From contig JBGSJG010000008.1 of assembly GCA_041742135.1 (NCBI GenBank), positions 96,518 through 160,517 of the forward strand: a DNA stretch of 64,000 bases, written 5' to 3'. The notes beneath the pieces are model-generated. The model saw only the letters and a list, made by a program, of their open reading frames with translations, was not told where the DNA came from and did no database searches. Position 1 is the first letter of the stretch. Each line of letters begins with the position of its first letter. This DNA is from Patescibacteria group bacterium. GTDB taxonomy: Bacteria > Patescibacteriota > Microgenomatia > UBA8517. Positions 1 to 64,000 of the stretch are shown piece after piece. Both the position numbers and the translations under genes were made by a program.

Positions 1-1146
1 TTAGTCATTTTTCCCAATAAACCTAAAATGCGCGTATCTATTTCACTATTATTTTTTGTTCTTTATTTTATTCCAGAGCTTGTGGCCACCCATGTTACTT
101 TTTCATCGGACTTTTATTCGGTACTGTTCGCTCTTGAAGCCTCGTATGCGTGGATGACCAAGAAAAGTTTTGGCTGGATGACCTTTACAATATTACTTGC
201 CGTTTTCGTCAAACAATCATCCGGACTTTTTCTTCTGCCGATATTTGTCTACTTTGTCATTACGCGGCTAAAAACTATTTCGTTGAGGGATCTACTTGGT
301 GTTTTTCCACTTGTGCTGTCAATCGCTTTTTATCACATAGTCCTTTTTATAAGTACAGGCAACCCGTTGGCGTTTTTGTTAAATGGAATCTTTCATTCAC
401 CCCTGTATCCGATTGATAATTTTCGGGATATGCGCTGGGGCCCCTTTGGTTTCATGCAAATAGTTATCTGGCCAGTTGTTGGAAACTTAACTGATCGCTA
501 CAGCGAATTAACTCAAAAGTTCAAATCTAAATATTTTTTTGCATTACTTTCCGTTTTCTATATAGCTTCAGCTTGGGTTTTTGTAAGGACTAAGAAACTT
601 GTGTTTATGGTTCTTTTTTCAAGTTATGTTTTTTGGGCATGGCAGTCCGGGTATGGGCGCTACCATTTAGCTTTAGTGGCGATTGCTTCTGTTTTACTCC
701 TTAATGATTTTCGCAAAAATATTCCAAAACTTGGCATCAGAGCAATTTTTGTTACGACTGCACTTGTGACTGTTGTCTCGTTGGTCACATTTAGAATTGA
801 TGTCGGCCAGCGCGGATTTGTATTAGAAAAATATTTTCCTCCAAAAGTATCACCTTACTATTTAAGCCAATTTCAAAAAGGGCTCGAGCTTTACGGCCAG
901 GATAAATTCTACGACACGTATTTAGAACTATCAATCGAAACTTATGATACAAGCAGTATTATTGTTTCCCCACGGGGCCACGCGACCTTCGAAGCCTTTT
1001 TGCTAAACCGTTACGAAAACAAACCGGTTTATCTTAAACTTACTCCTGAAGATAGTGTGCGAATTCTTGCGAGCGAGCGTGTTTCGAGCAAAATAAAAGA
1101 AAATTTGAAACCCCTTGAGCCATCACTTTTGATAGACAGCAATTAA
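1..1146 (+). CDS. Polytopic membrane protein, probably the C-terminal two-thirds of a GT-C-type glycosyltransferase; 5' end likely truncated by the window edge
   Basis: Frame 1 is open from nt 1, with no stop before the first ATG at 28. The translation starts in hydrophobic helices with no N-terminal DE/DxD loop, followed by more TM segments and a C-terminal soluble tail, consistent with a GT-C body missing its N-terminus. Confidence 0.4.
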   Translation, partial: LVIFPNKPKMRVSISLLFFVLYFIPELVATHVTFSSDFYSVLFALEASYAWMTKKSFGWMTFTILLAVFVKQSSGLFLLPIFVYFVITRLKTISLRDLLGVFPLVLSIAFYHIVLFISTGNPLAFLLNGIFHSPLYPIDNFRDMRWGPFGFMQIVIWPVVGNLTDRYSELTQKFKSKYFFALLSVFYIASAWVFVRTKKLVFMVLFSSYVFWAWQSGYGRYHLALVAIASVLLLNDFRKNIPKLGIRAIFVTTALVTVVSLVTFRIDVGQRGFVLEKYFPPKVSPYYLSQFQKGLELYGQDKFYDTYLELSIETYDTSSIIVSPRGHATFEAFLLNRYENKPVYLKLTPEDSVRILASERVSSKIKENLKPLEPSLLIDSN

Positions 1147-1722
1147 ATTACTTCCAAGGGAAATAGGAAGAATATTTAATATCAAATACACAAGCCTTGT
1201 ACTAATTTTTAGTCCTAATAAAAATGCTAAAACGTAGTTAACCTCTAGTGTTTTTAGGCCTAAGATTTCTCCAAGAGTTTTAAAACTCTTTGGAGTGAAC
1301 GGCCGAACATGGGTTGGGTCGTCCCAAAAATAGGTACTCGGAGTAGGGGAGGAAATAATCAAGTAGCCACCCTTTTTAATAAATGGAAGAAGTGCGGTAA
1401 GCTCATTAATTGGGTCGTGCATATGTTCCACCACAGACTGAATAAAAATTGCATCAAAAAAATTCTTTTTATATTTTTTTGAAAGTACGTGGTAATCTCC
1501 CAGGTCCACTTCTAGGCCGCGTTTTTTGGCCATAACTACGGATCGTTCAAATAAATCAATTCCGTAGGTTTTTACCCCAAGCTCACGAGCCACGATCATC
1601 ATGTCTCCGGGGCCAGAGCCGTAATCTAAAAGACTTTTGTTGTGAAGTTCGTATTTTTTGATAACTTTTGCAAAATATACTTTTCTAATTTTGTCAAAAG
1701 TTCCTTCGTAAGCCAAGTACAT
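1123..1722 (-). CDS. Class I SAM-dependent methyltransferase
   Basis: 199 aa. Glycine-rich SAM motif LLDYGSGPGDM, an acidic residue after beta2 (GIDLFE), and a Methyltransf_11-like core VVEHMHDP. Paralogous to the methyltransferases at 5771 and 8315. Confidence 0.7.
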   Translation of the reverse strand: MYLAYEGTFDKIRKVYFAKVIKKYELHNKSLLDYGSGPGDMMIVARELGVKTYGIDLFERSVVMAKKRGLEVDLGDYHVLSKKYKKNFFDAIFIQSVVEHMHDPINELTALLPFIKKGGYLIISSPTPSTYFWDDPTHVRPFTPKSFKTLGEILGLKTLEVNYVLAFLLGLKISTRLVYLILNILPISLGSNLIAVYQK

Positions 1723-2940
1723 TTATTTCTTAAGTGTTTTGATTATAGCTGCAATGTCAGAGCGTTGCACGTACGGGTGGCAAGGGAGTGTTAACAGCTC
1801 TTGGCTAATTCTAAAAGCCCCAGGAAAGGCCTTTTGGTCGATCTCCATGCCGTGCTCGGTGTACATTGGGCTTGCTTCAATTCCGGCTTTAGCAAGTTTA
1901 TTGGTCCATTTTTCCCGCGACCTAACAAGAATGGGGTATCTGATGTAGTGGACTTGCGAAAGTCCTGAAAGTTTATTTACTATATTTAAGTTCTGGGATT
2001 TTGCCAAAGCTTCCTCGAGCTTCAAAGCGTTTTTTGATCTAGTGGCTTGGTTTTGCTCCAACCTAGACAGAATAATAAGTCCGAGCGCAGCTTGAAACGA
2101 AGACAAGCTCCCAACGTACTCGTCTTTATCAAATTCAAAATCAAATTCTGATTTGGTTTTTCGTATCGTGTCCTCCATCGAAAGCGACTTTCTGTTTAGT
2201 CGAAGTACACGAAAAAAGTTAATTAAAAGGCCATAAGCCCAAGGCTTGGACAGAATACTAAAAGCAGCCATTCTGATAAAGCTAGTGGCGCTCGTAGATT
2301 TTCTTTTTTTGTCCTCCCACTTTTCCATAATATTGCCGTTTTTTTCCACAATCGCCCCGCCTCCAATAGGCAAAGCCTTGCCTTCTTGGAAGTTTAAAAT
2401 TGTAAAGTCGCCATAGCTCCCCAGTCTCTTTTTTTTGTAGACTGAGCCAATTCCGTAGTCCGCGCCTTCTAGCACAAATATTTTATTAGATTTACATTTT
2501 TTGCAGATTTCATCGATTGGATTCGTAAGCCCGAAGAGGTTACTCACAATTACAGCCAGTACATCGTTACTCAGAGCCTTGTCAAAAGAAGTCATGTTTA
2601 TAGCCAGAGTGTCCGGGTCCATGTCGCAGTAACGGATTGTAAGGCCGCTGGCGAGTACCGCATGGGCAAAACTGGGGCACGAATACCTCGGAAGAACGAC
2701 ATATTTTCGTTTAGGATTAGCTTTTTTAAGACTGACAAGGCATGCATATGTTGCACGCATGAAAGAAGTAAAAGTGTAGGTAGATTGGCCGCCAAAATAG
2801 CTTGAAAGTGCTTGGCCAAACTCGGACAGCTTATCGTCTGATCTTATTGTATCAATCGCTGCTTTGTTAATATCAGAAAGCGAAACGGGGGTTATTGCGG
2901 CAGGAACTAGCCTAACCATATTTAAACAGTACAAAAACAC
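1723..2940 (-). CDS. DegT/DnrJ/EryC1/StrS-family PLP-dependent sugar aminotransferase (ArnB-like)
   Basis: 405 aa. Conserved aminotransferase core (SCPSFAHAVLASG, LEGADYGIGS) and a candidate Schiff-base lysine in ILNFQEGKALPIGGGAIV. Forms a 1-nt junction with the upstream methyltransferase. Confidence 0.8.
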   Translation of the reverse strand: MFLYCLNMVRLVPAAITPVSLSDINKAAIDTIRSDDKLSEFGQALSSYFGGQSTYTFTSFMRATYACLVSLKKANPKRKYVVLPRYSCPSFAHAVLASGLTIRYCDMDPDTLAINMTSFDKALSNDVLAVIVSNLFGLTNPIDEICKKCKSNKIFVLEGADYGIGSVYKKKRLGSYGDFTILNFQEGKALPIGGGAIVEKNGNIMEKWEDKKRKSTSATSFIRMAAFSILSKPWAYGLLINFFRVLRLNRKSLSMEDTIRKTKSEFDFEFDKDEYVGSLSSFQAALGLIILSRLEQNQATRSKNALKLEEALAKSQNLNIVNKLSGLSQVHYIRYPILVRSREKWTNKLAKAGIEASPMYTEHGMEIDQKAFPGAFRISQELLTLPCHPYVQRSDIAAIIKTLKK

Positions 2941-3265
2941 CGACTACAATTAAAGATAAAGCAAAGATTTTCATAGGCGTTATGGCTTCATGGAATACGA
3001 AATACGAGACGATTACTAACGCCACATAGTTAATTGAAAGCGCTGGATATGCTACTGAAATTGGAAGCTTCTTGACCACAAATAGCCACAAAACTGCGCC
3101 TAGAAAATATAATCCAAAGGTAAATAGCAGAGGAACATTGGTGAGAATTTGTTTGATCAAGTCGAGGCTAAAAGTAAGCTCGGTGCGTTGAGAGCTGTAC
3201 TTCATCATTATTTGCCCAACTGTAGCTATTACAACGCTTATGGCAAAAAGAACATATACAGACAT
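2912..3265 (-). CDS. Small 4-TM EamA/SMR-like membrane protein (ArnE/ArnF-like polyprenyl-phosphate-sugar flippase subunit candidate)
   Basis: 117 aa, four predicted hydrophobic helices, the size and topology of the ArnE/ArnF/SMR family. Sits beside the DegT aminotransferase and is divergent from the GT2/GT-C pair. Confidence 0.5.
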   Translation of the reverse strand: MSVYVLFAISVVIATVGQIMMKYSSQRTELTFSLDLIKQILTNVPLLFTFGLYFLGAVLWLFVVKKLPISVAYPALSINYVALVIVSYFVFHEAITPMKIFALSLIVVGVFVLFKYG

Positions 3266-3330
3266 CTTTTTAGTATAGCATTAATATTTACGCCAATTGC
3301 TGTGATATCATACATATTAGTGGATTAGGC

Positions 3331-4080
3331 GTGTTATTTATGGAGAAAAATCAACAGAACTACAAGAACTTGTCTATCGTTATCCCTGTCTATAATGAAG
3401 AAAAATACATTACAGAAATACTTAGCCGTGTAGTGAAGGCTGATTCTCTTAAGCTCACTAAAGAAATAATTATTGTCAACGACGGCTCGACAGACAAAAC
3501 CCGAGCAATCCTCGATAAACTAGAAAAAGAATATAAAAGAAAGAAGATAAACATCTCAATTTTTCATAAAAAAAACGGTGGGAAAGGCACTGCCGTAAAG
3601 TATGGCTTCACGAAAACCCATGGTGACATTGTCATTGTTCAGGATGCCGACTTGGAATATGACCCTAACGACTACACCCTTTTATTATCTCCATTTTTCA
3701 GAAGTAGCGCCGATGTGGTTTTTGGCTCGCGCCTTGTTACAGCTGAGCCTCACCGAGTTCTTTACTACTGGCACTCTGTAATAAATCATTTCTTTACAAC
3801 TCTTTCGAACATTTTTACAAACTTAAATTTAACTGACATGGAAACCGGTTATAAGGCCTTTAGGGGGGAGCTAATACGTGAGATTGCGCCGAAACTGGAA
3901 AGTGCAAAATTTGGATTTGAGCCAGAAATCACAGCACGAATCGCAAAAGTTAAGGGAGTAAAAATTTATGAAGTAGGAATATCCTATTCTGGAAGAACTT
4001 ACGAGGAAGGAAAGAAAATCGGTTGGCAGGATGGTGTTAGAGCAATTTGGGAAATTATTAAATATAACCTTCTTTCATGA
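3331..4080 (+). CDS. GT2 polyprenyl-phosphate glycosyltransferase (ArnC/GtrB/DPM1-like)
   Basis: 249 aa. LSIVIPVYNEE, IIVNDGSTDKT and the DxD motif VQDADLEYDP. Short soluble GT-A with a C-terminal amphipathic region, typical of polyprenol-P-sugar synthases. Confidence 0.8.
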   Translation: MLFMEKNQQNYKNLSIVIPVYNEEKYITEILSRVVKADSLKLTKEIIIVNDGSTDKTRAILDKLEKEYKRKKINISIFHKKNGGKGTAVKYGFTKTHGDIVIVQDADLEYDPNDYTLLLSPFFRSSADVVFGSRLVTAEPHRVLYYWHSVINHFFTTLSNIFTNLNLTDMETGYKAFRGELIREIAPKLESAKFGFEPEITARIAKVKGVKIYEVGISYSGRTYEEGKKIGWQDGVRAIWEIIKYNLLS

Positions 4081-5774
4081 AACGAATCGCGCGACTAATC
4101 CCTTGGCAACTTGTTGCTGTTTTAGTCGTTGCGCTCTTTCCGCTTCTTTTAACTTTTAAAAACATATCAGTCGGGTTGGTAGATTGGCGTGACTATCCAT
4201 TTATTGTTTGGGTGATGGAGCAAAACGTACGAAGTATTGTGAGTCTTGATTTTGCCGGTCTTGCAAACACGAATGGCTACTACCCTTTCGATGGCACAAA
4301 ATACCTATCTGATCTTCTGATTCCCCAGTCGATACTAATGCTCCCGCTAGGGCTTTTGACAAATAATTTGATCTTGAAATTTAACTTGGTATTTGCATTA
4401 ACAATTTTTCTGAATATCATTACGACCTACTATTTTTGGTTTTCGATTTTTAAAGACAGAAAGATTGCAGCAATTGGGAGTTTTTTGACTTCGTTTTCCC
4501 CATTTTTCCACTCAAACATCAACCATTTTCAGATGATTACCTTCTGGCCTTTTTTTGCAGCACTATTTTTCTTGTTTAAAGAACGAGAAAAGGCGAAAAC
4601 CTATGTGTATGTTGGGGTGTTGTTGGCAGTTCAGTTTTTGGCCAGTGCGTATTTGGGGGTGTTTTTAGCCTTTGTTGTTTTGGCCTTTGCCTTGTCTCAA
4701 AGTTTAACTAACAAAAATTTAAGCTTCATTAAATATTTTGGCATAGCGATCCTGATTTTTTTGGCAATCGACGGTGTGTTTATAAAAGGCTACATTGACG
4801 CGAAAAGCCAGTTTGAAATCGTACGAGGCTACACCGAATATATTTTTTACTCCGCACATGCGGCCGATTATCTTTTTCCTAAAGCAATAAACTCTATCGT
4901 TTATCGTTTGCCGCTATTTGGCAATTGGAACGCTTTGAGTGGCCACTTTGGTGAGGCAGCCCAATTCCCTGGATTTTCAGTATTGCTTTTGGCTGTCGTT
5001 GCATTAATAAAAAATCAAAAAGACAAAGGATTTTTTGTAGGTATTAAGTTTGGTAAATCTGAACTATTTTTTGTCACATTGATACTTGCAGGTTTTCTTT
5101 TTTCACTGGGACCTAGGCTTCAGTTTAACGGTAATTATGACCATCTTCCTTTGCCCTATCATTTCGTAGTCAAGTATCTACCCCTTGTTAACTCTGTAAG
5201 GACTCCTGGAAGGTGGAGTTTTATTTTCTATATTGGGCTTATTTATTTTGCCCTTAAAGCAATGAGCAAAATTAAAAGTAAATTTCTGTTTACTGCCATT
5301 GCAGTTTTTATGCTTTTTGAGTATTTGCCGATATCTATTCCAAGTGAAGTGCAGTCATATGTAGACCAAAATGACCATGTATTGGTAAATGAATGTCAGA
5401 AAGACAACTTGGTTGCTCTTCAAATCCCTGTCACGCATTTTGATGTCAAAGGAGGAATTGTTGAAGGCCTAAGCTACATCACGAAAGAAGAGCTGGCTAG
5501 CCTGTATCACGGCTGCAGGTTTGTTAATGGCTACAGTGGGTACGATCTACCGCATATTCAAGGAATTAAAAACGGACTTTACGAGTCGCTTAATGTTTAT
5601 AACCCAGAGCTGTTTTATGAAACAATTGTTAACTCTCAAGCAGAGCTTATCGTGATTAACCGTCAGCACATACTTTTGGAGCTTGAAGAAAACCTTCTGC
5701 CAACACTTAGTTTACTTGTAAACGAGGGCAAGTTAGAACAAATTTCCCAGTGGATATATAAGGTGAATAAATGA
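4077..5774 (+). CDS. GT-C-type integral membrane glycosyltransferase (ArnT/YfhO-like)
   Basis: 565 aa, more than 10 hydrophobic helices. An acidic first-loop motif (VDWRDYPF, VMEQN) and a C-terminal soluble domain. ATGA overlap with the upstream GT2 and the downstream methyltransferase. Confidence 0.5.
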   Translation: MKRIARLIPWQLVAVLVVALFPLLLTFKNISVGLVDWRDYPFIVWVMEQNVRSIVSLDFAGLANTNGYYPFDGTKYLSDLLIPQSILMLPLGLLTNNLILKFNLVFALTIFLNIITTYYFWFSIFKDRKIAAIGSFLTSFSPFFHSNINHFQMITFWPFFAALFFLFKEREKAKTYVYVGVLLAVQFLASAYLGVFLAFVVLAFALSQSLTNKNLSFIKYFGIAILIFLAIDGVFIKGYIDAKSQFEIVRGYTEYIFYSAHAADYLFPKAINSIVYRLPLFGNWNALSGHFGEAAQFPGFSVLLLAVVALIKNQKDKGFFVGIKFGKSELFFVTLILAGFLFSLGPRLQFNGNYDHLPLPYHFVVKYLPLVNSVRTPGRWSFIFYIGLIYFALKAMSKIKSKFLFTAIAVFMLFEYLPISIPSEVQSYVDQNDHVLVNECQKDNLVALQIPVTHFDVKGGIVEGLSYITKEELASLYHGCRFVNGYSGYDLPHIQGIKNGLYESLNVYNPELFYETIVNSQAELIVINRQHILLELEENLLPTLSLLVNEGKLEQISQWIYKVNK

Positions 5775-6835
5775 AAAAGAAATCAGTTGTAAATCTAAAT
5801 AGTAAAATCTACTACCAAGGCAAGTACTGGAATGATATCCCCATGGTGCTTCGGTACATGTCAAAAAATTTTACAGGAGACCCTCACAAATGGTGGACTG
5901 AAGACTTTATGGAAAAGTTTGGCCAAAAGCCATTTAAACACGCTTTGTTTTTAAATTGCGGTGACGGAAGGCATGAGATAGAGTTTTACGACAAAGGAAT
6001 TGCCAAAAAAATTACAGCCTTTGACATATCGCCTGAATTAGTAAAGATAGCTAATTCTCACAAAGGTAGGAGAAGAATTAAATTTATTGTTGCCGATGCT
6101 AACAAAATCAAATTTAAGAAAAATGAATTTGATTTAGTAGTTAACGTTGCAGCGCTTCACCATGTGCAATACATTAATCGTCTGTGCCGTGAAATTGCAA
6201 ATGCTCTTACGCCACAGGGCTTAATAGTTAATTTTGATTATGTTGGCTCTCACAGAAACCAATACTCACTTTTTTCTTGGGTAATTGTTAGGTTAATTAA
6301 TAAATTATTGCCGAAAAATGTCAGAAAAGGTCCGATCGGCTATCCTCATATTCCGACAATGCTGGCAACCGACCCCACCGAAGCGATCCATTCGGAGCTA
6401 ATCGAGCAGATGCTTGGAAGATATTTTAAAATTGTTAAAAATCGCAGGACAGGTGGAGGAGTGGCGTATGATATCTTGACCCACAATAACAACCTTAATA
6501 AGTTGAAAAAAGATGAGCTAAATAAACATGTTTCGAGGATTTTGTTTTTGGACAGGCTGTTTGTCTGGATGGGAATTTCTCCAAATCTTTTTTCCTATAT
6601 CATCGCTATGCCAAATAAAAAAATACTTACTGATAAAATTCAAATTTCTACTTGGCAGAGCCAAGAAAACATGCGTGAGGAAATTGCGTACGCAAATCGG
6701 GGAGTGTATGGCTTTAAAGATTATTGTAGGTTAGTACTTAATAGTCACGGATTTCTTGATCGAGCATATCTTATTTCCAAATATATAAAGAATCTTCCCA
6801 AAGTAGTTAAGTATAATCTTGGAATATATGATTAA
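5771..6835 (+). CDS. Class I SAM-dependent methyltransferase
   Basis: 354 aa. LNCGDGRHE, AFDISPELV, IKFIVADANKIKFKKNEFDLVVNVAALHH. Clear paralog of the 8315 methyltransferase. Translationally coupled to the flanking GT-C genes. Confidence 0.65.
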   Translation: MKKKSVVNLNSKIYYQGKYWNDIPMVLRYMSKNFTGDPHKWWTEDFMEKFGQKPFKHALFLNCGDGRHEIEFYDKGIAKKITAFDISPELVKIANSHKGRRRIKFIVADANKIKFKKNEFDLVVNVAALHHVQYINRLCREIANALTPQGLIVNFDYVGSHRNQYSLFSWVIVRLINKLLPKNVRKGPIGYPHIPTMLATDPTEAIHSELIEQMLGRYFKIVKNRRTGGGVAYDILTHNNNLNKLKKDELNKHVSRILFLDRLFVWMGISPNLFSYIIAMPNKKILTDKIQISTWQSQENMREEIAYANRGVYGFKDYCRLVLNSHGFLDRAYLISKYIKNLPKVVKYNLGIYD

Positions 6836-8318
6836 AGCTGTCCTGAAGCATTGGCCACTTCTGTGGCTTGTCGTAGTTTATGTTCTTTTCTCGCTTCTTA
6901 CCGCTCGAGATTTTGGTGTTGCTTGGGACGAACAAGAGATATACGCCAGATCAGCATTTTTGATAAACTACCTGCTTGGCCGCGTCGACTACAACTTGTA
7001 TCTTAAAGACACATACGGCCTGTTTTACAACCATCTTCACGGTCTTTTTTTGGTCTTATTAAACCCCAAAGGCACTTTTGGAATCTATCATTTTCTAAAT
7101 ATGCTATTTGCGGTTCCAATGTATGTTACTGCTTATCTATTGCTGTATAAAAAATACAAGCAAGTAGTATACGCGATTATCGGCCCTGCCTTTTTGTTGT
7201 TAATACCAAATTTACTTGGCCACATGCCAATCAATCCAAAAGATGGCTCGTTTGCAGTGTATTACTTTATCTCCTTGTGTGCAATTTATCTTCTGAGGAA
7301 TTTTAAAAATCCGAGTGCAAAGATTTTACTACTTGGAGTCATGTTTGGGTTTGCACAAAGCGCAAGAATTATTGGATTTACACTTTTCATAATTTTTCCG
7401 ATCTATGAACTTTTTTTTGGACCCCAGCGGATAAATATTCACAAATTTGTTTTCATTGCTTCGCAAACAGTCGCAATTTTTGTGGTAGCCAATTTTGTTT
7501 TAGTAGTAAGTTGGCCATATCTAGGCGCTAATTACCTAGCGCATATGGTAGAAATCTTTAATTCTGCCAAAAGCTATCCCTGGAATGGTAGTGTGCTATT
7601 TGATGGCATTGCAACTCCAGCAAGTGAACTACCAAATACATATCTGCCAAAATTGTTTTTGATTACCACGCCATTGTTTATACTTACTTTTTTTGGATGG
7701 GTTGCTGTAAAAGCAAAGAAAATTATTAAAGACGACATGCTATTTTTGTTTATGTTTGCTTTTACGCTAAACGTGTTTTTATATTTCTCCCTCAGGCCCG
7801 TCGTCTATGATGGGTTAAGGCACTATCTTTTTTTGCTTCCAATCATAGGGTTAGTCTCTGCAATTGGGTTTATCGATTACTTCAAAAGTTCAAGAAAGAC
7901 AATACTTAAAAAATTAGTGTTGATTTTTGTTGTTGTAAACGTCCTTAAAGTTGTTTTTGAAATGATAGTTTTACATCCTTACGAGTACGTTTATTTTAAC
8001 GAGATCGTAGGCGGGCTTCCTGGGGCATATGAGAAGTACGAGACAGAGTATATGGGAATATCCCACAAAGATGCCATAATGTGGTTAAAAAAGAGTGAAA
8101 TATCTGGCGATCGCGAGTATTTTGTAGTTAATTGTGGCCACCCGTTCTCCGGCATGTACTATCTTCGCGACAATATGCGTTGGACCGAAAAAGTGGAAGA
8201 AGCAGATTATCATGTTTGCTATACACGCTTTAACAACCATTTAGCTGTTTCAAACGACAAAACAATCTATATAATTAAACGGTTCGGAGTTCCAATAAAT
8301 TTTATTAGAAAACTATGA
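6819..8318 (+). CDS. GT-C-type integral membrane glycosyltransferase
   Basis: 499 aa, polytopic. First-loop acidic motif GVAWDEQEIY and a C-terminal globular domain. Possible paralog of 4077..5774. Confidence 0.5.
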   Translation: MEYMIKAVLKHWPLLWLVVVYVLFSLLTARDFGVAWDEQEIYARSAFLINYLLGRVDYNLYLKDTYGLFYNHLHGLFLVLLNPKGTFGIYHFLNMLFAVPMYVTAYLLLYKKYKQVVYAIIGPAFLLLIPNLLGHMPINPKDGSFAVYYFISLCAIYLLRNFKNPSAKILLLGVMFGFAQSARIIGFTLFIIFPIYELFFGPQRINIHKFVFIASQTVAIFVVANFVLVVSWPYLGANYLAHMVEIFNSAKSYPWNGSVLFDGIATPASELPNTYLPKLFLITTPLFILTFFGWVAVKAKKIIKDDMLFLFMFAFTLNVFLYFSLRPVVYDGLRHYLFLLPIIGLVSAIGFIDYFKSSRKTILKKLVLIFVVVNVLKVVFEMIVLHPYEYVYFNEIVGGLPGAYEKYETEYMGISHKDAIMWLKKSEISGDREYFVVNCGHPFSGMYYLRDNMRWTEKVEEADYHVCYTRFNNHLAVSNDKTIYIIKRFGVPINFIRKL

Positions 8319-8968
8319 AAATACAAAATGTCGGTAAATGGAACGACGAAATGTTTTCAAAGCATCCGACTCCATATACGGGGTTTGCAGGCTTAGTGGA
8401 AAAAATTAGGATTAGAACTATCTTGGCGGACGCCAACATCGGCCCTAAAGATAAAGTGTTAGAAATAGGTTGTGAAGCTGGGAATTTAATAACATCGATC
8501 AATACTAGCGATAAGCTTACAGGATTTGACATTTCCAAGGAAGCTCTCGGCAATGCTAAAAAACTAGCACGCAAACTTGGCAAAAAAATCAAATTTGTTC
8601 AAGGTGATGCGACTAAGAAATTGCCATTCAAAAAGGGAGAATTCGACGTAATAATTTGCTCTGAAACGCTTGAGCATGTTTTAGATCCAGCGAAAGCGAT
8701 TGATAGAATTTGGGAAATTGCCGGGAAAAAGTCGCGAGTGATCATAACAGTTCCGAACGAGAAACCAAAGCTGGTCGTTAAAAAATTACTTAAGAAATTT
8801 CGCATTATGGACCTGGTAATGCCAGGGATAGAAGACAAACAGAGTGAATGGCACATTCATGCTTTTTCAAAACCTATGATTCTTAAGCTTCTTAAAAAGA
8901 ACTTTAAGATTGAGCGCGTGGGCTCGATCTTGGGGCTTCATGTTATTGTCAGCGCTCGTCCAAAGTAA
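8315..8968 (+). CDS. Class I SAM-dependent methyltransferase
   Basis: 217 aa. LEIGCEAGNL, GFDISKEAL, IKFVQGDATKKLPFKKGEFDVIICSETLEHVLDP. ATGA overlap with the upstream GT-C. Confidence 0.7.
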   Translation: MKIQNVGKWNDEMFSKHPTPYTGFAGLVEKIRIRTILADANIGPKDKVLEIGCEAGNLITSINTSDKLTGFDISKEALGNAKKLARKLGKKIKFVQGDATKKLPFKKGEFDVIICSETLEHVLDPAKAIDRIWEIAGKKSRVIITVPNEKPKLVVKKLLKKFRIMDLVMPGIEDKQSEWHIHAFSKPMILKLLKKNFKIERVGSILGLHVIVSARPK

Positions 8969-10388
8969 TCAGTACTTTCTCGTTGTCAAAAAGTTTGGGA
9001 ATGCCCTTTTGTACAAAAGAAGGTCTGTAAACCCTGATTCGCTCGATTACTTCATTATTTTTTCTGTAAACGTTATTGACATAAATATAATTATTTTCAA
9101 GCATGTACTGAGCCAAAATTGGATCGTGGAACCATGCGTTTCTGTTATACATTATTTCCCCGGGGAGTAAATTAGCCCACCAAGCCCATTCGAGTTGGTA
9201 AGTTGTCAAAAAATTTAGATAGAAACTAAAAACGAAAGTAGTCGCGACTAGAATTTTTGCAATTTTCCTGTTTATATATTTTAAAGAATAGCTTGTGAGG
9301 AATATGTAAATTGGGACGGATTCTGATAGTAACCGTGCGTTTAGTGCCCCCCCTCCTATCCACATCCACCAGGATGAAGCAAACGCCACAAAAAGTATTG
9401 CCACAGGCAATATCGCTGTCAGAAAGAGTTCTTCTTCTGTTCTTTCCTCACGTCGCCTAGCGATTTTCCAAGCCCCAAGCACGCCAAGAAGCAATAATGG
9501 AGAGTAAAAGAACAAGCCAAAATTGAAACTAAAAAGAATTGATATTACGTTACGGATGAACTTTTCAAGGCCCCATGTCGTAAGAGAGTAGGACATTTCA
9601 CTTTCCAAACCATAAGGTACGCCGAGTTCTCGGTACCAAAGTGTAATAAACCCATAGGTAAGCGCAAAGCCTAACCCTATAACAAACATTTTCTTGAACA
9701 ACTCTTTAGTAATTCCACTTTTTGCCACAATTAATGCAAAAGGAAAAAATAAATAAAGTACATTACTAATTCTGACTTGAGTAAAAAGTCCAGCGATTAA
9801 TCCTGCTACCAGAAAAGGAAATAATTTGTTTTTTGCGCTTAGTAAAATCCACACATAAAGCATAATTAGAAAAAGTGAAACTCCGTGCATTGTATTGGCT
9901 TGAGATGCGGTGTTAAAAATATTAGTGCAAAATACATAAATCGCAGTCATAAGTAACGGTTTTGCATGCCCTTTTGAAAATCGGCTTAATATCAGAAATA
10001 CAAATATTACAGAAAGAGATGTGTAAAGTGATGCAGTAATTTTTCCTGCATACTGGTGATATGCAGAGTTAAAAATCTGCGTTTCTGTTAAATAGTCAAT
10101 CCCAAAATATTTGTTAACTAGATAGAATGGTGGAGTAGACAAAAGGCCAACTAGTGGTGGAGATTTAGAAAACACGATTCCATTTTCATTAGTAACCTTA
10201 ATGCCTGCAAGGCCACCTTCATCGATCAGTTCTTTGTAGTTTGTTAAGTCAATGCGGTTTTCAAAAATGAGATTCATGGCCACAAAGTTGTTTGGTATCG
10301 AATCAGTAGTAGGAAAAAAGCGAAGTGAATGCGTAAAAGAGAAAAATGAAACCAAAAAAACAACTAAAGCTAGTAAGATTTTTTTCAT
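8949..10388 (-). CDS. Polytopic membrane protein, putative GT-C-type glycosyltransferase
   Basis: 479 aa. N-terminal signal/TM, a large first extracytoplasmic loop, then about 10 TM helices. Placed next to a GT2/DUF2304/oxidoreductase set. Confidence 0.4.
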   Translation of the reverse strand: MKKILLALVVFLVSFFSFTHSLRFFPTTDSIPNNFVAMNLIFENRIDLTNYKELIDEGGLAGIKVTNENGIVFSKSPPLVGLLSTPPFYLVNKYFGIDYLTETQIFNSAYHQYAGKITASLYTSLSVIFVFLILSRFSKGHAKPLLMTAIYVFCTNIFNTASQANTMHGVSLFLIMLYVWILLSAKNKLFPFLVAGLIAGLFTQVRISNVLYLFFPFALIVAKSGITKELFKKMFVIGLGFALTYGFITLWYRELGVPYGLESEMSYSLTTWGLEKFIRNVISILFSFNFGLFFYSPLLLLGVLGAWKIARRREERTEEELFLTAILPVAILFVAFASSWWMWIGGGALNARLLSESVPIYIFLTSYSLKYINRKIAKILVATTFVFSFYLNFLTTYQLEWAWWANLLPGEIMYNRNAWFHDPILAQYMLENNYIYVNNVYRKNNEVIERIRVYRPSFVQKGIPKLFDNEKVLITLDER

Positions 10389-11650
10389 CGGATGGCTTTA
10401 GCAACTTTTTGTCCCAGTTCGATTGCATAATTCGTTCCGCGGTCCCACGGATACACCTGTTGAATATTTGCAATAAACAAATTAGGTAATGGAGTACTAA
10501 AGTTTGGTATTTTTTTTGAATAGTTTTTAGTAACAACAGGTTGGGCAAATGGGGCTTTGGCAATGTACACATTGTTAATCCAGCTTTTTTGGAAGTTTTT
10601 ATTAATTCTCTTTATGTAAGGTGTAAATATTTTAACGAGTGTTGCTGAATCAAGCGAAAAATAATCGTGTGTTACGGGAAGATAATTCCCAATATAGACC
10701 AAGTGCTCGTTGGCATAGTTTTTTTTGTTCATGAAATTGGTATGTTCAACGACTGCCAAAAAAGGATAGTTGAGATTGTTTACATTAAGCCAATATGTGC
10801 CGTCAGTCAGCAATTTGTTTTTCAAAGACAACACGATTGTAATCGCCCCGATTCCTTTGAATGAATTAATCTTTTTTGAATACGAAGCAGGGAGGCCTTT
10901 AGTAATTTTAGAAAAAAGACTAAAGGGAAGAGTGCAAATGACTTTATCAAATTCGAGTTTTTCTTTGTCGGTTGTGATAACAATTTTTCCTTTACTGCTT
11001 TTAACTGTGCGAACTTCGGTGCTAAATTCAAACTTAACGCCCTTTTTGCTTAAGCTTTTGGTGTAGCTATCGGCAAATTTTTGAAAACCCCCTTCAGGGT
11101 AGCTCAAAGAAGGCGTTCTTTTTTTAATTCGGGCCCAAAACCAAGAAGCGGGGATTTTTTTTGTTTCGCTCCCAAACTTTCCCACAAACAAGGGTTCCCA
11201 CAAGAGGTTCCATGCCCTTTCTCCCATCGTGGAGCTAACAAATTTTACTGCAGATATTTTTTCCAAAGGTTTCCAAAAAGGCACGACTTTAAGAGCTGTG
11301 ATCGTTGCTCCGACACGCAGTTTGTCTAGTAAGCTGATTGCCGGAAAACTCAGAAGACTTGCAGGGGAATCGAAAGGGTAGTAGTTGTCCCCAAACAAGA
11401 TTGAAGTTTTCGGGCGAACAGTTATTACTTTGTGTTTTAATCTCTTTGCTGTTTCAATGGCAAAGTAGTCATTTGTGAACCAGTGATGATAATGTCCTTC
11501 GAGGCTCCACTTCCATGAATTTTTTTTAAACCCCGACGCTAACCCGCCCGCTACGTTTGATCGCTCGATTACAGTTACTTCGCAATTTGGAGATAATGAC
11601 TCAGCAGCCGCAAGTCCTACAAAGCCTGCCCCAATTATTCCGACTTTCAT
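10385..11650 (-). CDS. FAD/NAD(P)-binding oxidoreductase (amine-oxidase/UDP-galactopyranose-mutase-like fold)
   Basis: 421 aa. N-terminal dinucleotide-binding MKVGIIGAGFVGLAAAE, ...IERSNVAGG, and EGHYHHWFTND resembling the UGM HGPHIFHT region. ATGA-coupled to neighbours. Confidence 0.55.
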   Translation of the reverse strand: MKVGIIGAGFVGLAAAESLSPNCEVTVIERSNVAGGLASGFKKNSWKWSLEGHYHHWFTNDYFAIETAKRLKHKVITVRPKTSILFGDNYYPFDSPASLLSFPAISLLDKLRVGATITALKVVPFWKPLEKISAVKFVSSTMGERAWNLLWEPLFVGKFGSETKKIPASWFWARIKKRTPSLSYPEGGFQKFADSYTKSLSKKGVKFEFSTEVRTVKSSKGKIVITTDKEKLEFDKVICTLPFSLFSKITKGLPASYSKKINSFKGIGAITIVLSLKNKLLTDGTYWLNVNNLNYPFLAVVEHTNFMNKKNYANEHLVYIGNYLPVTHDYFSLDSATLVKIFTPYIKRINKNFQKSWINNVYIAKAPFAQPVVTKNYSKKIPNFSTPLPNLFIANIQQVYPWDRGTNYAIELGQKVAKAIR

Positions 11651-12000
11651 TTCTTTCGGCTCCTGGTTTTTTTGATCTGGCTAATTGTCTGAGTGCGTAC
11701 TAATTGCTCGATCTTTTTTTCAATTTCTCGGTTTTTCATAAAGTTATCAAAGCTGATTATTGCAAGAACTGCAAATGCCATGAGCATCAACAAGTCCAAT
11801 ATCCTGATCACGTTTAATGGTTTGATAATCGGCTCAAGTATTTCAGGGAAGAGCGTGAGCGTGATGAACCCAAGCCATAAAACAGTCCAAAGAAAAAAGT
11901 CACCTGAAGTCAATTTACCCTTTTTGTAATTGATAAAATTTACATAAAGCATGAAGAATGCAAAAAGAAGAGCTAATAGTTGTATTCCTAGCAAATGCAT
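11647..12000 (-). CDS. DUF2304-like small membrane protein (commonly paired with GtrB-like GT2)
   Basis: 117 aa, three to four TM helices, with a charged C-terminal tail. Immediately downstream of the GT2 polyprenol-P glycosyltransferase gene. Confidence 0.5.
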   Translation of the reverse strand: MHLLGIQLLALLFAFFMLYVNFINYKKGKLTSGDFFLWTVLWLGFITLTLFPEILEPIIKPLNVIRILDLLMLMAFAVLAIISFDNFMKNREIEKKIEQLVRTQTISQIKKTRSRKK

Positions 12001-12007
12001 AATTTAA

Positions 12008-12670
12008 TTAATCAAATCGCCATTTAAAAACTGACGGTAAAATTGCCAATGCGTCTAAAATTGAGACCCCTTTGTGTTTATCTATGTAGATAGTAGAAAT
12101 CTCAACTTCAGCGTATTGTAGTTTGTTTTTACCTGTTCTTGCAACCACCTCTGATTCAATTCCGTATCTTGGGCTTTTCCATTCAATTTTTTTGTAGGCA
12201 TCTTTATTGAAGGCTAGATAGCCGCACAATAAATCTTGGCGATATATACCAAACATCAAATGTATAAGCGAAGCCCCGAATTTGTTACCGATGAGTCTCA
12301 CAAGCGGAGCCTTGCCCACTAACTTCCTTTTGCCGAAGACAATGTCGTTTGAGCGAAGACTGTCTGCAAAGCGCGGAATGAATTTCGGATCGTGCTGGCC
12401 GTCAGCGTCGAGAACTATAATGGATGTAGCCCCGATATCGAATGCTGCTTCGCAACCAGTTTTTAATGCAGCACCTTTTCCTAAATTTATCTTATGCCTC
12501 AATGGTACCACTCCGTGCATAGTCGCGTTTTGGGCAGTTTTGTCTGATGAACCGTCGTCGACGACAATAATTTTATAGCCGAATTTTAATGTCTTTTTCA
12601 GCACATCTTTGATCCGAGCCGCTTCGTTATAAGCGGGGATTACTATGAAGATATTATTTTTCGATTTCAT
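12008..12670 (-). CDS. GT2 polyprenol-phosphate glycosyltransferase (GtrB/DPM1-like)
   Basis: 220 aa. IFIVIPAYNEAARI, IIVVDDGSSDKT and the DxD motif VLDADGQHDP. Confidence 0.8.
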   Translation of the reverse strand: MKSKNNIFIVIPAYNEAARIKDVLKKTLKFGYKIIVVDDGSSDKTAQNATMHGVVPLRHKINLGKGAALKTGCEAAFDIGATSIIVLDADGQHDPKFIPRFADSLRSNDIVFGKRKLVGKAPLVRLIGNKFGASLIHLMFGIYRQDLLCGYLAFNKDAYKKIEWKSPRYGIESEVVARTGKNKLQYAEVEISTIYIDKHKGVSILDALAILPSVFKWRFD

Positions 12671-14222
12671 CGATTAGTTGGCTAGCAAAATTCTCTCTAG
12701 AAAAATATTTTGCCTTTTGAACCGATAACCTGGAAAGTCTGGCGAGCTTTTTAGGACTGTTAATTAATGAAGCTGTTTTGTCAGCTAGTTCAGAAATAGT
12801 TTTCCAAGTTTGCTCTTCATTGTCTCCCACCGTTTCGCTTAATCCGCCTTCTTTGTAAACAATTGGAACTGCGCCTGCAGCCATTGCTTCGACTGGAGTA
12901 ATACCAAAATGCTCAGTTCTTATTGGTTCACGGTTTGCGTTTACTCCGTAACCGGTTGCATGCCAGTATATCGAAGCCTTGCCGTAGTACTTTTTAAGCT
13001 CGTAAAAACTTGCATGATAATGAAACTTTATTTTATAGCCAACAGAACTGGCCTCAACGGTGGAGACATAATCTGTATGCTGTTTGCCTGCAGAGATTCC
13101 ACCAACCAAGTGAAGCTCCCAATCTGTGTCTACCATGTGTTGATCCACCATCCTCTTGAAGGCTTCGATTAGAATATCTTGCCTTTTAGCATGCCCACCG
13201 ACAAAAAATCTTCCAACATTAAGAATAATTTTTTCCTTTTTGGCTGCTTTAAATAAATGTGTATCGATAGGTGGGTACAAAACGCCCGCTTCGCGCCCCC
13301 AATATTTTTTGGTCCATTTTTGTGAAAACTTGGAATCTGCCAAAAGAGACTTGTATGTATCCAAACCGGCTGCGGTCTTATAAGAGGAGCTTCCGTAAAG
13401 TGCCATTTCGTAGCGGGGCATATAGCGCTTAATTAGGTTCCACATAAAAAAGCGGGGGTTTCTAACAGTCATACTTACAAGACCAAGTGCATTAGCGTTG
13501 TCCTTGCCGTCTACCAAGATGTCAATTGCGGTATTACTGTTTTCCGAAATAACTTCCAGTTTGCAGGCCATAATATTAAAGTCGTGATCAATGTATCGGT
13601 CGACGACTTTTACACTTGCATTTGGAGAAGCAAAGCTTACAAGCGCCAAGGAGGAACGACTAATCTGCTCGACATAAATTCTTGCAATCATACTAAACTT
13701 TTTCGGAGTGTTGGAAAATACAATTGTATTCTTGGCACTCAACCACCTGCCACCTCTCGTATATACATCGTCGATTGGTTCAAGCCCTTTAATAACTTCT
13801 GGAACGATTAGCATGTTTCGGAGTATGGGCAGTACTGTTTCGTACTTAAGAAAGCCAAGTAAAGAATTTTTCATCGGGGTGGGGAACAATATGTAGTAAA
13901 TCGATTTCTTGGCCAAGGATGGTAAGTGGTCCAGAAAGCTAACGTTAATAAACAAATCATACTTTTTTGTTTTTGGTGACAAAATCGAGTAGCTTCGCTC
14001 ATACCAAACCACCGTATTAACGCGGGATAAGTCGACGCCCATTTTGGACTCCAGTTGTCCCATATCGCAGTCAAAGTTGGAGATAATATCAACCTTGTGG
14101 CCTGCTTTTGATAAAACTTCCGCCATGACCGTCGCTACTTTTTCTCCTCCTCCCATGGAGTTGAGCCATTTGTCGTAAATACCTACACGCAATTTTTGTG
14201 AACTAGTTTTTTTTGTTTTCAT
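12654..14222 (-). CDS. GT4 (GT1-fold, retaining) glycosyltransferase
   Basis: 522 aa. C-terminal Glycos_transf_1 signature EHFGITPVEAMAAGAVPIV and an N-terminal GT4 domain with a long insertion. Confidence 0.7.
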   Translation of the reverse strand: MKTKKTSSQKLRVGIYDKWLNSMGGGEKVATVMAEVLSKAGHKVDIISNFDCDMGQLESKMGVDLSRVNTVVWYERSYSILSPKTKKYDLFINVSFLDHLPSLAKKSIYYILFPTPMKNSLLGFLKYETVLPILRNMLIVPEVIKGLEPIDDVYTRGGRWLSAKNTIVFSNTPKKFSMIARIYVEQISRSSLALVSFASPNASVKVVDRYIDHDFNIMACKLEVISENSNTAIDILVDGKDNANALGLVSMTVRNPRFFMWNLIKRYMPRYEMALYGSSSYKTAAGLDTYKSLLADSKFSQKWTKKYWGREAGVLYPPIDTHLFKAAKKEKIILNVGRFFVGGHAKRQDILIEAFKRMVDQHMVDTDWELHLVGGISAGKQHTDYVSTVEASSVGYKIKFHYHASFYELKKYYGKASIYWHATGYGVNANREPIRTEHFGITPVEAMAAGAVPIVYKEGGLSETVGDNEEQTWKTISELADKTASLINSPKKLARLSRLSVQKAKYFSRENFASQLIDEIEK

Positions 14223-15595
14223 TACGAAAATTTTTTAAGTTGAGTCAAGCTTAATCTTTTAGCTCTTAAAAGTCCATGCAAAAAGGGGACTACGATTGAT
14301 AAATTTACTTTTACTCTGGAAACAAAACGCTGCCTAGCCATTTTTAGGTTACGTCTCCGAACATAATATAGCGGAATTGCAAAAGTGGAATATGTTAGAT
14401 AAACCAACCACTGCCAAATTGCTAGGTGCCTTGGCCAGTGTTTTGCTACAAAGAGCAATCTTCCTCGTTCAACATGGTAGACAAAAAATTCAGACCATTC
14501 CTGGCTAGATGCTGAGTGAATGTGCCGTACAACACACTTTGGGGAGTAAATAATTTTCCATTTTGACTCACGCATCCTAAGAGATAATTCCCCGTCTTCG
14601 TAATACATAAAAAAGTCTGGATCAAAATGGCCAACTTCCATAAGTGCTTTCTTGTTTAAAAGCACACCAGCCCCGCAAAATCCTTCAATTTCTTCCTCTT
14701 CGGCATATTGCCCCAAGTCCTCTTCGTAGAATTGCTGACTTTTGTAAACTATTGACCCCCGATCACGGCTAAAACCGTCACGAAAATAATAGTTGCCTGC
14801 ATTTTGAATTAAGTCGGAAGTAAATTCACGAGAATTATTAAGCTTTAGTTCAACTTTTTCCCCTTGGCCAATCTGTGCGAATTTCTGTTTTTTTGCAAGT
14901 TTGCCTTTAAGAAATATCTTATACTCACTTTTCCTGAATGGTTTGATTTCAATTTTGAGGGTAAAGGGCTTATTGAAAGAATGTTTGACAGGCAGGAATA
15001 AGCTTTCGGTAAAAAGCGTTTGAGTGTCAAGCGGAATGAGAAACGGCTCAACATTTGTTCCGTTAGCTCCGTGAGGTATAGAAAAATCTGAAAAGGCAGC
15101 CTCCTCAATTTTTACGGGTATATACTTGTCGATCAGAACCATTTTAGCGTTTACTGCGCCAATTTTTTGAGTTCGGCTCCACTTGGTGAAAGTAGCGACG
15201 ATTTCTGATAAGCAGTTTTTATCAAGCTCAGTGTCGTTATTGACCAAGAAGAACAGCTCGCCACGCGCTTTGGTCATTGCCAAGTTATTACCTTTCCCAA
15301 AGCCTATGTTCTGGGGCGATTTGATTATTCTAGTTTTTGGATAATTCTCTTTGATAAATTTTACAGAGTTGTCGGTCGATGCGTTATCAACAACTATTAC
15401 CTCGAATTTGTTTTTCGGATAATTTTGTTTGTGTGCTGAGCTCAAGAAGGCATCAAGATATTTTTTGCCGTTATAATTGACGGTGATTATTGATACAAAT
15501 TTGTTATTTGCCATTGCGAAAGATGCGTTCAATTTTTTCTTTCCAATAGAATGCTTTTGATGAAACGATTTGCTTTCGAATATAGAGCAAATCAT
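14222..15595 (-). CDS. GT2 family glycosyltransferase
   Basis: 457 aa. FVSIITVNYNGKKYL, VIVVDNASTDNS, FFLVNNDTEL, plus a long C-terminal extension. Confidence 0.75.
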   Translation of the reverse strand: MICSIFESKSFHQKHSIGKKKLNASFAMANNKFVSIITVNYNGKKYLDAFLSSAHKQNYPKNKFEVIVVDNASTDNSVKFIKENYPKTRIIKSPQNIGFGKGNNLAMTKARGELFFLVNNDTELDKNCLSEIVATFTKWSRTQKIGAVNAKMVLIDKYIPVKIEEAAFSDFSIPHGANGTNVEPFLIPLDTQTLFTESLFLPVKHSFNKPFTLKIEIKPFRKSEYKIFLKGKLAKKQKFAQIGQGEKVELKLNNSREFTSDLIQNAGNYYFRDGFSRDRGSIVYKSQQFYEEDLGQYAEEEEIEGFCGAGVLLNKKALMEVGHFDPDFFMYYEDGELSLRMRESKWKIIYSPKCVVRHIHSASSQEWSEFFVYHVERGRLLFVAKHWPRHLAIWQWLVYLTYSTFAIPLYYVRRRNLKMARQRFVSRVKVNLSIVVPFLHGLLRAKRLSLTQLKKFS

Positions 15596-15667
15596 TTTTC
15601 TCTTTTTCGAGCCTTTTAATTTCTTTTTTTAGTAAACCGTTTTCTTTACTTAATTCTTTAATGGTTT

Positions 15668-16552
15668 TCATGAGCGTGTGGCAATTGATTTTTTAAAATT
15701 ATTATATGCTTGCCAGGATTTGAAAAATCGCGAATTAACCAATTCTTCTACTTCTAAGCGGAGCGGGAATATCTCGTTTACTAGGTTGATTATCTCAGAC
15801 TTGAGCTGGGAATTTTCCTCAAGACGAATATTTAGCTCTTGAATTTTTTTATTACTTTTTTTAGATAATATTCTGTATTTGTCTACAAGGTCATAATACT
15901 TTGCCCAGATATCTCTAAAGCAAAGAATTTCGTCATAATCATTACTTAAAAATATTAACCCCAACCCGTGAGAGTGAAAGAAATCAAAGTAGGGGTGCTT
16001 CTTTTTTAACTCATTCCATAGCCGGTAGACTTCAAAGTCGCCCTTTGTTTCTTGGGTGTCGTGGAAAAGAACTATGCCATTTGTTTTAACTTTACTGACC
16101 CACCTATCAAAATCGTGTTTAACTGCCTTGTAGGTGTGAAGCCCGTCGATATGCAAAATATCTACTGACTTGTTGTCAATCCTTTGAGATCCAATATCAA
16201 ATGACTGTTTAACGAGTTTGATACTTACCTCGTTATACACTTTTTTAGAAATGTTTTTTACGTTTTTAAAAATGTCAGGACCGTAAAAACCTGTGTGTTT
16301 GTCTCCTTCCCAGGTGTCAACACCCACAAGTTGGCACTTCATTTTTCCGTCTTTGATTGCTTGGGCCATTGAAAAAAGTGAACCGCCTTTATAAGTGCCC
16401 AACTCAACGATTTGTGTGGGTTTTAAATTTCGAATCAGATCGTAAATAAAATATCTATGCCCTTCCCAGGCTGAAGAAAGATCTCCAAATTCTTTTTCAT
16501 ATTCAAATTTTGGTGAATAGTAAATCCAATCAAGTGGTTTAACCGTTAACAT
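15668..16552 (-). CDS. SAM-dependent O-methyltransferase (Methyltransf_24/TylF-CmcI-like)
   Basis: 294 aa. VELGTYKGGSLFSMAQ, VGVDTWEGD, LHIDGLHTY. C-terminal 70 aa are predicted coiled-coil. Paralog of 22336..22995. Confidence 0.6.
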   Translation of the reverse strand: MLTVKPLDWIYYSPKFEYEKEFGDLSSAWEGHRYFIYDLIRNLKPTQIVELGTYKGGSLFSMAQAIKDGKMKCQLVGVDTWEGDKHTGFYGPDIFKNVKNISKKVYNEVSIKLVKQSFDIGSQRIDNKSVDILHIDGLHTYKAVKHDFDRWVSKVKTNGIVLFHDTQETKGDFEVYRLWNELKKKHPYFDFFHSHGLGLIFLSNDYDEILCFRDIWAKYYDLVDKYRILSKKSNKKIQELNIRLEENSQLKSEIINLVNEIFPLRLEVEELVNSRFFKSWQAYNNFKKSIATRS

Positions 16553-16561
16553 TTTATAGGT

Positions 16562-18112
16562 CTATATTTTAGATCTTAGTGATTTTAAACGATAAATGTA
16601 CTTTGCGTAAGTGACTGATTTCGGCGTGCCCACCCTTTTTAAAATTTTTTTATATTCCAAAATTCGTCTTTCGCTTCTGGGGATACAAATTTGTTTATAA
16701 ACTTCGGGAAGCAAACCTGCTTTATATAAATCGTACCAATCCTTCCAGTGCCAACCTAACCCGGGTGATTTATCGGGATTTTTCAAGTATGATTTTCCGC
16801 CATTTACAACCTTTGACTTGAATTGACTGTATGATCTGATTGAAAAATGGTGAATGAAAATATGCTGAACATCGATCCTTTTCTGGGGAGCATCTCCAGA
16901 CACCAAGTGGTTGCCTTGCTCGATTTTTACAAACTCCGAGGCGGTCATTACTTTAGGATGGTAAATATGCAAAAACAACCGCCAACTTGGATCGCGAGAA
17001 TATTCAGCAGCATGGGTGTAAGGATTGGATACTATGTATTTCTTGGAAGTTAAAGGGGTATTGTGTAACTCCGGCAAGTAGTTGATAACTGGAACATAAT
17101 ATACTTCGTTTTGCTTTGGCAATTGAGTTTTAAGATCTCCTGAGGTCGGGTACCAGAACTCGTCTGCATCTGCATGGAGGAGGTGAGTAGCTCCGAAACT
17201 ATCGACAGCCTTCTTTGCCATTTTTGATACCCACTTGCTTTGCTCGTATGTGTGCGTTTTTTCATTGTTTAAATCGAGAACCCCTTGCTTTTGGTATTTT
17301 TTGAGAATTTCCAAAGTCCCATCCTTTGATCCGTTATCAGTAGCTACGATATAGTCGACACCATGGTTTAGGTGGAAGCAAATGTTATTTTCTATTATGT
17401 CGGCTTCATCTCGGACGAGTAATGTCATGACTAGCCGTGGCTTGGTAACTTTGTGTTTGGAGACCGCACGATTTTTCCCCCATCTGTGAGACCAGTGGTG
17501 TATGGCGTGAGTATTTTTCTTAATGCAATCTTTGTTGTAGGTTTGATTCCACGCGTATGGATAAAAGTACGATGGTGGATAAATCATTACGTCGTCGACT
17601 CGAACTCCTTTTTCGTTATATTTTTTTAGACCGTGATTTTCGAGTAATTTAGTTACCAACCTCGGAGAGGAAACGTTTGCTTCTTCTGTGCCATCAAATG
17701 TGTCAAGAAGATTGTTCATACTTTCTTTGATAAACCAGTGATGTTTATTGGCACCAAAAACGGCGTTGTTAACCCAATCACCCTGATCTTTATGTGCTGA
17801 TTGAAACCCGAAAAAGCACTTATTCCTTAACAATTCGTCAAAATTTTTTAACACTAATACGTCTGTATCAAGGTAGACTCCACCGTGCTTGTAAACAGCC
17901 ACCAGGCGAAGTAAGTTAGAAATATTTGCCCAATTTTTTGACTTGAATGCTTTTTTGAAATAGGGGATTTCTAAATCGACATCTTTGTCGCTCCAAAGCA
18001 TTAGTTTGTAATCTGGATTGTGTTTGAGCCAAGAACGAATAAACCTATCCTTTTTGGGGTTTGGTGCACGTTGGTCGCCAACCCAGACATAGTGAATTAT
18101 TTTTGGAATCAT
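16562..18112 (-). CDS. Two-domain glycosyltransferase: N-terminal GT32 (DXD sugar-binding region) fused to a C-terminal GT-A (GT2-like) domain
   Basis: The MIPKIIHYVWVGDQ...YKLMLWSD...DTD block is characteristic of GT32. The C-terminal half has LLVRDEADIIENN...ATDNGSKDGT...HADADEF (GT-A DxD). The ORF track starts at 18142, but the duplicated remnant at 22339 supports the internal Met (18112) as the true start. Confidence 0.7.
   Translation of the reverse strand: MIPKIIHYVWVGDQRAPNPKKDRFIRSWLKHNPDYKLMLWSDKDVDLEIPYFKKAFKSKNWANISNLLRLVAVYKHGGVYLDTDVLVLKNFDELLRNKCFFGFQSAHKDQGDWVNNAVFGANKHHWFIKESMNNLLDTFDGTEEANVSSPRLVTKLLENHGLKKYNEKGVRVDDVMIYPPSYFYPYAWNQTYNKDCIKKNTHAIHHWSHRWGKNRAVSKHKVTKPRLVMTLLVRDEADIIENNICFHLNHGVDYIVATDNGSKDGTLEILKKYQKQGVLDLNNEKTHTYEQSKWVSKMAKKAVDSFGATHLLHADADEFWYPTSGDLKTQLPKQNEVYYVPVINYLPELHNTPLTSKKYIVSNPYTHAAEYSRDPSWRLFLHIYHPKVMTASEFVKIEQGNHLVSGDAPQKRIDVQHIFIHHFSIRSYSQFKSKVVNGGKSYLKNPDKSPGLGWHWKDWYDLYKAGLLPEVYKQICIPRSERRILEYKKILKRVGTPKSVTYAKYIYRLKSLRSKI
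18058..18112 (-). repeat. Copy A of a roughly 55-bp direct repeat (5' end of the GT32 gene); copy B is at 22268..22339
   Basis: A 33-nt exact match (ggtttggtgcacgttggtcgccaacccagacat) is flanked by about 22 nt of roughly 70% identity. The differences include synonymous codon changes. Confidence 0.8.
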
Positions 18113-18345
18113 AGCTGCATTATAAAGCGAAGTGGTATCCAAAGCATAACAAGTAAATCATACCCTAAGCCTTTACAATCAAAAAGATATCAAGAATAAT
18201 CGGTTTGAGCCTGTGAAGGTCGTTAAGGCAACATACGCAGTAAATCTCAACATGGTATATTTATACAACCAAGTGACCTCTGGTGTAAGCGCCAAAGGAA
18301 AGTATCTTGTTAGCTCAGTCAAATTTCGTATAAAAATGTAAAATA

Positions 18346-19584
18346 ATGAAGGTTTTGTTGGTTGCTGATGTCGGAAGAACTGATTATGGTTTTTATCATG
18401 TTGGTGACGAAGCCATGTTTTATGAAACAGTCAGATGGTATAGCAAAAACAGACCTTTGTATGCAATTGGCGCTCTATCTAGGTCCACAACTCGTAAAAA
18501 TTTGAGGGTTAAAGAATATCAACATCTGTCTTTCCCGCCCCAGGATTGGACCGCGAGAAAATACTTATTCAAGTTGATTATTAAGAATTTACTGTTCAAA
18601 TTTACGGGGATAATAAAATTCAATTCTGTTGAGCTTAACTTCGTTCAACTTGTGCAGAAATATGATCTGATTCACTTTTGTGGCGGCGGTAATTTCTATA
18701 GTATTTCTGTTTCGTGGTTATATTATGCCTTTTACATTATTTTTTTGGGGAAAATTTATGGAAAAACTACAATTTTAACTAGCCAGACAATAGGTCCTTT
18801 TCGAGGGATCGATAAAATATTTGTGCCTATTTTTTTGAATATGCCAAAGCTTATCGGTGTGCGAGAACCTTCAGACGATATTACTTTATATAAGCACAGA
18901 GTAATTCGACCAAAGGTGATATCTATGATTGATAAGGCCTATACACTACCAAGCATTAAATCTACATTAGTGGTACAAACCAAGAAAACAAAAATCGGTT
19001 TGAGCCTACATCGGTGGCAGGGCGTGGAAGATAATATGATTAACATAGTGTTGAAAGCATTAAATGAGATAGCGAAAACAAAAGACATTGAAGTATTTAT
19101 TATCCCCCACATTATCGTTAAAGCTGATAATGATTGGGACAACTTGTATATGAGCCAAATAATTAGCAAATTAAATAAGCAGATAAAGGTAAAGATTGTC
19201 AAATACAGTGATTTAACCAAATCTAAGAATGAACCTGCATGTTTAGTAAAGCATATTACCTCAAAAATGGATGTTCTAATATCTTCGAGATATCATGGAC
19301 TTGTTTTTGCACTGTCTGAAAACGTTCCTTGTATGTCTTTTTCGATGGGCGAGTATTACAAAAGTAAAAACGAGAAGGCACTGAAGTTCTGGTACGGGGA
19401 AAGGTATTCGGATTACATCTTCAGTCTCGAAAATTATAATCCAACACTATTCACAAAAAAATTAAACTCAATACTTGAGGATCTACCAAAACAAAAACTG
19501 GACTTAAAAGTGGCAAATCAAAAATTATCATCAAGCAAATCCATATTTAACCTTCAAGGTGTCCTTGAGATTACAAAATGTTAG
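18346..19584 (+). CDS. Polysaccharide pyruvyl transferase family protein (CsaB/WcaK-like)
   Basis: 412 aa. N-terminal Rossmann-like MKVLLVADVGRTDYG...HVGDEAM and the family's characteristic C-terminal ISSRYHGLVFAL. Confidence 0.65.
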   Translation: MKVLLVADVGRTDYGFYHVGDEAMFYETVRWYSKNRPLYAIGALSRSTTRKNLRVKEYQHLSFPPQDWTARKYLFKLIIKNLLFKFTGIIKFNSVELNFVQLVQKYDLIHFCGGGNFYSISVSWLYYAFYIIFLGKIYGKTTILTSQTIGPFRGIDKIFVPIFLNMPKLIGVREPSDDITLYKHRVIRPKVISMIDKAYTLPSIKSTLVVQTKKTKIGLSLHRWQGVEDNMINIVLKALNEIAKTKDIEVFIIPHIIVKADNDWDNLYMSQIISKLNKQIKVKIVKYSDLTKSKNEPACLVKHITSKMDVLISSRYHGLVFALSENVPCMSFSMGEYYKSKNEKALKFWYGERYSDYIFSLENYNPTLFTKKLNSILEDLPKQKLDLKVANQKLSSSKSIFNLQGVLEITKC

Positions 19585-20703
19585 TTAAGATAGCAACATC
19601 TTCTTGTAACTTCTTAAAAGCATCTTAAATATTAGCCATCTGGCATGCAAACGAGGAAACGGTAGATTTTTCAAAAGATCCCACCAAAGGAACAGTCTGT
19701 GCTTTGGTTCTATAAGTAAATTTAGTAAATGATAGGGAGGGATGCGCCCCATCGTTTTAAAGTTTTCCAGGGCACCAACCGAGTCAAGTTGCAGCATTGT
19801 TCTTAAACACTTATGGCACTTTGAGCAGTTATACGCACCTCCAATGTTCTCGTAGCATACACGTAAATGATCTTGAGCTAGTTTGTAATCGCGTATAAAA
19901 AATGTTTTTTCTGATCGTTTAAGTCCGGACCCAGACGAGTATATCTTTAGTGTTTTTGTAGACCACAAGCGATCAAGATCTGGGTGTGTGCCATACGGGG
20001 CATAGGAAAGATTTGCGTCTTCCGAGTTAAAAGCAACTACATCAAGCCCTTTGGCTAATAAATATGAAACCGATGCTAAAGCTGCGCCGTGCCCGGCATC
20101 CCATCTGACCGCTTCTTGCACAAACCCTTTTAGATTAGTTTTTACTACGATTAACTTCTTTTCTGTTTTTTTGGCAACCTTCTTGGCGTTTTTTAATACC
20201 ACGGAAAATAACTTTTTATCATTCAGAGCAATATCAAATCCATGTACGAGAATTAGATGAGTAAGACGTGTGGATTTACGTATTTCTGATTTCTTTAATG
20301 TATAAAACGAGTCTAGTCCCAAAGAAAAGAAAGCTCCTTTACCTTTCTTTACGGAACGTATTGAAACTGCTTTTGTTGTCGATGTAGCAATATTAATGGG
20401 ATAAAGTTTCGACCAGGAATCTGTGTCAGGCCAAGAGCTTGTTAGTTTCATGACTTTGTACAAACTGTTAAGTAGGTCTTGGGATATCGATTCTTCGATA
20501 ATAAGTTCCTCCTTAAATCGCATGGACATAAATAGCAAAATCGGAAGAAATACCTCTGGCCCCAGCGAAAGTAAATTGCGATTTGAAGCCTCGGTCTCAA
20601 ACCAGATTTCGTATTTTTTGTCCAAAGAAGGACTTGTGACAAAAGCTGAAAGTCGAATATTGCCTTTTCTGAATGAAATACGAGATCGAGAGAGTTTCAC
20701 CAT
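19585..20703 (-). CDS. QueC-like PP-loop superfamily protein with a C-x9-C-x2-C-x2-C zinc motif and a roughly 130-aa N-terminal extension; PP-loop degenerate (SLGLDS)
   Basis: 372 aa. FFSLGLDSFYT sits at the PP-loop position and CYENIGGAYNCSKCHKCLRT matches QueC-type Cys tetrad spacing. Paralogous over its whole length to 20723..22153. Confidence 0.45.
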   Translation of the reverse strand: MVKLSRSRISFRKGNIRLSAFVTSPSLDKKYEIWFETEASNRNLLSLGPEVFLPILLFMSMRFKEELIIEESISQDLLNSLYKVMKLTSSWPDTDSWSKLYPINIATSTTKAVSIRSVKKGKGAFFSLGLDSFYTLKKSEIRKSTRLTHLILVHGFDIALNDKKLFSVVLKNAKKVAKKTEKKLIVVKTNLKGFVQEAVRWDAGHGAALASVSYLLAKGLDVVAFNSEDANLSYAPYGTHPDLDRLWSTKTLKIYSSGSGLKRSEKTFFIRDYKLAQDHLRVCYENIGGAYNCSKCHKCLRTMLQLDSVGALENFKTMGRIPPYHLLNLLIEPKHRLFLWWDLLKNLPFPRLHARWLIFKMLLRSYKKMLLS

Positions 20704-20722
20704 GATATTATAAACCTAAACC

Positions 20723-22153
20723 ATGTTGATTAAAAAAGGATCAAAATTAACAAAGCTAAGAATGAAACATGGCGGATTGGTGTTTGAAAGTTTTGATGAA
20801 CGGTATGACGGCGCTTCGTTGATAGTTGGGTTCTCATATTTACTTGAACCAGATTTTAAAATAAGAAATGAGATTGTATTTCCGAATGTGTCAATCGGGC
20901 GTTACGAGCAAATTAAAGGAGATGGGCTGAGTAATCTGTTTTTTCATCTAGGCTTAGGAGAGATGATGCTTATGTGGAGATTTGCTTGTCCCCAGAACAT
21001 AAAAATTAAAGCCGGATACTTAAACAACAAACAGCTCCTTTTTTGGAAAGATGTGTTCACTGCAGGATTCGGCGAATTTTATTATAAAGAGAAAATAAAT
21101 TTTAAGAAAAAAGATTTTTTGTTGTTTCATGTCTTAGGCAAAAAGACAAAACCCGCACTTTTCAAAGGGCCTCTAATAGACAGAGACCTACTTTTAACAA
21201 CTGGCGGTAAGGACTCGGCAGTTACAATGGAGATTTTGAGAAATAGTGAACGAGAAATAGCATGCTTACTCCTTGATCCTCAAAAGTCCGCAATACAAGC
21301 GTGCCAAATTGCAGGTGTAACGTCAATTACACTCTCCAGGAGAGAAGATGATAAATTGTCAAAACTCGTAGGGAAAAAATATTTTAATGCGCACACCCCC
21401 TGGACTGTTTATCTATCGCTGCTATCAACTGTCGCTAGTGCCATTTACAATTATAAGAATGTCATCGTTTCCAACGAAGAAAGTGCCAATGAAGGCAATG
21501 CCGTCTTTTTGGGTATGCCGATAAATCACCAATACAGCAAAAGCATAATATACGAGAATGATTTTCGGGAATACCTGGTACATTATCTATCACTACGTAC
21601 AAATTTCTTTAGCTTCTTGAGACCATTGCAAGAACTACAGATATGTAAGCTGTTTGCAACGATGAGACAATATCACAACACTTTTAGAAGCTGTAATGTT
21701 GGAATGATGGCGGGGGATTGGTGTTTAAATTGTGCCAAGTGTCTTTCTATCTATTTGACTTTGTACCCTTTTATGGGTAAAAAGTTGCATCCTATATTTG
21801 GTGAGCGATTTTTGGACAAAACTGAGTTACTACCTTTGCTTTGTGGGTTAATGAATGTGAAAGGTAAGACAAAACCTTTTGAGTGTGTGGCGACCATCCA
21901 CGAAATTAAAGTAGCAGTATTTATGTGTAGGCAGAAAGCAAAACTTGAAGGCGAAAAACCTTTTAAGTTGCTTGAATATGTTAAGAGATATGAAGAAAAC
22001 GATATTGCTTGCCTAAATTATTGGAACAAGAACAACAATCTACCCACTTCTCATAAAAGAATTCTTAGAAACGTTTATAATGAGACTAAGCCAGATTCCT
22101 ACTTGGTACCGGAAGAGCGTTTTACAATCTTCAGAAAGTTATTTTTCAGCTAA
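20723..22153 (+). CDS. QueC-like PP-loop ATP pyrophosphatase-family protein (candidate sugar amidotransferase or other adenylating enzyme) with zinc motif and long N- and C-terminal extensions
   Basis: 476 aa. Intact PP-loop LLLTTGGKDSAV, an SNEESANEG block, and CNVGMMAGDWCLNCAKCLSI (C-x9-C-x2-C-x2-C). Divergent from its paralog, with start codons only 19 bp apart. Confidence 0.5.
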   Translation: MLIKKGSKLTKLRMKHGGLVFESFDERYDGASLIVGFSYLLEPDFKIRNEIVFPNVSIGRYEQIKGDGLSNLFFHLGLGEMMLMWRFACPQNIKIKAGYLNNKQLLFWKDVFTAGFGEFYYKEKINFKKKDFLLFHVLGKKTKPALFKGPLIDRDLLLTTGGKDSAVTMEILRNSEREIACLLLDPQKSAIQACQIAGVTSITLSRREDDKLSKLVGKKYFNAHTPWTVYLSLLSTVASAIYNYKNVIVSNEESANEGNAVFLGMPINHQYSKSIIYENDFREYLVHYLSLRTNFFSFLRPLQELQICKLFATMRQYHNTFRSCNVGMMAGDWCLNCAKCLSIYLTLYPFMGKKLHPIFGERFLDKTELLPLLCGLMNVKGKTKPFECVATIHEIKVAVFMCRQKAKLEGEKPFKLLEYVKRYEENDIACLNYWNKNNNLPTSHKRILRNVYNETKPDSYLVPEERFTIFRKLFFS

Positions 22154-22267
22154 CAACTTGTGGTGTAGCATTTCTTTTCGATAGCCTTCAACAATCTTTT
22201 TTGGCCCGTTGGATTTTTTTATAACATTTTTTTTGAAACGACTCGTCTCCAATAGTCAAGATTTCAT

Positions 22268-22339
22268 CTATGAGGAGTATTTGAGGTTTGGTGCACGTTG
22301 GTCGCCAACCCAGACATGGTGGATAACTTTAGGGATCAT
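22268..22339 (-). pseudogene. 23-codon remnant of a second GT32 glycosyltransferase gene (MIPKVIHHVWVGDQRAPNLKYSS*), ATGA-coupled to the upstream methyltransferase
   Basis: Copy B of the direct repeat. Identical to the N-terminus of the GT32 domain of 16562..18112 at 18 of 20 residues, and stops after 23 codons. Confidence 0.65.
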
Positions 22340-22995
22340 ATTGTCTTATACCAAATCGTGTCTTTGACCTCGACCTTTCCGCAAATTTTGTCAACATTCT
22401 CTCTAACATTAAAAAAAACTTTTGGATCTGCGAAAACAAAACCATAGTCATGTCCGCTGTAAATACCGCCCTTCTTAACTTTCGGGATATAATTTTTGAT
22501 GTCTTGGCTAACTACAGGTTCTGTATGATCTCCATCGACAAAACAGAAATCAAAAGCCTTGTCGGCTACAGCTTTATGTGCCTCGACAGAATTCATGATA
22601 ATAAAGCTAACCGGTAAGCCGTTTAGGTGCCTGAGTGCATTGTCTCTTAAAAAGTCTAAATTATCCGGCTTGCCTCCAAACAGCATGTCTCCGTTGAAAT
22701 TGTCAATACAGACCAAATGCGCGTTCCTTGTAGCACAGACACTAGCTATAATGTATGCGCTGTTGCCTTTCCACGTACCCACCTCGAGTGCCAGCCCATT
22801 TCGTTTGATGGCACGATTTGCTAAATCCCAGATAACACCTGACTCAACATCGGAGTGAATAATTTCTCCAGGAATTCTGGCTCTTTTAACTACTTTGGAC
22901 TTGGAATAGTAGCCATTAAAAGGATTTGATAGTTTACCGATCTTAATTTTAAGCCTCATTTTGGATATAAGTTTTGATAACCTGTCGTGGGTCAC
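22336..22995 (-). CDS. SAM-dependent O-methyltransferase (Methyltransf_24/TylF-CmcI-like)
   Basis: 219 aa. LEVGTWKGNSAYIIA, VCIDNF, FVDGDHT. Paralog of 15668..16552. Confidence 0.6.
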   Translation of the reverse strand: MTHDRLSKLISKMRLKIKIGKLSNPFNGYYSKSKVVKRARIPGEIIHSDVESGVIWDLANRAIKRNGLALEVGTWKGNSAYIIASVCATRNAHLVCIDNFNGDMLFGGKPDNLDFLRDNALRHLNGLPVSFIIMNSVEAHKAVADKAFDFCFVDGDHTEPVVSQDIKNYIPKVKKGGIYSGHDYGFVFADPKVFFNVRENVDKICGKVEVKDTIWYKTI

Positions 22996-23680
22996 CGTCA
23001 GCTTCTTTTTTGGTCGATTTAATATAGATTACTCTTGTGCAAAATTCCTTGACTGCATCCATCGAGTGGCTTACAAAAATAATGGTTTTCTTCTCCTTCT
23101 TAAACTCTTCCATTTTTTTCATACATTTACGCCTGAAACGCTCGTCGCCGACAGCAAGAATCTCGTCTACAAGTAAGATATCGGGCCCAGAATTTACGGC
23201 AATTGAAAAACCTAGCCGGACATACATTCCAGAAGAGTAATGTTTGAGCGGGGTATCAATAAACTCCGATAATTCGGCAAAACTAACGATGTCATCGAAC
23301 CTAGCGTCTATCGTTTTGCGCGAAAGGCCAAGAATGGCCCCGTTAATATATATGTTGTCACGGCCGGAAAGTTCTGGATGAAAACCTGCACCAAGCTCAA
23401 TAAGCGGAGCAATTTTGCCTTTGACACGCACCTCGCCTTTTGACGGAACCATAACGCCGGCAATTAATTTCAGAATTGTAGATTTGCCCGAACCATTCTT
23501 ACCGATTATTCCGACAGTTTCTCCACGTCTAATGCTAAAACTGACTCCATCTAATGCGTTGAAGTGGTCTTGAGACCTAAAATTAAGAATGTCCAAAAGT
23601 GCTTCTTTTAGAAGTAGCTTCTGCCCCTTTTTAAAGCTCTTTGAGACATTGTAAAACTCAATTGTGTTATTTGGGTCCAT
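22949..23680 (-). CDS. wzt: ABC transporter ATP-binding protein of polysaccharide/teichoic-acid exporters (Wzt/TagH-like, short form without a C-terminal carbohydrate-binding domain)
   Basis: 243 aa. Walker A GKNGSGKST, signature YSSGMYVRLGF, Walker B LLVDEILAVGD, and an H-loop FVSHS. Confidence 0.85.
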   Translation of the reverse strand: MDPNNTIEFYNVSKSFKKGQKLLLKEALLDILNFRSQDHFNALDGVSFSIRRGETVGIIGKNGSGKSTILKLIAGVMVPSKGEVRVKGKIAPLIELGAGFHPELSGRDNIYINGAILGLSRKTIDARFDDIVSFAELSEFIDTPLKHYSSGMYVRLGFSIAVNSGPDILLVDEILAVGDERFRRKCMKKMEEFKKEKKTIIFVSHSMDAVKEFCTRVIYIKSTKKEADGDPRQVIKTYIQNEA

Positions 23681-24468
23681 TAAATTACGTCGGCGAAATA
23701 CCTTGATCTTTTTCGAAAGTATACGAATCCTAAAACAAAAATTGCTAATGAGAAAATCATTGAATACGCGAATGACGGCATGGGTGGAGGGACACCATAT
23801 AGAACAACGTTGCGGTAAGCATTTACAATACCGGTCATCGGGTTTAGGTTAAAAAGTGAAACTAGATTTGCGGGGATTAATTCCGGTGGATAAATGATCG
23901 GTGTCATGTACATCCAGACCATCAAAAAAACGCTAAGAATATTTTCAACATCTCGAAAGAACACGTTTGTCGCGGATAGAACCAAAGATACACCCAGAAC
24001 TAGCATAAAATGAAACAGGAAAATGACAGGCAAAAATAATATTGAGGGGAAGATGGTGACCTTAAAAATTATCAAAATTACGGCCAAAATTGAAGCAGAT
24101 AAAATTAAGTCAACTGACTTGGCTAATATTGAAGACAGCGGAAAAATTTCTCTTGGGAGGTAAATTTTGGTAATAAGCTGTTGATTTGCTACCAAACTGC
24201 TTGTTGCTGCCGAAATAGAACTTGCTGTAAACATCCAAGGGACCAAAGCTACAAACAGAAATACTGGGTAAGGAATGTTGCCTGTTTGGATTCTCACAAG
24301 AAAAGAGAAGACTACGGTTAGTACGACAAGGTTAATGAGGGGAACCAAGATTACCCAAGCATAGCCCAAAATTGATTGCTTGTATTTAGCCTTAATTTCT
24401 CGCTTTACGAGTTCTTTTATAAGCGCGCGGTACTTGCGCACATTTAGAATGTTTATAAAAGGAAGCAT
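23680..24468 (-). CDS. wzm: ABC-2 type exporter permease (Wzm/TagG-like)
   Basis: 262 aa, six TM helices, ABC-2 family topology. 1-nt overlap with the ATPase gene. Confidence 0.75.
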   Translation of the reverse strand: MLPFINILNVRKYRALIKELVKREIKAKYKQSILGYAWVILVPLINLVVLTVVFSFLVRIQTGNIPYPVFLFVALVPWMFTASSISAATSSLVANQQLITKIYLPREIFPLSSILAKSVDLILSASILAVILIIFKVTIFPSILFLPVIFLFHFMLVLGVSLVLSATNVFFRDVENILSVFLMVWMYMTPIIYPPELIPANLVSLFNLNPMTGIVNAYRNVVLYGVPPPMPSFAYSMIFSLAIFVLGFVYFRKRSRYFADVI

Positions 24469-24507
24469 AACAGTTAAAATTATACTATTAAGCTAGCACA
24501 ATAGAAA

Positions 24508-25581
24508 ATGGACGCTGTTCGATTGGTCACAAAGTATTTTATGGTTTGGCGTCTTCTACTGTTTTTTCCATTGCTTCTTTCAGGTAATCTTCCCATGCGT
24601 TTAGCTTATGTGTATCCGTATCTGCAAAATCCTCTCCTTTCAATTTGGGCAAATTTTGACGGGGTTCACTATATTTCTATAGCTTCAGCAGGCTATGCCA
24701 ATCAAGCAGCATTTTTTCCTCTGTATCCGATGATTCTTAGAATGCTCGTTTTTGGTGCAGCAAATATAAATTACTATTTAGTTAGTGGACTACTAATTTC
24801 CAATATAGCTTTTTGGGCAGCGCTTGTAGTTTTTTACAAATTGATACGTTTGGATTATTCCGATTCAGTAGCAAAGTGGAGCGTAGTATTTATGCTTACT
24901 TTCCCTACGGCATTTTTTTTCGGAAGTGTTTATTCAGAAAGCTTGTTTTTACTTCTACTTCTATTGTCTTTTTGGTTTGTACGCAAAGGCAACTGGCTTA
25001 TGGCTTCTGTCTTTGGAATTTTTGTGTCTGCAACGCGTCTTGTTGGTGCTCTGCTTGCCCCTGCGCTTTTATTGATTCAACGCCGCGTAGTATTTTTTCT
25101 AATTCCAGTTGGGACTCTAGCCTATGCAGTTTTTAATTATTTTCGCTGGGGAGATCCACTTCATTTCATTAAAGTACATGGAGAACTTTCAAATGGCAGA
25201 TCTACTGAGTCTATGGTTTTAGTTCCTCAGACTATTTTTAGATACGCCAAAATTCTATTTAGTTTATCGCCTTCGCAGTTTGAATGGTGGATTTCGGCTT
25301 TGGAACTTTCAGTCTTTGTTTTGGTAGTTTATTTACTCTACAAAGCTGTGAAGCTCAAAGTTTATAAGTCGTATGTAGCGTTCAGCGCATTTGCATTTTT
25401 AATTCCCGTGAGCTCCGGAACATTTAGCGGGCTTCCAAGATACGTACTTGTTTTATTTCCGATTTATATAGTACTGGCAATGATAAAAAGTGATACAACA
25501 AAGAAGCTAGTCGCAATTCTTTTTGCCTTTTTGTTGACAATTCTTTTAATGTTTTTTTCAAAGGGTTATTTTATAGCATGA
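24508..25581 (+). CDS. GT-C-type membrane glycosyltransferase (PIG-V/GT87-like mannosyltransferase fold candidate)
   Basis: 357 aa, polytopic. The first-loop motif WANFDGVHYISIASAGY resembles the conserved loop of PIG-V/DUF2029-type GT-C enzymes. Confidence 0.45.
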   Translation: MDAVRLVTKYFMVWRLLLFFPLLLSGNLPMRLAYVYPYLQNPLLSIWANFDGVHYISIASAGYANQAAFFPLYPMILRMLVFGAANINYYLVSGLLISNIAFWAALVVFYKLIRLDYSDSVAKWSVVFMLTFPTAFFFGSVYSESLFLLLLLLSFWFVRKGNWLMASVFGIFVSATRLVGALLAPALLLIQRRVVFFLIPVGTLAYAVFNYFRWGDPLHFIKVHGELSNGRSTESMVLVPQTIFRYAKILFSLSPSQFEWWISALELSVFVLVVYLLYKAVKLKVYKSYVAFSAFAFLIPVSSGTFSGLPRYVLVLFPIYIVLAMIKSDTTKKLVAILFAFLLTILLMFFSKGYFIA

Positions 25582-26867
25582 CTAAAAAAATAATATTTAT
25601 TCTCGGCTTAGCACTGTTTTTGAGGCTAATTGCTTTAAACCAAAGCTTATGGCTCGACGAGGGGACTACGGCTCTTGTTGCTCGCGACATGACTTGGATA
25701 GAGTTTTGGGGGTTTCTAAAAGCCGATTTTCATCCGCCACTTTATTACATTATTGTGAAGGCTGTATCTGGTCTGGTTGGCAACTACTCTGAAATTGTTC
25801 TTCGAATGCCTTCGGTTGTTTTCGGAGTACTGACTGTGTATTTGGTTTACAAGATTGCAATAATTCGCAAAACCAATAACGCTGTTTTGGCAAGCCTTCT
25901 GATGGCGTCCGCCCCGTTGCATATTTATTACTCGCAAGAAGCCCGAATGTATGCCACCGCAGCGTTTTTTGTGGCACTAGCATTTTATTTTTACTTAAAA
26001 AAACAAAACTTGTGTTTATTGGGAGCTCTGGCCTTAGCGTTTTGGACAGACTATATGACAATTTTTGTGCTTCCTGTATTTCTTTTAATGCGACGATCCA
26101 GGCCCTATGCCATAGCCTCAATATTTACTTGTTTGCCCATGCTTTTATTTTTACCAGACCAGTTGACCGGCGGCAGTGCGGTGAGCGCTAACTGGGCGAG
26201 GGCTTTGGGAGATACCAATCTTAAAAACATTCTTTTAATTCCAGTCAAATTTTTGATAGGCAGAATTTCTTTTGCAAGGCCGGTTTACCTGGCAGTTCTA
26301 GGACTAACGCTACTTGCTATCCTGCCTGCAATTTTTGGAGCATTTAAGAATATTAAGAAAAACAGTGAACTCTACCCGTGGCTAGCTTTGCCTGTTTTTG
26401 CAGGTCTTGTTGTAGGTTTGTTTGTTCCAGTTGTAAGCTATTTTAGGTTTTTGTTTGTCCTGCCTGCGTTTTATCTAATTTTAGCCGAAGCTCCACGGAA
26501 ATACATTTTTATTCTTTTCGTACTTAATCTTACCTTTTCTGCCATCTATCTTTTGAGCCCCAACTTTCACCGCGAGGATTGGCGTAGCCTTGTGACGCAA
26601 GCTGAAGAAATTGATCCAGAGCCGCTGATAATTTTTCCTGCTGAGACGCAAATGGAGGCATATAAATACTATGCTAGCAAAAGCAATTTTGCCGGTCCTT
26701 TCGGAATTGACGATAAACATGCCCAAATCTGGCTTATGCGCTATGTTTACGATATAGTTGATCCAGACGATGCCACAAGAAAGAAAATTGAGACCATGGG
26801 ATACGAGAAAATTAGCGAACTCGATTTTAATGGGGTAGTGGTTTATCAGTATGAAAATCGGAATTGA
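25578..26867 (+). CDS. GT-C-type membrane glycosyltransferase (ArnT/PMT, GT39/83-like)
   Basis: 429 aa. First periplasmic loop LWLDEGTT (a DE motif), about 11 TM helices and a C-terminal soluble domain. ATGA overlap. Confidence 0.55.
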   Translation: MTKKIIFILGLALFLRLIALNQSLWLDEGTTALVARDMTWIEFWGFLKADFHPPLYYIIVKAVSGLVGNYSEIVLRMPSVVFGVLTVYLVYKIAIIRKTNNAVLASLLMASAPLHIYYSQEARMYATAAFFVALAFYFYLKKQNLCLLGALALAFWTDYMTIFVLPVFLLMRRSRPYAIASIFTCLPMLLFLPDQLTGGSAVSANWARALGDTNLKNILLIPVKFLIGRISFARPVYLAVLGLTLLAILPAIFGAFKNIKKNSELYPWLALPVFAGLVVGLFVPVVSYFRFLFVLPAFYLILAEAPRKYIFILFVLNLTFSAIYLLSPNFHREDWRSLVTQAEEIDPEPLIIFPAETQMEAYKYYASKSNFAGPFGIDDKHAQIWLMRYVYDIVDPDDATRKKIETMGYEKISELDFNGVVVYQYENRN

Positions 26868-27930
26868 TATCAGTCAAATTGTTTATGAGACCGGCGTTTC
26901 GGTTTATACACGAGAGTTGGTGTCAGCGCTCGTCAAAAAATATCCTGATCATGAATTTGTTTTATATGGCGGCTCGCTACGCAGATCTCGTGAATTAAAG
27001 AATTTTCTTCTTGGCTCAAAAAATGTCACAAAAAAGCTTTCAAAGCTTGCGCCTTCCTTCGCGAACTTGATTTGGAACAGGCTTCATGTCTTGCCGATTG
27101 AGCAAATGATTGGAAAAGTCGATGTTTTTCATACATCTGATTGGGCCGAAGCTCCGGCCAGTTGCCCCAAAGTAACCACCATTCACGATTTATCGATTTT
27201 TAAATACCCCGCTCTCACTCACCCTAAAATTTTGGCTACTCACACGCGGCGCATGGCTTGGGTTAAAAAGGAATCGGACTGTGTGATAGTGCCCTCAACC
27301 GCTACTAAAGACGAAGCCCTTAAGCTTGGAATTTATGAGGATAAAATCGTTGTGATTCCTGAAGCAGTAAGTGGCATCTTCACGCCTAAAAGTAAATCTG
27401 AAATTGGCAAAGTAATGAGTAAGTACAAAATTAGCACCCCCTATGCATTAGCTGTAGGAGCAAATCCGCGAAAAAATATCGACCGAATTATTAAGGCTTT
27501 TTATAAATCAAAAGCTAATAGCAAACTCAAACAATTGGTTGTAGTTGGTAGGGGGCCAGCGATTGAAGACCTGGGTGTTAATTTTCTGGGTCACGTACCG
27601 GCAGATGATCTTCCGGCGCTTTATAGTGGAGCAGGCTTACTTGTTTATGTTTCAATTAATGAAGGTTTTGGTCTTCCAATTCTTGAAGCTTTTGCTTGCG
27701 GCTGCCCGGTTCTCACGTCTAATGTTTCCAGTATGCCAGAGGTTGCAGGTAAAGCTGCGGTTTTGGTAGACCCAATGTCCGTCGAAGAAATCTCGAAAGG
27801 CTTCGTGAAAACTGTGAATAATAGGGAAAAATTAGTTGATTTGGGCCTTCGGCGTGTGAAAAAATACAATTGGGATATGGTGGCCAGTGAGACTATGAAG
27901 GCCTACGAGAGTGTGGTTGCAAGTAAGTAA
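26851..27930 (+). CDS. GT4 glycosyltransferase
   Basis: 359 aa. EGFGLPILEAFACGCPVLTS (E-x7-E region). Confidence 0.8.
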   Translation: MKIGIDISQIVYETGVSVYTRELVSALVKKYPDHEFVLYGGSLRRSRELKNFLLGSKNVTKKLSKLAPSFANLIWNRLHVLPIEQMIGKVDVFHTSDWAEAPASCPKVTTIHDLSIFKYPALTHPKILATHTRRMAWVKKESDCVIVPSTATKDEALKLGIYEDKIVVIPEAVSGIFTPKSKSEIGKVMSKYKISTPYALAVGANPRKNIDRIIKAFYKSKANSKLKQLVVVGRGPAIEDLGVNFLGHVPADDLPALYSGAGLLVYVSINEGFGLPILEAFACGCPVLTSNVSSMPEVAGKAAVLVDPMSVEEISKGFVKTVNNREKLVDLGLRRVKKYNWDMVASETMKAYESVVASK

Positions 27931-27932
27931 TT

Positions 27933-29066
27933 ATGATAATTGGAATAGACGGAAACGAAGCAAATGTAAAGAGCCGGGTAGGTGTCAATCAATATGCCTT
28001 TGAACTGCTGTGGGCGATGCGTAAACTACAGGATAAAAACGCACTAAAACACGACGTAAATGTTTACCTTAAAAATGAACCATCCAGTGAGCTTCCTAAG
28101 GCAAGTGAAAAGTGGAAATACAAAGTAATTGCCGGAGACAGGCTTTGGATCATACGAAATTTCATGCCGTATTTATTTTCTACACACGAGAAGCCGGATG
28201 TGCTTTTTTCTCCCAACCATTATGTTCCACCTTTGTGTCCCGTTCCTCGCGTTGTGGCAATAATGGATCTCGGGTATCTCGCGTCCCCGGGCCAATTTAA
28301 GGCATATGATTTTTGGCAGTTAAGGCTTTGGACTGCTTGGTCCTTGTTTGTAAGCCGAAAAGTGGTGGCGATTTCAGAAGCGACACAGAAAGATATAGTC
28401 AAACACTATCCTTTTGCATCAAAGAAGACCAGCGTTACTCTGCTGTCTGGAGACTCTTCTGTGGAAAGCGCAAAAATATCCGTGCAAAACATTGATTCTA
28501 TCAAGAAAAAGTATCTCATAGGAAAAAACTATATTCTGTTCTTGAGTACCTTAAAACCCAGTAAAAATGTCACTGGACTTTTGGGTGCATGGGCCAAAAT
28601 ACACAATGAATTTGGGAGGGATCATACCCTTGTAATTGCAGGTAAAAAAGGCTGGCTTTATGAACCAATTTTTGACCATGTCAAAAAACTTAAACTCGAA
28701 AAAAGCGTAGTTTTCACGGACTTTGTTCCTGAAAATGAAAAGCTTGTTCTCTTGGCTGGTGCCAAAGTATTTGTCCTTCCATCATTCTGGGAGGGCTTTG
28801 GAATTGACGTCGTTAATGCAATGAAACTTGGGGTTCCAGTGGTTGTGTCGAGTCGCGGTAGTCTTCCTGAAGTAGCTGGTGGGGTGGGTGAGGTTGTTGA
28901 TCCAGAAGATCACGGCTCAATAGCTCGGTCAATTTCAAAAATTCTAAAAATGCCTCAAAAAGAATATAATAAACTATCTGAAGAATCGATTAGCTACGCG
29001 CGAAGGTTCAGCTGGGAGAAAACAGCTCAAAAGACAGTAGAAGCTATCGAATCAATAATTAAATAA
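27933..29066 (+). CDS. GT4 glycosyltransferase
   Basis: 377 aa. EGFGIDVVNAMKLGVPVVVS. Confidence 0.8.
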   Translation: MIIGIDGNEANVKSRVGVNQYAFELLWAMRKLQDKNALKHDVNVYLKNEPSSELPKASEKWKYKVIAGDRLWIIRNFMPYLFSTHEKPDVLFSPNHYVPPLCPVPRVVAIMDLGYLASPGQFKAYDFWQLRLWTAWSLFVSRKVVAISEATQKDIVKHYPFASKKTSVTLLSGDSSVESAKISVQNIDSIKKKYLIGKNYILFLSTLKPSKNVTGLLGAWAKIHNEFGRDHTLVIAGKKGWLYEPIFDHVKKLKLEKSVVFTDFVPENEKLVLLAGAKVFVLPSFWEGFGIDVVNAMKLGVPVVVSSRGSLPEVAGGVGEVVDPEDHGSIARSISKILKMPQKEYNKLSEESISYARRFSWEKTAQKTVEAIESIIK

Positions 29067-29668
29067 TGTCACTTTTTAAAGATAAACACGGCAACCAGTT
29101 AACATACGGCCAAGCTCTAAAAAAAATCACCAATCGTTTTTATAATTACTGGCTAGATTTTGAGCTAATGTTATTGCGCTTTGTCGGCCACATTCCGCTT
29201 CACACAGTCAGAAATATTTTTTATAAATTTGCTGGTGTAAAAATAGGCTCAGGGTCAACGATTCATATGTGGGCAAGTTTTTTTGAGCCTCGAAATATTG
29301 TTATCGGTGAAGATACTATCATCGGCGATCATGCTTTTTTGGATGGCCGAGCACCGCTTGCGATTGGAAATCATACTGATATAGCCTCAAGCGTAATGAT
29401 TTATAATTCGGAGCATGATCTATCAAGCGATGAGTTTAGTGCGCGAGAGGAAGCAGTTGAAATTGGCGACTATGTGTTTATTGGTCCTCGCGCAATAATT
29501 CTTCCGGGAGTTAAAATCGGGCGTGGTGCCGTTGTTGCGGCAGCTGCAGTAGTTACGAAAAATGTGCCTGACTACGCAATCGTTGGTGGAGTTCCTGCTA
29601 GAGAAATTGGTGAGCGCAAAAATAAAAACTTAAACTATAAATTGGGTCGAGCTCGGCTGTTCCAGTAA
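29066..29668 (+). CDS. Hexapeptide-repeat (left-handed beta-helix) sugar O-acetyltransferase
   Basis: 200 aa. Tandem [LIV]-G-x4 hexapeptides (IGEDTIIGDHAFLDGRAPLAIGNHTDIAS...IGPRAIILPGVKIGRGAVV), WbbJ/LacA-like. Confidence 0.8.
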   Translation: MSLFKDKHGNQLTYGQALKKITNRFYNYWLDFELMLLRFVGHIPLHTVRNIFYKFAGVKIGSGSTIHMWASFFEPRNIVIGEDTIIGDHAFLDGRAPLAIGNHTDIASSVMIYNSEHDLSSDEFSAREEAVEIGDYVFIGPRAIILPGVKIGRGAVVAAAAVVTKNVPDYAIVGGVPAREIGERKNKNLNYKLGRARLFQ

Positions 29669-29670
29669 AA

Positions 29671-30207
29671 ATGAAACTTCTTGTCCGATCTGTTTTTGTC
29701 GCAATCACTTTATTATTAATCTTTTATGTGAGTAGGCCCTCTGCTGATTTTCCGCCTCCTCCGTCAGGAGCTAAGCAGTCAATGGAGCCAGCTGACACAG
29801 AGACACCACTTCGCCGAGCATATTTTACTGATTTTACCCGAGAAGAAATAATTGCTCATTACCAAAAAGAGTTTATTGGTTTTCCCACTCTTCGCCTAAA
29901 CTATCCTCCCGAGGATGCACAAACCATCATTCGTGATCAGACCAGAAGCTATTACTTGGAGGAGTTGGCTCATCCACTGCGTGAGTCTTTATACATCAAC
30001 GGTTTTGTCCCACAACACAAAAAGGACGCAATCCTGATTGACGGGGTCGAGTATTACCAGAAAATTACTATAAAGTATGTTCCAAGCTCAAGCGCTGCTA
30101 GGATAGTTTACGTCTTGGCATTTTCGGGGCTTACTTATTTTGTTTTTAATGAACTAACGAAACTTCTGACCTCGTTTGTAAAATTTATATTTTCATTTTT
30201 TAGATGA
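29671..30207 (+). CDS. Hypothetical membrane-anchored protein
   Basis: 178 aa. N-terminal TM, a proline-rich linker (PPPPSG), and a C-terminal hydrophobic segment. No recognisable family. Confidence 0.35.
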   Translation: MKLLVRSVFVAITLLLIFYVSRPSADFPPPPSGAKQSMEPADTETPLRRAYFTDFTREEIIAHYQKEFIGFPTLRLNYPPEDAQTIIRDQTRSYYLEELAHPLRESLYINGFVPQHKKDAILIDGVEYYQKITIKYVPSSSAARIVYVLAFSGLTYFVFNELTKLLTSFVKFIFSFFR

Positions 30208-31115
30208 TAAAACTGTCAATTGTAATAATTAATTATAAGACCCGTGAATTAACGGTTGATTGTGTTAGGTCGGTTATTAAAAACACGAAGCTTGATTTTG
30301 AAATACTCTTGGTGGATAACGCGTCAAGCGATGGCTCAGTGGAGCTGTTTCGCAAAGAATTTGGCAAGAAAAAAAACGTAACACTTATCGAAAGCCCTAA
30401 AAATGTTGGGTTTGCCAGCGGAAATAACGTTGGAATCAAAAAAGCACAAGGCGAATATGTTTTACTTTTAAACTCCGACACTGTGGTGCCAGCAGGTACG
30501 CTAGATGGTATGGTCGAGTGGGTAGTCGATAATCCTAAGGTAGGTGTTGCAACTTGCTCACTTAAAAATAAAGACGGCACACTTCAGGGGACTGGTGGCT
30601 ATTTCCCGACGCTTTTAAATGTTGCTTCGTGGATGACAATTGAAGATCTGCCGTTTGTTTCGGGGCTCATTAAGCCCTTTCACCCCATGCGAAAAATGAT
30701 GGATAAAAACGAGGAATTTTACACGGAGCCTCGGGAACTTGATTGGGTGACCGGCGCATTCATGCTTATTCGCAAAAGCGTTATAGACGAAATCGGATTA
30801 ATGGACGAAGATTATTTTATGTACACCGAAGATACGGATTTTTGTTATCGGGCAAAAAAAGCTGGCTGGAAGATCTTTTTTAACCCCAAGTGGAGTATTA
30901 CTCATTTCGGGGGAGCAAGCTCCACAAGCGAATTTGCAATTTTATCGGAATATAAAGGCATTAAGAATTTTTTTAAAAAGCATTACCCGAAATGGCAGTA
31001 TTTACCACTTCGTGCGTTTCTCAAAACTGGAGCGTTATTGAGGGCACCTGTTTTTGGATTACTTGAAGGAAAGGAGGCATTTGCAACTTATGCAAAAGCA
31101 TTTAATCAAGCTTAG
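30204..31115 (+). CDS. GT2 family glycosyltransferase
   Basis: 303 aa. LSIVIINYKTRELT, LLVDNASSDGS, LLLNSDT. ATGA overlap. Confidence 0.8.
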   Translation: MIKLSIVIINYKTRELTVDCVRSVIKNTKLDFEILLVDNASSDGSVELFRKEFGKKKNVTLIESPKNVGFASGNNVGIKKAQGEYVLLLNSDTVVPAGTLDGMVEWVVDNPKVGVATCSLKNKDGTLQGTGGYFPTLLNVASWMTIEDLPFVSGLIKPFHPMRKMMDKNEEFYTEPRELDWVTGAFMLIRKSVIDEIGLMDEDYFMYTEDTDFCYRAKKAGWKIFFNPKWSITHFGGASSTSEFAILSEYKGIKNFFKKHYPKWQYLPLRAFLKTGALLRAPVFGLLEGKEAFATYAKAFNQA

Positions 31116-32415
31116 TCAGTTTGCAAGGGCGGCGCTTAAATACGCAGTTTCAGCTTTAATTTTAGCAATTCCGCTGTATCCTAAGTTTCCCTTTTTGCGG
31201 CTTCCGGGAGTTGCGGTATCAATTCGCCTTGAGGATTTCGTAATTGGGATTGTCCTTATAATCTTTTTATTTGCCATCGGGCCAAAAATTTCTAGAGTCT
31301 TGAGGCTCAAGGTAACCAAGCTTACCGCCTTGTTTGTCTTGGCAGGGTTATTCTCAGTAATTGCAGGAATAGTGATTACCGATACTGTCGTTGCCCATGT
31401 AGGGCTACTTCATTGGGCAAGGCGAGTTGAATATTTGTCTATGTTTTTTGTGGGGCTTTATTCTCTCTCCAAGAAAGAAAATCTTCATTTTTATGTTCGT
31501 GTGATTTTTATAATAATTCCTTTGGTATTTTTATACGGGCTTGGACAGCGCTATTTTAATATTCCCATAATAACGACACAAAATGCGGAGTATGCGCGTG
31601 GAGTTGCGCTTCGCTGGATTGCCGGAAGCCATCTTATTTCAACTTTTGCGGGGCACTATGACTTGGCCTCGTTCTTAATTTTAGTTTTTCCGACGTTTTA
31701 TTTGCTTCTAACTGCTAAAGGCGAAACGCTCAAAAAACTGATGCCACAAACTAACAAGTTTCTAACTAGAGCGATCATTATGACAGTAGTGGCTATGAGC
31801 CTGTGGCTTATGATGCAAACAGCTTCAAGAATCTCAATCGTTTCTTACTTGGGGACGTCGTGCTTGGCCTTGTTACTTACCAATCGCAAAAAGTTTATTC
31901 CTTTTGTGATTGTTGTAAGTTTTGTATTTGCCGCTTTTTCTAGCAACCTAGTAGATCGCTATATGAATATAATTAATGTCTACGCTCAAGAGGAAGTAGC
32001 GGCTCCGCCTCCGCCAGTTGTCGAAGACAGATCAACTTCAATTAGGCTAAATGTCGAATGGCCACGGGCAATTCGTGCCGTAACTAAAAATCCGATTTCT
32101 GGACTGGGTTATTCATCTATCACGCTCGCGACCGATAATGACTATCTAAGAATGCTCGGGGAAATTGGAATAGTGGGCTTTGTTTCATTCTTCGTTTTAT
32201 TTGGACACATCGTTTTAAGGCTAATAAAAAACTTTCCAGCAGCTTCGACTAATAAAGTCGAAGACTTGTTTTTGGTGGGCATCCTGTGTTCAATTCCTGG
32301 CATTTTGTTAAATATGGTATTTATTGATATCCTTGAAGCCTCTAAATTCGCAATTATGATGTGGCTTATGCTTGGTATGGCTTATGGGTTAACCTTAAAA
32401 AATGAAAAAAATTAG
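31054..32415 (+). CDS. O-antigen polymerase/ligase-like polytopic membrane protein (Wzy_C/WaaL-like)
   Basis: 453 aa, about 12 TM helices, with a large loop late in the protein as in Wzy_C proteins. The true start is possibly at 31090 (MQKHL). Confidence 0.45.
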   Translation: MDYLKERRHLQLMQKHLIKLSQFARAALKYAVSALILAIPLYPKFPFLRLPGVAVSIRLEDFVIGIVLIIFLFAIGPKISRVLRLKVTKLTALFVLAGLFSVIAGIVITDTVVAHVGLLHWARRVEYLSMFFVGLYSLSKKENLHFYVRVIFIIIPLVFLYGLGQRYFNIPIITTQNAEYARGVALRWIAGSHLISTFAGHYDLASFLILVFPTFYLLLTAKGETLKKLMPQTNKFLTRAIIMTVVAMSLWLMMQTASRISIVSYLGTSCLALLLTNRKKFIPFVIVVSFVFAAFSSNLVDRYMNIINVYAQEEVAAPPPPVVEDRSTSIRLNVEWPRAIRAVTKNPISGLGYSSITLATDNDYLRMLGEIGIVGFVSFFVLFGHIVLRLIKNFPAASTNKVEDLFLVGILCSIPGILLNMVFIDILEASKFAIMMWLMLGMAYGLTLKNEKN

Positions 32416-33865
32416 TAAATTACTGAATTCTAAAATTCTCTTTGGTCTAGTTTTTGCGATTGTTTTTGTTGGAGGATTTATAGTTCGTTTATACAAAATA
32501 AATGGTCCCTTGGCAGATTGGCACGCGTGGAGGCAAGTCGATACCGCTTCTGTTTCAAAAACATTTTTAGATGAGGGCTTTGATTTACTTCGCCCTCGAT
32601 ATCACGATGTTTCAAAAATCCAAACTGGTTACTTTAACCCAGAGGGGTATAGATTTGTTGAATTTCCAATTTACAATCTTTTTCACGCAGGTTTTTACAA
32701 AATTCTACCTATAGTTTCATTTGAGGTATGGGGAAGATTGGTTTCAATTTTCTCGGCTCTTTTGACCGCGTTTTTCATTTACGGAACAGCAAGAAGAGTA
32801 TTTAATAAGTCGGTCGGCCTTGTGTCGGCATTTTATTATCTTTTTCTTCCTTACAACATTTACTTTACTCGAGTTATCTTGCCCGATCCAATGTCTGTAA
32901 TGCTCTCGATGGCATCTGTGTATACGTTTACCGTTTACACCAGCTCCAAAAAAAATACTAGCTTGTTTTTGTCGGCTGGATTTATGGCGTTGGCACTTCT
33001 GGTCAAGCCGCATGCAATCTTTTTCGCGATTCCAATTGTTTTTCTAGCGATAACTCGGTTTAAGCTCGCAGAAATATTTAAAAATAAATGGCATTATGTG
33101 GCTCTGAATTTGGCTTTAATACCTTTTCTGTTGTGGCGTATATGGGAGTTTCAAGGTGGATTTTTACGAGGAATTCCATTTTGGGAGTGGGCTTTCAATG
33201 GCAACGGGATCAGGTTCCGCCCTTCCTTTTTCAAATGGATTTTTGCTGAAAGAATAGGAAAAATAATTTTAGGCTCGTGGGGAGCTTTTCCTTTTGTTTA
33301 TGGCGTTGTCGCGTCCAAGAAGTTTTTCACGCTCGTTCATGCCTTTCTTCTTTCCATCTTCCTTTATCTTTCCATCTTTGCCTCGGCCAATGTAATGCAC
33401 GATTATTATCAAATTTTTATTGTTCCTGCAATCGCCCTTACTTTAGGTTACGGAGCATACTCGATTTGGACAAACACGTCTTTTAACCCATGGCTTTCAA
33501 AAGTTGCGGTTGTCGCCGTCACACTTGGGATGTTTTTCGTAAGCTTTTATGAAGTTCGCGATCATTTTCGCGTTAACGACACGGGCATCGTCGACGCTGG
33601 CCGTATAGCTGACGAAGTGCTTCCTAAAGACGCGCTGGTAATCGCTCCATACAATGGAGATACGACATTTTTGTATCAGACAAAAAGATGGGGTTGGCCA
33701 ATTGTGACTGAGTCTATTGAGGAGCTGATCGAAAAAGGTGCAGATTATTTTATTTCAGTCAATTTTTCAGATCCCGATGTCGCGGCTTTTAAGAGCAAGT
33801 TCGAAGTACTAATCGAAACAGACCGTTATATAATTATCGACCTAGGCAAGCCAAAAGAAGTATGA
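32402..33865 (+). CDS. GT-C-type membrane glycosyltransferase (PMT_2/ArnT family)
   Basis: 487 aa. The hallmark first-loop motif WHAWRQVDTASVSKTF (cf. the W-x-A-W-R-Q-x-DTA of PMT_2/GT39 enzymes), with many TM helices and a C-terminal soluble domain. Confidence 0.6.
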   Translation: MKKISKLLNSKILFGLVFAIVFVGGFIVRLYKINGPLADWHAWRQVDTASVSKTFLDEGFDLLRPRYHDVSKIQTGYFNPEGYRFVEFPIYNLFHAGFYKILPIVSFEVWGRLVSIFSALLTAFFIYGTARRVFNKSVGLVSAFYYLFLPYNIYFTRVILPDPMSVMLSMASVYTFTVYTSSKKNTSLFLSAGFMALALLVKPHAIFFAIPIVFLAITRFKLAEIFKNKWHYVALNLALIPFLLWRIWEFQGGFLRGIPFWEWAFNGNGIRFRPSFFKWIFAERIGKIILGSWGAFPFVYGVVASKKFFTLVHAFLLSIFLYLSIFASANVMHDYYQIFIVPAIALTLGYGAYSIWTNTSFNPWLSKVAVVAVTLGMFFVSFYEVRDHFRVNDTGIVDAGRIADEVLPKDALVIAPYNGDTTFLYQTKRWGWPIVTESIEELIEKGADYFISVNFSDPDVAAFKSKFEVLIETDRYIIIDLGKPKEV

Positions 33866-35055
33866 AAATTTTGATGATTGTGCCTTTTTTGCCAAACACC
33901 CAGATGTCTGGTGGGCAAACTCGTTGGTACAATATCATCAAATATTTAAGCCATAATCACGAAATAACTTTATACTCGCTTATTAAAGAGGACTCAGAAA
34001 AGCGCTTTATCCCGGAGCTTCAGAAATACTGTAAAAAAGTAAAAGTTTTCAGGCGTCCCAAGTCCCCATGGACGATCAGGAATATTGTTTTAACAATGTT
34101 TAGTCTTTATCCTCTACTCGTAATTCGAAATTGGTCTCCTAAAGAAAAAAGAGCCTTAAAGCGCGAGCTTGAAAAAAATAAGTACGATTTGATTCATGCG
34201 GAGACATTTTATGTTATGCCTCATATTCCAGACACAAATGTTCCTTCGATGTTGGTTGAGCAAACGATCGAGTATCAAGTTTACAAGCACTATGTTGACA
34301 ACGAAGTCCCGTTCTTTTTGCGCCCACTGTTCATGATTGATGTTTTAAAGCTTAAGTATTGGGAGCAGTATTTTTGGAAAAAAACAGACCAGCTCGTGGC
34401 AGTGTCTGACGAGGATCGCAAGGTGATGCGCGAGTTAATTCCTGGAATTAAAGTCGACATTATTCCCAATGGAGTAGACGCTCCACACTTTGTTAACTAC
34501 AAAGTAACCAAAAAAGAGCCTCCACGTGTCTTGTATGGTGCAGCAAACTTTAAGTGGCTTCAAAATGTAGAGGCAGTAGATTTTTTGGTTGATAAAATAT
34601 GGCCGACAATCGAGAAGAACTCAAACGCATTCCTTTGGATTGTAGGCACAAGTATTCCCAAAAAAATCCTTGATATGGCTCAAAAAAATAAGCGTATCGA
34701 AGTCACGGAATCGATTGTTGATGTGCGCGATGCCCTAAAAAGCGCAACCGTAATGATGGTACCTGTTAAAGGGCCAGGAGGAACACGGCTTAAGATGCTC
34801 GAGGCATTGGCAGCTGGCCTTCCTGTCGTCTCGACTACAGTGGGCGCAGCGGGGCTAGATTTGATAAATGAAAAGCACGCAATGATTAGCGATTCGCCAG
34901 AACAGATGGCCAAATACACACTCAAGCTTTTAAGGGATGCCTCACTCGCTAAAAAGATTGGTGCTAACGGTCAAGAATATGTTGAGAAATATTTTGATTG
35001 GGGAGTCTTGGGAAAGCTTCACGACAAGATTTATAAAAAAATAATTAAAAGATGA
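33862..35055 (+). CDS. GT4 glycosyltransferase
   Basis: 397 aa. C-terminal GTRLKMLEALAAGLPVVST. Confidence 0.75.
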   Translation: MKILMIVPFLPNTQMSGGQTRWYNIIKYLSHNHEITLYSLIKEDSEKRFIPELQKYCKKVKVFRRPKSPWTIRNIVLTMFSLYPLLVIRNWSPKEKRALKRELEKNKYDLIHAETFYVMPHIPDTNVPSMLVEQTIEYQVYKHYVDNEVPFFLRPLFMIDVLKLKYWEQYFWKKTDQLVAVSDEDRKVMRELIPGIKVDIIPNGVDAPHFVNYKVTKKEPPRVLYGAANFKWLQNVEAVDFLVDKIWPTIEKNSNAFLWIVGTSIPKKILDMAQKNKRIEVTESIVDVRDALKSATVMMVPVKGPGGTRLKMLEALAAGLPVVSTTVGAAGLDLINEKHAMISDSPEQMAKYTLKLLRDASLAKKIGANGQEYVEKYFDWGVLGKLHDKIYKKIIKR

Positions 35056-35921
35056 AAAACCCCATTCTTTCTATAGTCATCGTTAGCTACAACACAAAAG
35101 ATATCTTGGCTGATTGTTTGGAATCACTTAAAAAAGTTCAAAACGAGCTATCTTTTGAGACGATCGTTTCCGACAATGGCTCATCAGATGGCACGCCAGA
35201 GATGATTAAAACTCGATTTAATTGGGTGAAGTTATTGGATAATGCTAAAAATTTGGGATTTTCCAAAGGGAACAATAAAGCTAAAGGCATTGCCAAGGGT
35301 GAGTACGTACTGTTTTTAAACTCCGACACTTTAGTTCATAAAACCACGTTATTAAAATCAGTGGAGTACTTAGATAGCCACAAAGACGTGGCATCTATGA
35401 CTTGTAAAATTGTTTTACCCAGTGGCAAATTAGACCCAGACACAAGGCGTGCTTTTCCGCGCCCAGAAGTAGCACTCTTTCATTTTTCGGGATTAGACAG
35501 ATTGTTTCCAAAATCAAAAATATTTTCCAAGTATTGGTATGGATATTTAAATGAAGACGAAGAGCACGAAGTGGATGTTGTGCAGGGTGCTTTTCATCTT
35601 ACCCACAGATCAATTCTCGACCAAGTTGGCTGGTTTGACGAAGACTATTTTTTGGACGGGGAGGATATTGACCTTTGCTGGAAAATCAAAAAGCTTGGTC
35701 ATAGAATAGTTTATTACCCTAAAGTTTCTATAACTCATATCAAGAAGGCCTCCAAGAAAAAGCAAAAAAGTAGCTTCGCAATCACGTCCGGTGTTCGTGC
35801 AATGGAAATCTTTTACAGAAAACGACTTTGGAGCGAATACCCGCTATTTGTTAATTATTTGGTGATTATTGCAATAAAACTATTACTGTACATAAGGCTT
35901 TTAAAGCACGCCATCAAATGA
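35052..35921 (+). CDS. GT2 family glycosyltransferase
   Basis: 289 aa. LSIVIVSYNTKDIL, SDNGSSDGT, LFLNSDT, DGEDIDLCW. Confidence 0.8.
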   Translation: MKNPILSIVIVSYNTKDILADCLESLKKVQNELSFETIVSDNGSSDGTPEMIKTRFNWVKLLDNAKNLGFSKGNNKAKGIAKGEYVLFLNSDTLVHKTTLLKSVEYLDSHKDVASMTCKIVLPSGKLDPDTRRAFPRPEVALFHFSGLDRLFPKSKIFSKYWYGYLNEDEEHEVDVVQGAFHLTHRSILDQVGWFDEDYFLDGEDIDLCWKIKKLGHRIVYYPKVSITHIKKASKKKQKSSFAITSGVRAMEIFYRKRLWSEYPLFVNYLVIIAIKLLLYIRLLKHAIK

Positions 35922-37045
35922 AAATTGTAATAGATGCCAGAATGTATGGTACTGAAAATAGTGGCATTGGGCGTTATATTTTAAATTTAGTAAGCGAGCT
36001 GGTAAATATGGATCACGACAATAATTACGCGATTTTACTTCGGAAAAAATACTACAATCAGCTCAAATTCCCTGAGAATTGGCAAAAAGTTGAAGCTGAC
36101 TTTCGGCATTATAGTTTTTCAGAGCAGTTTGTTTTGCCCAAGATATTAAAAAAGTTATCACCTGATTTGGTTCATTTTCCTCATTTTAATGTGCCTGTAT
36201 TTTTTAAAGGTAAATTTGTAGTGACTATTCACGACTTGTCGATGCACAAGCGAACCGGCATGTCTGCCACAACTCTGCCTCCTTTGATGTACCTAGTTAA
36301 ACGTGCGGGCTATCGAAGTGTTTTTGGCAATGCTGTCGCAAAGGCCACGAAGATCATCACTCCAAGTAAATATGTTTCTATGGAGCTTATACGAAAATAC
36401 CCGAAAGTTGGCGCAAAAGTGCAGCACGTTTATGAAGGCGTGGATAATAAAACATTTGAGAATTCGGGCACGACCGGGATGCTTAAAGATCTAGGAATCG
36501 AAAAACCTTATTTTTTGTATGTGGGCAACAGTTATCCTCACAAAAACGTGTCACGGTCAATTGACGCATTAGTGGCTTTAAATAATCGAGCGGTTAAAGC
36601 GAATCTTGTTGTTGTGACGCCAAAAAGTATTTTTATGGACAGGCTAAATCAAGAAGTTAGCCAAAAAAATGCATCAAAATTCGTCCATATTCTGGGCTAC
36701 CAAAGCGATCAGGTTTTGGAGTATCTTTACAAACAGGCAACAGCGTTTGTGTATCCATCTAAAGAGGAAGGTTTTGGTCTACCAGGACTTGAAGCTATGG
36801 CAAATAAGACTTTAGTGCTGGCTTCTGATATTCCGGTTTTCAAAGAAGTTTATAAAAATAATGTAATTTATTTTAATCCCCACGATTTTTCGTCGATAGC
36901 CGATGCTATGAATACTGTACTTACAATGCCACGCTTGGAAAAAGCTAAAATCACCGATCAGGCATTTGAATTTTCCAAAAGGTACACTTGGGAGAAGGCG
37001 GCGGAGGCAACACTCGGCATATATGAAAGTTGCATTAGTTTATGA
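35918..37045 (+). CDS. GT4 glycosyltransferase
   Basis: 375 aa. EGFGLPGLEAMANKTLVLAS. Confidence 0.75.
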   Translation: MKIVIDARMYGTENSGIGRYILNLVSELVNMDHDNNYAILLRKKYYNQLKFPENWQKVEADFRHYSFSEQFVLPKILKKLSPDLVHFPHFNVPVFFKGKFVVTIHDLSMHKRTGMSATTLPPLMYLVKRAGYRSVFGNAVAKATKIITPSKYVSMELIRKYPKVGAKVQHVYEGVDNKTFENSGTTGMLKDLGIEKPYFLYVGNSYPHKNVSRSIDALVALNNRAVKANLVVVTPKSIFMDRLNQEVSQKNASKFVHILGYQSDQVLEYLYKQATAFVYPSKEEGFGLPGLEAMANKTLVLASDIPVFKEVYKNNVIYFNPHDFSSIADAMNTVLTMPRLEKAKITDQAFEFSKRYTWEKAAEATLGIYESCISL

Positions 37046-38126
37046 CCGCGTAAATAAGTGGGGTGGAGCTGAGCGAGTCCTTTTGGCCTTGCATAAGATG
37101 TTCCCTATGGCCCCGCTTTATACATCGGTTTATAGCCGTCACGATGCCAAATGGGCGAGCGAGTTTTCAGAGGTCATAACCAGCTTTTTGCAAAAAGTCC
37201 CCCTCGCGAAAAATCACCACGAGTGGTTTGCGCCACTTATGCCGCTTGCTTTTGAAAGCTTTGATTTTTCTGAGTTTGACCTAGTAATTTCCGTCACGAG
37301 TGAATTCGCAAAAAGCATTATAGTCCCACCCGGGACTCGTCATGTTTGCTATTGCCTAACCCCCACAAGATATCTGTGGAGCGGGTACGAAGAGTACTTC
37401 AAAAACAAATTTCTAAAATACACATCATGGCCGATTGTGTATTGGCTTAGAAAGTTTGATAAAGCTGCGGCCCAACGACCAGATGTTGTGATTGCAATTT
37501 CAAGTCAAGTGCAAAACAGAATCAAGAAGTATTACGATCTGGATTCGCAAGTCATTTTCCCACCGACAAACACACTCCCGTCGCATCGCAAAAACTCGCT
37601 CCTTCGAGGGCCTTCGGCAGCCAGTCGCTCGTTTTCGCTAGACGCTAACTATTTTTTAATAGTAAGTAGACTGGTGCCATACAAAAAAGTAGATTTGGCA
37701 ATCCGAGTCTTTAACAAACTTGGGCTTCCGCTTGTTGTCGTAGGAACTGGATCAGAAGAAGCCAAGCTTAAAGCCATGGCAAAAAGCAATATATATTTTG
37801 CGAGGAATGTAACTGATGATGAGCTTGCGACGTATTACAAAAACTGCAAAGCCCTAGTGTTTCCTCAGGAAGAAGACTTCGGTCTAGTGGCAATTGAGGC
37901 TATGAGTTTTGGAAAACCTGTTATAGCATATAAAAAAGGAGGGGCTTTGGATTTTATCGAAGAGGGGGAAAACGGCATATTTTTTGATGAGCAAACTGAA
38001 GACAGTTTGTCCCACGCTGTAAAAAAGCTTTTCACAATGAAATGGAGTGATGATATAATAGTTTCCACAAGCTCTGAGTTTTCAGAAAAGAGGTTTAAAG
38101 AAGAGTTTGTTAAAATAATTTATTAA
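37023..38126 (+). CDS. GT4 glycosyltransferase
   Basis: EDFGLVAIEAMSFGKPVIAY. Start placed at the internal Met (MKVALVYDRVNKWGGAERVL) rather than the ORF-track start at 36966, which overlaps the upstream gene by 80 nt. Confidence 0.7.
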   Translation: MKVALVYDRVNKWGGAERVLLALHKMFPMAPLYTSVYSRHDAKWASEFSEVITSFLQKVPLAKNHHEWFAPLMPLAFESFDFSEFDLVISVTSEFAKSIIVPPGTRHVCYCLTPTRYLWSGYEEYFKNKFLKYTSWPIVYWLRKFDKAAAQRPDVVIAISSQVQNRIKKYYDLDSQVIFPPTNTLPSHRKNSLLRGPSAASRSFSLDANYFLIVSRLVPYKKVDLAIRVFNKLGLPLVVVGTGSEEAKLKAMAKSNIYFARNVTDDELATYYKNCKALVFPQEEDFGLVAIEAMSFGKPVIAYKKGGALDFIEEGENGIFFDEQTEDSLSHAVKKLFTMKWSDDIIVSTSSEFSEKRFKEEFVKIIY

Positions 38127-38127
38127 G

Positions 38128-39222
38128 ATGAAAATTGTAATTTTTTGCGGAGGGTATGGTACGCGGATGTGGCCAGCGAGCCGGAAGACTTTTCCAAAGC
38201 AGTTTTATCCGGTAGTTCACGGCAAGTCGTTCTTTCAAACTACTGTAAATCGTTTTAAAAAGGGCTTTAAGCCCGAGGACATTTTAGTTTCCACTGAAGA
38301 GCCATATGTTAAATATGTTCTTGAACAAGCTCCAGAAATACCTAGAGAAAATATTATTTTAGAACCTGAGAGGCGAGACCTTCTTGGGGCAGTAGGACTA
38401 ATTAGTGCAATTGTTGAAAAAAGGTTTCCAGGCGAGGTTATGTTTTTTTCATGGGCCGACCACTTCATATCAGATGAAGACAAATTCATCAAAGCTGTAA
38501 AAGCAGCTGCGGAATACACTAAAAATACAGGTGTGCCAGTTTCAGTTAACGAAAAGCCTACCTTTCCATCTGTGCACAATGGCTGGCTAGAGCAAGGCGA
38601 GCGGGTGAATAGGCAAGATGGTTTCTCGCTGTATCAGATTGTGCGATTTATTGAAAAACCTGATTTCAAGACGGCAAAAAAGTTCTTACGTGATAACGGT
38701 AAATACTATATCCACACCGGGTACGGCGCGTGGCGCTCTGATGAGATGCTCGGTTATTACAAAGAACATAGGCCGAACGAATATCGCGGGTTGGTCAAAA
38801 TCATGGAGGCGTACGGGACTTCAAGTTACGACTCAGTTTTAAAAACTGAATATCATAAGTTTGAGAAAATTTCTATTGAATATGGATTGTTTGAGCACTT
38901 GCCCGCAGATCTTAGGCTAAACATTCCAATCTCGGTAGGTTGGGAGGACGCTGGAACCTGGCAGCTTTTTTATAGTGCAATGTTAGAAAAGGGTGAGGAC
39001 ACAGTGATTGAAGGGAAGTCTGATATTGTCCAAATTGAATCGATCAAAAATCTTATTGTTGGTGAAGCCAGCAGAAACAAAGTGATCGCCATCGTTGGGC
39101 TCAAAAACATAGCAGTCATTGACACGGACGATGCACTTTTAATATGCGATATGGACAGCACTCAAAAAGTTAAAGAAGTATTTAAAGAACTGGAAGAAAA
39201 GGATCCTAGATATGTTAAATAG
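38128..39222 (+). CDS. Sugar-1-phosphate nucleotidyltransferase, mannose-1-phosphate guanylyltransferase-like (no PMI domain)
   Basis: 364 aa. N-terminal MKIVIFCGGYGTRMWPASRKTFPKQF (the G-x-G-T-R-x-W-P motif of ManC/GMP enzymes). Confidence 0.75.
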   Translation: MKIVIFCGGYGTRMWPASRKTFPKQFYPVVHGKSFFQTTVNRFKKGFKPEDILVSTEEPYVKYVLEQAPEIPRENIILEPERRDLLGAVGLISAIVEKRFPGEVMFFSWADHFISDEDKFIKAVKAAAEYTKNTGVPVSVNEKPTFPSVHNGWLEQGERVNRQDGFSLYQIVRFIEKPDFKTAKKFLRDNGKYYIHTGYGAWRSDEMLGYYKEHRPNEYRGLVKIMEAYGTSSYDSVLKTEYHKFEKISIEYGLFEHLPADLRLNIPISVGWEDAGTWQLFYSAMLEKGEDTVIEGKSDIVQIESIKNLIVGEASRNKVIAIVGLKNIAVIDTDDALLICDMDSTQKVKEVFKELEEKDPRYVK

Positions 39223-39238
39223 GACCGCATAGCTCGAC

Positions 39239-39901
39239 TTGCCCAATATGACTTACGAATTACTGAAAAGAACGATGGACATCCTCGGCTCCGTTGTTCT
39301 TTTAATTGCCTTTTCTCCTTTAATGCTTGCAACAGCCGTGGCAATAAAGCTAACTTCTCCAGGCCCAGTTTTAGTTGAAAAAACCAACTCTCACATGCGG
39401 CGAATGGGAAAAAACGGCAAACTTTTTAGACTTTACAAATTCCGCTCAATGATTGTCAAAGCCGATATTTTAGAGCGCACTGACCCAAAATATAAACATG
39501 TTTATCGCGAAAAGCACACAGGCGGGGCTTACAAACCCAAAAACGACAACAGAGTAACGCCAGTTGGCAAATTTATTCGCAAACATTCGATTGATGAAAT
39601 GCCACAATTGATCAATGTACTCAAAGGCGAAATGAGTGTGGTTGGGCCAAGGGCATATCTACCAGAGGAACTTAAGGAGCAGCAAAAAAAGTTTCCGGGA
39701 ACCGAAAAGTATGTAGGAGAGATGCTTACCGCCAAGCCCGGAATTACGGGTTACTGGCAGGTAACTGGGCGAAGCGATGTTAAGTTTGATCAGCGCATCC
39801 AGATGGATGCTTATTATGCTCGCAAACGCTCGATTTTTTTTGATATTTTGATAATGCTTAAAACCCCCTGGATAATGCTTACTGGAAAAGGCGCAGTCTG
39901 A
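39239..39901 (+). CDS. Small polyprenyl-phosphate sugar-1-phosphate transferase (PglC/WbaP C-terminal-type Bac_transf), the priming enzyme
   Basis: 220 aa. One N-terminal TM helix, then LYKFRSM...DEMPQLINVLKGEMSVVGPR, diagnostic of the bacterial sugar transferase family. Confidence 0.85.
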   Translation: MPNMTYELLKRTMDILGSVVLLIAFSPLMLATAVAIKLTSPGPVLVEKTNSHMRRMGKNGKLFRLYKFRSMIVKADILERTDPKYKHVYREKHTGGAYKPKNDNRVTPVGKFIRKHSIDEMPQLINVLKGEMSVVGPRAYLPEELKEQQKKFPGTEKYVGEMLTAKPGITGYWQVTGRSDVKFDQRIQMDAYYARKRSIFFDILIMLKTPWIMLTGKGAV

Positions 39902-39919
39902 TAGTATAGAATTTAACCT

Positions 39920-41971
39920 ATGCCACCAGAAGATATCCCACAAATAAAGCCGCCTTCTGTCTTAGATCCACCTCAGATCAAGCTTGCCCCGGAGCCTGTT
40001 TTAAGCTCCAACGAGCTCCACCTAGGTGCTGTTGAAGCAGATTTGCCTGTATTGGCAAAAAAAAGACGTTTCAAGCTTCCTAATTTCAAAATAAAATTAA
40101 AGAACAAGAAAGTGTTGCTCCGTGTAGGTTTAGTTCTTGGCGTACTTTTGGTTTTAGTGGCAATTTTAGTCATAGTTCCAGTACTATCGCTTGTGGGAAG
40201 TGGGCGAGCTCTGGCCACTGGTGCTGATAAGCTTAAAGCTTCGGTCGACTCAAAAGACATAACAGTTGTAAAAAGTAGCCTGCAGGATTTTCAAGCTAAA
40301 TTCCAAGATTTTGATTCTAAATACAAAAGACTGTCTTGGGCGGGAGCTTTGCCGTTTGTAGGCGTGTATTACAAAGATGGTATTGCAGGTTTAACAGCAG
40401 GCAAAAGCGCTCTGGAAGCTGGCTGGATCGTGACGGAAACAATCGAGCCCTATGCTGACATTATTGGATTTGGCGGACCCGGTGGAGAACTCGGTGACTC
40501 GGCGAACGACAGAATTGATTTCTTAATCCAGACTATTGGAAGCATCTTGCCTCGCGCAGACGAGCTTGTGGTTAAAGCCCGTGCCGCGAATGAAGAACTC
40601 GCAAAGATTGACCCCAATCGCTATCCTGAGGAGTTTCGTGGCATTGAAGTACGCGCAAAGCTGGCAAAATATTTGGAGCTTGCCCAAGAAGCAACAAACT
40701 TTATCGCTAACAGTAAGCCACTTTTGGAATCAGCCCCCTATCTTTTAGGTACTGATGCTCCCCGCACATATCTTCTAATTTTTCAAAACGACAAAGAGCT
40801 TCGGCCAACTGGCGGCTTTTTGACGGCTTATTCAATTGTCCAGGTGAGTAACGGCAAGATTCAGCCAGTGAGTTCAAATGATATTTACAATTTAGATAAC
40901 AAGTACACTCCAACGATTGAAGCGCCCGAGGTAATCCGCAAATACCTTGAAGGCCCTTATCTTATTTCAGACAACCTGAGGCTTCGCGATATGAATTGGT
41001 CGCCCGATTTTAAGGAAGCGATGGAGATGTTCTTGCCGGAAGCCGAGAAGGCGGGGATTGCGGATATCGATGGTGTTATCGCAGTGGACACACAAGTAGT
41101 TGTAAACATCCTAAATGCTATTGGCACAGTCGATGTTCCTGGATATGGGCAATATAGCACCAATCACGACGAGCGCTGTGCTTGCCCGCAAGTGATCTAC
41201 GAGCTTGAGAGTTTTGCCGATGTTGAAGGCCCGATCGTCTGGAGTGAAAACGAACCAGGGAAAATTGTATTTGCCCCGCCAAATTATTTGAATCGAAAGG
41301 AAATAGTGGGTCCTTTGATGAATTCGATTTTGTCCAACGCCCTGGGCCAGCCAAAAGAAAAATTGCCACTTTTGTTTGAAGCTGGTTGGAAAAGTTTAAT
41401 TGAAAAACATGTGCTTTTGTATATGTATGATGCAAAGGCTCAAGAAGGTGCTGAAGCATTTGGTGTAGCTGGTCAATTGAGTGAATTCGATGCGGACTAT
41501 GTCCACATTGTCGATGCCAACCTAGGAGGCAGAAAATCAAATTTATATGTAACGCAAGAAGTTCACCACGAGATTGAAATTGATGGCGAAGGAAATATCG
41601 TCAAGACGCTAGATGTCACCTATCAAAACCCAGAAAAATACGATGGGTGGCTAAATTCCGTGCTTCCTAATTGGACACGAATTTATTTGCCTAAAGGTAG
41701 CGAAATTTTGGACCAAGTTGGTTTTGAAGACCCGGGAGAAGTATATGAAGAGTTTGGAAAGACTGTAGTTTCTGGAGGCTTTGAGTTGCGCCCAGAAGGA
41801 GTCAAAAAAGTAACGATCAAATACAAGCTCCCTTTCAAAGCTAAAGACAAGTATGAACTGATGATTCAAAAACAGGCAGGCACAGACGCTCCTCTCCACA
41901 CAATTACTGTTGGTAAAAAGAGTGAAGAATTTTACCTTAGGAGTGATCGCACTCTTCGGATTGCGCTATGA
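39920..41971 (+). CDS. Large membrane-anchored extracytoplasmic protein of unknown function (size and context reminiscent of DUF4012 proteins that follow priming sugar transferases)
   Basis: 683 aa. A single TM at about residues 60-90 (VLLRVGLVLGVLLVLVAILVIVPVL), otherwise hydrophilic. DUF4012 attribution is unverified. Confidence 0.4.
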   Translation: MPPEDIPQIKPPSVLDPPQIKLAPEPVLSSNELHLGAVEADLPVLAKKRRFKLPNFKIKLKNKKVLLRVGLVLGVLLVLVAILVIVPVLSLVGSGRALATGADKLKASVDSKDITVVKSSLQDFQAKFQDFDSKYKRLSWAGALPFVGVYYKDGIAGLTAGKSALEAGWIVTETIEPYADIIGFGGPGGELGDSANDRIDFLIQTIGSILPRADELVVKARAANEELAKIDPNRYPEEFRGIEVRAKLAKYLELAQEATNFIANSKPLLESAPYLLGTDAPRTYLLIFQNDKELRPTGGFLTAYSIVQVSNGKIQPVSSNDIYNLDNKYTPTIEAPEVIRKYLEGPYLISDNLRLRDMNWSPDFKEAMEMFLPEAEKAGIADIDGVIAVDTQVVVNILNAIGTVDVPGYGQYSTNHDERCACPQVIYELESFADVEGPIVWSENEPGKIVFAPPNYLNRKEIVGPLMNSILSNALGQPKEKLPLLFEAGWKSLIEKHVLLYMYDAKAQEGAEAFGVAGQLSEFDADYVHIVDANLGGRKSNLYVTQEVHHEIEIDGEGNIVKTLDVTYQNPEKYDGWLNSVLPNWTRIYLPKGSEILDQVGFEDPGEVYEEFGKTVVSGGFELRPEGVKKVTIKYKLPFKAKDKYELMIQKQAGTDAPLHTITVGKKSEEFYLRSDRTLRIAL

Positions 41972-42510
41972 GCCATTCGTTAGTTTCTGAGGGCATCGTT
42001 TTGTCTGCCCGTCCCTACTCCGACGCCGACAAGATTGTCACTGTATTCACGCGAGATTTTGGGCGGATTGCCCTTTTGGCAAAAGGAGTAAAACGCCCCA
42101 AAAGCCGAAAACGTGGATCTCTTGAAGTCGCAAGCTACATCAAGTTTATCGCGCACCGTGGGCACGGAATGCCAATTGTTACTGAGGTCGAAATTCTCGA
42201 ATCTTTTTCTGAAATTCGAAAAGATTTAAAAAAAGTCGCAGTTGCATATTTTTTTATTGAAGTCGTGACGCGAGCCATGCGGGATGAGGAAAAAAATCTG
42301 GAAGTTTATACTCTGCTTTTGCAGTATTTAATCAGGCTAACTCAGGACGACAAATTAAAGGCCTTGCGCCGTCAGTTTAGTATCGAGCTTGCCCAGGAGT
42401 TAGGATTTATCCCGGAAAACCAGTTTGTTCCAGACGCTGATGAGATGATCGAAGCCATAATTGAGCGCAAACTAGGGAGCGTTAGAGTTGGCAAAAAGCT
42501 GCAACTCTAG
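41968..42510 (+). CDS. recO: DNA repair protein RecO (short form)
   Basis: 180 aa. N-terminal OB-fold region EGIVLSARPYSDADKIVTVFTRDFGRIALLAKGVKR typical of RecO. ATGA overlap with the upstream gene. Confidence 0.7.
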   Translation: MSHSLVSEGIVLSARPYSDADKIVTVFTRDFGRIALLAKGVKRPKSRKRGSLEVASYIKFIAHRGHGMPIVTEVEILESFSEIRKDLKKVAVAYFFIEVVTRAMRDEEKNLEVYTLLLQYLIRLTQDDKLKALRRQFSIELAQELGFIPENQFVPDADEMIEAIIERKLGSVRVGKKLQL

Positions 42511-42544
42511 AATATAAATTCGTAGTAAGTTACAATAGCCTCAG

Positions 42545-43924
42545 ATGGTAACACTCGAAGAAATCGTAGCACTTTGTAAGCGTCGAGGGTTTATTTTTCC
42601 GGGATCAGAAATTTACGGAGGGCTTGCCAATACTTACGACTACGGTCCTCACGGAGTTGAGCTCAAAAGAAACCTTCTAAATTATTGGTGGGATACTTTT
42701 GTCTCAAAGCGAGATGACATGTACGGCATCGATTCTTCAATTCTCATGAGCCCTAAGGTCTGGGAAGCCTCTGGGCACACGGCCAGTTTTACCAACGTGT
42801 TAATCGATTGCACCAATTGCCAATACCGCACTCGTGCTGACCATTTGATTGAAGATGGAATGCCTGATATCGGCAATGTTGAAGGAAAACCCTTAAGCGA
42901 ATTAGACGAAATTATTAGCGAAAATAAACTGCAATGTCCAAAATGCGGCAAAACCGCGTGGACCAAAGCCCGTAACTTTAACCAGCTTTTTGAAACTCAA
43001 GTAGGAATTATCACTTCTGGAAAAAATACTGCGTATCTGCGCGGAGAGCTTGCTCAGGGAATGTTTGTAAACTTTAAATCCGTAATGGATAGTATTCACC
43101 CAAAGCTTCCGTTTGGACTTGCGCAGTCAGGCAAAGCTTTTAGAAACGAAATAACGATGGGCAAGTTTACTTTCAGAACTTTGGAGTTTGATTTGGCCGA
43201 ATTTGAGTATTTCGTTGATCCTTCTGAGTGGGAAAAATGGTTTGAGTATTGGAAAGAGGCGATGTATCGCTTCGCGCTCTCACTTGGGTTTGCCGAGGAA
43301 AACCTGAGGTGGCGAAGTCACAGCAAAGAAGAGCTTAGCCATTATTCAAGTCGGACCGAGGACTTGGAATACAAGTTCCCTTGGGGGTACAAGGAAATGT
43401 GGGGCTTAGCTTATAGGACAGATTTTGACCTTAAAAATCACATGGAAAAAAGTGGCGTAGATTTGCGCTACACAAACCCTGTTTCAAACGATAAGTTTAT
43501 TCCTCATGTCTTGGAGCCTACATTTGGGCTCTCGAGGCTGATCACTATAATTTTAATGAATTCGTATTTTTATGACGAAGAGAAAAAGCGAGTGGTTTTG
43601 AAGCTGCCTGCTATTTTGGCACCGTATAAAGTAGCTGTATTTCCTCTACTTCCTAATAAACCAGAGTTGGTTGAGAAGGCAAAAGAGATTTATCAGTCGC
43701 TAAGTGAAAAATTCGCAACAGCTTGGGACGACCGAGGAAACATTGGTAAGCGTTATGCAGCACAAGATGAAGTGGGAACCCCATGGTGTATAACTGTAGA
43801 CTTTGATACTTTGGAAAAGGCCGATGTCACGGTGCGAGATCGTGATACGGGGCAACAACAGCGCGTTTCTATTGACAAACTAACAGAGTTTATTCAAAAT
43901 GGTCTCACTGGGTCAAATGAATAA
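42545..43924 (+). CDS. glyQS: Glycine--tRNA ligase (alpha2 dimeric type)
   Basis: 459 aa. N-terminal CKRRGFIFPGSEIYGGLANTYDYGPHGVELKRN and a C-terminal anticodon-binding domain. Confidence 0.9.
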   Translation: MVTLEEIVALCKRRGFIFPGSEIYGGLANTYDYGPHGVELKRNLLNYWWDTFVSKRDDMYGIDSSILMSPKVWEASGHTASFTNVLIDCTNCQYRTRADHLIEDGMPDIGNVEGKPLSELDEIISENKLQCPKCGKTAWTKARNFNQLFETQVGIITSGKNTAYLRGELAQGMFVNFKSVMDSIHPKLPFGLAQSGKAFRNEITMGKFTFRTLEFDLAEFEYFVDPSEWEKWFEYWKEAMYRFALSLGFAEENLRWRSHSKEELSHYSSRTEDLEYKFPWGYKEMWGLAYRTDFDLKNHMEKSGVDLRYTNPVSNDKFIPHVLEPTFGLSRLITIILMNSYFYDEEKKRVVLKLPAILAPYKVAVFPLLPNKPELVEKAKEIYQSLSEKFATAWDDRGNIGKRYAAQDEVGTPWCITVDFDTLEKADVTVRDRDTGQQQRVSIDKLTEFIQNGLTGSNE

Positions 43925-44642
43925 GAAACTTCCATTAATTCTTCTTGCAGTAGCAGCAGTTGTAGTTTTAGCCTTTGTTCTAATGCGTGGCCGGGGTACT
44001 AGCAATACCTCAGAAGATGATAATGTTCCCGAGCTTCCGTTTTCGCAACGTCCATATACACAGCTTGTTCCTACAGAGGATGGTCACTATTTGAACATGA
44101 TTATTTCTAACATCAACGTTCCAGGAGCCGCCTCGATGGATTATGAGCTTTATTACGATACTGCCGAGGGGATTACCCAAGGGGTTCCGGGCAAAGTAAA
44201 TCTTGAAGGTAAAAATAGTGTTGAGCGCGAGCTTTTATTGGGGTCTGAGTCTTCTGGCAAGTTTAGGTACGACGAAGGAGTTGACGATGGAACTCTCACG
44301 CTTCGTTTTAGAGACCAAGGTGGCAAGCTTATTGGAAAAGTAGCTGGTCAGTGGGCGCTTTTGAGTGACACCGACAAATTAATGTCGGTCGATGGCAAGT
44401 TTACCTATACACTCGAAGAAGCAAGCGAAGATTACTTTGTAGTGATGCCAACGTTTGGCCTACCGGGCTCAGCCAACTTTGAAGTTGATATGGGGCCTTA
44501 CGGCGTCTTTGCTGCTATGGATGATGAGATGCCAGGCGCACTGAATTTAGGTGGCAATCTTTACATCTGGGACGGTACAGCTTGGGAAGCTCTATCTAGT
44601 GGTGAATCAGACAACCTCGGTGTATTTGTAACTTCAAAATAA
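43899..44642 (+). CDS. Hypothetical membrane-anchored secreted protein
   Basis: 247 aa. N-terminal TM (LPLILLAVAAVVVLAFVLM), then an acidic beta-rich domain. Confidence 0.4.
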   Translation: MVSLGQMNKKLPLILLAVAAVVVLAFVLMRGRGTSNTSEDDNVPELPFSQRPYTQLVPTEDGHYLNMIISNINVPGAASMDYELYYDTAEGITQGVPGKVNLEGKNSVERELLLGSESSGKFRYDEGVDDGTLTLRFRDQGGKLIGKVAGQWALLSDTDKLMSVDGKFTYTLEEASEDYFVVMPTFGLPGSANFEVDMGPYGVFAAMDDEMPGALNLGGNLYIWDGTAWEALSSGESDNLGVFVTSK

Positions 44643-44912
44643 GTAAATTTACTTTATAATAACCCCATGAGCGGTCCAGAACACTTAGAAGAAGAAACAG
44701 ATTTTCGCCCGGTGACAAGGATAAGTGATGCAACAGGCGAACGCGGTGCGATAACTACAGGTCTAAATGAAACAATCGCTGCAATCGAAGGATCGATTAA
44801 GGCAGACTCCGCAACCACAGGAGATCCAGACACAGACGTTCGGTTTGTAACCCACATAAATCAAGGGTCCAAATAACTTCAGCCTCACATTAATTTTCGT
44901 GTAAAGTTTGTA

Positions 44913-44967
44913 TTGACATGCCCGTGAAAACATATCAAAATGGTTGGTAGTGGTGAAAAGTGGTGAC
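44913..44967 (+). promoter_or_regulatory. Putative mraZ promoter (-35 TTGACA at 44913-44918) followed by three 10-bp-phased direct repeats TGGTTGgtag/TGGTGAaaag/TGGTGActgc (44941-44967), a candidate MraZ operator
   Basis: Read directly from the sequence. The repeat phasing and position (between the promoter and the mraZ start at 44984) mirror the E. coli MraZ binding site of three TGGGN direct repeats. Confidence 0.5.
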
Positions 44968-44983
44968 TGCCTAATCAAAATAT

Positions 44984-45418
44984 ATGTTAATAGGCAGCTA
45001 TCAGAGCAACTTAGGGGATAAACGAAGAGTTGCAGTACCTAAAAAATTTATAGAAAGTCTTGGGGAGAAACCAATAATTGCCAAGTGGTATGAAAACTGT
45101 TTGGTTTTGGTTAGCCAAGAATTTTGGGAAAAACTCTTAAACCGATTAACGGGTGGAAAAAAGACTGCCAGTTTGGGAGTTCGAGACATTGAAAGGTTTA
45201 TCTTGGGCTCAGCTTATGAAGTTGAACCAGATACACAGGGGAGAATAATTATTCCCGAATTATTGGCACATTACGGAGGACTCAAGCAAGAAGTAGTTTT
45301 TATAGGCTTGGGAGACCGGGTCGAGGTTTGGTCAAAGGAAGCTTGGGACAGCAAGGCCACAGAGCTTTCAAAGACCACCCGAGATTACATTGAAAGTTTA
45401 TCTGAAAGGGAAAATTAA
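44984..45418 (+). CDS. mraZ: Transcriptional regulator MraZ
   Basis: 144 aa. Two tandem MraZ/SpoVT-AbrB-like halves (GDKRRVAVPKKF ... DTQGRIIIPELL). First gene of the dcw cluster. Confidence 0.85.
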   Translation: MLIGSYQSNLGDKRRVAVPKKFIESLGEKPIIAKWYENCLVLVSQEFWEKLLNRLTGGKKTASLGVRDIERFILGSAYEVEPDTQGRIIIPELLAHYGGLKQEVVFIGLGDRVEVWSKEAWDSKATELSKTTRDYIESLSEREN

Positions 45419-46249
45419 ATGCATGAACCTGTATTAGTTAGTGAGGTAATTGATTATTTGCACATTCAAAATAACGCACAGTACATAGACGCGACCTTGG
45501 GAGCGGCTGGGCACAGCTTAGAAATTCTTAAAAGAGGCGGAATGGTTTTAGGAATAGAAGCAGACCCTGCGATGCTAAAGTTTTCAAAAAAACGAGTGGG
45601 AGAAGCCTGCCCTACACTTGTTTTAGGTAACTTCAGAGATATCGCAAAAATCGCTCGCGGAAGCGGATTTACAAATGTGTCTGGGATACTTTTTGATCTT
45701 GGGATTTCAAGCATTCATTTTGATACCGATGCTCGTGGGTTTTCCTTTAAAGACCCCAGCTCACCTCTTGATATGAGGCTAAATCCTGAAGTTCAAGCTG
45801 TAACCGCAGCTGATTTGTTAAATAGTTTGGACCAAACTCAGTTAACGAATTTGTTTGAGTCGTCAAGGTTAGCACGCGATGTAGTAAACGCCAGAAAATT
45901 TAAGAAATTTGCTTTAGTTGGCGATTTATTGTCACTTTTTGAGGGAAAAACGCGAGGCAAAATTCATCCAGCTACCAAGGCTTTTATGGATTTGCGTATC
46001 GCGGTCAATAGCGAGCTGGACAATATCGCCGAGGCTTTACCGGATGCATTTGATCTTTTGGCCAAAGGCGGAAAATTGTGCGTAATATCTTTCCACTCTG
46101 GTGAAGATCGGATTGTTAAAGAGAATTTTAGACGTCTGGTTGATCAGGGCATAGCAGAAGCGACCGACTTGATTCTACCTAGTCAATCAGAAGTCGAGCG
46201 AAATCCGAGGTCCCGAAGTGCAAAGATGCGAGTTTTAACAAAGTTATGA
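45419..46249 (+). CDS. rsmH: 16S rRNA (cytosine1402-N4)-methyltransferase RsmH (MraW)
   Basis: 276 aa. YIDATLGAAGHS, FDLGISS, with a conserved C-terminal SQSEVERNPRSRSAK. Confidence 0.9.
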   Translation: MHEPVLVSEVIDYLHIQNNAQYIDATLGAAGHSLEILKRGGMVLGIEADPAMLKFSKKRVGEACPTLVLGNFRDIAKIARGSGFTNVSGILFDLGISSIHFDTDARGFSFKDPSSPLDMRLNPEVQAVTAADLLNSLDQTQLTNLFESSRLARDVVNARKFKKFALVGDLLSLFEGKTRGKIHPATKAFMDLRIAVNSELDNIAEALPDAFDLLAKGGKLCVISFHSGEDRIVKENFRRLVDQGIAEATDLILPSQSEVERNPRSRSAKMRVLTKL

Positions 46250-46536
46250 ATAAAACAAAATTGATGGTTTTGATTTCTGTAATAGCCGCAGCTGCTCTGA
46301 TGGTGACAGTCGCGGTTGGCTCCAGTCTTTGGGGCTCTGAGCTTCATGAGCTGGAGAACGCTATTTCTCAACTTGAGGAAGAAAATAAAGTAACACAGGA
46401 AAAAATTGTCCAAGGAACTTCTTTGACGGCGCTGTATGAAATCCGCGAAGAGCTAGGATTTGCCAAACCTTCAAGAGTGATTTATATGGGGGATCATACA
46501 TCAGTTGCCCAAGCGCATAATGGAGCTTCGAATTAG
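46246..46536 (+). CDS. ftsL: FtsL-like cell-division membrane protein
   Basis: 96 aa. A single TM then a coiled-coil (LHELENAISQLEEENKVTQEK). In the canonical position between rsmH and ftsI. Confidence 0.5.
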   Translation: MNKTKLMVLISVIAAAALMVTVAVGSSLWGSELHELENAISQLEEENKVTQEKIVQGTSLTALYEIREELGFAKPSRVIYMGDHTSVAQAHNGASN

Positions 46537-48250
46537 GATCATTTCTATCGGTTTTGTAGTAGCAGTTGTTGTTTTGGTGGGAAAATTAGCTTTTTGGCAG
46601 GTGGTCCGCGGCCAAGAGCTTGCAAGTCAAGGAAGGTATCAGCAACAAAGTACTCGATTGATTGATGCTAAAAGAGGGGACATTCTTTCCTCTGACGGAA
46701 GCTATCTTGCAGCAAGTAACGACGCATGGCTTTTGGTGGCTCAGAGGCCAAAATTTGTCGAAAGTCCGGCTAAAGTTGCAAGTGAACTTGCTAAATTATT
46801 CAAAGGCGAAGAAATCTATGAGGACGATGAAGAAAAAGATGAAGCTTTGGATCGTGAAGAAAAACGGCTTTACGACCTTTTGGTGCGCGATGAGCTCATG
46901 TGGATTCCGCTTAAAAATCGTGTTGATAGAGCAATGCGAGAAAAAATTGAAAAACTTGCGTTTGAGGGCTTGGAGTTTGAGATTGAGGAGGATCGATACT
47001 ATCCGGAGGCTTCCGCCGCCGCACAAATTTTAGGTTTTGTGGGCAAAGATGAAGACGGAAACGATAAGGGTTACTTTGGCTTGGAAGGTTATTACGATTT
47101 GTCGCTTGCGGGCAAGGAGGGTTTTAGAAGCCGCGAAGCAAATGCTCTTGGAGTACCCATTATTTTTGGTGACAGCAAGGAAGCCTCAGCGATACGTGGA
47201 ACCGATTTAATCACACACATTGACAGGACAATTCAGATTGTGGTCGAGAGTAAGCTTGCCGAAGGGCTTGAAAAATACGGTGCACTTTCGGGCAATATTA
47301 TTGTTACCAATCCTCAAACAGGTGCAATTTTGGCTATGGCCACAAGCCCCAGCTACGATCCTAAGAAATATTATGATTATGGCGATGAATTTTTTAGAAA
47401 TCCTGTGATTTCGGATGCTTTTGAGCCTGGGTCGATTTTTAAGCCTTTAGTGATGGCTGCTGCATTGGACGCGGGAGTGGTCAAACCTGACACGATTTGC
47501 GATATTTGCGACAAGCCCTATCAGGTGGACAAATATTTTATTCGCACTTGGAATAATGAATACAACGCCGGCGCCACAATGCAAGACGTTATAGTTCACT
47601 CAGATAACGTAGGAATGGCATTCACGGGCAATAGGCTAGGAGCCGACCGATTGCATGATTATCTATCGGCCTACGGCTTTGGCGGCCTTACAGGGATTGA
47701 TTTGCAAGGAGAAGTGACGCCTTCGATTCGCTCAAAAGGGACATGGAACGTGGTGGACTTGGCGACTACATCTTTTGGCCAAGGAATTGCTGTCACTCCT
47801 ATTCAGATGGTTTCGGCATTGGGTGCATTGGCCAATAAGGGCGTGCTTATGGCCCCGCAACTTGTCGATAAAATAAAAATTGCGGGGGATACGGAAGATA
47901 TTGAGCCTGTGGAAGTTCGTCGTGTCGTTTCACGAGATGCTGCGGAGGACATCACGCGGATGATGATTGCCGCGGTTAAAAGTGGTGAGGCGAAGTGGGC
48001 GGTCCCTGCGGGCTTTACCATTGCAGGCAAGACCGGTACAGCTCAGATTCCGGTAGCTGGGCATTACGATTCAGAGAAAACTATCGCAAGCTTTGTGGGC
48101 TTTGCTCCACCTTCAGACCCCAAGTTTTTAATGCTTATAACGCTTCGTGAGCCTCAAAGCTCTCCTTGGGCATCTGAAACCGCAGCTCCTTTGTGGTTTG
48201 ATATTGCCAAGGAAATATTTCCCTATCTAGGTATACAGCCAGGCGAATAA
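46505..48250 (+). CDS. ftsI: Penicillin-binding protein 2/FtsI (class B transpeptidase)
   Basis: 581 aa. N-terminal TM, SxxK (GSIFKP), SxN (HSDNVG) and KTG (AGKTGTAQ). Confidence 0.85.
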   Translation: MPKRIMELRIRIISIGFVVAVVVLVGKLAFWQVVRGQELASQGRYQQQSTRLIDAKRGDILSSDGSYLAASNDAWLLVAQRPKFVESPAKVASELAKLFKGEEIYEDDEEKDEALDREEKRLYDLLVRDELMWIPLKNRVDRAMREKIEKLAFEGLEFEIEEDRYYPEASAAAQILGFVGKDEDGNDKGYFGLEGYYDLSLAGKEGFRSREANALGVPIIFGDSKEASAIRGTDLITHIDRTIQIVVESKLAEGLEKYGALSGNIIVTNPQTGAILAMATSPSYDPKKYYDYGDEFFRNPVISDAFEPGSIFKPLVMAAALDAGVVKPDTICDICDKPYQVDKYFIRTWNNEYNAGATMQDVIVHSDNVGMAFTGNRLGADRLHDYLSAYGFGGLTGIDLQGEVTPSIRSKGTWNVVDLATTSFGQGIAVTPIQMVSALGALANKGVLMAPQLVDKIKIAGDTEDIEPVEVRRVVSRDAAEDITRMMIAAVKSGEAKWAVPAGFTIAGKTGTAQIPVAGHYDSEKTIASFVGFAPPSDPKFLMLITLREPQSSPWASETAAPLWFDIAKEIFPYLGIQPGE

Positions 48251-48288
48251 TTAGACTGACTTGCGTGAAAAGTGTATAATTTGCACAC
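48251..48288 (+). promoter_or_regulatory. Putative internal promoter for murA with an extended -10 (TGTATAAT, 48273-48280) ending only 8 nt before the ATG, implying a leaderless or near-leaderless transcript
   Basis: ttagac (48251-48256), an 18-nt spacer, then tgTATAAT. No Shine-Dalgarno sequence between the -10 and the start codon at 48289. Confidence 0.35.
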
Positions 48289-49575
48289 ATGAATCTTCGC
48301 GTTTATGGCGGTACGGCGCTTTCCGGAGAAATTACTCCTTCAGGGAGTAAAAACGCTATAGTGGCGCTTCTTCCTTCAACTCTTCTGTTTGATAAACCAG
48401 TAACATTCACAAACGTCCCCGACATTACCGATGTAGGCAGACTTGTAAAAGTATTAACTGCGTTGGGTGGCAAAGTTGACTGGAATAAAGCAGAGAAGAA
48501 GATGGTTATAGATAACTCGAATGTATCCATGAAGGGTTTGGGAAAAGAAGAGGTCGGAAATATGAGGGGCACGGCACTTTTATGGGGGCCAATGTTGGCA
48601 CGTTTCAGAAGTGTAGCATTTGATGAACTTCCCGGAGGTTGTACATTAGGAGTTCGCCCGCTAAACCCTCATTACGATGCTTTTGAAAAATTGGGAGTTA
48701 AAGTTGACGCGAGCTTTAAAAGTACAAAAATGGATGCCGCAAACGCTCGCTCAGCTGACTTTTGGCTCACTGAAATGAGCCCAACCGTGACTGAGAACGT
48801 GATAATGTTTGCGACTTCGCTCCCCGGAAAAACAAGAATAACCGGTGCTGCTTCTGAGCCCAATGTTCAGGATCTCTGTGTCTTTTTAAATAAGTGCGGA
48901 GCAGATATCAAGGGAGTTGGCTCAAGTATTTTAGAGATCGAAGGCGGCAAGCCATTGTCTCCCGTGGAGCACAAAGTTATAAGCGACCATTACGAGATTG
49001 CAACTTTCCTTTCGCTCGCCGCGGCAACCGGAGGCGAAATTTCAATTAAGGATGCTATCCCTGAGCATTTTTCTTATATCAACCATATATTCTCGCGTTT
49101 TGGGGTTAATGTAATTTACGAGGGTACTACTGCAAAGATTGCCAGAAACTTAGAGCTTTCGATTCACTGCGAGAATGGACCTCTTCAAATAAAAGCTCAG
49201 CCATGGCCGGGATTACCAGTGGATTTACTTCCGATATTTATGCCACTGGCACTTGCCGCTCCTAAAAATGCAGCCCTTTTTCATAATTGGATGTATGAAT
49301 CTGGATTGTTTTGGACTTCAGAATTTTCAAAATTTGGTGCAAATGTTCTTCTGTGTGATCCTCATCGTGTGCTTATAACAGGCGGGCACAAACTTTACGG
49401 CAGTGAAATCGAAGCCCCATACATTATTCGAGCGGTGGTGGCCCTCATGATGGCAGCCATGATTGCTGAGGGTGAAAGCACAATACTAAACGCGGATGCA
49501 ATTCACCGGGGGCACCCGGACTTTGCTGAGAACTTAAAGAGTTTGGGTGCTAAAATCGAGGAAATTAATGGTTAA
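48289..49575 (+). CDS. murA: UDP-N-acetylglucosamine 1-carboxyvinyltransferase MurA
   Basis: 428 aa. SGSKNA, a catalytic Cys in LPGGCTLGVRP, and a conserved EPSP-synthase-like fold. Confidence 0.9.
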   Translation: MNLRVYGGTALSGEITPSGSKNAIVALLPSTLLFDKPVTFTNVPDITDVGRLVKVLTALGGKVDWNKAEKKMVIDNSNVSMKGLGKEEVGNMRGTALLWGPMLARFRSVAFDELPGGCTLGVRPLNPHYDAFEKLGVKVDASFKSTKMDAANARSADFWLTEMSPTVTENVIMFATSLPGKTRITGAASEPNVQDLCVFLNKCGADIKGVGSSILEIEGGKPLSPVEHKVISDHYEIATFLSLAAATGGEISIKDAIPEHFSYINHIFSRFGVNVIYEGTTAKIARNLELSIHCENGPLQIKAQPWPGLPVDLLPIFMPLALAAPKNAALFHNWMYESGLFWTSEFSKFGANVLLCDPHRVLITGGHKLYGSEIEAPYIIRAVVALMMAAMIAEGESTILNADAIHRGHPDFAENLKSLGAKIEEING

Positions 49576-52030
49576 ATCTTCTAAAGCTAAGCTTTATTTC
49601 ACGCCAAAGACGAAAGTACACTTCATGGGAATTGGTGGAAGTGGCATGTCCGCAGTTGCCATGCTTGCCAATGCAGCTGGCTACGAAGTAGATGGTTGTG
49701 ATCAGTCACCCGCGACACCGTATATGAAAGAGCTTGCTCAGATAAATATCAAAACTGGCCACTCAAAAGATCATGTAAAAGGAAAAATTTTGGTTATTAG
49801 CCCGGCGATCAGTTTTATTAAACCCACTCCAGACGAAGTTCGCGCGGCCAAAAAAGTTATAACTTGGCAGGAGCTTTTGGGAAAAGAAATCGTGCAAGAC
49901 AAGAGCGTTATTGCAGTAGCTGGAACTCATGGCAAGTCTACTACCACGGCCATGCTTGCCTTAATCTTTGAGCAGGCGAAGTTAGACCCCGGAGTTATGA
50001 TTGGCGCAAAAGTCCCACAGTGGAACAGCAACTTTCGAGTTGGTCAGGGTAAGAATTTTATCGTTGAAGCGGACGAATTTAATGACAATTTCCTAAATTA
50101 CTCCCCAGAGATAGCCATAATCAACAATATCGAGTTCGATCACCCTGATTATTTTAAAGACGAGCCTCAGCTCATAAATAGTTTTAAGAATTTTATTTCT
50201 CGTCTTAAAGGTAGAAAAATATTAATTTTTAATTCTGACTCGAAGATTTTGTCTGATTTAGTCAAAGCAGCTGATAAGGATATTACGCGTATTAGCTATA
50301 GTTTAATAGATGAAAGCGCAGACGTTTATGGAAAGATAGTTAAAAAATCGTTAGCAGAAACTCGCTTTTCAGTCGTTTCAAAAAAGCTAAATGTTAATTT
50401 TACTTTTACGCTTAAGTTGGCAGGGGACTACAATGTGTCAAATGCTTTGGGTGCAATTGCTGCGGCAGTTTCCTGTTCAATAGACAAAAGTACCATAAAC
50501 GCTTCCCTTTCTAGCTTTTATGGAATTGGTAGACGTATGGAATTACTTGGCAAACCTGCCGGGGTTTTTGTTTATGATGATTATGCTCATCACCCTACAG
50601 CAATAAGAGAAACTCTTAAAGCACTGAGGCAAAGACATCATAAATCAAGAGTTACTGCTGTGATTGAGCCTCACTCTTTTTCTCGTACAAAAGCACTTCT
50701 GAATCAGTATAAAGGGGTATTTGAAAACGCTGATCGCGTTATAGTAGCACCAATTTTTAAAGCTAGAGACTCAGCAAATTTTGGAATTAGTTCAAATTCA
50801 ATAGTTAAAGTAGTCACTCACGGCAACATCCATGCTGCAAAAACATTGCATGATGCCACCGAAATGGCATTAAAAGGAGTAAAGAAGGGTGATGTGATTA
50901 TTGTTATGGGTGCGGGGCAAAGTAACGTTATTGCTACAGATTTAGTCAAGGCACTGTCTTTAAAAATATATAAAAATTACTCGTTAAAGAAGCTAAACAC
51001 TTTCAGAGTAGATGTGAAGGCTAAGCAATTTGTGGATGTTGAATCCGAGTTGGCTCTTAAACGATTGCTCAGCGATAAAAAAGTTAGAGCTGAAAAAAGG
51101 CTAATTATCGGGGCTGCAGCAAATATCCTTTTTACAAAAGATTTTGATGGGTTAGTCATTAAAAACTCTATAAAGGGAATCAGTTTAATTAGTGAAAGTA
51201 AAAATTATGTTACTCTCGAGGTAGGATCTGGCGAGAGCTGGCATGAATTGGTTATGTATAGCGTTAAAAACGGATGGGCTGGTATTGAAAATTTAGTTTA
51301 CATCCCAGGACTTGTTGGTGCGGCTCCGGTGCAAAATATTGCAGCTTATGGCCAGAATTTCTCAGACGTGTTTGTTAGCCTTGACGCTATAGATACTAAA
51401 ACAGGCAAAAAGAAAGTTTTCAGTAAAGAGGACTGCATGTTTGGTTATAGAGATAGTTATTTTAAGTCAAAAGCTCCGGGTCGGTTTGTTGTCACAAAAG
51501 TTAGACTAAAGCTCGCAAAAACCGCTCATATTAATACTTCGTATTTTGAAACAGGTAAGACTTTTGCAAAAAATGTTTCACTTGAGCAAGAGTTAGCATT
51601 AATCGCAAAGCCACCTTATACAATTCACGACGTTGCAATGGCAGTTATGAGTATTCGCAAAAAGAAACTTCCTGAAGTCTCCGACGTAGGAACTGTTGGT
51701 AGTTTTTTTAAAAACCCTGTTATTACTAAAGAGAAATACTTAGCACTTAAAGAGGCAGATCCTGATTTGCAATCTTACCCAGTCGAAGACTTGAGGTACA
51801 CAAAAAAAGTAAACGGCGAGATGGTCAAAATCCCGGCCGCCAGACTTTTAGATACTCTAGGATGGAAAGGCAAAAAAATTGGCAAAGTGGGAACACACCC
51901 CACACAAGCGCTTGCTGTAGTTAATTACGGAGCCAAGCCTAAGGATATTTTGAAATTTACGAGACAGATGCAAAAGGCGGTACTGGATAAGTTTGGAATC
52001 GAGCTTGAGCCGGAGGTCGTAATTATATGA
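49547..52030 (+). CDS. murC/murB: Fusion protein: UDP-N-acetylmuramate--L-alanine ligase (MurC, residues about 1-470) fused to UDP-N-acetylenolpyruvoylglucosamine reductase (MurB, about 475-827)
   Basis: 827-aa single ORF. MurC motifs are HFMGIGGSGMSAVAMLA and AGTHGKSTTT. MurB motifs are YIPGLVGAAPVQNIAAYG, FGYRDSYFK, GSFFKNPV and a C-terminal FGIELEPEVVI. No stop between the domains. The probable start is the Met at 49568. Confidence 0.85.
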   Translation: MLKSRKLMVKSSKAKLYFTPKTKVHFMGIGGSGMSAVAMLANAAGYEVDGCDQSPATPYMKELAQINIKTGHSKDHVKGKILVISPAISFIKPTPDEVRAAKKVITWQELLGKEIVQDKSVIAVAGTHGKSTTTAMLALIFEQAKLDPGVMIGAKVPQWNSNFRVGQGKNFIVEADEFNDNFLNYSPEIAIINNIEFDHPDYFKDEPQLINSFKNFISRLKGRKILIFNSDSKILSDLVKAADKDITRISYSLIDESADVYGKIVKKSLAETRFSVVSKKLNVNFTFTLKLAGDYNVSNALGAIAAAVSCSIDKSTINASLSSFYGIGRRMELLGKPAGVFVYDDYAHHPTAIRETLKALRQRHHKSRVTAVIEPHSFSRTKALLNQYKGVFENADRVIVAPIFKARDSANFGISSNSIVKVVTHGNIHAAKTLHDATEMALKGVKKGDVIIVMGAGQSNVIATDLVKALSLKIYKNYSLKKLNTFRVDVKAKQFVDVESELALKRLLSDKKVRAEKRLIIGAAANILFTKDFDGLVIKNSIKGISLISESKNYVTLEVGSGESWHELVMYSVKNGWAGIENLVYIPGLVGAAPVQNIAAYGQNFSDVFVSLDAIDTKTGKKKVFSKEDCMFGYRDSYFKSKAPGRFVVTKVRLKLAKTAHINTSYFETGKTFAKNVSLEQELALIAKPPYTIHDVAMAVMSIRKKKLPEVSDVGTVGSFFKNPVITKEKYLALKEADPDLQSYPVEDLRYTKKVNGEMVKIPAARLLDTLGWKGKKIGKVGTHPTQALAVVNYGAKPKDILKFTRQMQKAVLDKFGIELEPEVVII

Positions 52031-53412
52031 AATCAATCAAAGGTGTCACTGATGACTCTAGAAAAGTTAAAAAAGGCTTTGTTTTTGTGGCAATAAAAGG
52101 AGAGCATTTTGATGGCAACGATTATATTTCAGAAGCTATCGATAATGGGGCGGCTGAAATTGTAAGCGAAAAGAAAATGCCGATAAACTGGGACTCTAAG
52201 GTCAATTACCGAAAGGTTGCCAATGCCCGTCGTGAGCTCTCGTTATTGGCTTGTGAATTTTACGCCAATCCTTCAAAAAAAATGACGGTTATTGGTGTTA
52301 CAGGGTCGGACGGAAAAACGACAACTTCCCATATGATTTATGAAGTTTTAAAAAAAGCTGGTAAGCCAGTGGGTTTGATTTCAACAATCTCGGCAAAGAT
52401 CAAAAATCGTGAAGTCGATACGGGCTTTCATGTTACAAATCCTGAGCCTCTAGAATTACAAAAACTGCTATCTCAAATGGTCAAATCAGGACTTGACTAT
52501 GTTGTTTTGGAGGTAACTTCGCATGGCATTGATCAAGAGCGAATTGCTGGAATCAATTTCGATTTGGCGGTTTTGACAAATATCACACACGAGCATCTTG
52601 ATTATCATAAAACTTTTAGTAAGTATCGGGATACCAAGCTTAGGTTGTTTTTGGATGCGAAAACTTCTGTCCTAAATAAAGATGATAAAAATTACGATTA
52701 TTTGAGTGGGAAAATTAAAAATAAAAAAATCTCTTATTCTTTGAATCAAGACGCAGATTTCACTCCTTCTACTCTTGAGCTTGATAAATTAATGGGCTTA
52801 TCACTTCCAGAAGTTGGTTCATACAATATTCAAAATGCTCTTGCTGCCGCGGCAACTGCCTCGGTACTCGGAGTTTCACTCAAAATAACTCAAGATGCTT
52901 TGGCAAAAATGCAATTGCCCAAAGGCAGGCTCCAGAGAATAAAAAACACAAAAGGAGTCAACCTGTACGTCGATTTTGCCCATACGCCAAATGCACTGCA
53001 GCAAGTTCTCGGGTTACTTAAAGAGCAAACGGAAGGCAAATTGATTGTCGTTTTTGGTTGCGCCGGAGAGCGAGACAAGCAAAAACGCTCAATGATGGCT
53101 AGAATTGCAACAGATATCTCTGATTTTTCAGTCTTTACGGCTGAAGACCCCAGAAGTGAAAAGATTGAAGATATCTTGGCGCAAATGGAATTAGGAGTTA
53201 AAAACAAAAAAGCTGCACGTTTCAAAATAGCCGAGCGGGGTGAGGCAATCAGTTTTGCCGTAAACGAGCTGTCAAAAGCCGGAGATACATTGGTCATAAC
53301 AGGTAAAGCGCACGAAAAAAGTATGGCTTATAATGGTATTGAATATCCATGGAGCGACTTTGAGGCAGTTGATATGGCGCTAAAGGGCAAGACTTTAAAA
53401 ATTAAAAGATGA
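52027..53412 (+). CDS. murE: UDP-N-acetylmuramoyl-L-alanyl-D-glutamate--2,6-diaminopimelate ligase MurE
   Basis: 461 aa. N-terminal DDSRKVKKGFVFVAIKGEHFDGNDYI, P-loop GVTGSDGKTTTS and a DNPR-like EDPR motif. Confidence 0.8.
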   Translation: MKSIKGVTDDSRKVKKGFVFVAIKGEHFDGNDYISEAIDNGAAEIVSEKKMPINWDSKVNYRKVANARRELSLLACEFYANPSKKMTVIGVTGSDGKTTTSHMIYEVLKKAGKPVGLISTISAKIKNREVDTGFHVTNPEPLELQKLLSQMVKSGLDYVVLEVTSHGIDQERIAGINFDLAVLTNITHEHLDYHKTFSKYRDTKLRLFLDAKTSVLNKDDKNYDYLSGKIKNKKISYSLNQDADFTPSTLELDKLMGLSLPEVGSYNIQNALAAAATASVLGVSLKITQDALAKMQLPKGRLQRIKNTKGVNLYVDFAHTPNALQQVLGLLKEQTEGKLIVVFGCAGERDKQKRSMMARIATDISDFSVFTAEDPRSEKIEDILAQMELGVKNKKAARFKIAERGEAISFAVNELSKAGDTLVITGKAHEKSMAYNGIEYPWSDFEAVDMALKGKTLKIKR

Positions 53413-54536
53413 AAAAAAATATTGCAGTCTGTTTCGGGGGAGTATCTCCCGAGCATGAAGTTTCCGTTATTACTGGCCTGCAGGTGATGGAGCAGATTGA
53501 CCGAGATTTATTTGAGCCATTTGCGATTTATTTTACCAAAGAAGGACTTCTTAAGTTTCAAGATATTAAAAAGCGACATGACTTTAAAGTCGATGGGGGA
53601 AAAATTGTGAATTTTGCCAAAGATGAAAAAGGCGTTTATTTTATTGGTAGCACTCCCCTAGCCAAGAGAGTATATGTAGACTCGGCATATCTTGCTTTTC
53701 ATGGAGGATATGGGGAAGCTGGGCCCGTTCAAGGCTTTTTTGAAACGCTTGAATTGCCCTTTACATCTCCGCCCTTGGAAGCCTCGGCGATATCTATGAA
53801 TAAGCAGCTGACTCGGCAGGTTTTGTCACAGAACACGATAAATGTTGTCCGGGGGGTTTCAGTTTTTTCGGATGATGTGCTCAAAGACCCCGATGTTACA
53901 ATGCAAAAAGTGAAGAAGGAAATTGGATTGCCCGCAATAATTAAGCCTGTACATTTAGGTAGCAGTATCGGAATTAATGTTGCCAAAAAAGAAGTGGAGC
54001 TTAAAAAGTTTTTACTAGAAGCGGCCCATGTTGATAGCGAGATTTTGGTAGAGAAGCTTCTTGTCAACTTCGTAGAATATAATTGCTCGGTACGCGCAGT
54101 TGACGGAAAACTTGAAGCAAGCGAAGTGGAGCGACCCATCAAGTCGGATGAGATCTTAAGCTTTGCCGATAAATACCAAAAGGGTGGAAATAAAAAAGCT
54201 GCAGGGATGGCGTCGCTTGTGCGGGAACTCCCAGCTAAAATTCCAGTAAGTCTTAAAGATAAAATTCAAAAAATTGCGCGTGAAGTATTTAAAGCTACTA
54301 GATGCAAAGGACTGGTTAGAATTGATTTTATGGTAACTAGTGATAACGAAGTCTATGTAACTGAAGTAAATCCAATTCCTGGATCGATGGCTTTTTATCT
54401 GTGGGAAGCAAGCGGAGTTAGTTTTACTAAGCAAATTACTGATTTAATTGAGCAAAGCATCGTTGATTTCAAGAGTAAAGTGGGGAAAAAACTAGATTAT
54501 CAAAGTGATATTGTCGAGAAGTTTGTAAAAGTTTAG
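53409..54536 (+). CDS. ddl: D-alanine--D-alanine ligase
   Basis: 375 aa. N-terminal IAVCFGGVSPEHEVSV, an ATP-grasp core, and C-terminal EVNPIPG. Confidence 0.85.
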   Translation: MKKNIAVCFGGVSPEHEVSVITGLQVMEQIDRDLFEPFAIYFTKEGLLKFQDIKKRHDFKVDGGKIVNFAKDEKGVYFIGSTPLAKRVYVDSAYLAFHGGYGEAGPVQGFFETLELPFTSPPLEASAISMNKQLTRQVLSQNTINVVRGVSVFSDDVLKDPDVTMQKVKKEIGLPAIIKPVHLGSSIGINVAKKEVELKKFLLEAAHVDSEILVEKLLVNFVEYNCSVRAVDGKLEASEVERPIKSDEILSFADKYQKGGNKKAAGMASLVRELPAKIPVSLKDKIQKIAREVFKATRCKGLVRIDFMVTSDNEVYVTEVNPIPGSMAFYLWEASGVSFTKQITDLIEQSIVDFKSKVGKKLDYQSDIVEKFVKV

Positions 54537-55738
54537 TAGTAATTATCTCCAAGCTCCGGTTGCATTAGGACAAGATACTCTTTGGGGCTAAAGTTTTTTT
54601 TGATAATTTCCCAAGCATCAGTCATGCCTTCTGCAAGTAGTACTTCTTGGCTAATTCCTTCCAAGACTTCGTTGTGAAGAACAGTTTTGCAAAGGACTAC
54701 TTGCGCCTTGGATTCGGCTAATATTTTGCCGTATTCGAAGTTGGCATCTTTGTTTTCGCGCCCCAACTCTGGTATTCCCGCAGTAACTACAATTAGTTTT
54801 TTCTTCATTTGTTTTGCCAACAAAAGTGCATTTTTAAGCGTGAACTTTGCTGTGGTAAAGCTTATGTTGTAGCTTTCGTCAATTGTCTCAAAACCGTGAA
54901 GATCAATGATGTTTCCGCGTCTGTCTGGTTTGGCAAGTTTTTTAGCAGTATCATCGACAATATCTTTAGGAATTTTCAAAGCCTTGGCAACTGCCAACGC
55001 ATATTCAAGATTAGATTCCTTGTCGGAAATTTTAATCGCCCCAGCTTTTGCGTAATTAAAAACTTCGTGAAGCGCGATTTTAAGCTTTGCCTTGCTGCCA
55101 AATCTTTCCAAATGTTGGTCCCCCACGTTTGTTAAAATTGCGATGTCGGGCGGAGTTATCGCGCAACTTCTTTTAATTTCTCCGATAAAGTACGTATCCA
55201 TTTCGACTATTAAAATTTCAGTAGTTGTGTTTAAATTTTTTAGAATCCACGCAGCAATTCCTGTCGGCGTATTAATGTTGCCCGGAATCATCTGGGTTTT
55301 AAAGTTATAGCGAACCAGTTCGTAAATATAATTTTTGGTCGTGGTTTTGCCAAAGCTTCCTGCGACGGCTATAACTTTCCCGTTATATTTGTTAGCAAAA
55401 TGTTTTGCCGCGGATTTTTGGATGCCATGCTTAATACGCTCGTAAATCGGGTTTAAAACAATGTTTGCGAGAGCAACCCAAAAAGGAATCAAAAGAACCG
55501 TGAAAATAATCGTCAAGTATGATCCCAGAATGGTGAGCACTACGCTAAGTGCCAACGTAACCCTCACTCTTGAAGTTAAAACCAGCTTTTGCCGCTTTTG
55601 AAAGCCTCTTTTTAAAAAAAATCTGGAGATTAATTTTAAGTAGCGTTTAGTATCATACTCTTCGAGTTGAAGAAGGTACAAAAAGTCAAAGAAGGGGAAA
55701 ATTTTGTCAATCATATAAATTTGTTTATGAGTCCCCAA
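54533..55738 (-). CDS. murF: MurF-like Mur ligase with a hydrophobic (2-TM) N-terminal region in place of the usual N-terminal domain, encoded antisense to the dcw cluster
   Basis: 401 aa. P-loop VIAVAGSFGKTTTK, GNINTPTG (cf. MurF GNxNNxIGxP), TNVGDQHLERFGS and IDESYN (cf. MurF DDSYNAN). N-terminal LALSVVLTILGSYLTIIFTVLLIPFWVALANIVL is predicted membrane-spanning. Confidence 0.55.
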   Translation of the reverse strand: MGTHKQIYMIDKIFPFFDFLYLLQLEEYDTKRYLKLISRFFLKRGFQKRQKLVLTSRVRVTLALSVVLTILGSYLTIIFTVLLIPFWVALANIVLNPIYERIKHGIQKSAAKHFANKYNGKVIAVAGSFGKTTTKNYIYELVRYNFKTQMIPGNINTPTGIAAWILKNLNTTTEILIVEMDTYFIGEIKRSCAITPPDIAILTNVGDQHLERFGSKAKLKIALHEVFNYAKAGAIKISDKESNLEYALAVAKALKIPKDIVDDTAKKLAKPDRRGNIIDLHGFETIDESYNISFTTAKFTLKNALLLAKQMKKKLIVVTAGIPELGRENKDANFEYGKILAESKAQVVLCKTVLHNEVLEGISQEVLLAEGMTDAWEIIKKNFSPKEYLVLMQPELGDNYY

Positions 55739-56367
55739 AGTAAGTTTGGATTTTCAAACTGAATGTTGTGGCCGCTATTTTGAATTTCCTCAAACCTTGA
55801 GTGCTTTATAAGTGAATGCATTTTTTGCCCTATGGCAATAGGTGCTGTTTTATCTTTGGATCCCCAGATAATTAGCGTTGGGCATTTTATTTCTGGCAGT
55901 TGTTTTGTCATGTCGTAGTTAACAGATTTTTTGAAAACCTCGCCCAAGCCTTTTTCTATAGCTTCCTTGTACTCCATGTTTTTAGTTATCGATCTTTTCT
56001 TGGGAAAGAGTCGCTTGCCAACTTTATGTAAAACGATTTTAAGACGAATTTTTAAGGGTGGCATATACAAAAGAGGCGCGGCGACAAGAATCAGCTTTTT
56101 GACAAGCTCCGGATGATCAATGGCAACTTGTGCTGCAATTTTACCTCCAAAAGAATGGCCAACAAGCACAATGGAGTTAAGATTATTTTTCTTAATTTTT
56201 TTTGCTACCCACTGGGCATATTCTTTGATTCCCCAGTCTGAAGAAATTAGTTTTTCATTCCCAAATCCAGGAAGGTCCATTAGAAGAACGTCTCTATCAA
56301 ACTTTTGTGCAAAGCCTTGCCACGCTTCTTTTGAATGCCCCCATCCATGGAGGATTACTATTGGCAT
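55711..56367 (-). CDS. Alpha/beta-hydrolase fold protein (esterase/lipase-like)
   Basis: 218 aa. N-terminal HGWGHS oxyanion region and a nucleophile elbow VGHSFGG. Overlaps the MurF-like gene by 28 nt. Confidence 0.7.
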   Translation of the reverse strand: MPIVILHGWGHSKEAWQGFAQKFDRDVLLMDLPGFGNEKLISSDWGIKEYAQWVAKKIKKNNLNSIVLVGHSFGGKIAAQVAIDHPELVKKLILVAAPLLYMPPLKIRLKIVLHKVGKRLFPKKRSITKNMEYKEAIEKGLGEVFKKSVNYDMTKQLPEIKCPTLIIWGSKDKTAPIAIGQKMHSLIKHSRFEEIQNSGHNIQFENPNLLWGLINKFI

Positions 56368-56424
56368 GTCCTTATTTTACTACAAACAACTTGTGCCGTG
56401 AAAAGTTGGGCAGAGATTGATATA

Positions 56425-57495
56425 ATGAGTGGTACGATGAATACTCCGTCAGTTCTGCCTTTAGCTCTCGGGCTCGTAATAGTGTCGTTTTTTGTTTCCA
56501 GCTCACTGATTGTTCCTTTTATCAATTTGCTTTATAGAATTAAGCTTGTAAGAAGGAGAGAAGGTGAGTTTGGGGGGAAGACAAAATCTCTTTTTGACAA
56601 ACTTCACGACAAAAAAGCAGGAACGCCCATAGGTGGAGGAATTATCTTAATTTTTATTACCACGATATTATTTTTTGTCATCCTTCCTTTTGCCGCAAAA
56701 ATGGGACTTTTTATTCATACTTCTTTTAACCTGCGAGACGAGCTTGTGGTAATTTTTGTAACCTTTGTTTCGTTTGGGCTTTTGGGGCTACTTGATGACG
56801 TGGTCAAGATTTTTGGTAAACCGAAAGCTGGCAAAATTGGCGCAGTTTTTGGTATGACCAAGCTTCAGAAATTTGCTCTACAGTGGATTTTGGGGCTTAT
56901 CATTGGATTCCTGATTTATAATAATCTTGGAATTAGAATCCTTCATATCCCACTTTTTGAAATAGTTATTAATCTTGGTCCTCTTTATATTCCATTTGCT
57001 GCTTTTGTGATTGTGTTTTTTGCGAACGCTTTTAATCTTACTGACGGCTTGGACGGCTTGGCATCGGGACTTTTGATGATTTATCTGTTTGCCTACATAA
57101 TCATCGCAATTGAGCACTTGGACACTCCACTGTTTATGTTTATTTCAATTTGGCTTGGGTCGATTATTGCTTTTCTTTATTTCAATATTCCGCCTGCCAG
57201 AATTTTTTTGGGCGACACCGGGGCTCTAAGCTTTGGGGCAATGATCGCGGTTATTGGGCTTATGATCGGAAACGTGGCTACACTGTTTATTATCGGCGGA
57301 TTATTTGTGTTTGAAGCAGCTTCTTCTTTGATTCAGATGGCTGGCTGGAAGTATCTTAAGCGCGGCATTTTTCCTTTGGCGCCGATTCACCATGCCCTTG
57401 AAGCCATGGGTTGGGAAGAGCCAAAAATTGTAATGCGTGCTTGGCTGGCAGCTTTAATGCTGGCTGTCTTCGGCCTTTGGTTGACTACTATATGA
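56425..57495 (+). CDS. mraY: Phospho-N-acetylmuramoyl-pentapeptide transferase MraY
   Basis: Polytopic. DD motif region NAFNLTDGLDGLA and GDTGALSFGAMIAVIG. Start set at the internal Met; the ORF-track start at 56335 would overlap the convergent hydrolase gene. Confidence 0.85.
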   Translation: MSGTMNTPSVLPLALGLVIVSFFVSSSLIVPFINLLYRIKLVRRREGEFGGKTKSLFDKLHDKKAGTPIGGGIILIFITTILFFVILPFAAKMGLFIHTSFNLRDELVVIFVTFVSFGLLGLLDDVVKIFGKPKAGKIGAVFGMTKLQKFALQWILGLIIGFLIYNNLGIRILHIPLFEIVINLGPLYIPFAAFVIVFFANAFNLTDGLDGLASGLLMIYLFAYIIIAIEHLDTPLFMFISIWLGSIIAFLYFNIPPARIFLGDTGALSFGAMIAVIGLMIGNVATLFIIGGLFVFEAASSLIQMAGWKYLKRGIFPLAPIHHALEAMGWEEPKIVMRAWLAALMLAVFGLWLTTI

Positions 57496-57498
57496 AAA

Positions 57499-58614
57499 AT
57501 GGCTGCCAGACGAAAGAAAAATTTTCGATTCAAAACTCAAAACACTGGTGTCTTCGATAGACAACTATTTTGGCTTACGGTGCTTCTAACAGTTATTGGC
57601 CTTCTTGCAGTCTCTGATGCTTCGGGACCTCAAGCTATGGCAGCTTTTGGCAGCCCTTTTTATTTTGCACGGCAACAGATTATGTGGGCGGTGGTTGGTT
57701 TTGTTGGCCTTATTGTTGCTTCTCGAATTCATTATTCTTATTGGAAGAAAGTGGCTTTTATAATCGGCATATCAGCAGTTATTTTACTACTGGTAGTTCT
57801 GATCCCGGGAGTTGGCACGAAAGCTTTGGGGGCACGCAGGTGGCTTAATCTTGGGCCAATGGCGCTTCAGCCTTCAGAAGTTGCCAAGTTTGCAGTCATA
57901 GTAGTCATTGCACGTCTCTTGGACGAAAAATACCCGTTTAAATATCCAGTGGCTCTAATCGGGGGGATTAGCATGCTTGTAATGCTTCAGCCAGATTTGG
58001 GAACGACGATTGTAATTGCGGGAGCTGGCCTATTGCAACTATTTGTCGGCGGAATGCCCCTGGCTTCTTTGTTTGCTACTATTGCCTCGGGAGCAGTTGC
58101 AACTGGATTTCTAATTTTGACTTCCGAGTATCGCCGCGCGCGCCTTATGACTTTTTTGGAAAGCGGCAGTGATCCATTGGGAAACTCGTATCATATGAAG
58201 CAAATCTTGATAGCACTTGGATCGGGAGGTTTATTTGGTGTAGGTATTGGCCAATCACGCCAAAAACACCTTTTTTTGCCTGAAAGTGCAAGCGATTCGA
58301 TTTTTGCGGTTGTCGCTGAAGAAACAGGTTTTGTTGGCGCTGCTCTTCTTGTTATTCTTTTGGCTTATTTTATTATTAAAATCTTGAAAGTGGCGGTTAA
58401 TGCACCTGACAATTTTTCCAAATTACTAGCCTCGGGGATTGCCATTTGGTTATGTCTTCAGATGTTTCTTAATATCTCTTCTGTTGTTGCAGTTACACCT
58501 TTGACTGGCATTCCACTTCCATTTTTTAGTTATGGAGGCTCAAGCCTTGTGATGATTCTCTTCGGAGTGGGTATAATACTAAATATCTCCCGCTATGCCA
58601 AAGACAAAAAATAA
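57499..58614 (+). CDS. ftsW: SEDS-family cell-division peptidoglycan polymerase FtsW
   Basis: 371 aa. About 10 TM helices with C-terminal PLTGIPLPFFSYGGSSLV. Confidence 0.85.
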   Translation: MAARRKKNFRFKTQNTGVFDRQLFWLTVLLTVIGLLAVSDASGPQAMAAFGSPFYFARQQIMWAVVGFVGLIVASRIHYSYWKKVAFIIGISAVILLLVVLIPGVGTKALGARRWLNLGPMALQPSEVAKFAVIVVIARLLDEKYPFKYPVALIGGISMLVMLQPDLGTTIVIAGAGLLQLFVGGMPLASLFATIASGAVATGFLILTSEYRRARLMTFLESGSDPLGNSYHMKQILIALGSGGLFGVGIGQSRQKHLFLPESASDSIFAVVAEETGFVGAALLVILLAYFIIKILKVAVNAPDNFSKLLASGIAIWLCLQMFLNISSVVAVTPLTGIPLPFFSYGGSSLVMILFGVGIILNISRYAKDKK

Positions 58615-59704
58615 TTTAGTTTTAACCGGTGGCCACGCAGCAACAACTGCTATGGCTTTGGTCGAAGCTCTCAAAGAAAAACTGTCCAAGAACGCAACAA
58701 TATCGTGGATAGGAACAAAAAATGCTGTGGAAGGGAAAAAGGGCCTCACCTTGGAATTTAAAACTTTTCATGCTTTGGGAATTAACTGCTATGCAATTAC
58801 AACAGGAAGAGTGCAGAGGAAGTTCACAAGACATACAATCTTTTCGCTTTTAAAAATTCCTTTGGGTTTTGTCCATGCTTTGTGGCTAATATTAAAAATT
58901 CGTCCTGACGCGATTGTTTCATTTGGAGGTTTTGCTGCTTTCCCTGTTGTTGTGTGGGGCAGGCTATTGGGCGTGCCTGTGGTGATACACGAGCAGACAA
59001 CGGCAATTGGTATGGCCAATAAATATTCAGTACCATTTGCTGCTAAAGTCGCAATTTCTCGTGACGAGAGCCGCAAGTATTATCCCAAAAATAAAATAGT
59101 TCTCACAGGCAATCCTGTGCGTAAGGCCTTTTTTGAAATTCCTGCAAAAGCTAAAATGGCCGTGCCACCAACAATATATGCAACTGGAGGCTCGCGTGGG
59201 TCTCAGAATTTTAATGCAAAGCTGCTTGAAATTTTGCCAAGCGTTCTTGATGAGTTTAAAGTAATCCACCAATGTGGCGATTTTGATTATGAATTATTTA
59301 CGACCTTTAAAGATTCACTTATGGGATTCAAAAAAGATCACTATGAAGTTCATTCTACTATCGACCCACTCAAAGTCCCACAAATACTTAAAATTGCCGA
59401 CATTGTCATTGGGCGTGCAGGGGCCAATACCGTCTCTGAGGTAATCGCCGCGCGCCGGCCAGCAATTTTTATCCCCATCCCTTGGAGCCAAAATGACGAG
59501 CAGACCAAAAATGCCAAACTTATGGAGGCTGAAGGCATGGCGATTGTTCTTAATCAAAACGATATGAGCTCGGAATCATTTTTGAAAGCAATACACCAAA
59601 TTAAGGCTGATTATGGAAAGTACGCACTTCACAGCGATTCGGATTTGCGTGAACTGGATCGACAGGCCGCAGAAAAACTAGCGCTCTTGGCATTATCACT
59701 ATGA
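58595..59704 (+). CDS. murG: UDP-N-acetylglucosamine--N-acetylmuramyl-(pentapeptide) pyrophosphoryl-undecaprenol GlcNAc transferase MurG
   Basis: 369 aa. N-terminal LTGGHAATTAMAL and the GT28 C-terminal ATGGSRGSQNFN. Confidence 0.85.
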   Translation: MPKTKNNLVLTGGHAATTAMALVEALKEKLSKNATISWIGTKNAVEGKKGLTLEFKTFHALGINCYAITTGRVQRKFTRHTIFSLLKIPLGFVHALWLILKIRPDAIVSFGGFAAFPVVVWGRLLGVPVVIHEQTTAIGMANKYSVPFAAKVAISRDESRKYYPKNKIVLTGNPVRKAFFEIPAKAKMAVPPTIYATGGSRGSQNFNAKLLEILPSVLDEFKVIHQCGDFDYELFTTFKDSLMGFKKDHYEVHSTIDPLKVPQILKIADIVIGRAGANTVSEVIAARRPAIFIPIPWSQNDEQTKNAKLMEAEGMAIVLNQNDMSSESFLKAIHQIKADYGKYALHSDSDLRELDRQAAEKLALLALSL

Positions 59705-60357
59705 AAAGAAAAATTGGCGCAGCAGTTCTTGTCCTCGTAATCATAATTTTGAGTTTAGTTTTTTTGTCAAAGGCATTTACGATTAATTCGATTCAATGCA
59801 CGAGCGAAGGCTCTTGTGATGGTGAGGTTGTAGGTTTACTGGAATCTCAGAAAGGCAAAAACTATTTTGCAGCCAAAAAAAGCTTAGGCGACTCCTTGTC
59901 CTCGCACCCAAAAGTTGAAAGTTACGAGATTCATTTTGCTGTTCCTTCTACTTTAAGCCTTTCTTTAATTCAAAAAAAAGAGGCCTTTGGTTTAAAGTTT
60001 GCTCAAAATCGCTATCTTTTGTTTGACGAAGATGCAAGCCTTATTGGTGAGTCGGAAAGTACCGATCTGCCTTACGCCACAGTTTTGGGAGTTCCCCTTG
60101 ATAACGAGTTAGTTTTTGGGGTTAAATTAATGCTTGAGTTGGTTAAGTACTATGGAGCAGAAAATATGAGAGTGGACAAAAATGGCTTTTACGCGGTTTT
60201 GCCAAACCGTGGAGAAGTAACGTTTCCGCTTTCGGGAGACGTGGACGTCGTTTTGGGCTCTTTAGAGGCTGTTCTTTCACAGTTGAATCGCTCGCCGCAA
60301 AATCATACAATTACGATAGATCTACGGTATAAAAATCCAGTAGTTTATGGAATATGA
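59701..60357 (+). CDS. ftsQ: FtsQ/DivIB-like cell-division protein (short)
   Basis: 218 aa. N-terminal TM, then a POTRA-like region. In the canonical position between murG and ftsA. Confidence 0.5.
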   Translation: MKRKIGAAVLVLVIIILSLVFLSKAFTINSIQCTSEGSCDGEVVGLLESQKGKNYFAAKKSLGDSLSSHPKVESYEIHFAVPSTLSLSLIQKKEAFGLKFAQNRYLLFDEDASLIGESESTDLPYATVLGVPLDNELVFGVKLMLELVKYYGAENMRVDKNGFYAVLPNRGEVTFPLSGDVDVVLGSLEAVLSQLNRSPQNHTITIDLRYKNPVVYGI

Positions 60358-61634
60358 ATAAATCTCGGTTAATCGCAGGTGTAGATATTGGCTCTTCAAA
60401 AATAACCACGCTAATTGCTCAAGTGGTTGTGGAAGAAATTACGCAGGATACTTCTGTAAACATTATTGGTGTTTCAAATACCAACTCAAAAGGCGTTAAA
60501 AAGGGCCAGATTGTAGACATTGAGGAGGCCGTGGAGGCAATTATCGCTTCAGTCGAAGCCGCTGAGCGCATGGCGGGGTTTAACTTGGACCGAGCTTTCA
60601 TTTCTGTCGGTGGGGCACATGTCGCTTCCCAAAACTCAAAGGGTGTTGTGGCGGTGTCGAGCAGTAACGGTGAAGTTAACGATGAAGATATTGCGCGCGT
60701 TATTGATGCCGCTCGAGCTGTGAGCCATCCCGCATCTCGTGAAATTATCCATGTAATCCCCAGAGAATTTATCGTTGATGGCGAGGCGGGTGTGCGAGAC
60801 CCAGTTGGCATGAGCGGAGTCCGTCTTGAAGTGGAAACTCATATTGTTACTGCCAGCTCAGCCGCGCTTAAGAATTTAAGTAAAAGTGTAAACGAAGTGG
60901 GGATTGAAGTTGACGAAATGGTGTTCGCCGGGCTTGCGAGTAGCTACGCAACTCTAACACCAACAGAAAAAGAGCTTGGCTGCGCGTTAATTGATATTGG
61001 GGCTGGAACAACTTCTATTGCTGCATTTGTGGACGGAGCCTTGGCATATTCGGGGTCCCTCCCTGTTGGGGCCAGAAACGTAACTAACGATTTGGCCATA
61101 GGCCTTCGAGTTTCTTTGGATAACGCCGAAAAAATAAAACTAAGTTTAAATAAAAAATCCAAACTTACAGACAATCATGGAAAAGAAATTGTGGAGATTG
61201 AAGAAACAGGAAGTGAAGATCCTAAGAAAATATCAAAGCGAACTATCACGGAGGGGATAATTAAGCCTCGCTTGAATGAAATATTTTCGATGGTGAAAAG
61301 TGATTTGGATAAGGCGGGACTGATTAATAAAATCCCTTCAGGTGCGATTCTTACTGGTGGTGGGGCAATGACTTTGGGAGTCGAAGAAGCGGCAAAGCGA
61401 ATTCTATCCCTTCCTACTCGCGTGGCAATTCCGGGCGGAGTTCGAGGACTAATTGATGATATCGAGGATCCACGTTTTGCGACGGCTGTAGGACTTATTT
61501 TGTACGGCCTGTCTCAGGGTGATGTTGGTAAGAAAAAAAGCCCGATGCCGTCACTTCCAAAGAAGATGAAATTGCCCGGTGGAGGAGGAGCTCTCAACAA
61601 AATTATCGAATCAATTCGCGATCTTCTGCCTTGA
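60354..61634 (+). CDS. ftsA: Cell-division protein FtsA
   Basis: 426 aa. Actin-like ATPase, N-terminal LIAGVDIGSSKITTL and a phosphate-2 LIDIGAGTTSIA. Confidence 0.85.
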   Translation: MNKSRLIAGVDIGSSKITTLIAQVVVEEITQDTSVNIIGVSNTNSKGVKKGQIVDIEEAVEAIIASVEAAERMAGFNLDRAFISVGGAHVASQNSKGVVAVSSSNGEVNDEDIARVIDAARAVSHPASREIIHVIPREFIVDGEAGVRDPVGMSGVRLEVETHIVTASSAALKNLSKSVNEVGIEVDEMVFAGLASSYATLTPTEKELGCALIDIGAGTTSIAAFVDGALAYSGSLPVGARNVTNDLAIGLRVSLDNAEKIKLSLNKKSKLTDNHGKEIVEIEETGSEDPKKISKRTITEGIIKPRLNEIFSMVKSDLDKAGLINKIPSGAILTGGGAMTLGVEEAAKRILSLPTRVAIPGGVRGLIDDIEDPRFATAVGLILYGLSQGDVGKKKSPMPSLPKKMKLPGGGGALNKIIESIRDLLP

Positions 61635-61674
61635 CGTTTAGTATCAATCTGCTACACTGCCGTTAAGATTAACT

Positions 61675-62847
61675 ATGGCACTCGTTAAACCCGATGCTTC
61701 AAGACTTGCCAAAATTAAAGTTGTTGGAGTAGGTGGTGGAGGAGGAAATGCCGTAGGCTCCATGGTAGCTGGCAACGAAATTTCAGGTGTTGAGTTTATT
61801 GTGTTAAACACAGATGCTCAGGTGCTTCTCGCAAATGCAGCTCCGACAAAACTTCAAATTGGTGAAAAGCTCACTCGAGGTCTGGGAGTAGGTGGCAATC
61901 CTGAAGTGGGAGGCCAAGCCGCAGAAGAATCCGCAGAAAAAATTAAAGAAATATTAGTAGACTCTGATATGGTTTTTGTTACTGCTGGTATGGGTGGGGG
62001 AACAGGAACTGGAGCCTCGCCCGTTATTGCACGAATGGCCCGAGAAGCTGGGGCACTGACCGTTGCTATTGTGACAAAGCCATTTGCCTTCGAAGGGGCA
62101 CGCAGGCAACTTCTGGCAGAAGAGGGAATCGAACAACTTCGCGAAGAAGTCGACACTCTCATTGTTATTCCAAATCAGCGACTTATGGATGTCATTGACC
62201 GAAAAATGACTTTGGTTGAAGCGTTTAAGGTAGCCGATGGAGTCTTGGGCCAAGCAGTTACAGGAATTGCTGAAATTATAACCACTCCGGGATTAGTCAA
62301 CGTAGACTTTGCCGATGTTAAGACAATCATGAAAGACGCTGGCTCGGCACTTTTGGGAATTGGTCAGGGAGTTGGCGAAAATCGAGCTCAGATGGCAGCG
62401 CGTGCTGCTGTATCTTCTCCGCTTTTGGATCTTTCAATTGATGGTGCTCGTGGAGTCTTGTTTAATATTTCAGGCGGCCCAGACATGACAATGTTTGAGG
62501 TTGATGAAGCGGCTCGAATAATTTCAAGCTCCGCTGATCCCGATGCAAATATTATTTTTGGATCAGTCATCAAAGAAGATCTTGCAGATCAGGTGAAAAT
62601 TACAGTTATCGCTACAGGTTTTGATGAAACTCAGGCGAGAATAAGCAAGATGCATAAAGGTGAAGTTCTCCCGGAGCCAGCTCCTCGATTCCAAGGGGTG
62701 GTAAGCGAAAGCCCGAAAGAGGAAGACCGTTTGGCTCAAGAGCAAAAACCGCAAGAACAAGTTTATGCGGCCGCAGAAGAGGCGGAGGAAACCGATGACT
62801 CGGGAGAAGACTTCGACATCCCGGCATTTTTAAGAAAGGTACACTAA
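61675..62847 (+). CDS. ftsZ: Cell-division GTPase FtsZ
   Basis: 390 aa. Tubulin signature GGGTGTG ([14 protein letters not shown]), N-terminal [12 protein letters not shown], and an acidic C-terminal tail with DIPAFLR. Confidence 0.95.
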
Positions 62848-62883
62848 AAATATTTTATTCTTTCAGTTATTACTGATACAATA

Positions 62884-63297
62884 ATGAGAGGAAAGGAATA
62901 TGAAGAGCAAATGCCGGACATTCACGATCAACGCGGAGATCTTTTTAGAGTCGAGAGTACAATTTATGCTACGACCGAAGCAAATAAAAGGCTGGCTGAC
63001 TTATATCCGCAAGTAACTCCTGAAACACCATTAGTACTTGATGCTTACGAGAGAAGGGAAATTGCTCATGTCTCAGTAGCCTTGAATGAAAGTCCTCAAC
63101 TGTTAAGACGAGTCGTAACTGATGCCCTCACTTATGCTACGAATCCTGAAGACACGGCATTTTGTCGACATGGGGCGGAGGACCACGCGGTATTTGATGA
63201 AGCCGTAGAAAGGGTCAAAGATAGTGTTGGAGACGGAACTGCCAATTTTTCAGTTCAGTCGCATAAGGTTGAAGCTAGGACAGAAATTGGCCCTTAG
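62884..63297 (+). CDS. Hypothetical protein
   Basis: 137-aa ORF downstream of ftsZ. Acidic, no recognisable motifs. Confidence 0.3.
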   Translation: MRGKEYEEQMPDIHDQRGDLFRVESTIYATTEANKRLADLYPQVTPETPLVLDAYERREIAHVSVALNESPQLLRRVVTDALTYATNPEDTAFCRHGAEDHAVFDEAVERVKDSVGDGTANFSVQSHKVEARTEIGP

Positions 63298-63408
63298 TCC
63301 ATCGAAGTACAAAGAGTTGTAATAGAATCAGAGGCTAAAAATCGCTCAGCTTTTATACCTCGGGCATCTAGCCTTGGTGAAGCTGTAGCTAAAGAATCGG
63401 ATATAAAG

Positions 63409-63921
63409 ATGAAGGCAAGGCGACTCCGTGCTTTGGCTGAAGATGAAGGTGTAGCGCAAGCAATGCTGACCGCAACTTATTCGGGATTAAGTATTGACGA
63501 AACCTTTGACATATTTGCTGAACCGAACTTCCAGCGCAAGATGAAAGAGGCTAGAGTTCGTATCCCAACGCGCAATCGACAAGGAGATGCTTCAGTATTA
63601 AAGAATTTGCGCGATTCTTTGGTGGTTGTTACGTCTGCAGGCGTGTTTCCGAAATACAGCCTAGAAGCGTTTTCGAATGGGCTATCAACACTAGAGCAAG
63701 GTAGGTATATTACTCCTGAAGAGGCTAGGACTCTCTTTGTTCCAGATCGCGTAGATAAGATCGCCAGAGGACGAGCAGTTTTTTCTGGGCTAAGTGAGGC
63801 GGCGCAAAGAGGAATTGGGCCTAAATTACATTCCGTGGCACGCGTAAATTATTTGTCTGAAAGAAGTAATATTATTACGACAAATTTAGTTACAGGTTAT
63901 TTGTTAGTTGAACCAAATTAG
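63409..63921 (+). CDS. Hypothetical protein
   Basis: 170-aa ORF with no recognisable motifs. Confidence 0.3.
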   Translation: MKARRLRALAEDEGVAQAMLTATYSGLSIDETFDIFAEPNFQRKMKEARVRIPTRNRQGDASVLKNLRDSLVVVTSAGVFPKYSLEAFSNGLSTLEQGRYITPEEARTLFVPDRVDKIARGRAVFSGLSEAAQRGIGPKLHSVARVNYLSERSNIITTNLVTGYLLVEPN

Positions 63922-64000
63922 TTTTCTTTTTCATTAATAACTGGATTAGTGTAGAATAGCCTCATGGGTTCTAAGATAAAACCATATTTTGATCCAGTAG

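Follow-up and report, generated by a model that had tools for sequence, protein, structure and literature searches.

A MurF-type ligase with a predicted membrane anchor, paired with an alpha/beta hydrolase beside ddl in a Patescibacteria cell-wall gene cluster

The cell-wall (dcw) genes of the window, i.e. the whole 64-kb stretch of DNA analysed, were called from the list of open reading frames and from Pfam and NCBIfam scans. The genes and features were as follows.

44984-45418, plus strand: mraZ
45419-46249, plus strand: rsmH
46246-46536, plus strand: ftsL-like small ORF
46505-48250, plus strand: ftsI
48289-49575, plus strand: murA
49547-52030, plus strand: murC-murB fusion
52027-53412, plus strand: murE (MurE, 467 bits, over the cut-off; 3' end overlaps the ddl start)
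53409-54536, plus strand: ddl (Dala_Dala_lig_N and Dala_Dala_lig_C)
54533-55714, minus strand: tmMurF, MurF-type ligase with a predicted membrane anchor (393 aa plus stop; Mur_ligase_M match)
54536-54799, minus strand: compact C-terminal Mur ligase domain, aa about 306-393 (invariant columns; aligns with the MurF C-terminal domain)
54800-55384, minus strand: central ATP-binding Mur ligase domain, aa about 111-305 (PF08245 at residues 125-305 of the 401-aa ORF)
55430-55567, minus strand: hydrophobic hairpin of two predicted membrane helices, aa about 50-95 (at the position of MurF domain 1)
55568-55714, minus strand: conserved basic N-terminal segment, aa 1-49 (predicted cytoplasmic; three short helices)
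55711-56367, minus strand: alpha/beta-fold serine hydrolase, 218 aa (Abhydrolase_1, 113.7 bits)
56368-56437, no strand: intergenic region flanked by the diverging hydrolase and probable mraY starts (promoter-like hexamers in either orientation)
56438-57495, plus strand: mraY (ORF open from 56335; Glycos_transf_4)
57499-58614, plus strand: ftsW (FTSW_RODA_SPOVE; begins 4 nt after mraY)
58595-59704, plus strand: murG
59701-60357, plus strand: ftsQ-like
60354-61634, plus strand: ftsA
61675-62847, plus strand: ftsZ

The only minus-strand genes of the cluster, those of the Mur ligase (ORF 54533-55738) and the hydrolase, lay between ddl and mraY. This was the layout of the original prediction, two overlapping minus-strand genes amid plus-strand dcw genes. 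Its coordinates for the end of mraY (57495) and the start of ftsW (57499) agreed with ours, and all the genes that it had placed in the cluster (murA, murB, murC, murE, ddl, mraY, murG, ftsW and ftsI) were called. The ddl product matched D-Ala--D-Ala ligase families of NCBIfam best (235 and 227 bits), and Van-type ligases scored lower. The ddl and ligase genes were convergent, with stop codons overlapping by 4 nt.

The start of mraY is probably the ATG at 56438, which would leave no overlap with the hydrolase gene; MraY in relatives was 329-355 aa long. Promoter-like sites were found at 56398-56426 (plus strand; extended -10 TGATATAAT) and 56402-56374 (minus strand). Their sequences are suggestive of promoters in the intergenic region, where the number of sites was not above the shuffled expectation.

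The hydrolase is gene 1 and the ligase gene 2 of a two-gene operon. The ligase ORF extends 5' to a TTG at 55738, giving the 401 aa originally reported. This stood as the length of the ORF, but the protein is most likely 393 aa, started by the ATG of codon 9 (M9) at 55714. This ATG overlaps the hydrolase stop codon as ATGA, and a database copy of the identical protein (P0001) has 393 aa. By the same overlap, the two genes are predicted to be translationally coupled. The motifs listed earlier for the ligase (GNINTPTG, TNVGDQHLERFGS and IDESYN) and the hydrolase (GHSFG) were all found.

The oxyanion HG (in LHGW), the nucleophile S72 (in GHSFGG), D172 and H200 of the hydrolase were invariant in 41 and 29 orthologues. 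The predicted Ser-Asp-His triad is thus intact, which bore out the partner as a GHSFG-type serine hydrolase. Only two of the loci with a readable upstream stretch lacked its gene directly 5' of the ligase gene. The textbook MurF reaction has no part for the linked hydrolase.

In NCBIfam, the window ligase scored 125.6 bits with murF (TIGR01143; cut-off 288.6), 44.7 with murD (cut-off 212) and 25.8 with MurT (cut-off 800). TIGR01143 was the top family for this ligase and six members from four phyla, the matches beginning at profile positions 58-65. The family profile scored 122 bits against MurF 3zl8 in the PDB, 40 against MurD and 38 against MurT. The top 10 Foldseek matches were all MurF (E values down to 9e-18; TM-score 0.65). 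No CapB/PgsB or FolC was among the NCBIfam matches of the window ligase at E <= 0.01. MurF being best by sequence, profile and fold, these comparisons supported the earlier description of the ligase as MurF-like, rather than CapB, FolC, MurT, Mpl or MurD.

The canonical N-terminal domain had been reported as missing. PF01225 had no match in the ligase, the MurF profile alignment began only at profile position 63, and residues 1-109 were all helical in the AlphaFold2 model (pLDDT 95.5, pTM 0.89), which confirmed this. The first 100 or so residues had also been described as hydrophobic. This held for residues of about 50-95 but not for residues 1-49, which are conserved, basic and non-hydrophobic.

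Residues 1-49 followed the pattern FPFxDFLYLLQLEEYxxxRY...R..QKR.KL..T.R. with about 11.6 K+R against 4.8 D+E. D10, F11, Y13, L15, Q16, E19, Y20, R24, Y25, R36, T47 and R49 were near-invariant in alignments A1 and A2, and the Q-x-E-x-Y core was also present in members of other phyla. The modeled helices of this segment were 2-5, 8-17 and 22-32 (pLDDT 87-96).

Kyte-Doolittle analysis placed the hydrophobic segments at 44-91 (peak 2.54), and the model had helices 48-68 and 73-109 there. Family-wide, the hairpin had a mean hydropathy of 1.8, a median of one charged residue and a length of 30-60 aa (30-31 residues in most Patescibacteria members). L069-like members kept the QLEEY segment, with the hydrophobic stretch almost gone. 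A search of the N-terminal 110 aa against 1.8 billion representative proteins matched only N-termini of such ligases. Sequence and model together indicate that the basic QLEEY segment and the hydrophobic hairpin have taken the place of the N-terminal UDP-binding domain. A mis-called start, which had been named as a possible objection, does not explain the hydrophobic N-terminus, because it was conserved in more than 100 homologues. In one relative, a transglutaminase-like (Cys-peptidase fold) domain was fused to the ligase N-terminus.

The central domain contained the P-loop G119-S-F-G-K-T-T-T, E171, D173 and D199-Q-H201. The MurF-type entry motif D279-E-S-Y-N283 was followed by G313-I-P-E-L-G318 and a conserved C-terminal PELxDxYY. 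The model had strands and helices across 306-384, and PF02875 was detected in many homologues.

Leu215 stood at the position of a conserved MurF lysine in alignments to MurF 3zl8, 2am1 and 4qdi. This lysine was kept in canonical MurF and non-CPR members and absent from the window's clade. Asp173 occurred with a residue other than Lys at 215 in 173 of 319 sequences, and Gly or Ala at 173 with Lys215 in 138; eight were exceptions. The lysine of the Mg2+/acyl-phosphate site is carbamylated in MurD and MurE. Asp173, with Asp199, probably provides the carboxylate that was missing once the conserved Lys became Leu215; its contact with the Mg2+ site is predicted.

Canonical MurF, the UDP-MurNAc-tripeptide--D-Ala-D-Ala ligase exemplified by the structures from Thermotoga maritima (3ZL8), Acinetobacter baumannii (4QF5/4QDI) and E. 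coli (1GG4) and by TIGR01143 and COG0770, shares with tmMurF the P-loop, the Mg-binding Glu and the His of the central domain, the DxSYN and GxxELG of the C-terminal domain, and a gene linked to ddl and mraY in the murF slot of dcw clusters. On the other hand, tmMurF has the basic segment and hairpin in place of the alpha/beta domain that binds UDP at the N-terminus, is accompanied by an obligate alpha/beta hydrolase encoded upstream and, in the window's clade, has Leu for the conserved Lys plus the new Asp173 and Asp199. The short forms lack some 50 residues of the central domain, and every family member scored under the NCBIfam MurF cut-off.

Comparison with related genomes showed that the pair is conserved. 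A hydrolase gene followed by the ligase gene and adjoining ddl was found at about 80 loci in Patescibacteria, Anaerolineae, Acidimicrobiia, Clostridia and Erysipelotrichaceae, including the complete genomes CP055307.1, CP129470.1 and OY970354.1. Both genes were on one strand, with ddl adjacent, at nearly all of the Patescibacteria loci L001-L042 and of the loci L043-L082 from other phyla; no other neighbour was conserved in L001-L082. In CPR loci the 3' ends of the ligase and ddl genes overlapped by 4-40 nt, and in the window's own clade the two genes were convergent. The hydrolase-ligase-ddl set is an ancient module, tightly packed and spanning several phyla. The term "antisense island", in the sense of an insertion, therefore did not hold.

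Where relatives had a complete dcw cluster, the murF slot before mraY was taken by the pair. The order in L085 was mraZ-rsmH-ftsL-ftsI-murA-murC-murB-murE-murD-alr-ddl-(ligase, hydrolase)-mraY-ftsW-murG, and L086 had murC-murB-murE-murD-murI-hydrolase-ligase-...-mraY on a single strand. L031 had murA, B, C, D and E next to the module. Clostridia loci read murC-hydrolase-ligase-ddl...murE-mraY-murD-ftsW-murA, and no second MurF was found in them. Bacillus subtilis and other Firmicutes have a ddl-murF operon, the two genes side by side and away from murE-mraY. The Clostridia loci follow the same logic in pairing the dipeptide-making Ddl with a dipeptide-adding ligase. The tmMurF family differs in the order, ligase then ddl (convergent in CPR), in the extra hydrolase gene and in the predicted membrane anchor of the ligase.

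We interpreted the ligase as probably the MurF of this lineage, adding D-Ala-D-Ala to the MurNAc-tripeptide stem and forming an undescribed architectural subfamily, tmMurF. That the pair fills the murF slot beside murC, murD and murE in relatives argues for a MurF and not a MurD substitute. Because the UDP-binding domain of the solved MurF structures is missing, that tmMurF uses UDP-MurNAc-tripeptide can only be assumed.

With the same chemistry, tmMurF might use a different substrate, in parallel with MurT/GatD, the lipid II isoglutaminyl synthase of Staphylococcus and Streptococcus (PDB 6GS2, 6H5E and 6FQB). MurT also has the Mur-ligase fold with no N-terminal domain for UDP binding. It acts on lipid II, at the membrane stage of the pathway, and its operon also encodes a hydrolytic partner enzyme. 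MurT is not known to have a membrane anchor. By analogy, tmMurF might act after MraY and not before, adding D-Ala-D-Ala to undecaprenyl-PP-MurNAc-tripeptide (lipid I/II with a tripeptide). On this view, the loss of domain 1 and the gain of a hydrophobic hairpin after invariant Arg and Lys would have adapted the enzyme to a membrane-bound substrate. This architecture is kept across phyla, mraY is directly beside the operon at many loci, and a second enzyme is again the partner. However, the similarity to MurT was weak (the 25.8 and 38 bits above), tmMurF lacks the DUF1727 C-terminal domain, and its partner is an alpha/beta hydrolase where that of MurT is a glutamine amidotransferase. The nearly hairpin-less L069-type members indicate that membrane insertion is not essential, 30-31 residues fall short of two full membrane spans, and MraY prefers a pentapeptide substrate. 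We regard this order of steps as possible but unlikely.

The module might instead be an accessory salvage or editing system beside a canonical MurF encoded elsewhere, which is a somewhat more doubtful reading. At the membrane, damaged or recycled stems would be cut back by the hydrolase (e.g. tetrapeptide to tripeptide), and the ligase would re-add the D-Ala-D-Ala made by Ddl. The near-constant linkage of an intact-triad hydrolase is consistent with this, as are the position of the module outside any dcw cluster in Acidimicrobiia and Anaerolineae and the transglutaminase-like fusion in one relative. Against it, about 85 loci of about 20 kb each yielded no MurF-like gene besides the ligase, and the pair filled the murF slot, with no other murF present, in the complete dcw clusters of the window, L085, L086 and L001/L002. 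Small CPR genomes rarely retain redundant paralogues.

It is very improbable that the ligase is a non-peptidoglycan amide ligase of the Mur-ligase fold, either a membrane-anchored poly-gamma-glutamate synthetase like CapB/PgsB or a FolC-like enzyme. CapB/PgsB likewise shares the central domain of Mur ligases and is membrane-associated. Among the 40 remaining large ORFs of the window, Pfam scans revealed a large surface-glycan cluster upstream. However, neither family was detectably matched, and MurF was best in every comparison. The ligase carries MurF-specific motifs, and its gene is nearly always beside ddl and often within dcw clusters, in a hydrolase-ligase-ddl context as opposed to capBCA.

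The original prediction also noted that murD was absent from the window, with none between mraY and ftsW. The Mur ligases of the window itself and a Woesebacteria MurD, used as tblastn queries, found only murC, murE and tmMurF in the 64 kb, which confirmed this; the MurD query gave nothing beyond weak similarity to murE. The Pfam scans detected neither murD nor an ATP-grasp substitute in the other 40 large ORFs. Nor was murD found in the clusters of L001 and L002, which are the closest relatives. Elsewhere among the relatives murD was adjacent or fused to murE, and L003 and L004 had a MurE-MurD fusion alongside the tmMurF ligase. As L085 has murD and alr between murE and ddl, the murE/ddl junction is where the window's murD is missing. 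The murD gene has probably been relocated and is encoded elsewhere in the genome. That the ligase replaces MurD (D-Glu addition) or is bifunctional, the unusual step once proposed, fits this absence but is the least probable reading, given its far lower MurD than MurF score, its coupling to ddl, the source of MurF's substrate, and the bona fide murD accompanying the same ligase family in L003, L004, L009, L010, L031, L035, L085 and L086.

With tmMurF as the MurF of this lineage, Ddl would supply D-Ala-D-Ala, and the hairpin would hold the cytoplasm-facing catalytic domains at the membrane. The basic juxtamembrane segment, predicted to lie near the active site, would bind the diphosphate end of the substrate and so stand in for domain 1. 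The ligase would join the dipeptide to the tripeptide stem with ATP, and the product would pass straight to MraY, encoded next door. The hydrolase probably acts with or on the same substrate, by editing, by trimming or in a complex with the ligase. The hydrolase-ligase-Ddl set, recurring across phyla, seems not to have been described before.

The dcw cluster of the window occupied positions 44984-62847 on the plus strand. ORF listing and Pfam/NCBIfam scans gave the order mraZ, rsmH, a small ftsL-like ORF, ftsI, murA, a murC-murB fusion, murE, ddl, an alpha/beta hydrolase and Mur ligase pair, mraY, ftsW, murG, an ftsQ-like ORF, ftsA and ftsZ. The only minus-strand genes of the cluster were the pair, placed between ddl and mraY exactly as originally predicted.

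Features of the dcw cluster bearing on the pair
49547-52030, plus strand: murC-murB fusion, one 827-aa ORF
54533-55738, minus strand: Mur ligase ORF (likely start 55714, 393 aa)
55711-56367, minus strand: alpha/beta hydrolase, 218 aa

The minus strand at the junction of the pair reads ...AAA TTT ATA TGA TTG ACA..., in which the hydrolase stop (TGA) and a ligase ATG form an ATGA overlap. Because of this overlap, and because an identical database protein (P0001) is 393 aa long, the ligase start was taken as 55714. The ORF reaching to 55738 corresponds to the 401 aa first described; the protein is likely to be 393 aa. At its other end, the ligase converges with ddl, and the two stops overlap by 4 nt.

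The mraY start was most likely the ATG at 56438. The mraY ORF is also open over 56335-56437 (plus strand), 100 nt upstream of this probable start, which produces an apparent overlap with the start of the hydrolase gene (55711-56367, minus strand). With a start at 56438, the divergent intergenic region measures 70 bp, and promoter-like hexamers occur on both of its strands. An extended -10-like element, TGATATAAT, ended at 56426, ahead of the probable mraY start. The number of sites in the promoter/terminator scan was not above that in shuffled sequence. mraY ended at 57495, and ftsW started at 57499.

In the murC-murB fusion, residues 23-465 matched MurC (383 bits) and residues 473-827 matched MurB (359 bits). 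The two are separate genes in the closest relatives of the window (L001 and L002). The ORFs in the ftsL position (46246-46536) and the ftsQ position (59701-60357) had no Pfam match and were named by position alone, and two ORFs downstream of ftsZ (62884-63297 and 63409-63921) had no Pfam match either. Pfam scans also revealed a very large surface-glycan cluster in positions 1-42000, which is unusually large for a small CPR genome. It contained about 15 glycosyltransferases (GT1, GT2, GT4 and TcdA/TcdB-like DXD type), six methyltransferases, a DegT aminotransferase, a pyruvyl transferase, a hexapeptide acyltransferase, a sugar-1-P nucleotidyltransferase, a Bac_transf priming transferase and DUF4012. 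Its membrane proteins were two of PMT_2 type, one of Wzy_C type and an ABC-2 exporter pair.

The HMM classification that had been proposed as a check placed the ligase, which we designated tmMurF, as MurF-type by top family, by PDB profile and by Foldseek. The only Pfam domain in the window ligase was the Mur ligase middle domain (PF08245, 74.5 bits); PF02875 was below threshold, and was detected in many homologues. In the NCBIfam ranking, murF came first with 125.6 bits, followed by murD (44.7), murC (30.7), MurT (25.8), murE (22.1) and mpl (18.3). The murF score was below the curated cut-off of TIGR01143 (288.6). Other members of the family gave 111-228 bits, all below this cut-off. The matches of all members started at profile position 58-65 of 418 (63 in the window ligase). 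In members outside the CPR, MurF was likewise the best family, with 162-228 bits from profile position about 63-65.

A profile built from 13 homologues and searched against the PDB gave 122 bits with Thermotoga MurF (3zl8), 40 with MurD and 38 with MurT. An AlphaFold2 model of the ligase, built on 114 homologues, had a pLDDT of 95.5 and a pTM of 0.89, and ranks 1-10 of its Foldseek matches in the PDB were all MurF (E 9e-18, TM-score 0.65). The P-loop (G119-S-F-G-K-T-T), the Mg-binding Glu (E171) and the catalytic His (H201) were invariant in 82 loci and the 114 homologues. The C-terminal MurF-type motifs D-x-(S/T)-Y-N and G-x-x-E-L-G were also kept, with D279, S281, Y282, N283 and G313-I-P-E-L-G318 invariant, and they aligned with the same motifs in 3zl8, 2am1 and 4qdi. 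The MurF-type motifs first noticed in the ligase were thus present and conserved.

Other identities were less compatible with these scores. For MurD, the 44.7 bits compare with a cut-off of 211.95 and with 467 bits (TIGR01087) for the genuine MurD of a relative (L003), and there was no match to PF21799, the N-terminal Rossmann domain of MurD type. For MurT, the 25.8 bits compare with a cut-off of 800, DUF1727 was missing, and the partner is an Abhydrolase_1 protein, not GatD. Mpl gave 18.3 bits against a cut-off of 388.7. CapB/PgsB, FolC and cyanophycin synthetase gave no NCBIfam match at E <= 0.01, and the CapB/FolC-type alternative raised in the original prediction was rejected.

The N-terminal part of tmMurF did not resemble that of other Mur ligases. 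The murC and murE products of the same window match PF01225, the alpha/beta domain to which the UDP moiety of the substrate binds, whereas the window ligase did not. In the model, residues 1-109 were wholly helical (helices 2-5, 8-17, 22-32, 48-68 and 73-109). This indicated that the canonical alpha/beta domain 1 is absent, in agreement with what had been predicted. The description of the first 100 or so residues as hydrophobic helices was correct as to the helices, but the hydrophobicity was confined to residues 50-95, which are strongly hydrophobic and almost uncharged (mean Kyte-Doolittle 1.8). Residues 1-49 form instead a strongly conserved basic segment, FPFxDFLYLLQLEEYxxxRY...R..QKR.KL..T.R, with about 11.6 K+R versus 4.8 D+E across the family. 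The hairpin follows a positively charged segment and precedes the ligase domains, whose chemistry is cytoplasmic, and from this we infer an in-hairpin-in topology. A mis-called start codon was rejected as the origin of the hydrophobic N-terminus.

The hydrophobic stretch was 30-31 residues long in most Patescibacteria relatives, 39 in the subgroup of the window and up to 60 elsewhere. A stretch of 30-31 residues would not suffice for two complete transmembrane passes, and could be re-entrant. In some members (for example L069, 9911-11137) the hydrophobic stretch was almost gone, with the LLQLEEY segment, the hydrolase and the convergent ddl all kept. Ligases outside the CPR (443-562 aa) had hydrophobic N-termini too, and the Q-x-E-x-Y core of the basic segment was recognizable across phyla as QIEEY in Anaerolineae, QREHY in Acidimicrobiia, QLENY in Clostridia and QQNRY in Erysipelotrichaceae.

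A search of 1.8 billion representative proteins with the N-terminal 110 residues matched nothing but the N-termini of ligases of about 430-480 aa, apart from one exception, which carried an extra transglutaminase-like domain in front. In this protein (P0308, 738 aa; L083 179-2395 and L084 83-2299), a transglutaminase-core domain of the Cys-peptidase fold is fused ahead of the QLEEY-hairpin-ligase. ddl converges on the fusion gene, murA is next, and the contig ends 178 nt upstream, which truncates the stretch in which a hydrolase gene would be expected.

The active site of the window ligase differed from canonical MurF in a conserved lysine. Canonical MurF has this lysine about 14 residues after the catalytic His (ETK-MEI in 3zl8, RAK-SEI in 4qdi and KGK-MQI in 2am1; 3/3 PDB MurF sequences); its counterpart in MurD and MurE carries a carbamyl group. 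In the window ligase this position is Leu215.

Residue at position 215
CPR loci L001-L042 plus the window: L or I in 42/42
120 homologues of the window ligase: L or I in 119, Ser in 1
Loci from other phyla, L043-L082: K in 39/40
Clostridia homologues: K in 120/120

The change at position 215 was coupled to a change from Gly to Asp at 173, two residues past the Mg-binding Glu171. Among 319 sequences, 173 combined Asp173 with a residue other than Lys at 215, and 138 combined Gly/Ala173 with Lys215. Eight sequences fell outside both states, and six of these had Glu174; a small third type, with Glu174, has the sequence 'ELGEY...EF'. Asp199 was largely specific to the Leu-type sequences. The clade of the window thus has Asp173, Asp199 and Leu215, where canonical MurF and the membrane forms outside the CPR have Gly/Ala, Pro/Ser/Asn and Lys. 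K-type and L-type sequences both occurred within Patescibacteria. The covariation suggests that an encoded carboxylate would replace the carbamate of the modified lysine.

The pair was not peculiar to the window. The full-length ligase family comprised hundreds of proteins from Woesebacteria, Roizmanbacteria and other Microgenomates; a scan of GTDB representatives found nothing nearer than 58% identity to the window ligase. In nearly all of 42 Patescibacteria loci, the hydrolase and ligase shared a strand and ddl converged on them, also where the remaining dcw genes were not close by. In these loci the hydrolase stop overlaps the ligase start region, and the 3' end of ddl overlaps that of the ligase by 4-40 nt. 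The hydrolase seemed to be lost in L001, but this was a scaffold gap of Ns, and the C-terminal end of the gene was still present. Two loci of the family as a whole (L012 and L077) had a ligase with no hydrolase detectable upstream.

A further 40 loci, from Anaerolineae and other Chloroflexota, Acidimicrobiia, gut Clostridia and Erysipelotrichaceae, had hydrolase, ligase and ddl all on one strand. Clustering of neighbouring genes across the loci from other phyla found no further conserved gene besides these three. ddl adjoined the ligase in nearly all loci. The check for conservation in related genomes thus came out in favour of the pair, and the "antisense island" of the original prediction gave way to a conserved module: a recent insertion was rejected on the similarity of its GC content to that of the flanks and on an arrangement conserved across about 40 Patescibacteria genomes. 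The titles of several GenBank MAG records appeared to be wrong (L005, L017, L025, L032, L034, L037 and many 'uncultured Candidatus Saccharibacteria' records); 'Woesearchaeota archaeon', 'uncultured Gammaproteobacteria' and 'Saccharibacteria' stood on contigs with Microgenomates-type bacterial dcw genes and tmMurF.

The hydrolase was a compact member of Abhydrolase_1/6 (PF00561, 113.7 bits). Its LHGW sequence (HG oxyanion motif), the nucleophile Ser72 (GHSFGG), D172 and H200 were invariant across phyla, and the Ser-Asp-His triad upheld its assignment as a GHSFG-type serine hydrolase. It had no signal peptide. No NCBIfam subfamily reached its cut-off, the best being an EstV-type lipase (125 versus 300), and the nearest PDB relatives were generic esterases, BioH and PHB depolymerases. 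The single-sequence structure model was poor (pLDDT 53). The near-universal, translationally coupled link of the hydrolase to the ligase argues for a shared function. As candidate roles, it might edit or trim the stem peptide or the dipeptide, or play a structural part in a complex. The transglutaminase-like fusion in P0308 hints at a hydrolytic activity of the partner.

The position of the pair bore on the role of tmMurF. In the window, in L001-L006 and in two relatives with complete dcw clusters (L085 and L086), the pair lay between murE/murD/ddl and mraY. The cluster of L085 reads mraZ-rsmH-ftsL-ftsI-murA-...-murC-murB-murE-murD-(HAD)-alr-ddl-[ligase and hydrolase on the opposite strand]-mraY-ftsW-murG. 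That of L086, on one strand throughout, reads ...murA-murC-murB-murE-murD-murI-hydrolase-ligase-...-mraY-ftsW-murG. The ligases of both had the Q-x-E-x-Y segment. The other Mur ligases were also found beside the module elsewhere. L003 and L004 had a MurE-MurD fusion of 912 aa (MurD part 467 bits), L009 and L010 had murD between mraY and murE, and a complete Dojkabacteria genome (L031) had murA, B, C, D and E beside the module. In spore-forming gut Clostridia, the order was murC-hydrolase-ligase-ddl-(udk)-murE-mraY-murD-ftsW-murA, which mirrors the ddl-murF linkage known from Firmicutes. In Acidimicrobiia and Anaerolineae the module lay outside any dcw cluster, and it is there that a possible canonical murF elsewhere in the genome weighs most.

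No second MurF-like gene was seen within the roughly 85 loci themselves. Since, in relatives with complete clusters, the pair occupied the murF slot and the other Mur ligases were present, we interpreted tmMurF as the MurF of these organisms. Its constant link to ddl, which supplies the second substrate of MurF, points to the same role. tmMurF is therefore quite probably a membrane-anchored MurF with a hydrolase partner, and its predicted activity would be the ATP-dependent addition of D-Ala-D-Ala to UDP-MurNAc-tripeptide.

For the missing murD, the original prediction had left open whether murD or murF lies elsewhere or the ligase covers an unusual step. The absence itself was confirmed. No murD lay between mraY and ftsW or anywhere in the 64-kb window, in which tblastn with the ligases of the window and a genuine Woesebacteria MurD returned only murC, murE and tmMurF as Mur ligases. 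A substitution for MurD was not supported: relatives that carry tmMurF have a genuine murD as well, and this coexistence, together with the low MurD score, makes tmMurF an implausible MurD substitute.

In the window and in L001/L002, murE is joined straight to ddl, and, compared with L085, murD and alr are missing from this junction. The clusters of L085 and L086 had further peptidoglycan genes that were absent from that of the window. In L085 these were alr (alanine racemase) and a gene for a HAD hydrolase; in L086 they were murI (glutamate racemase) and genes for a DegT aminotransferase and a FemAB-family transferase. No alr or murI turned up anywhere in the 64 kb. Genes change place readily in these clusters, and Mur fusions of three kinds occurred (murC-murB, murE-murD and murD-murB), the last represented in relatives by MurD-MurB proteins of about 765 aa (P0121, P0140, P0192 and others). 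Relocation of murD to another part of the genome would be the simplest explanation.

The closest known system is canonical MurF, which tmMurF resembles in the central and C-terminal domains and in genomic role. The two differ in the N-terminal domain, in the curated score cut-off and, in the clade of the window, in the conserved lysine. MurT/GatD offers a functional analogy only, as a Mur-fold ligase that lacks domain 1, has a partner enzyme and acts on lipid II; its sequence and type of partner differ. CapB/PgsB have only the fold and membrane association in common with tmMurF. Public records name these proteins automatically as "MurF" or "Mur ligase family protein". Searches of full-text literature found no description of a membrane-anchored MurF or of a hydrolase-MurF-Ddl module, and nothing on MurF in Microgenomates, Woesebacteria or Dojkabacteria. 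One Chloroflexota paper merely listed TIGR01143 among its search profiles.

A more far-reaching joint reading seems to us unlikely. According to it, the last cytoplasmic step of peptidoglycan precursor synthesis would have moved to the membrane in several phyla. tmMurF, membrane-inserted and devoid of the UDP-binding domain, would act after MraY and add D-Ala-D-Ala to MurNAc-tripeptide linked to undecaprenyl-PP. It would form a complex with a dedicated serine hydrolase, whose task would be to edit the stem peptide or prepare it. The CPR branch would have an encoded Asp in place of the CO2-dependent carbamyl-lysine.

The textbook MurF is soluble and essential, and is an antibiotic target. In the tmMurF subfamily, found over Patescibacteria, Chloroflexota, Actinomycetota and Bacillota, the substrate-anchoring domain is swapped for a predicted membrane module. 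Two further traits are unusual, a near-constant serine hydrolase companion and, in one large branch, replacement of the conserved catalytic lysine. The members from gut Clostridia may lend themselves better to expression and testing than those of the CPR. Since every member scores under the TIGR01143 cut-off, automated pathway reconstructions will probably list these lineages as lacking MurF. If tmMurF is the only MurF in these genomes, such reports of "MurF missing" from TIGR01143 or KEGG cut-offs would be wrong, and the exchange of carbamyl-lysine for Asp would be a natural experiment on the mechanism of Mur ligases. The link between the cytoplasmic and membrane stages of cell-wall synthesis would then be physically different in these bacteria.
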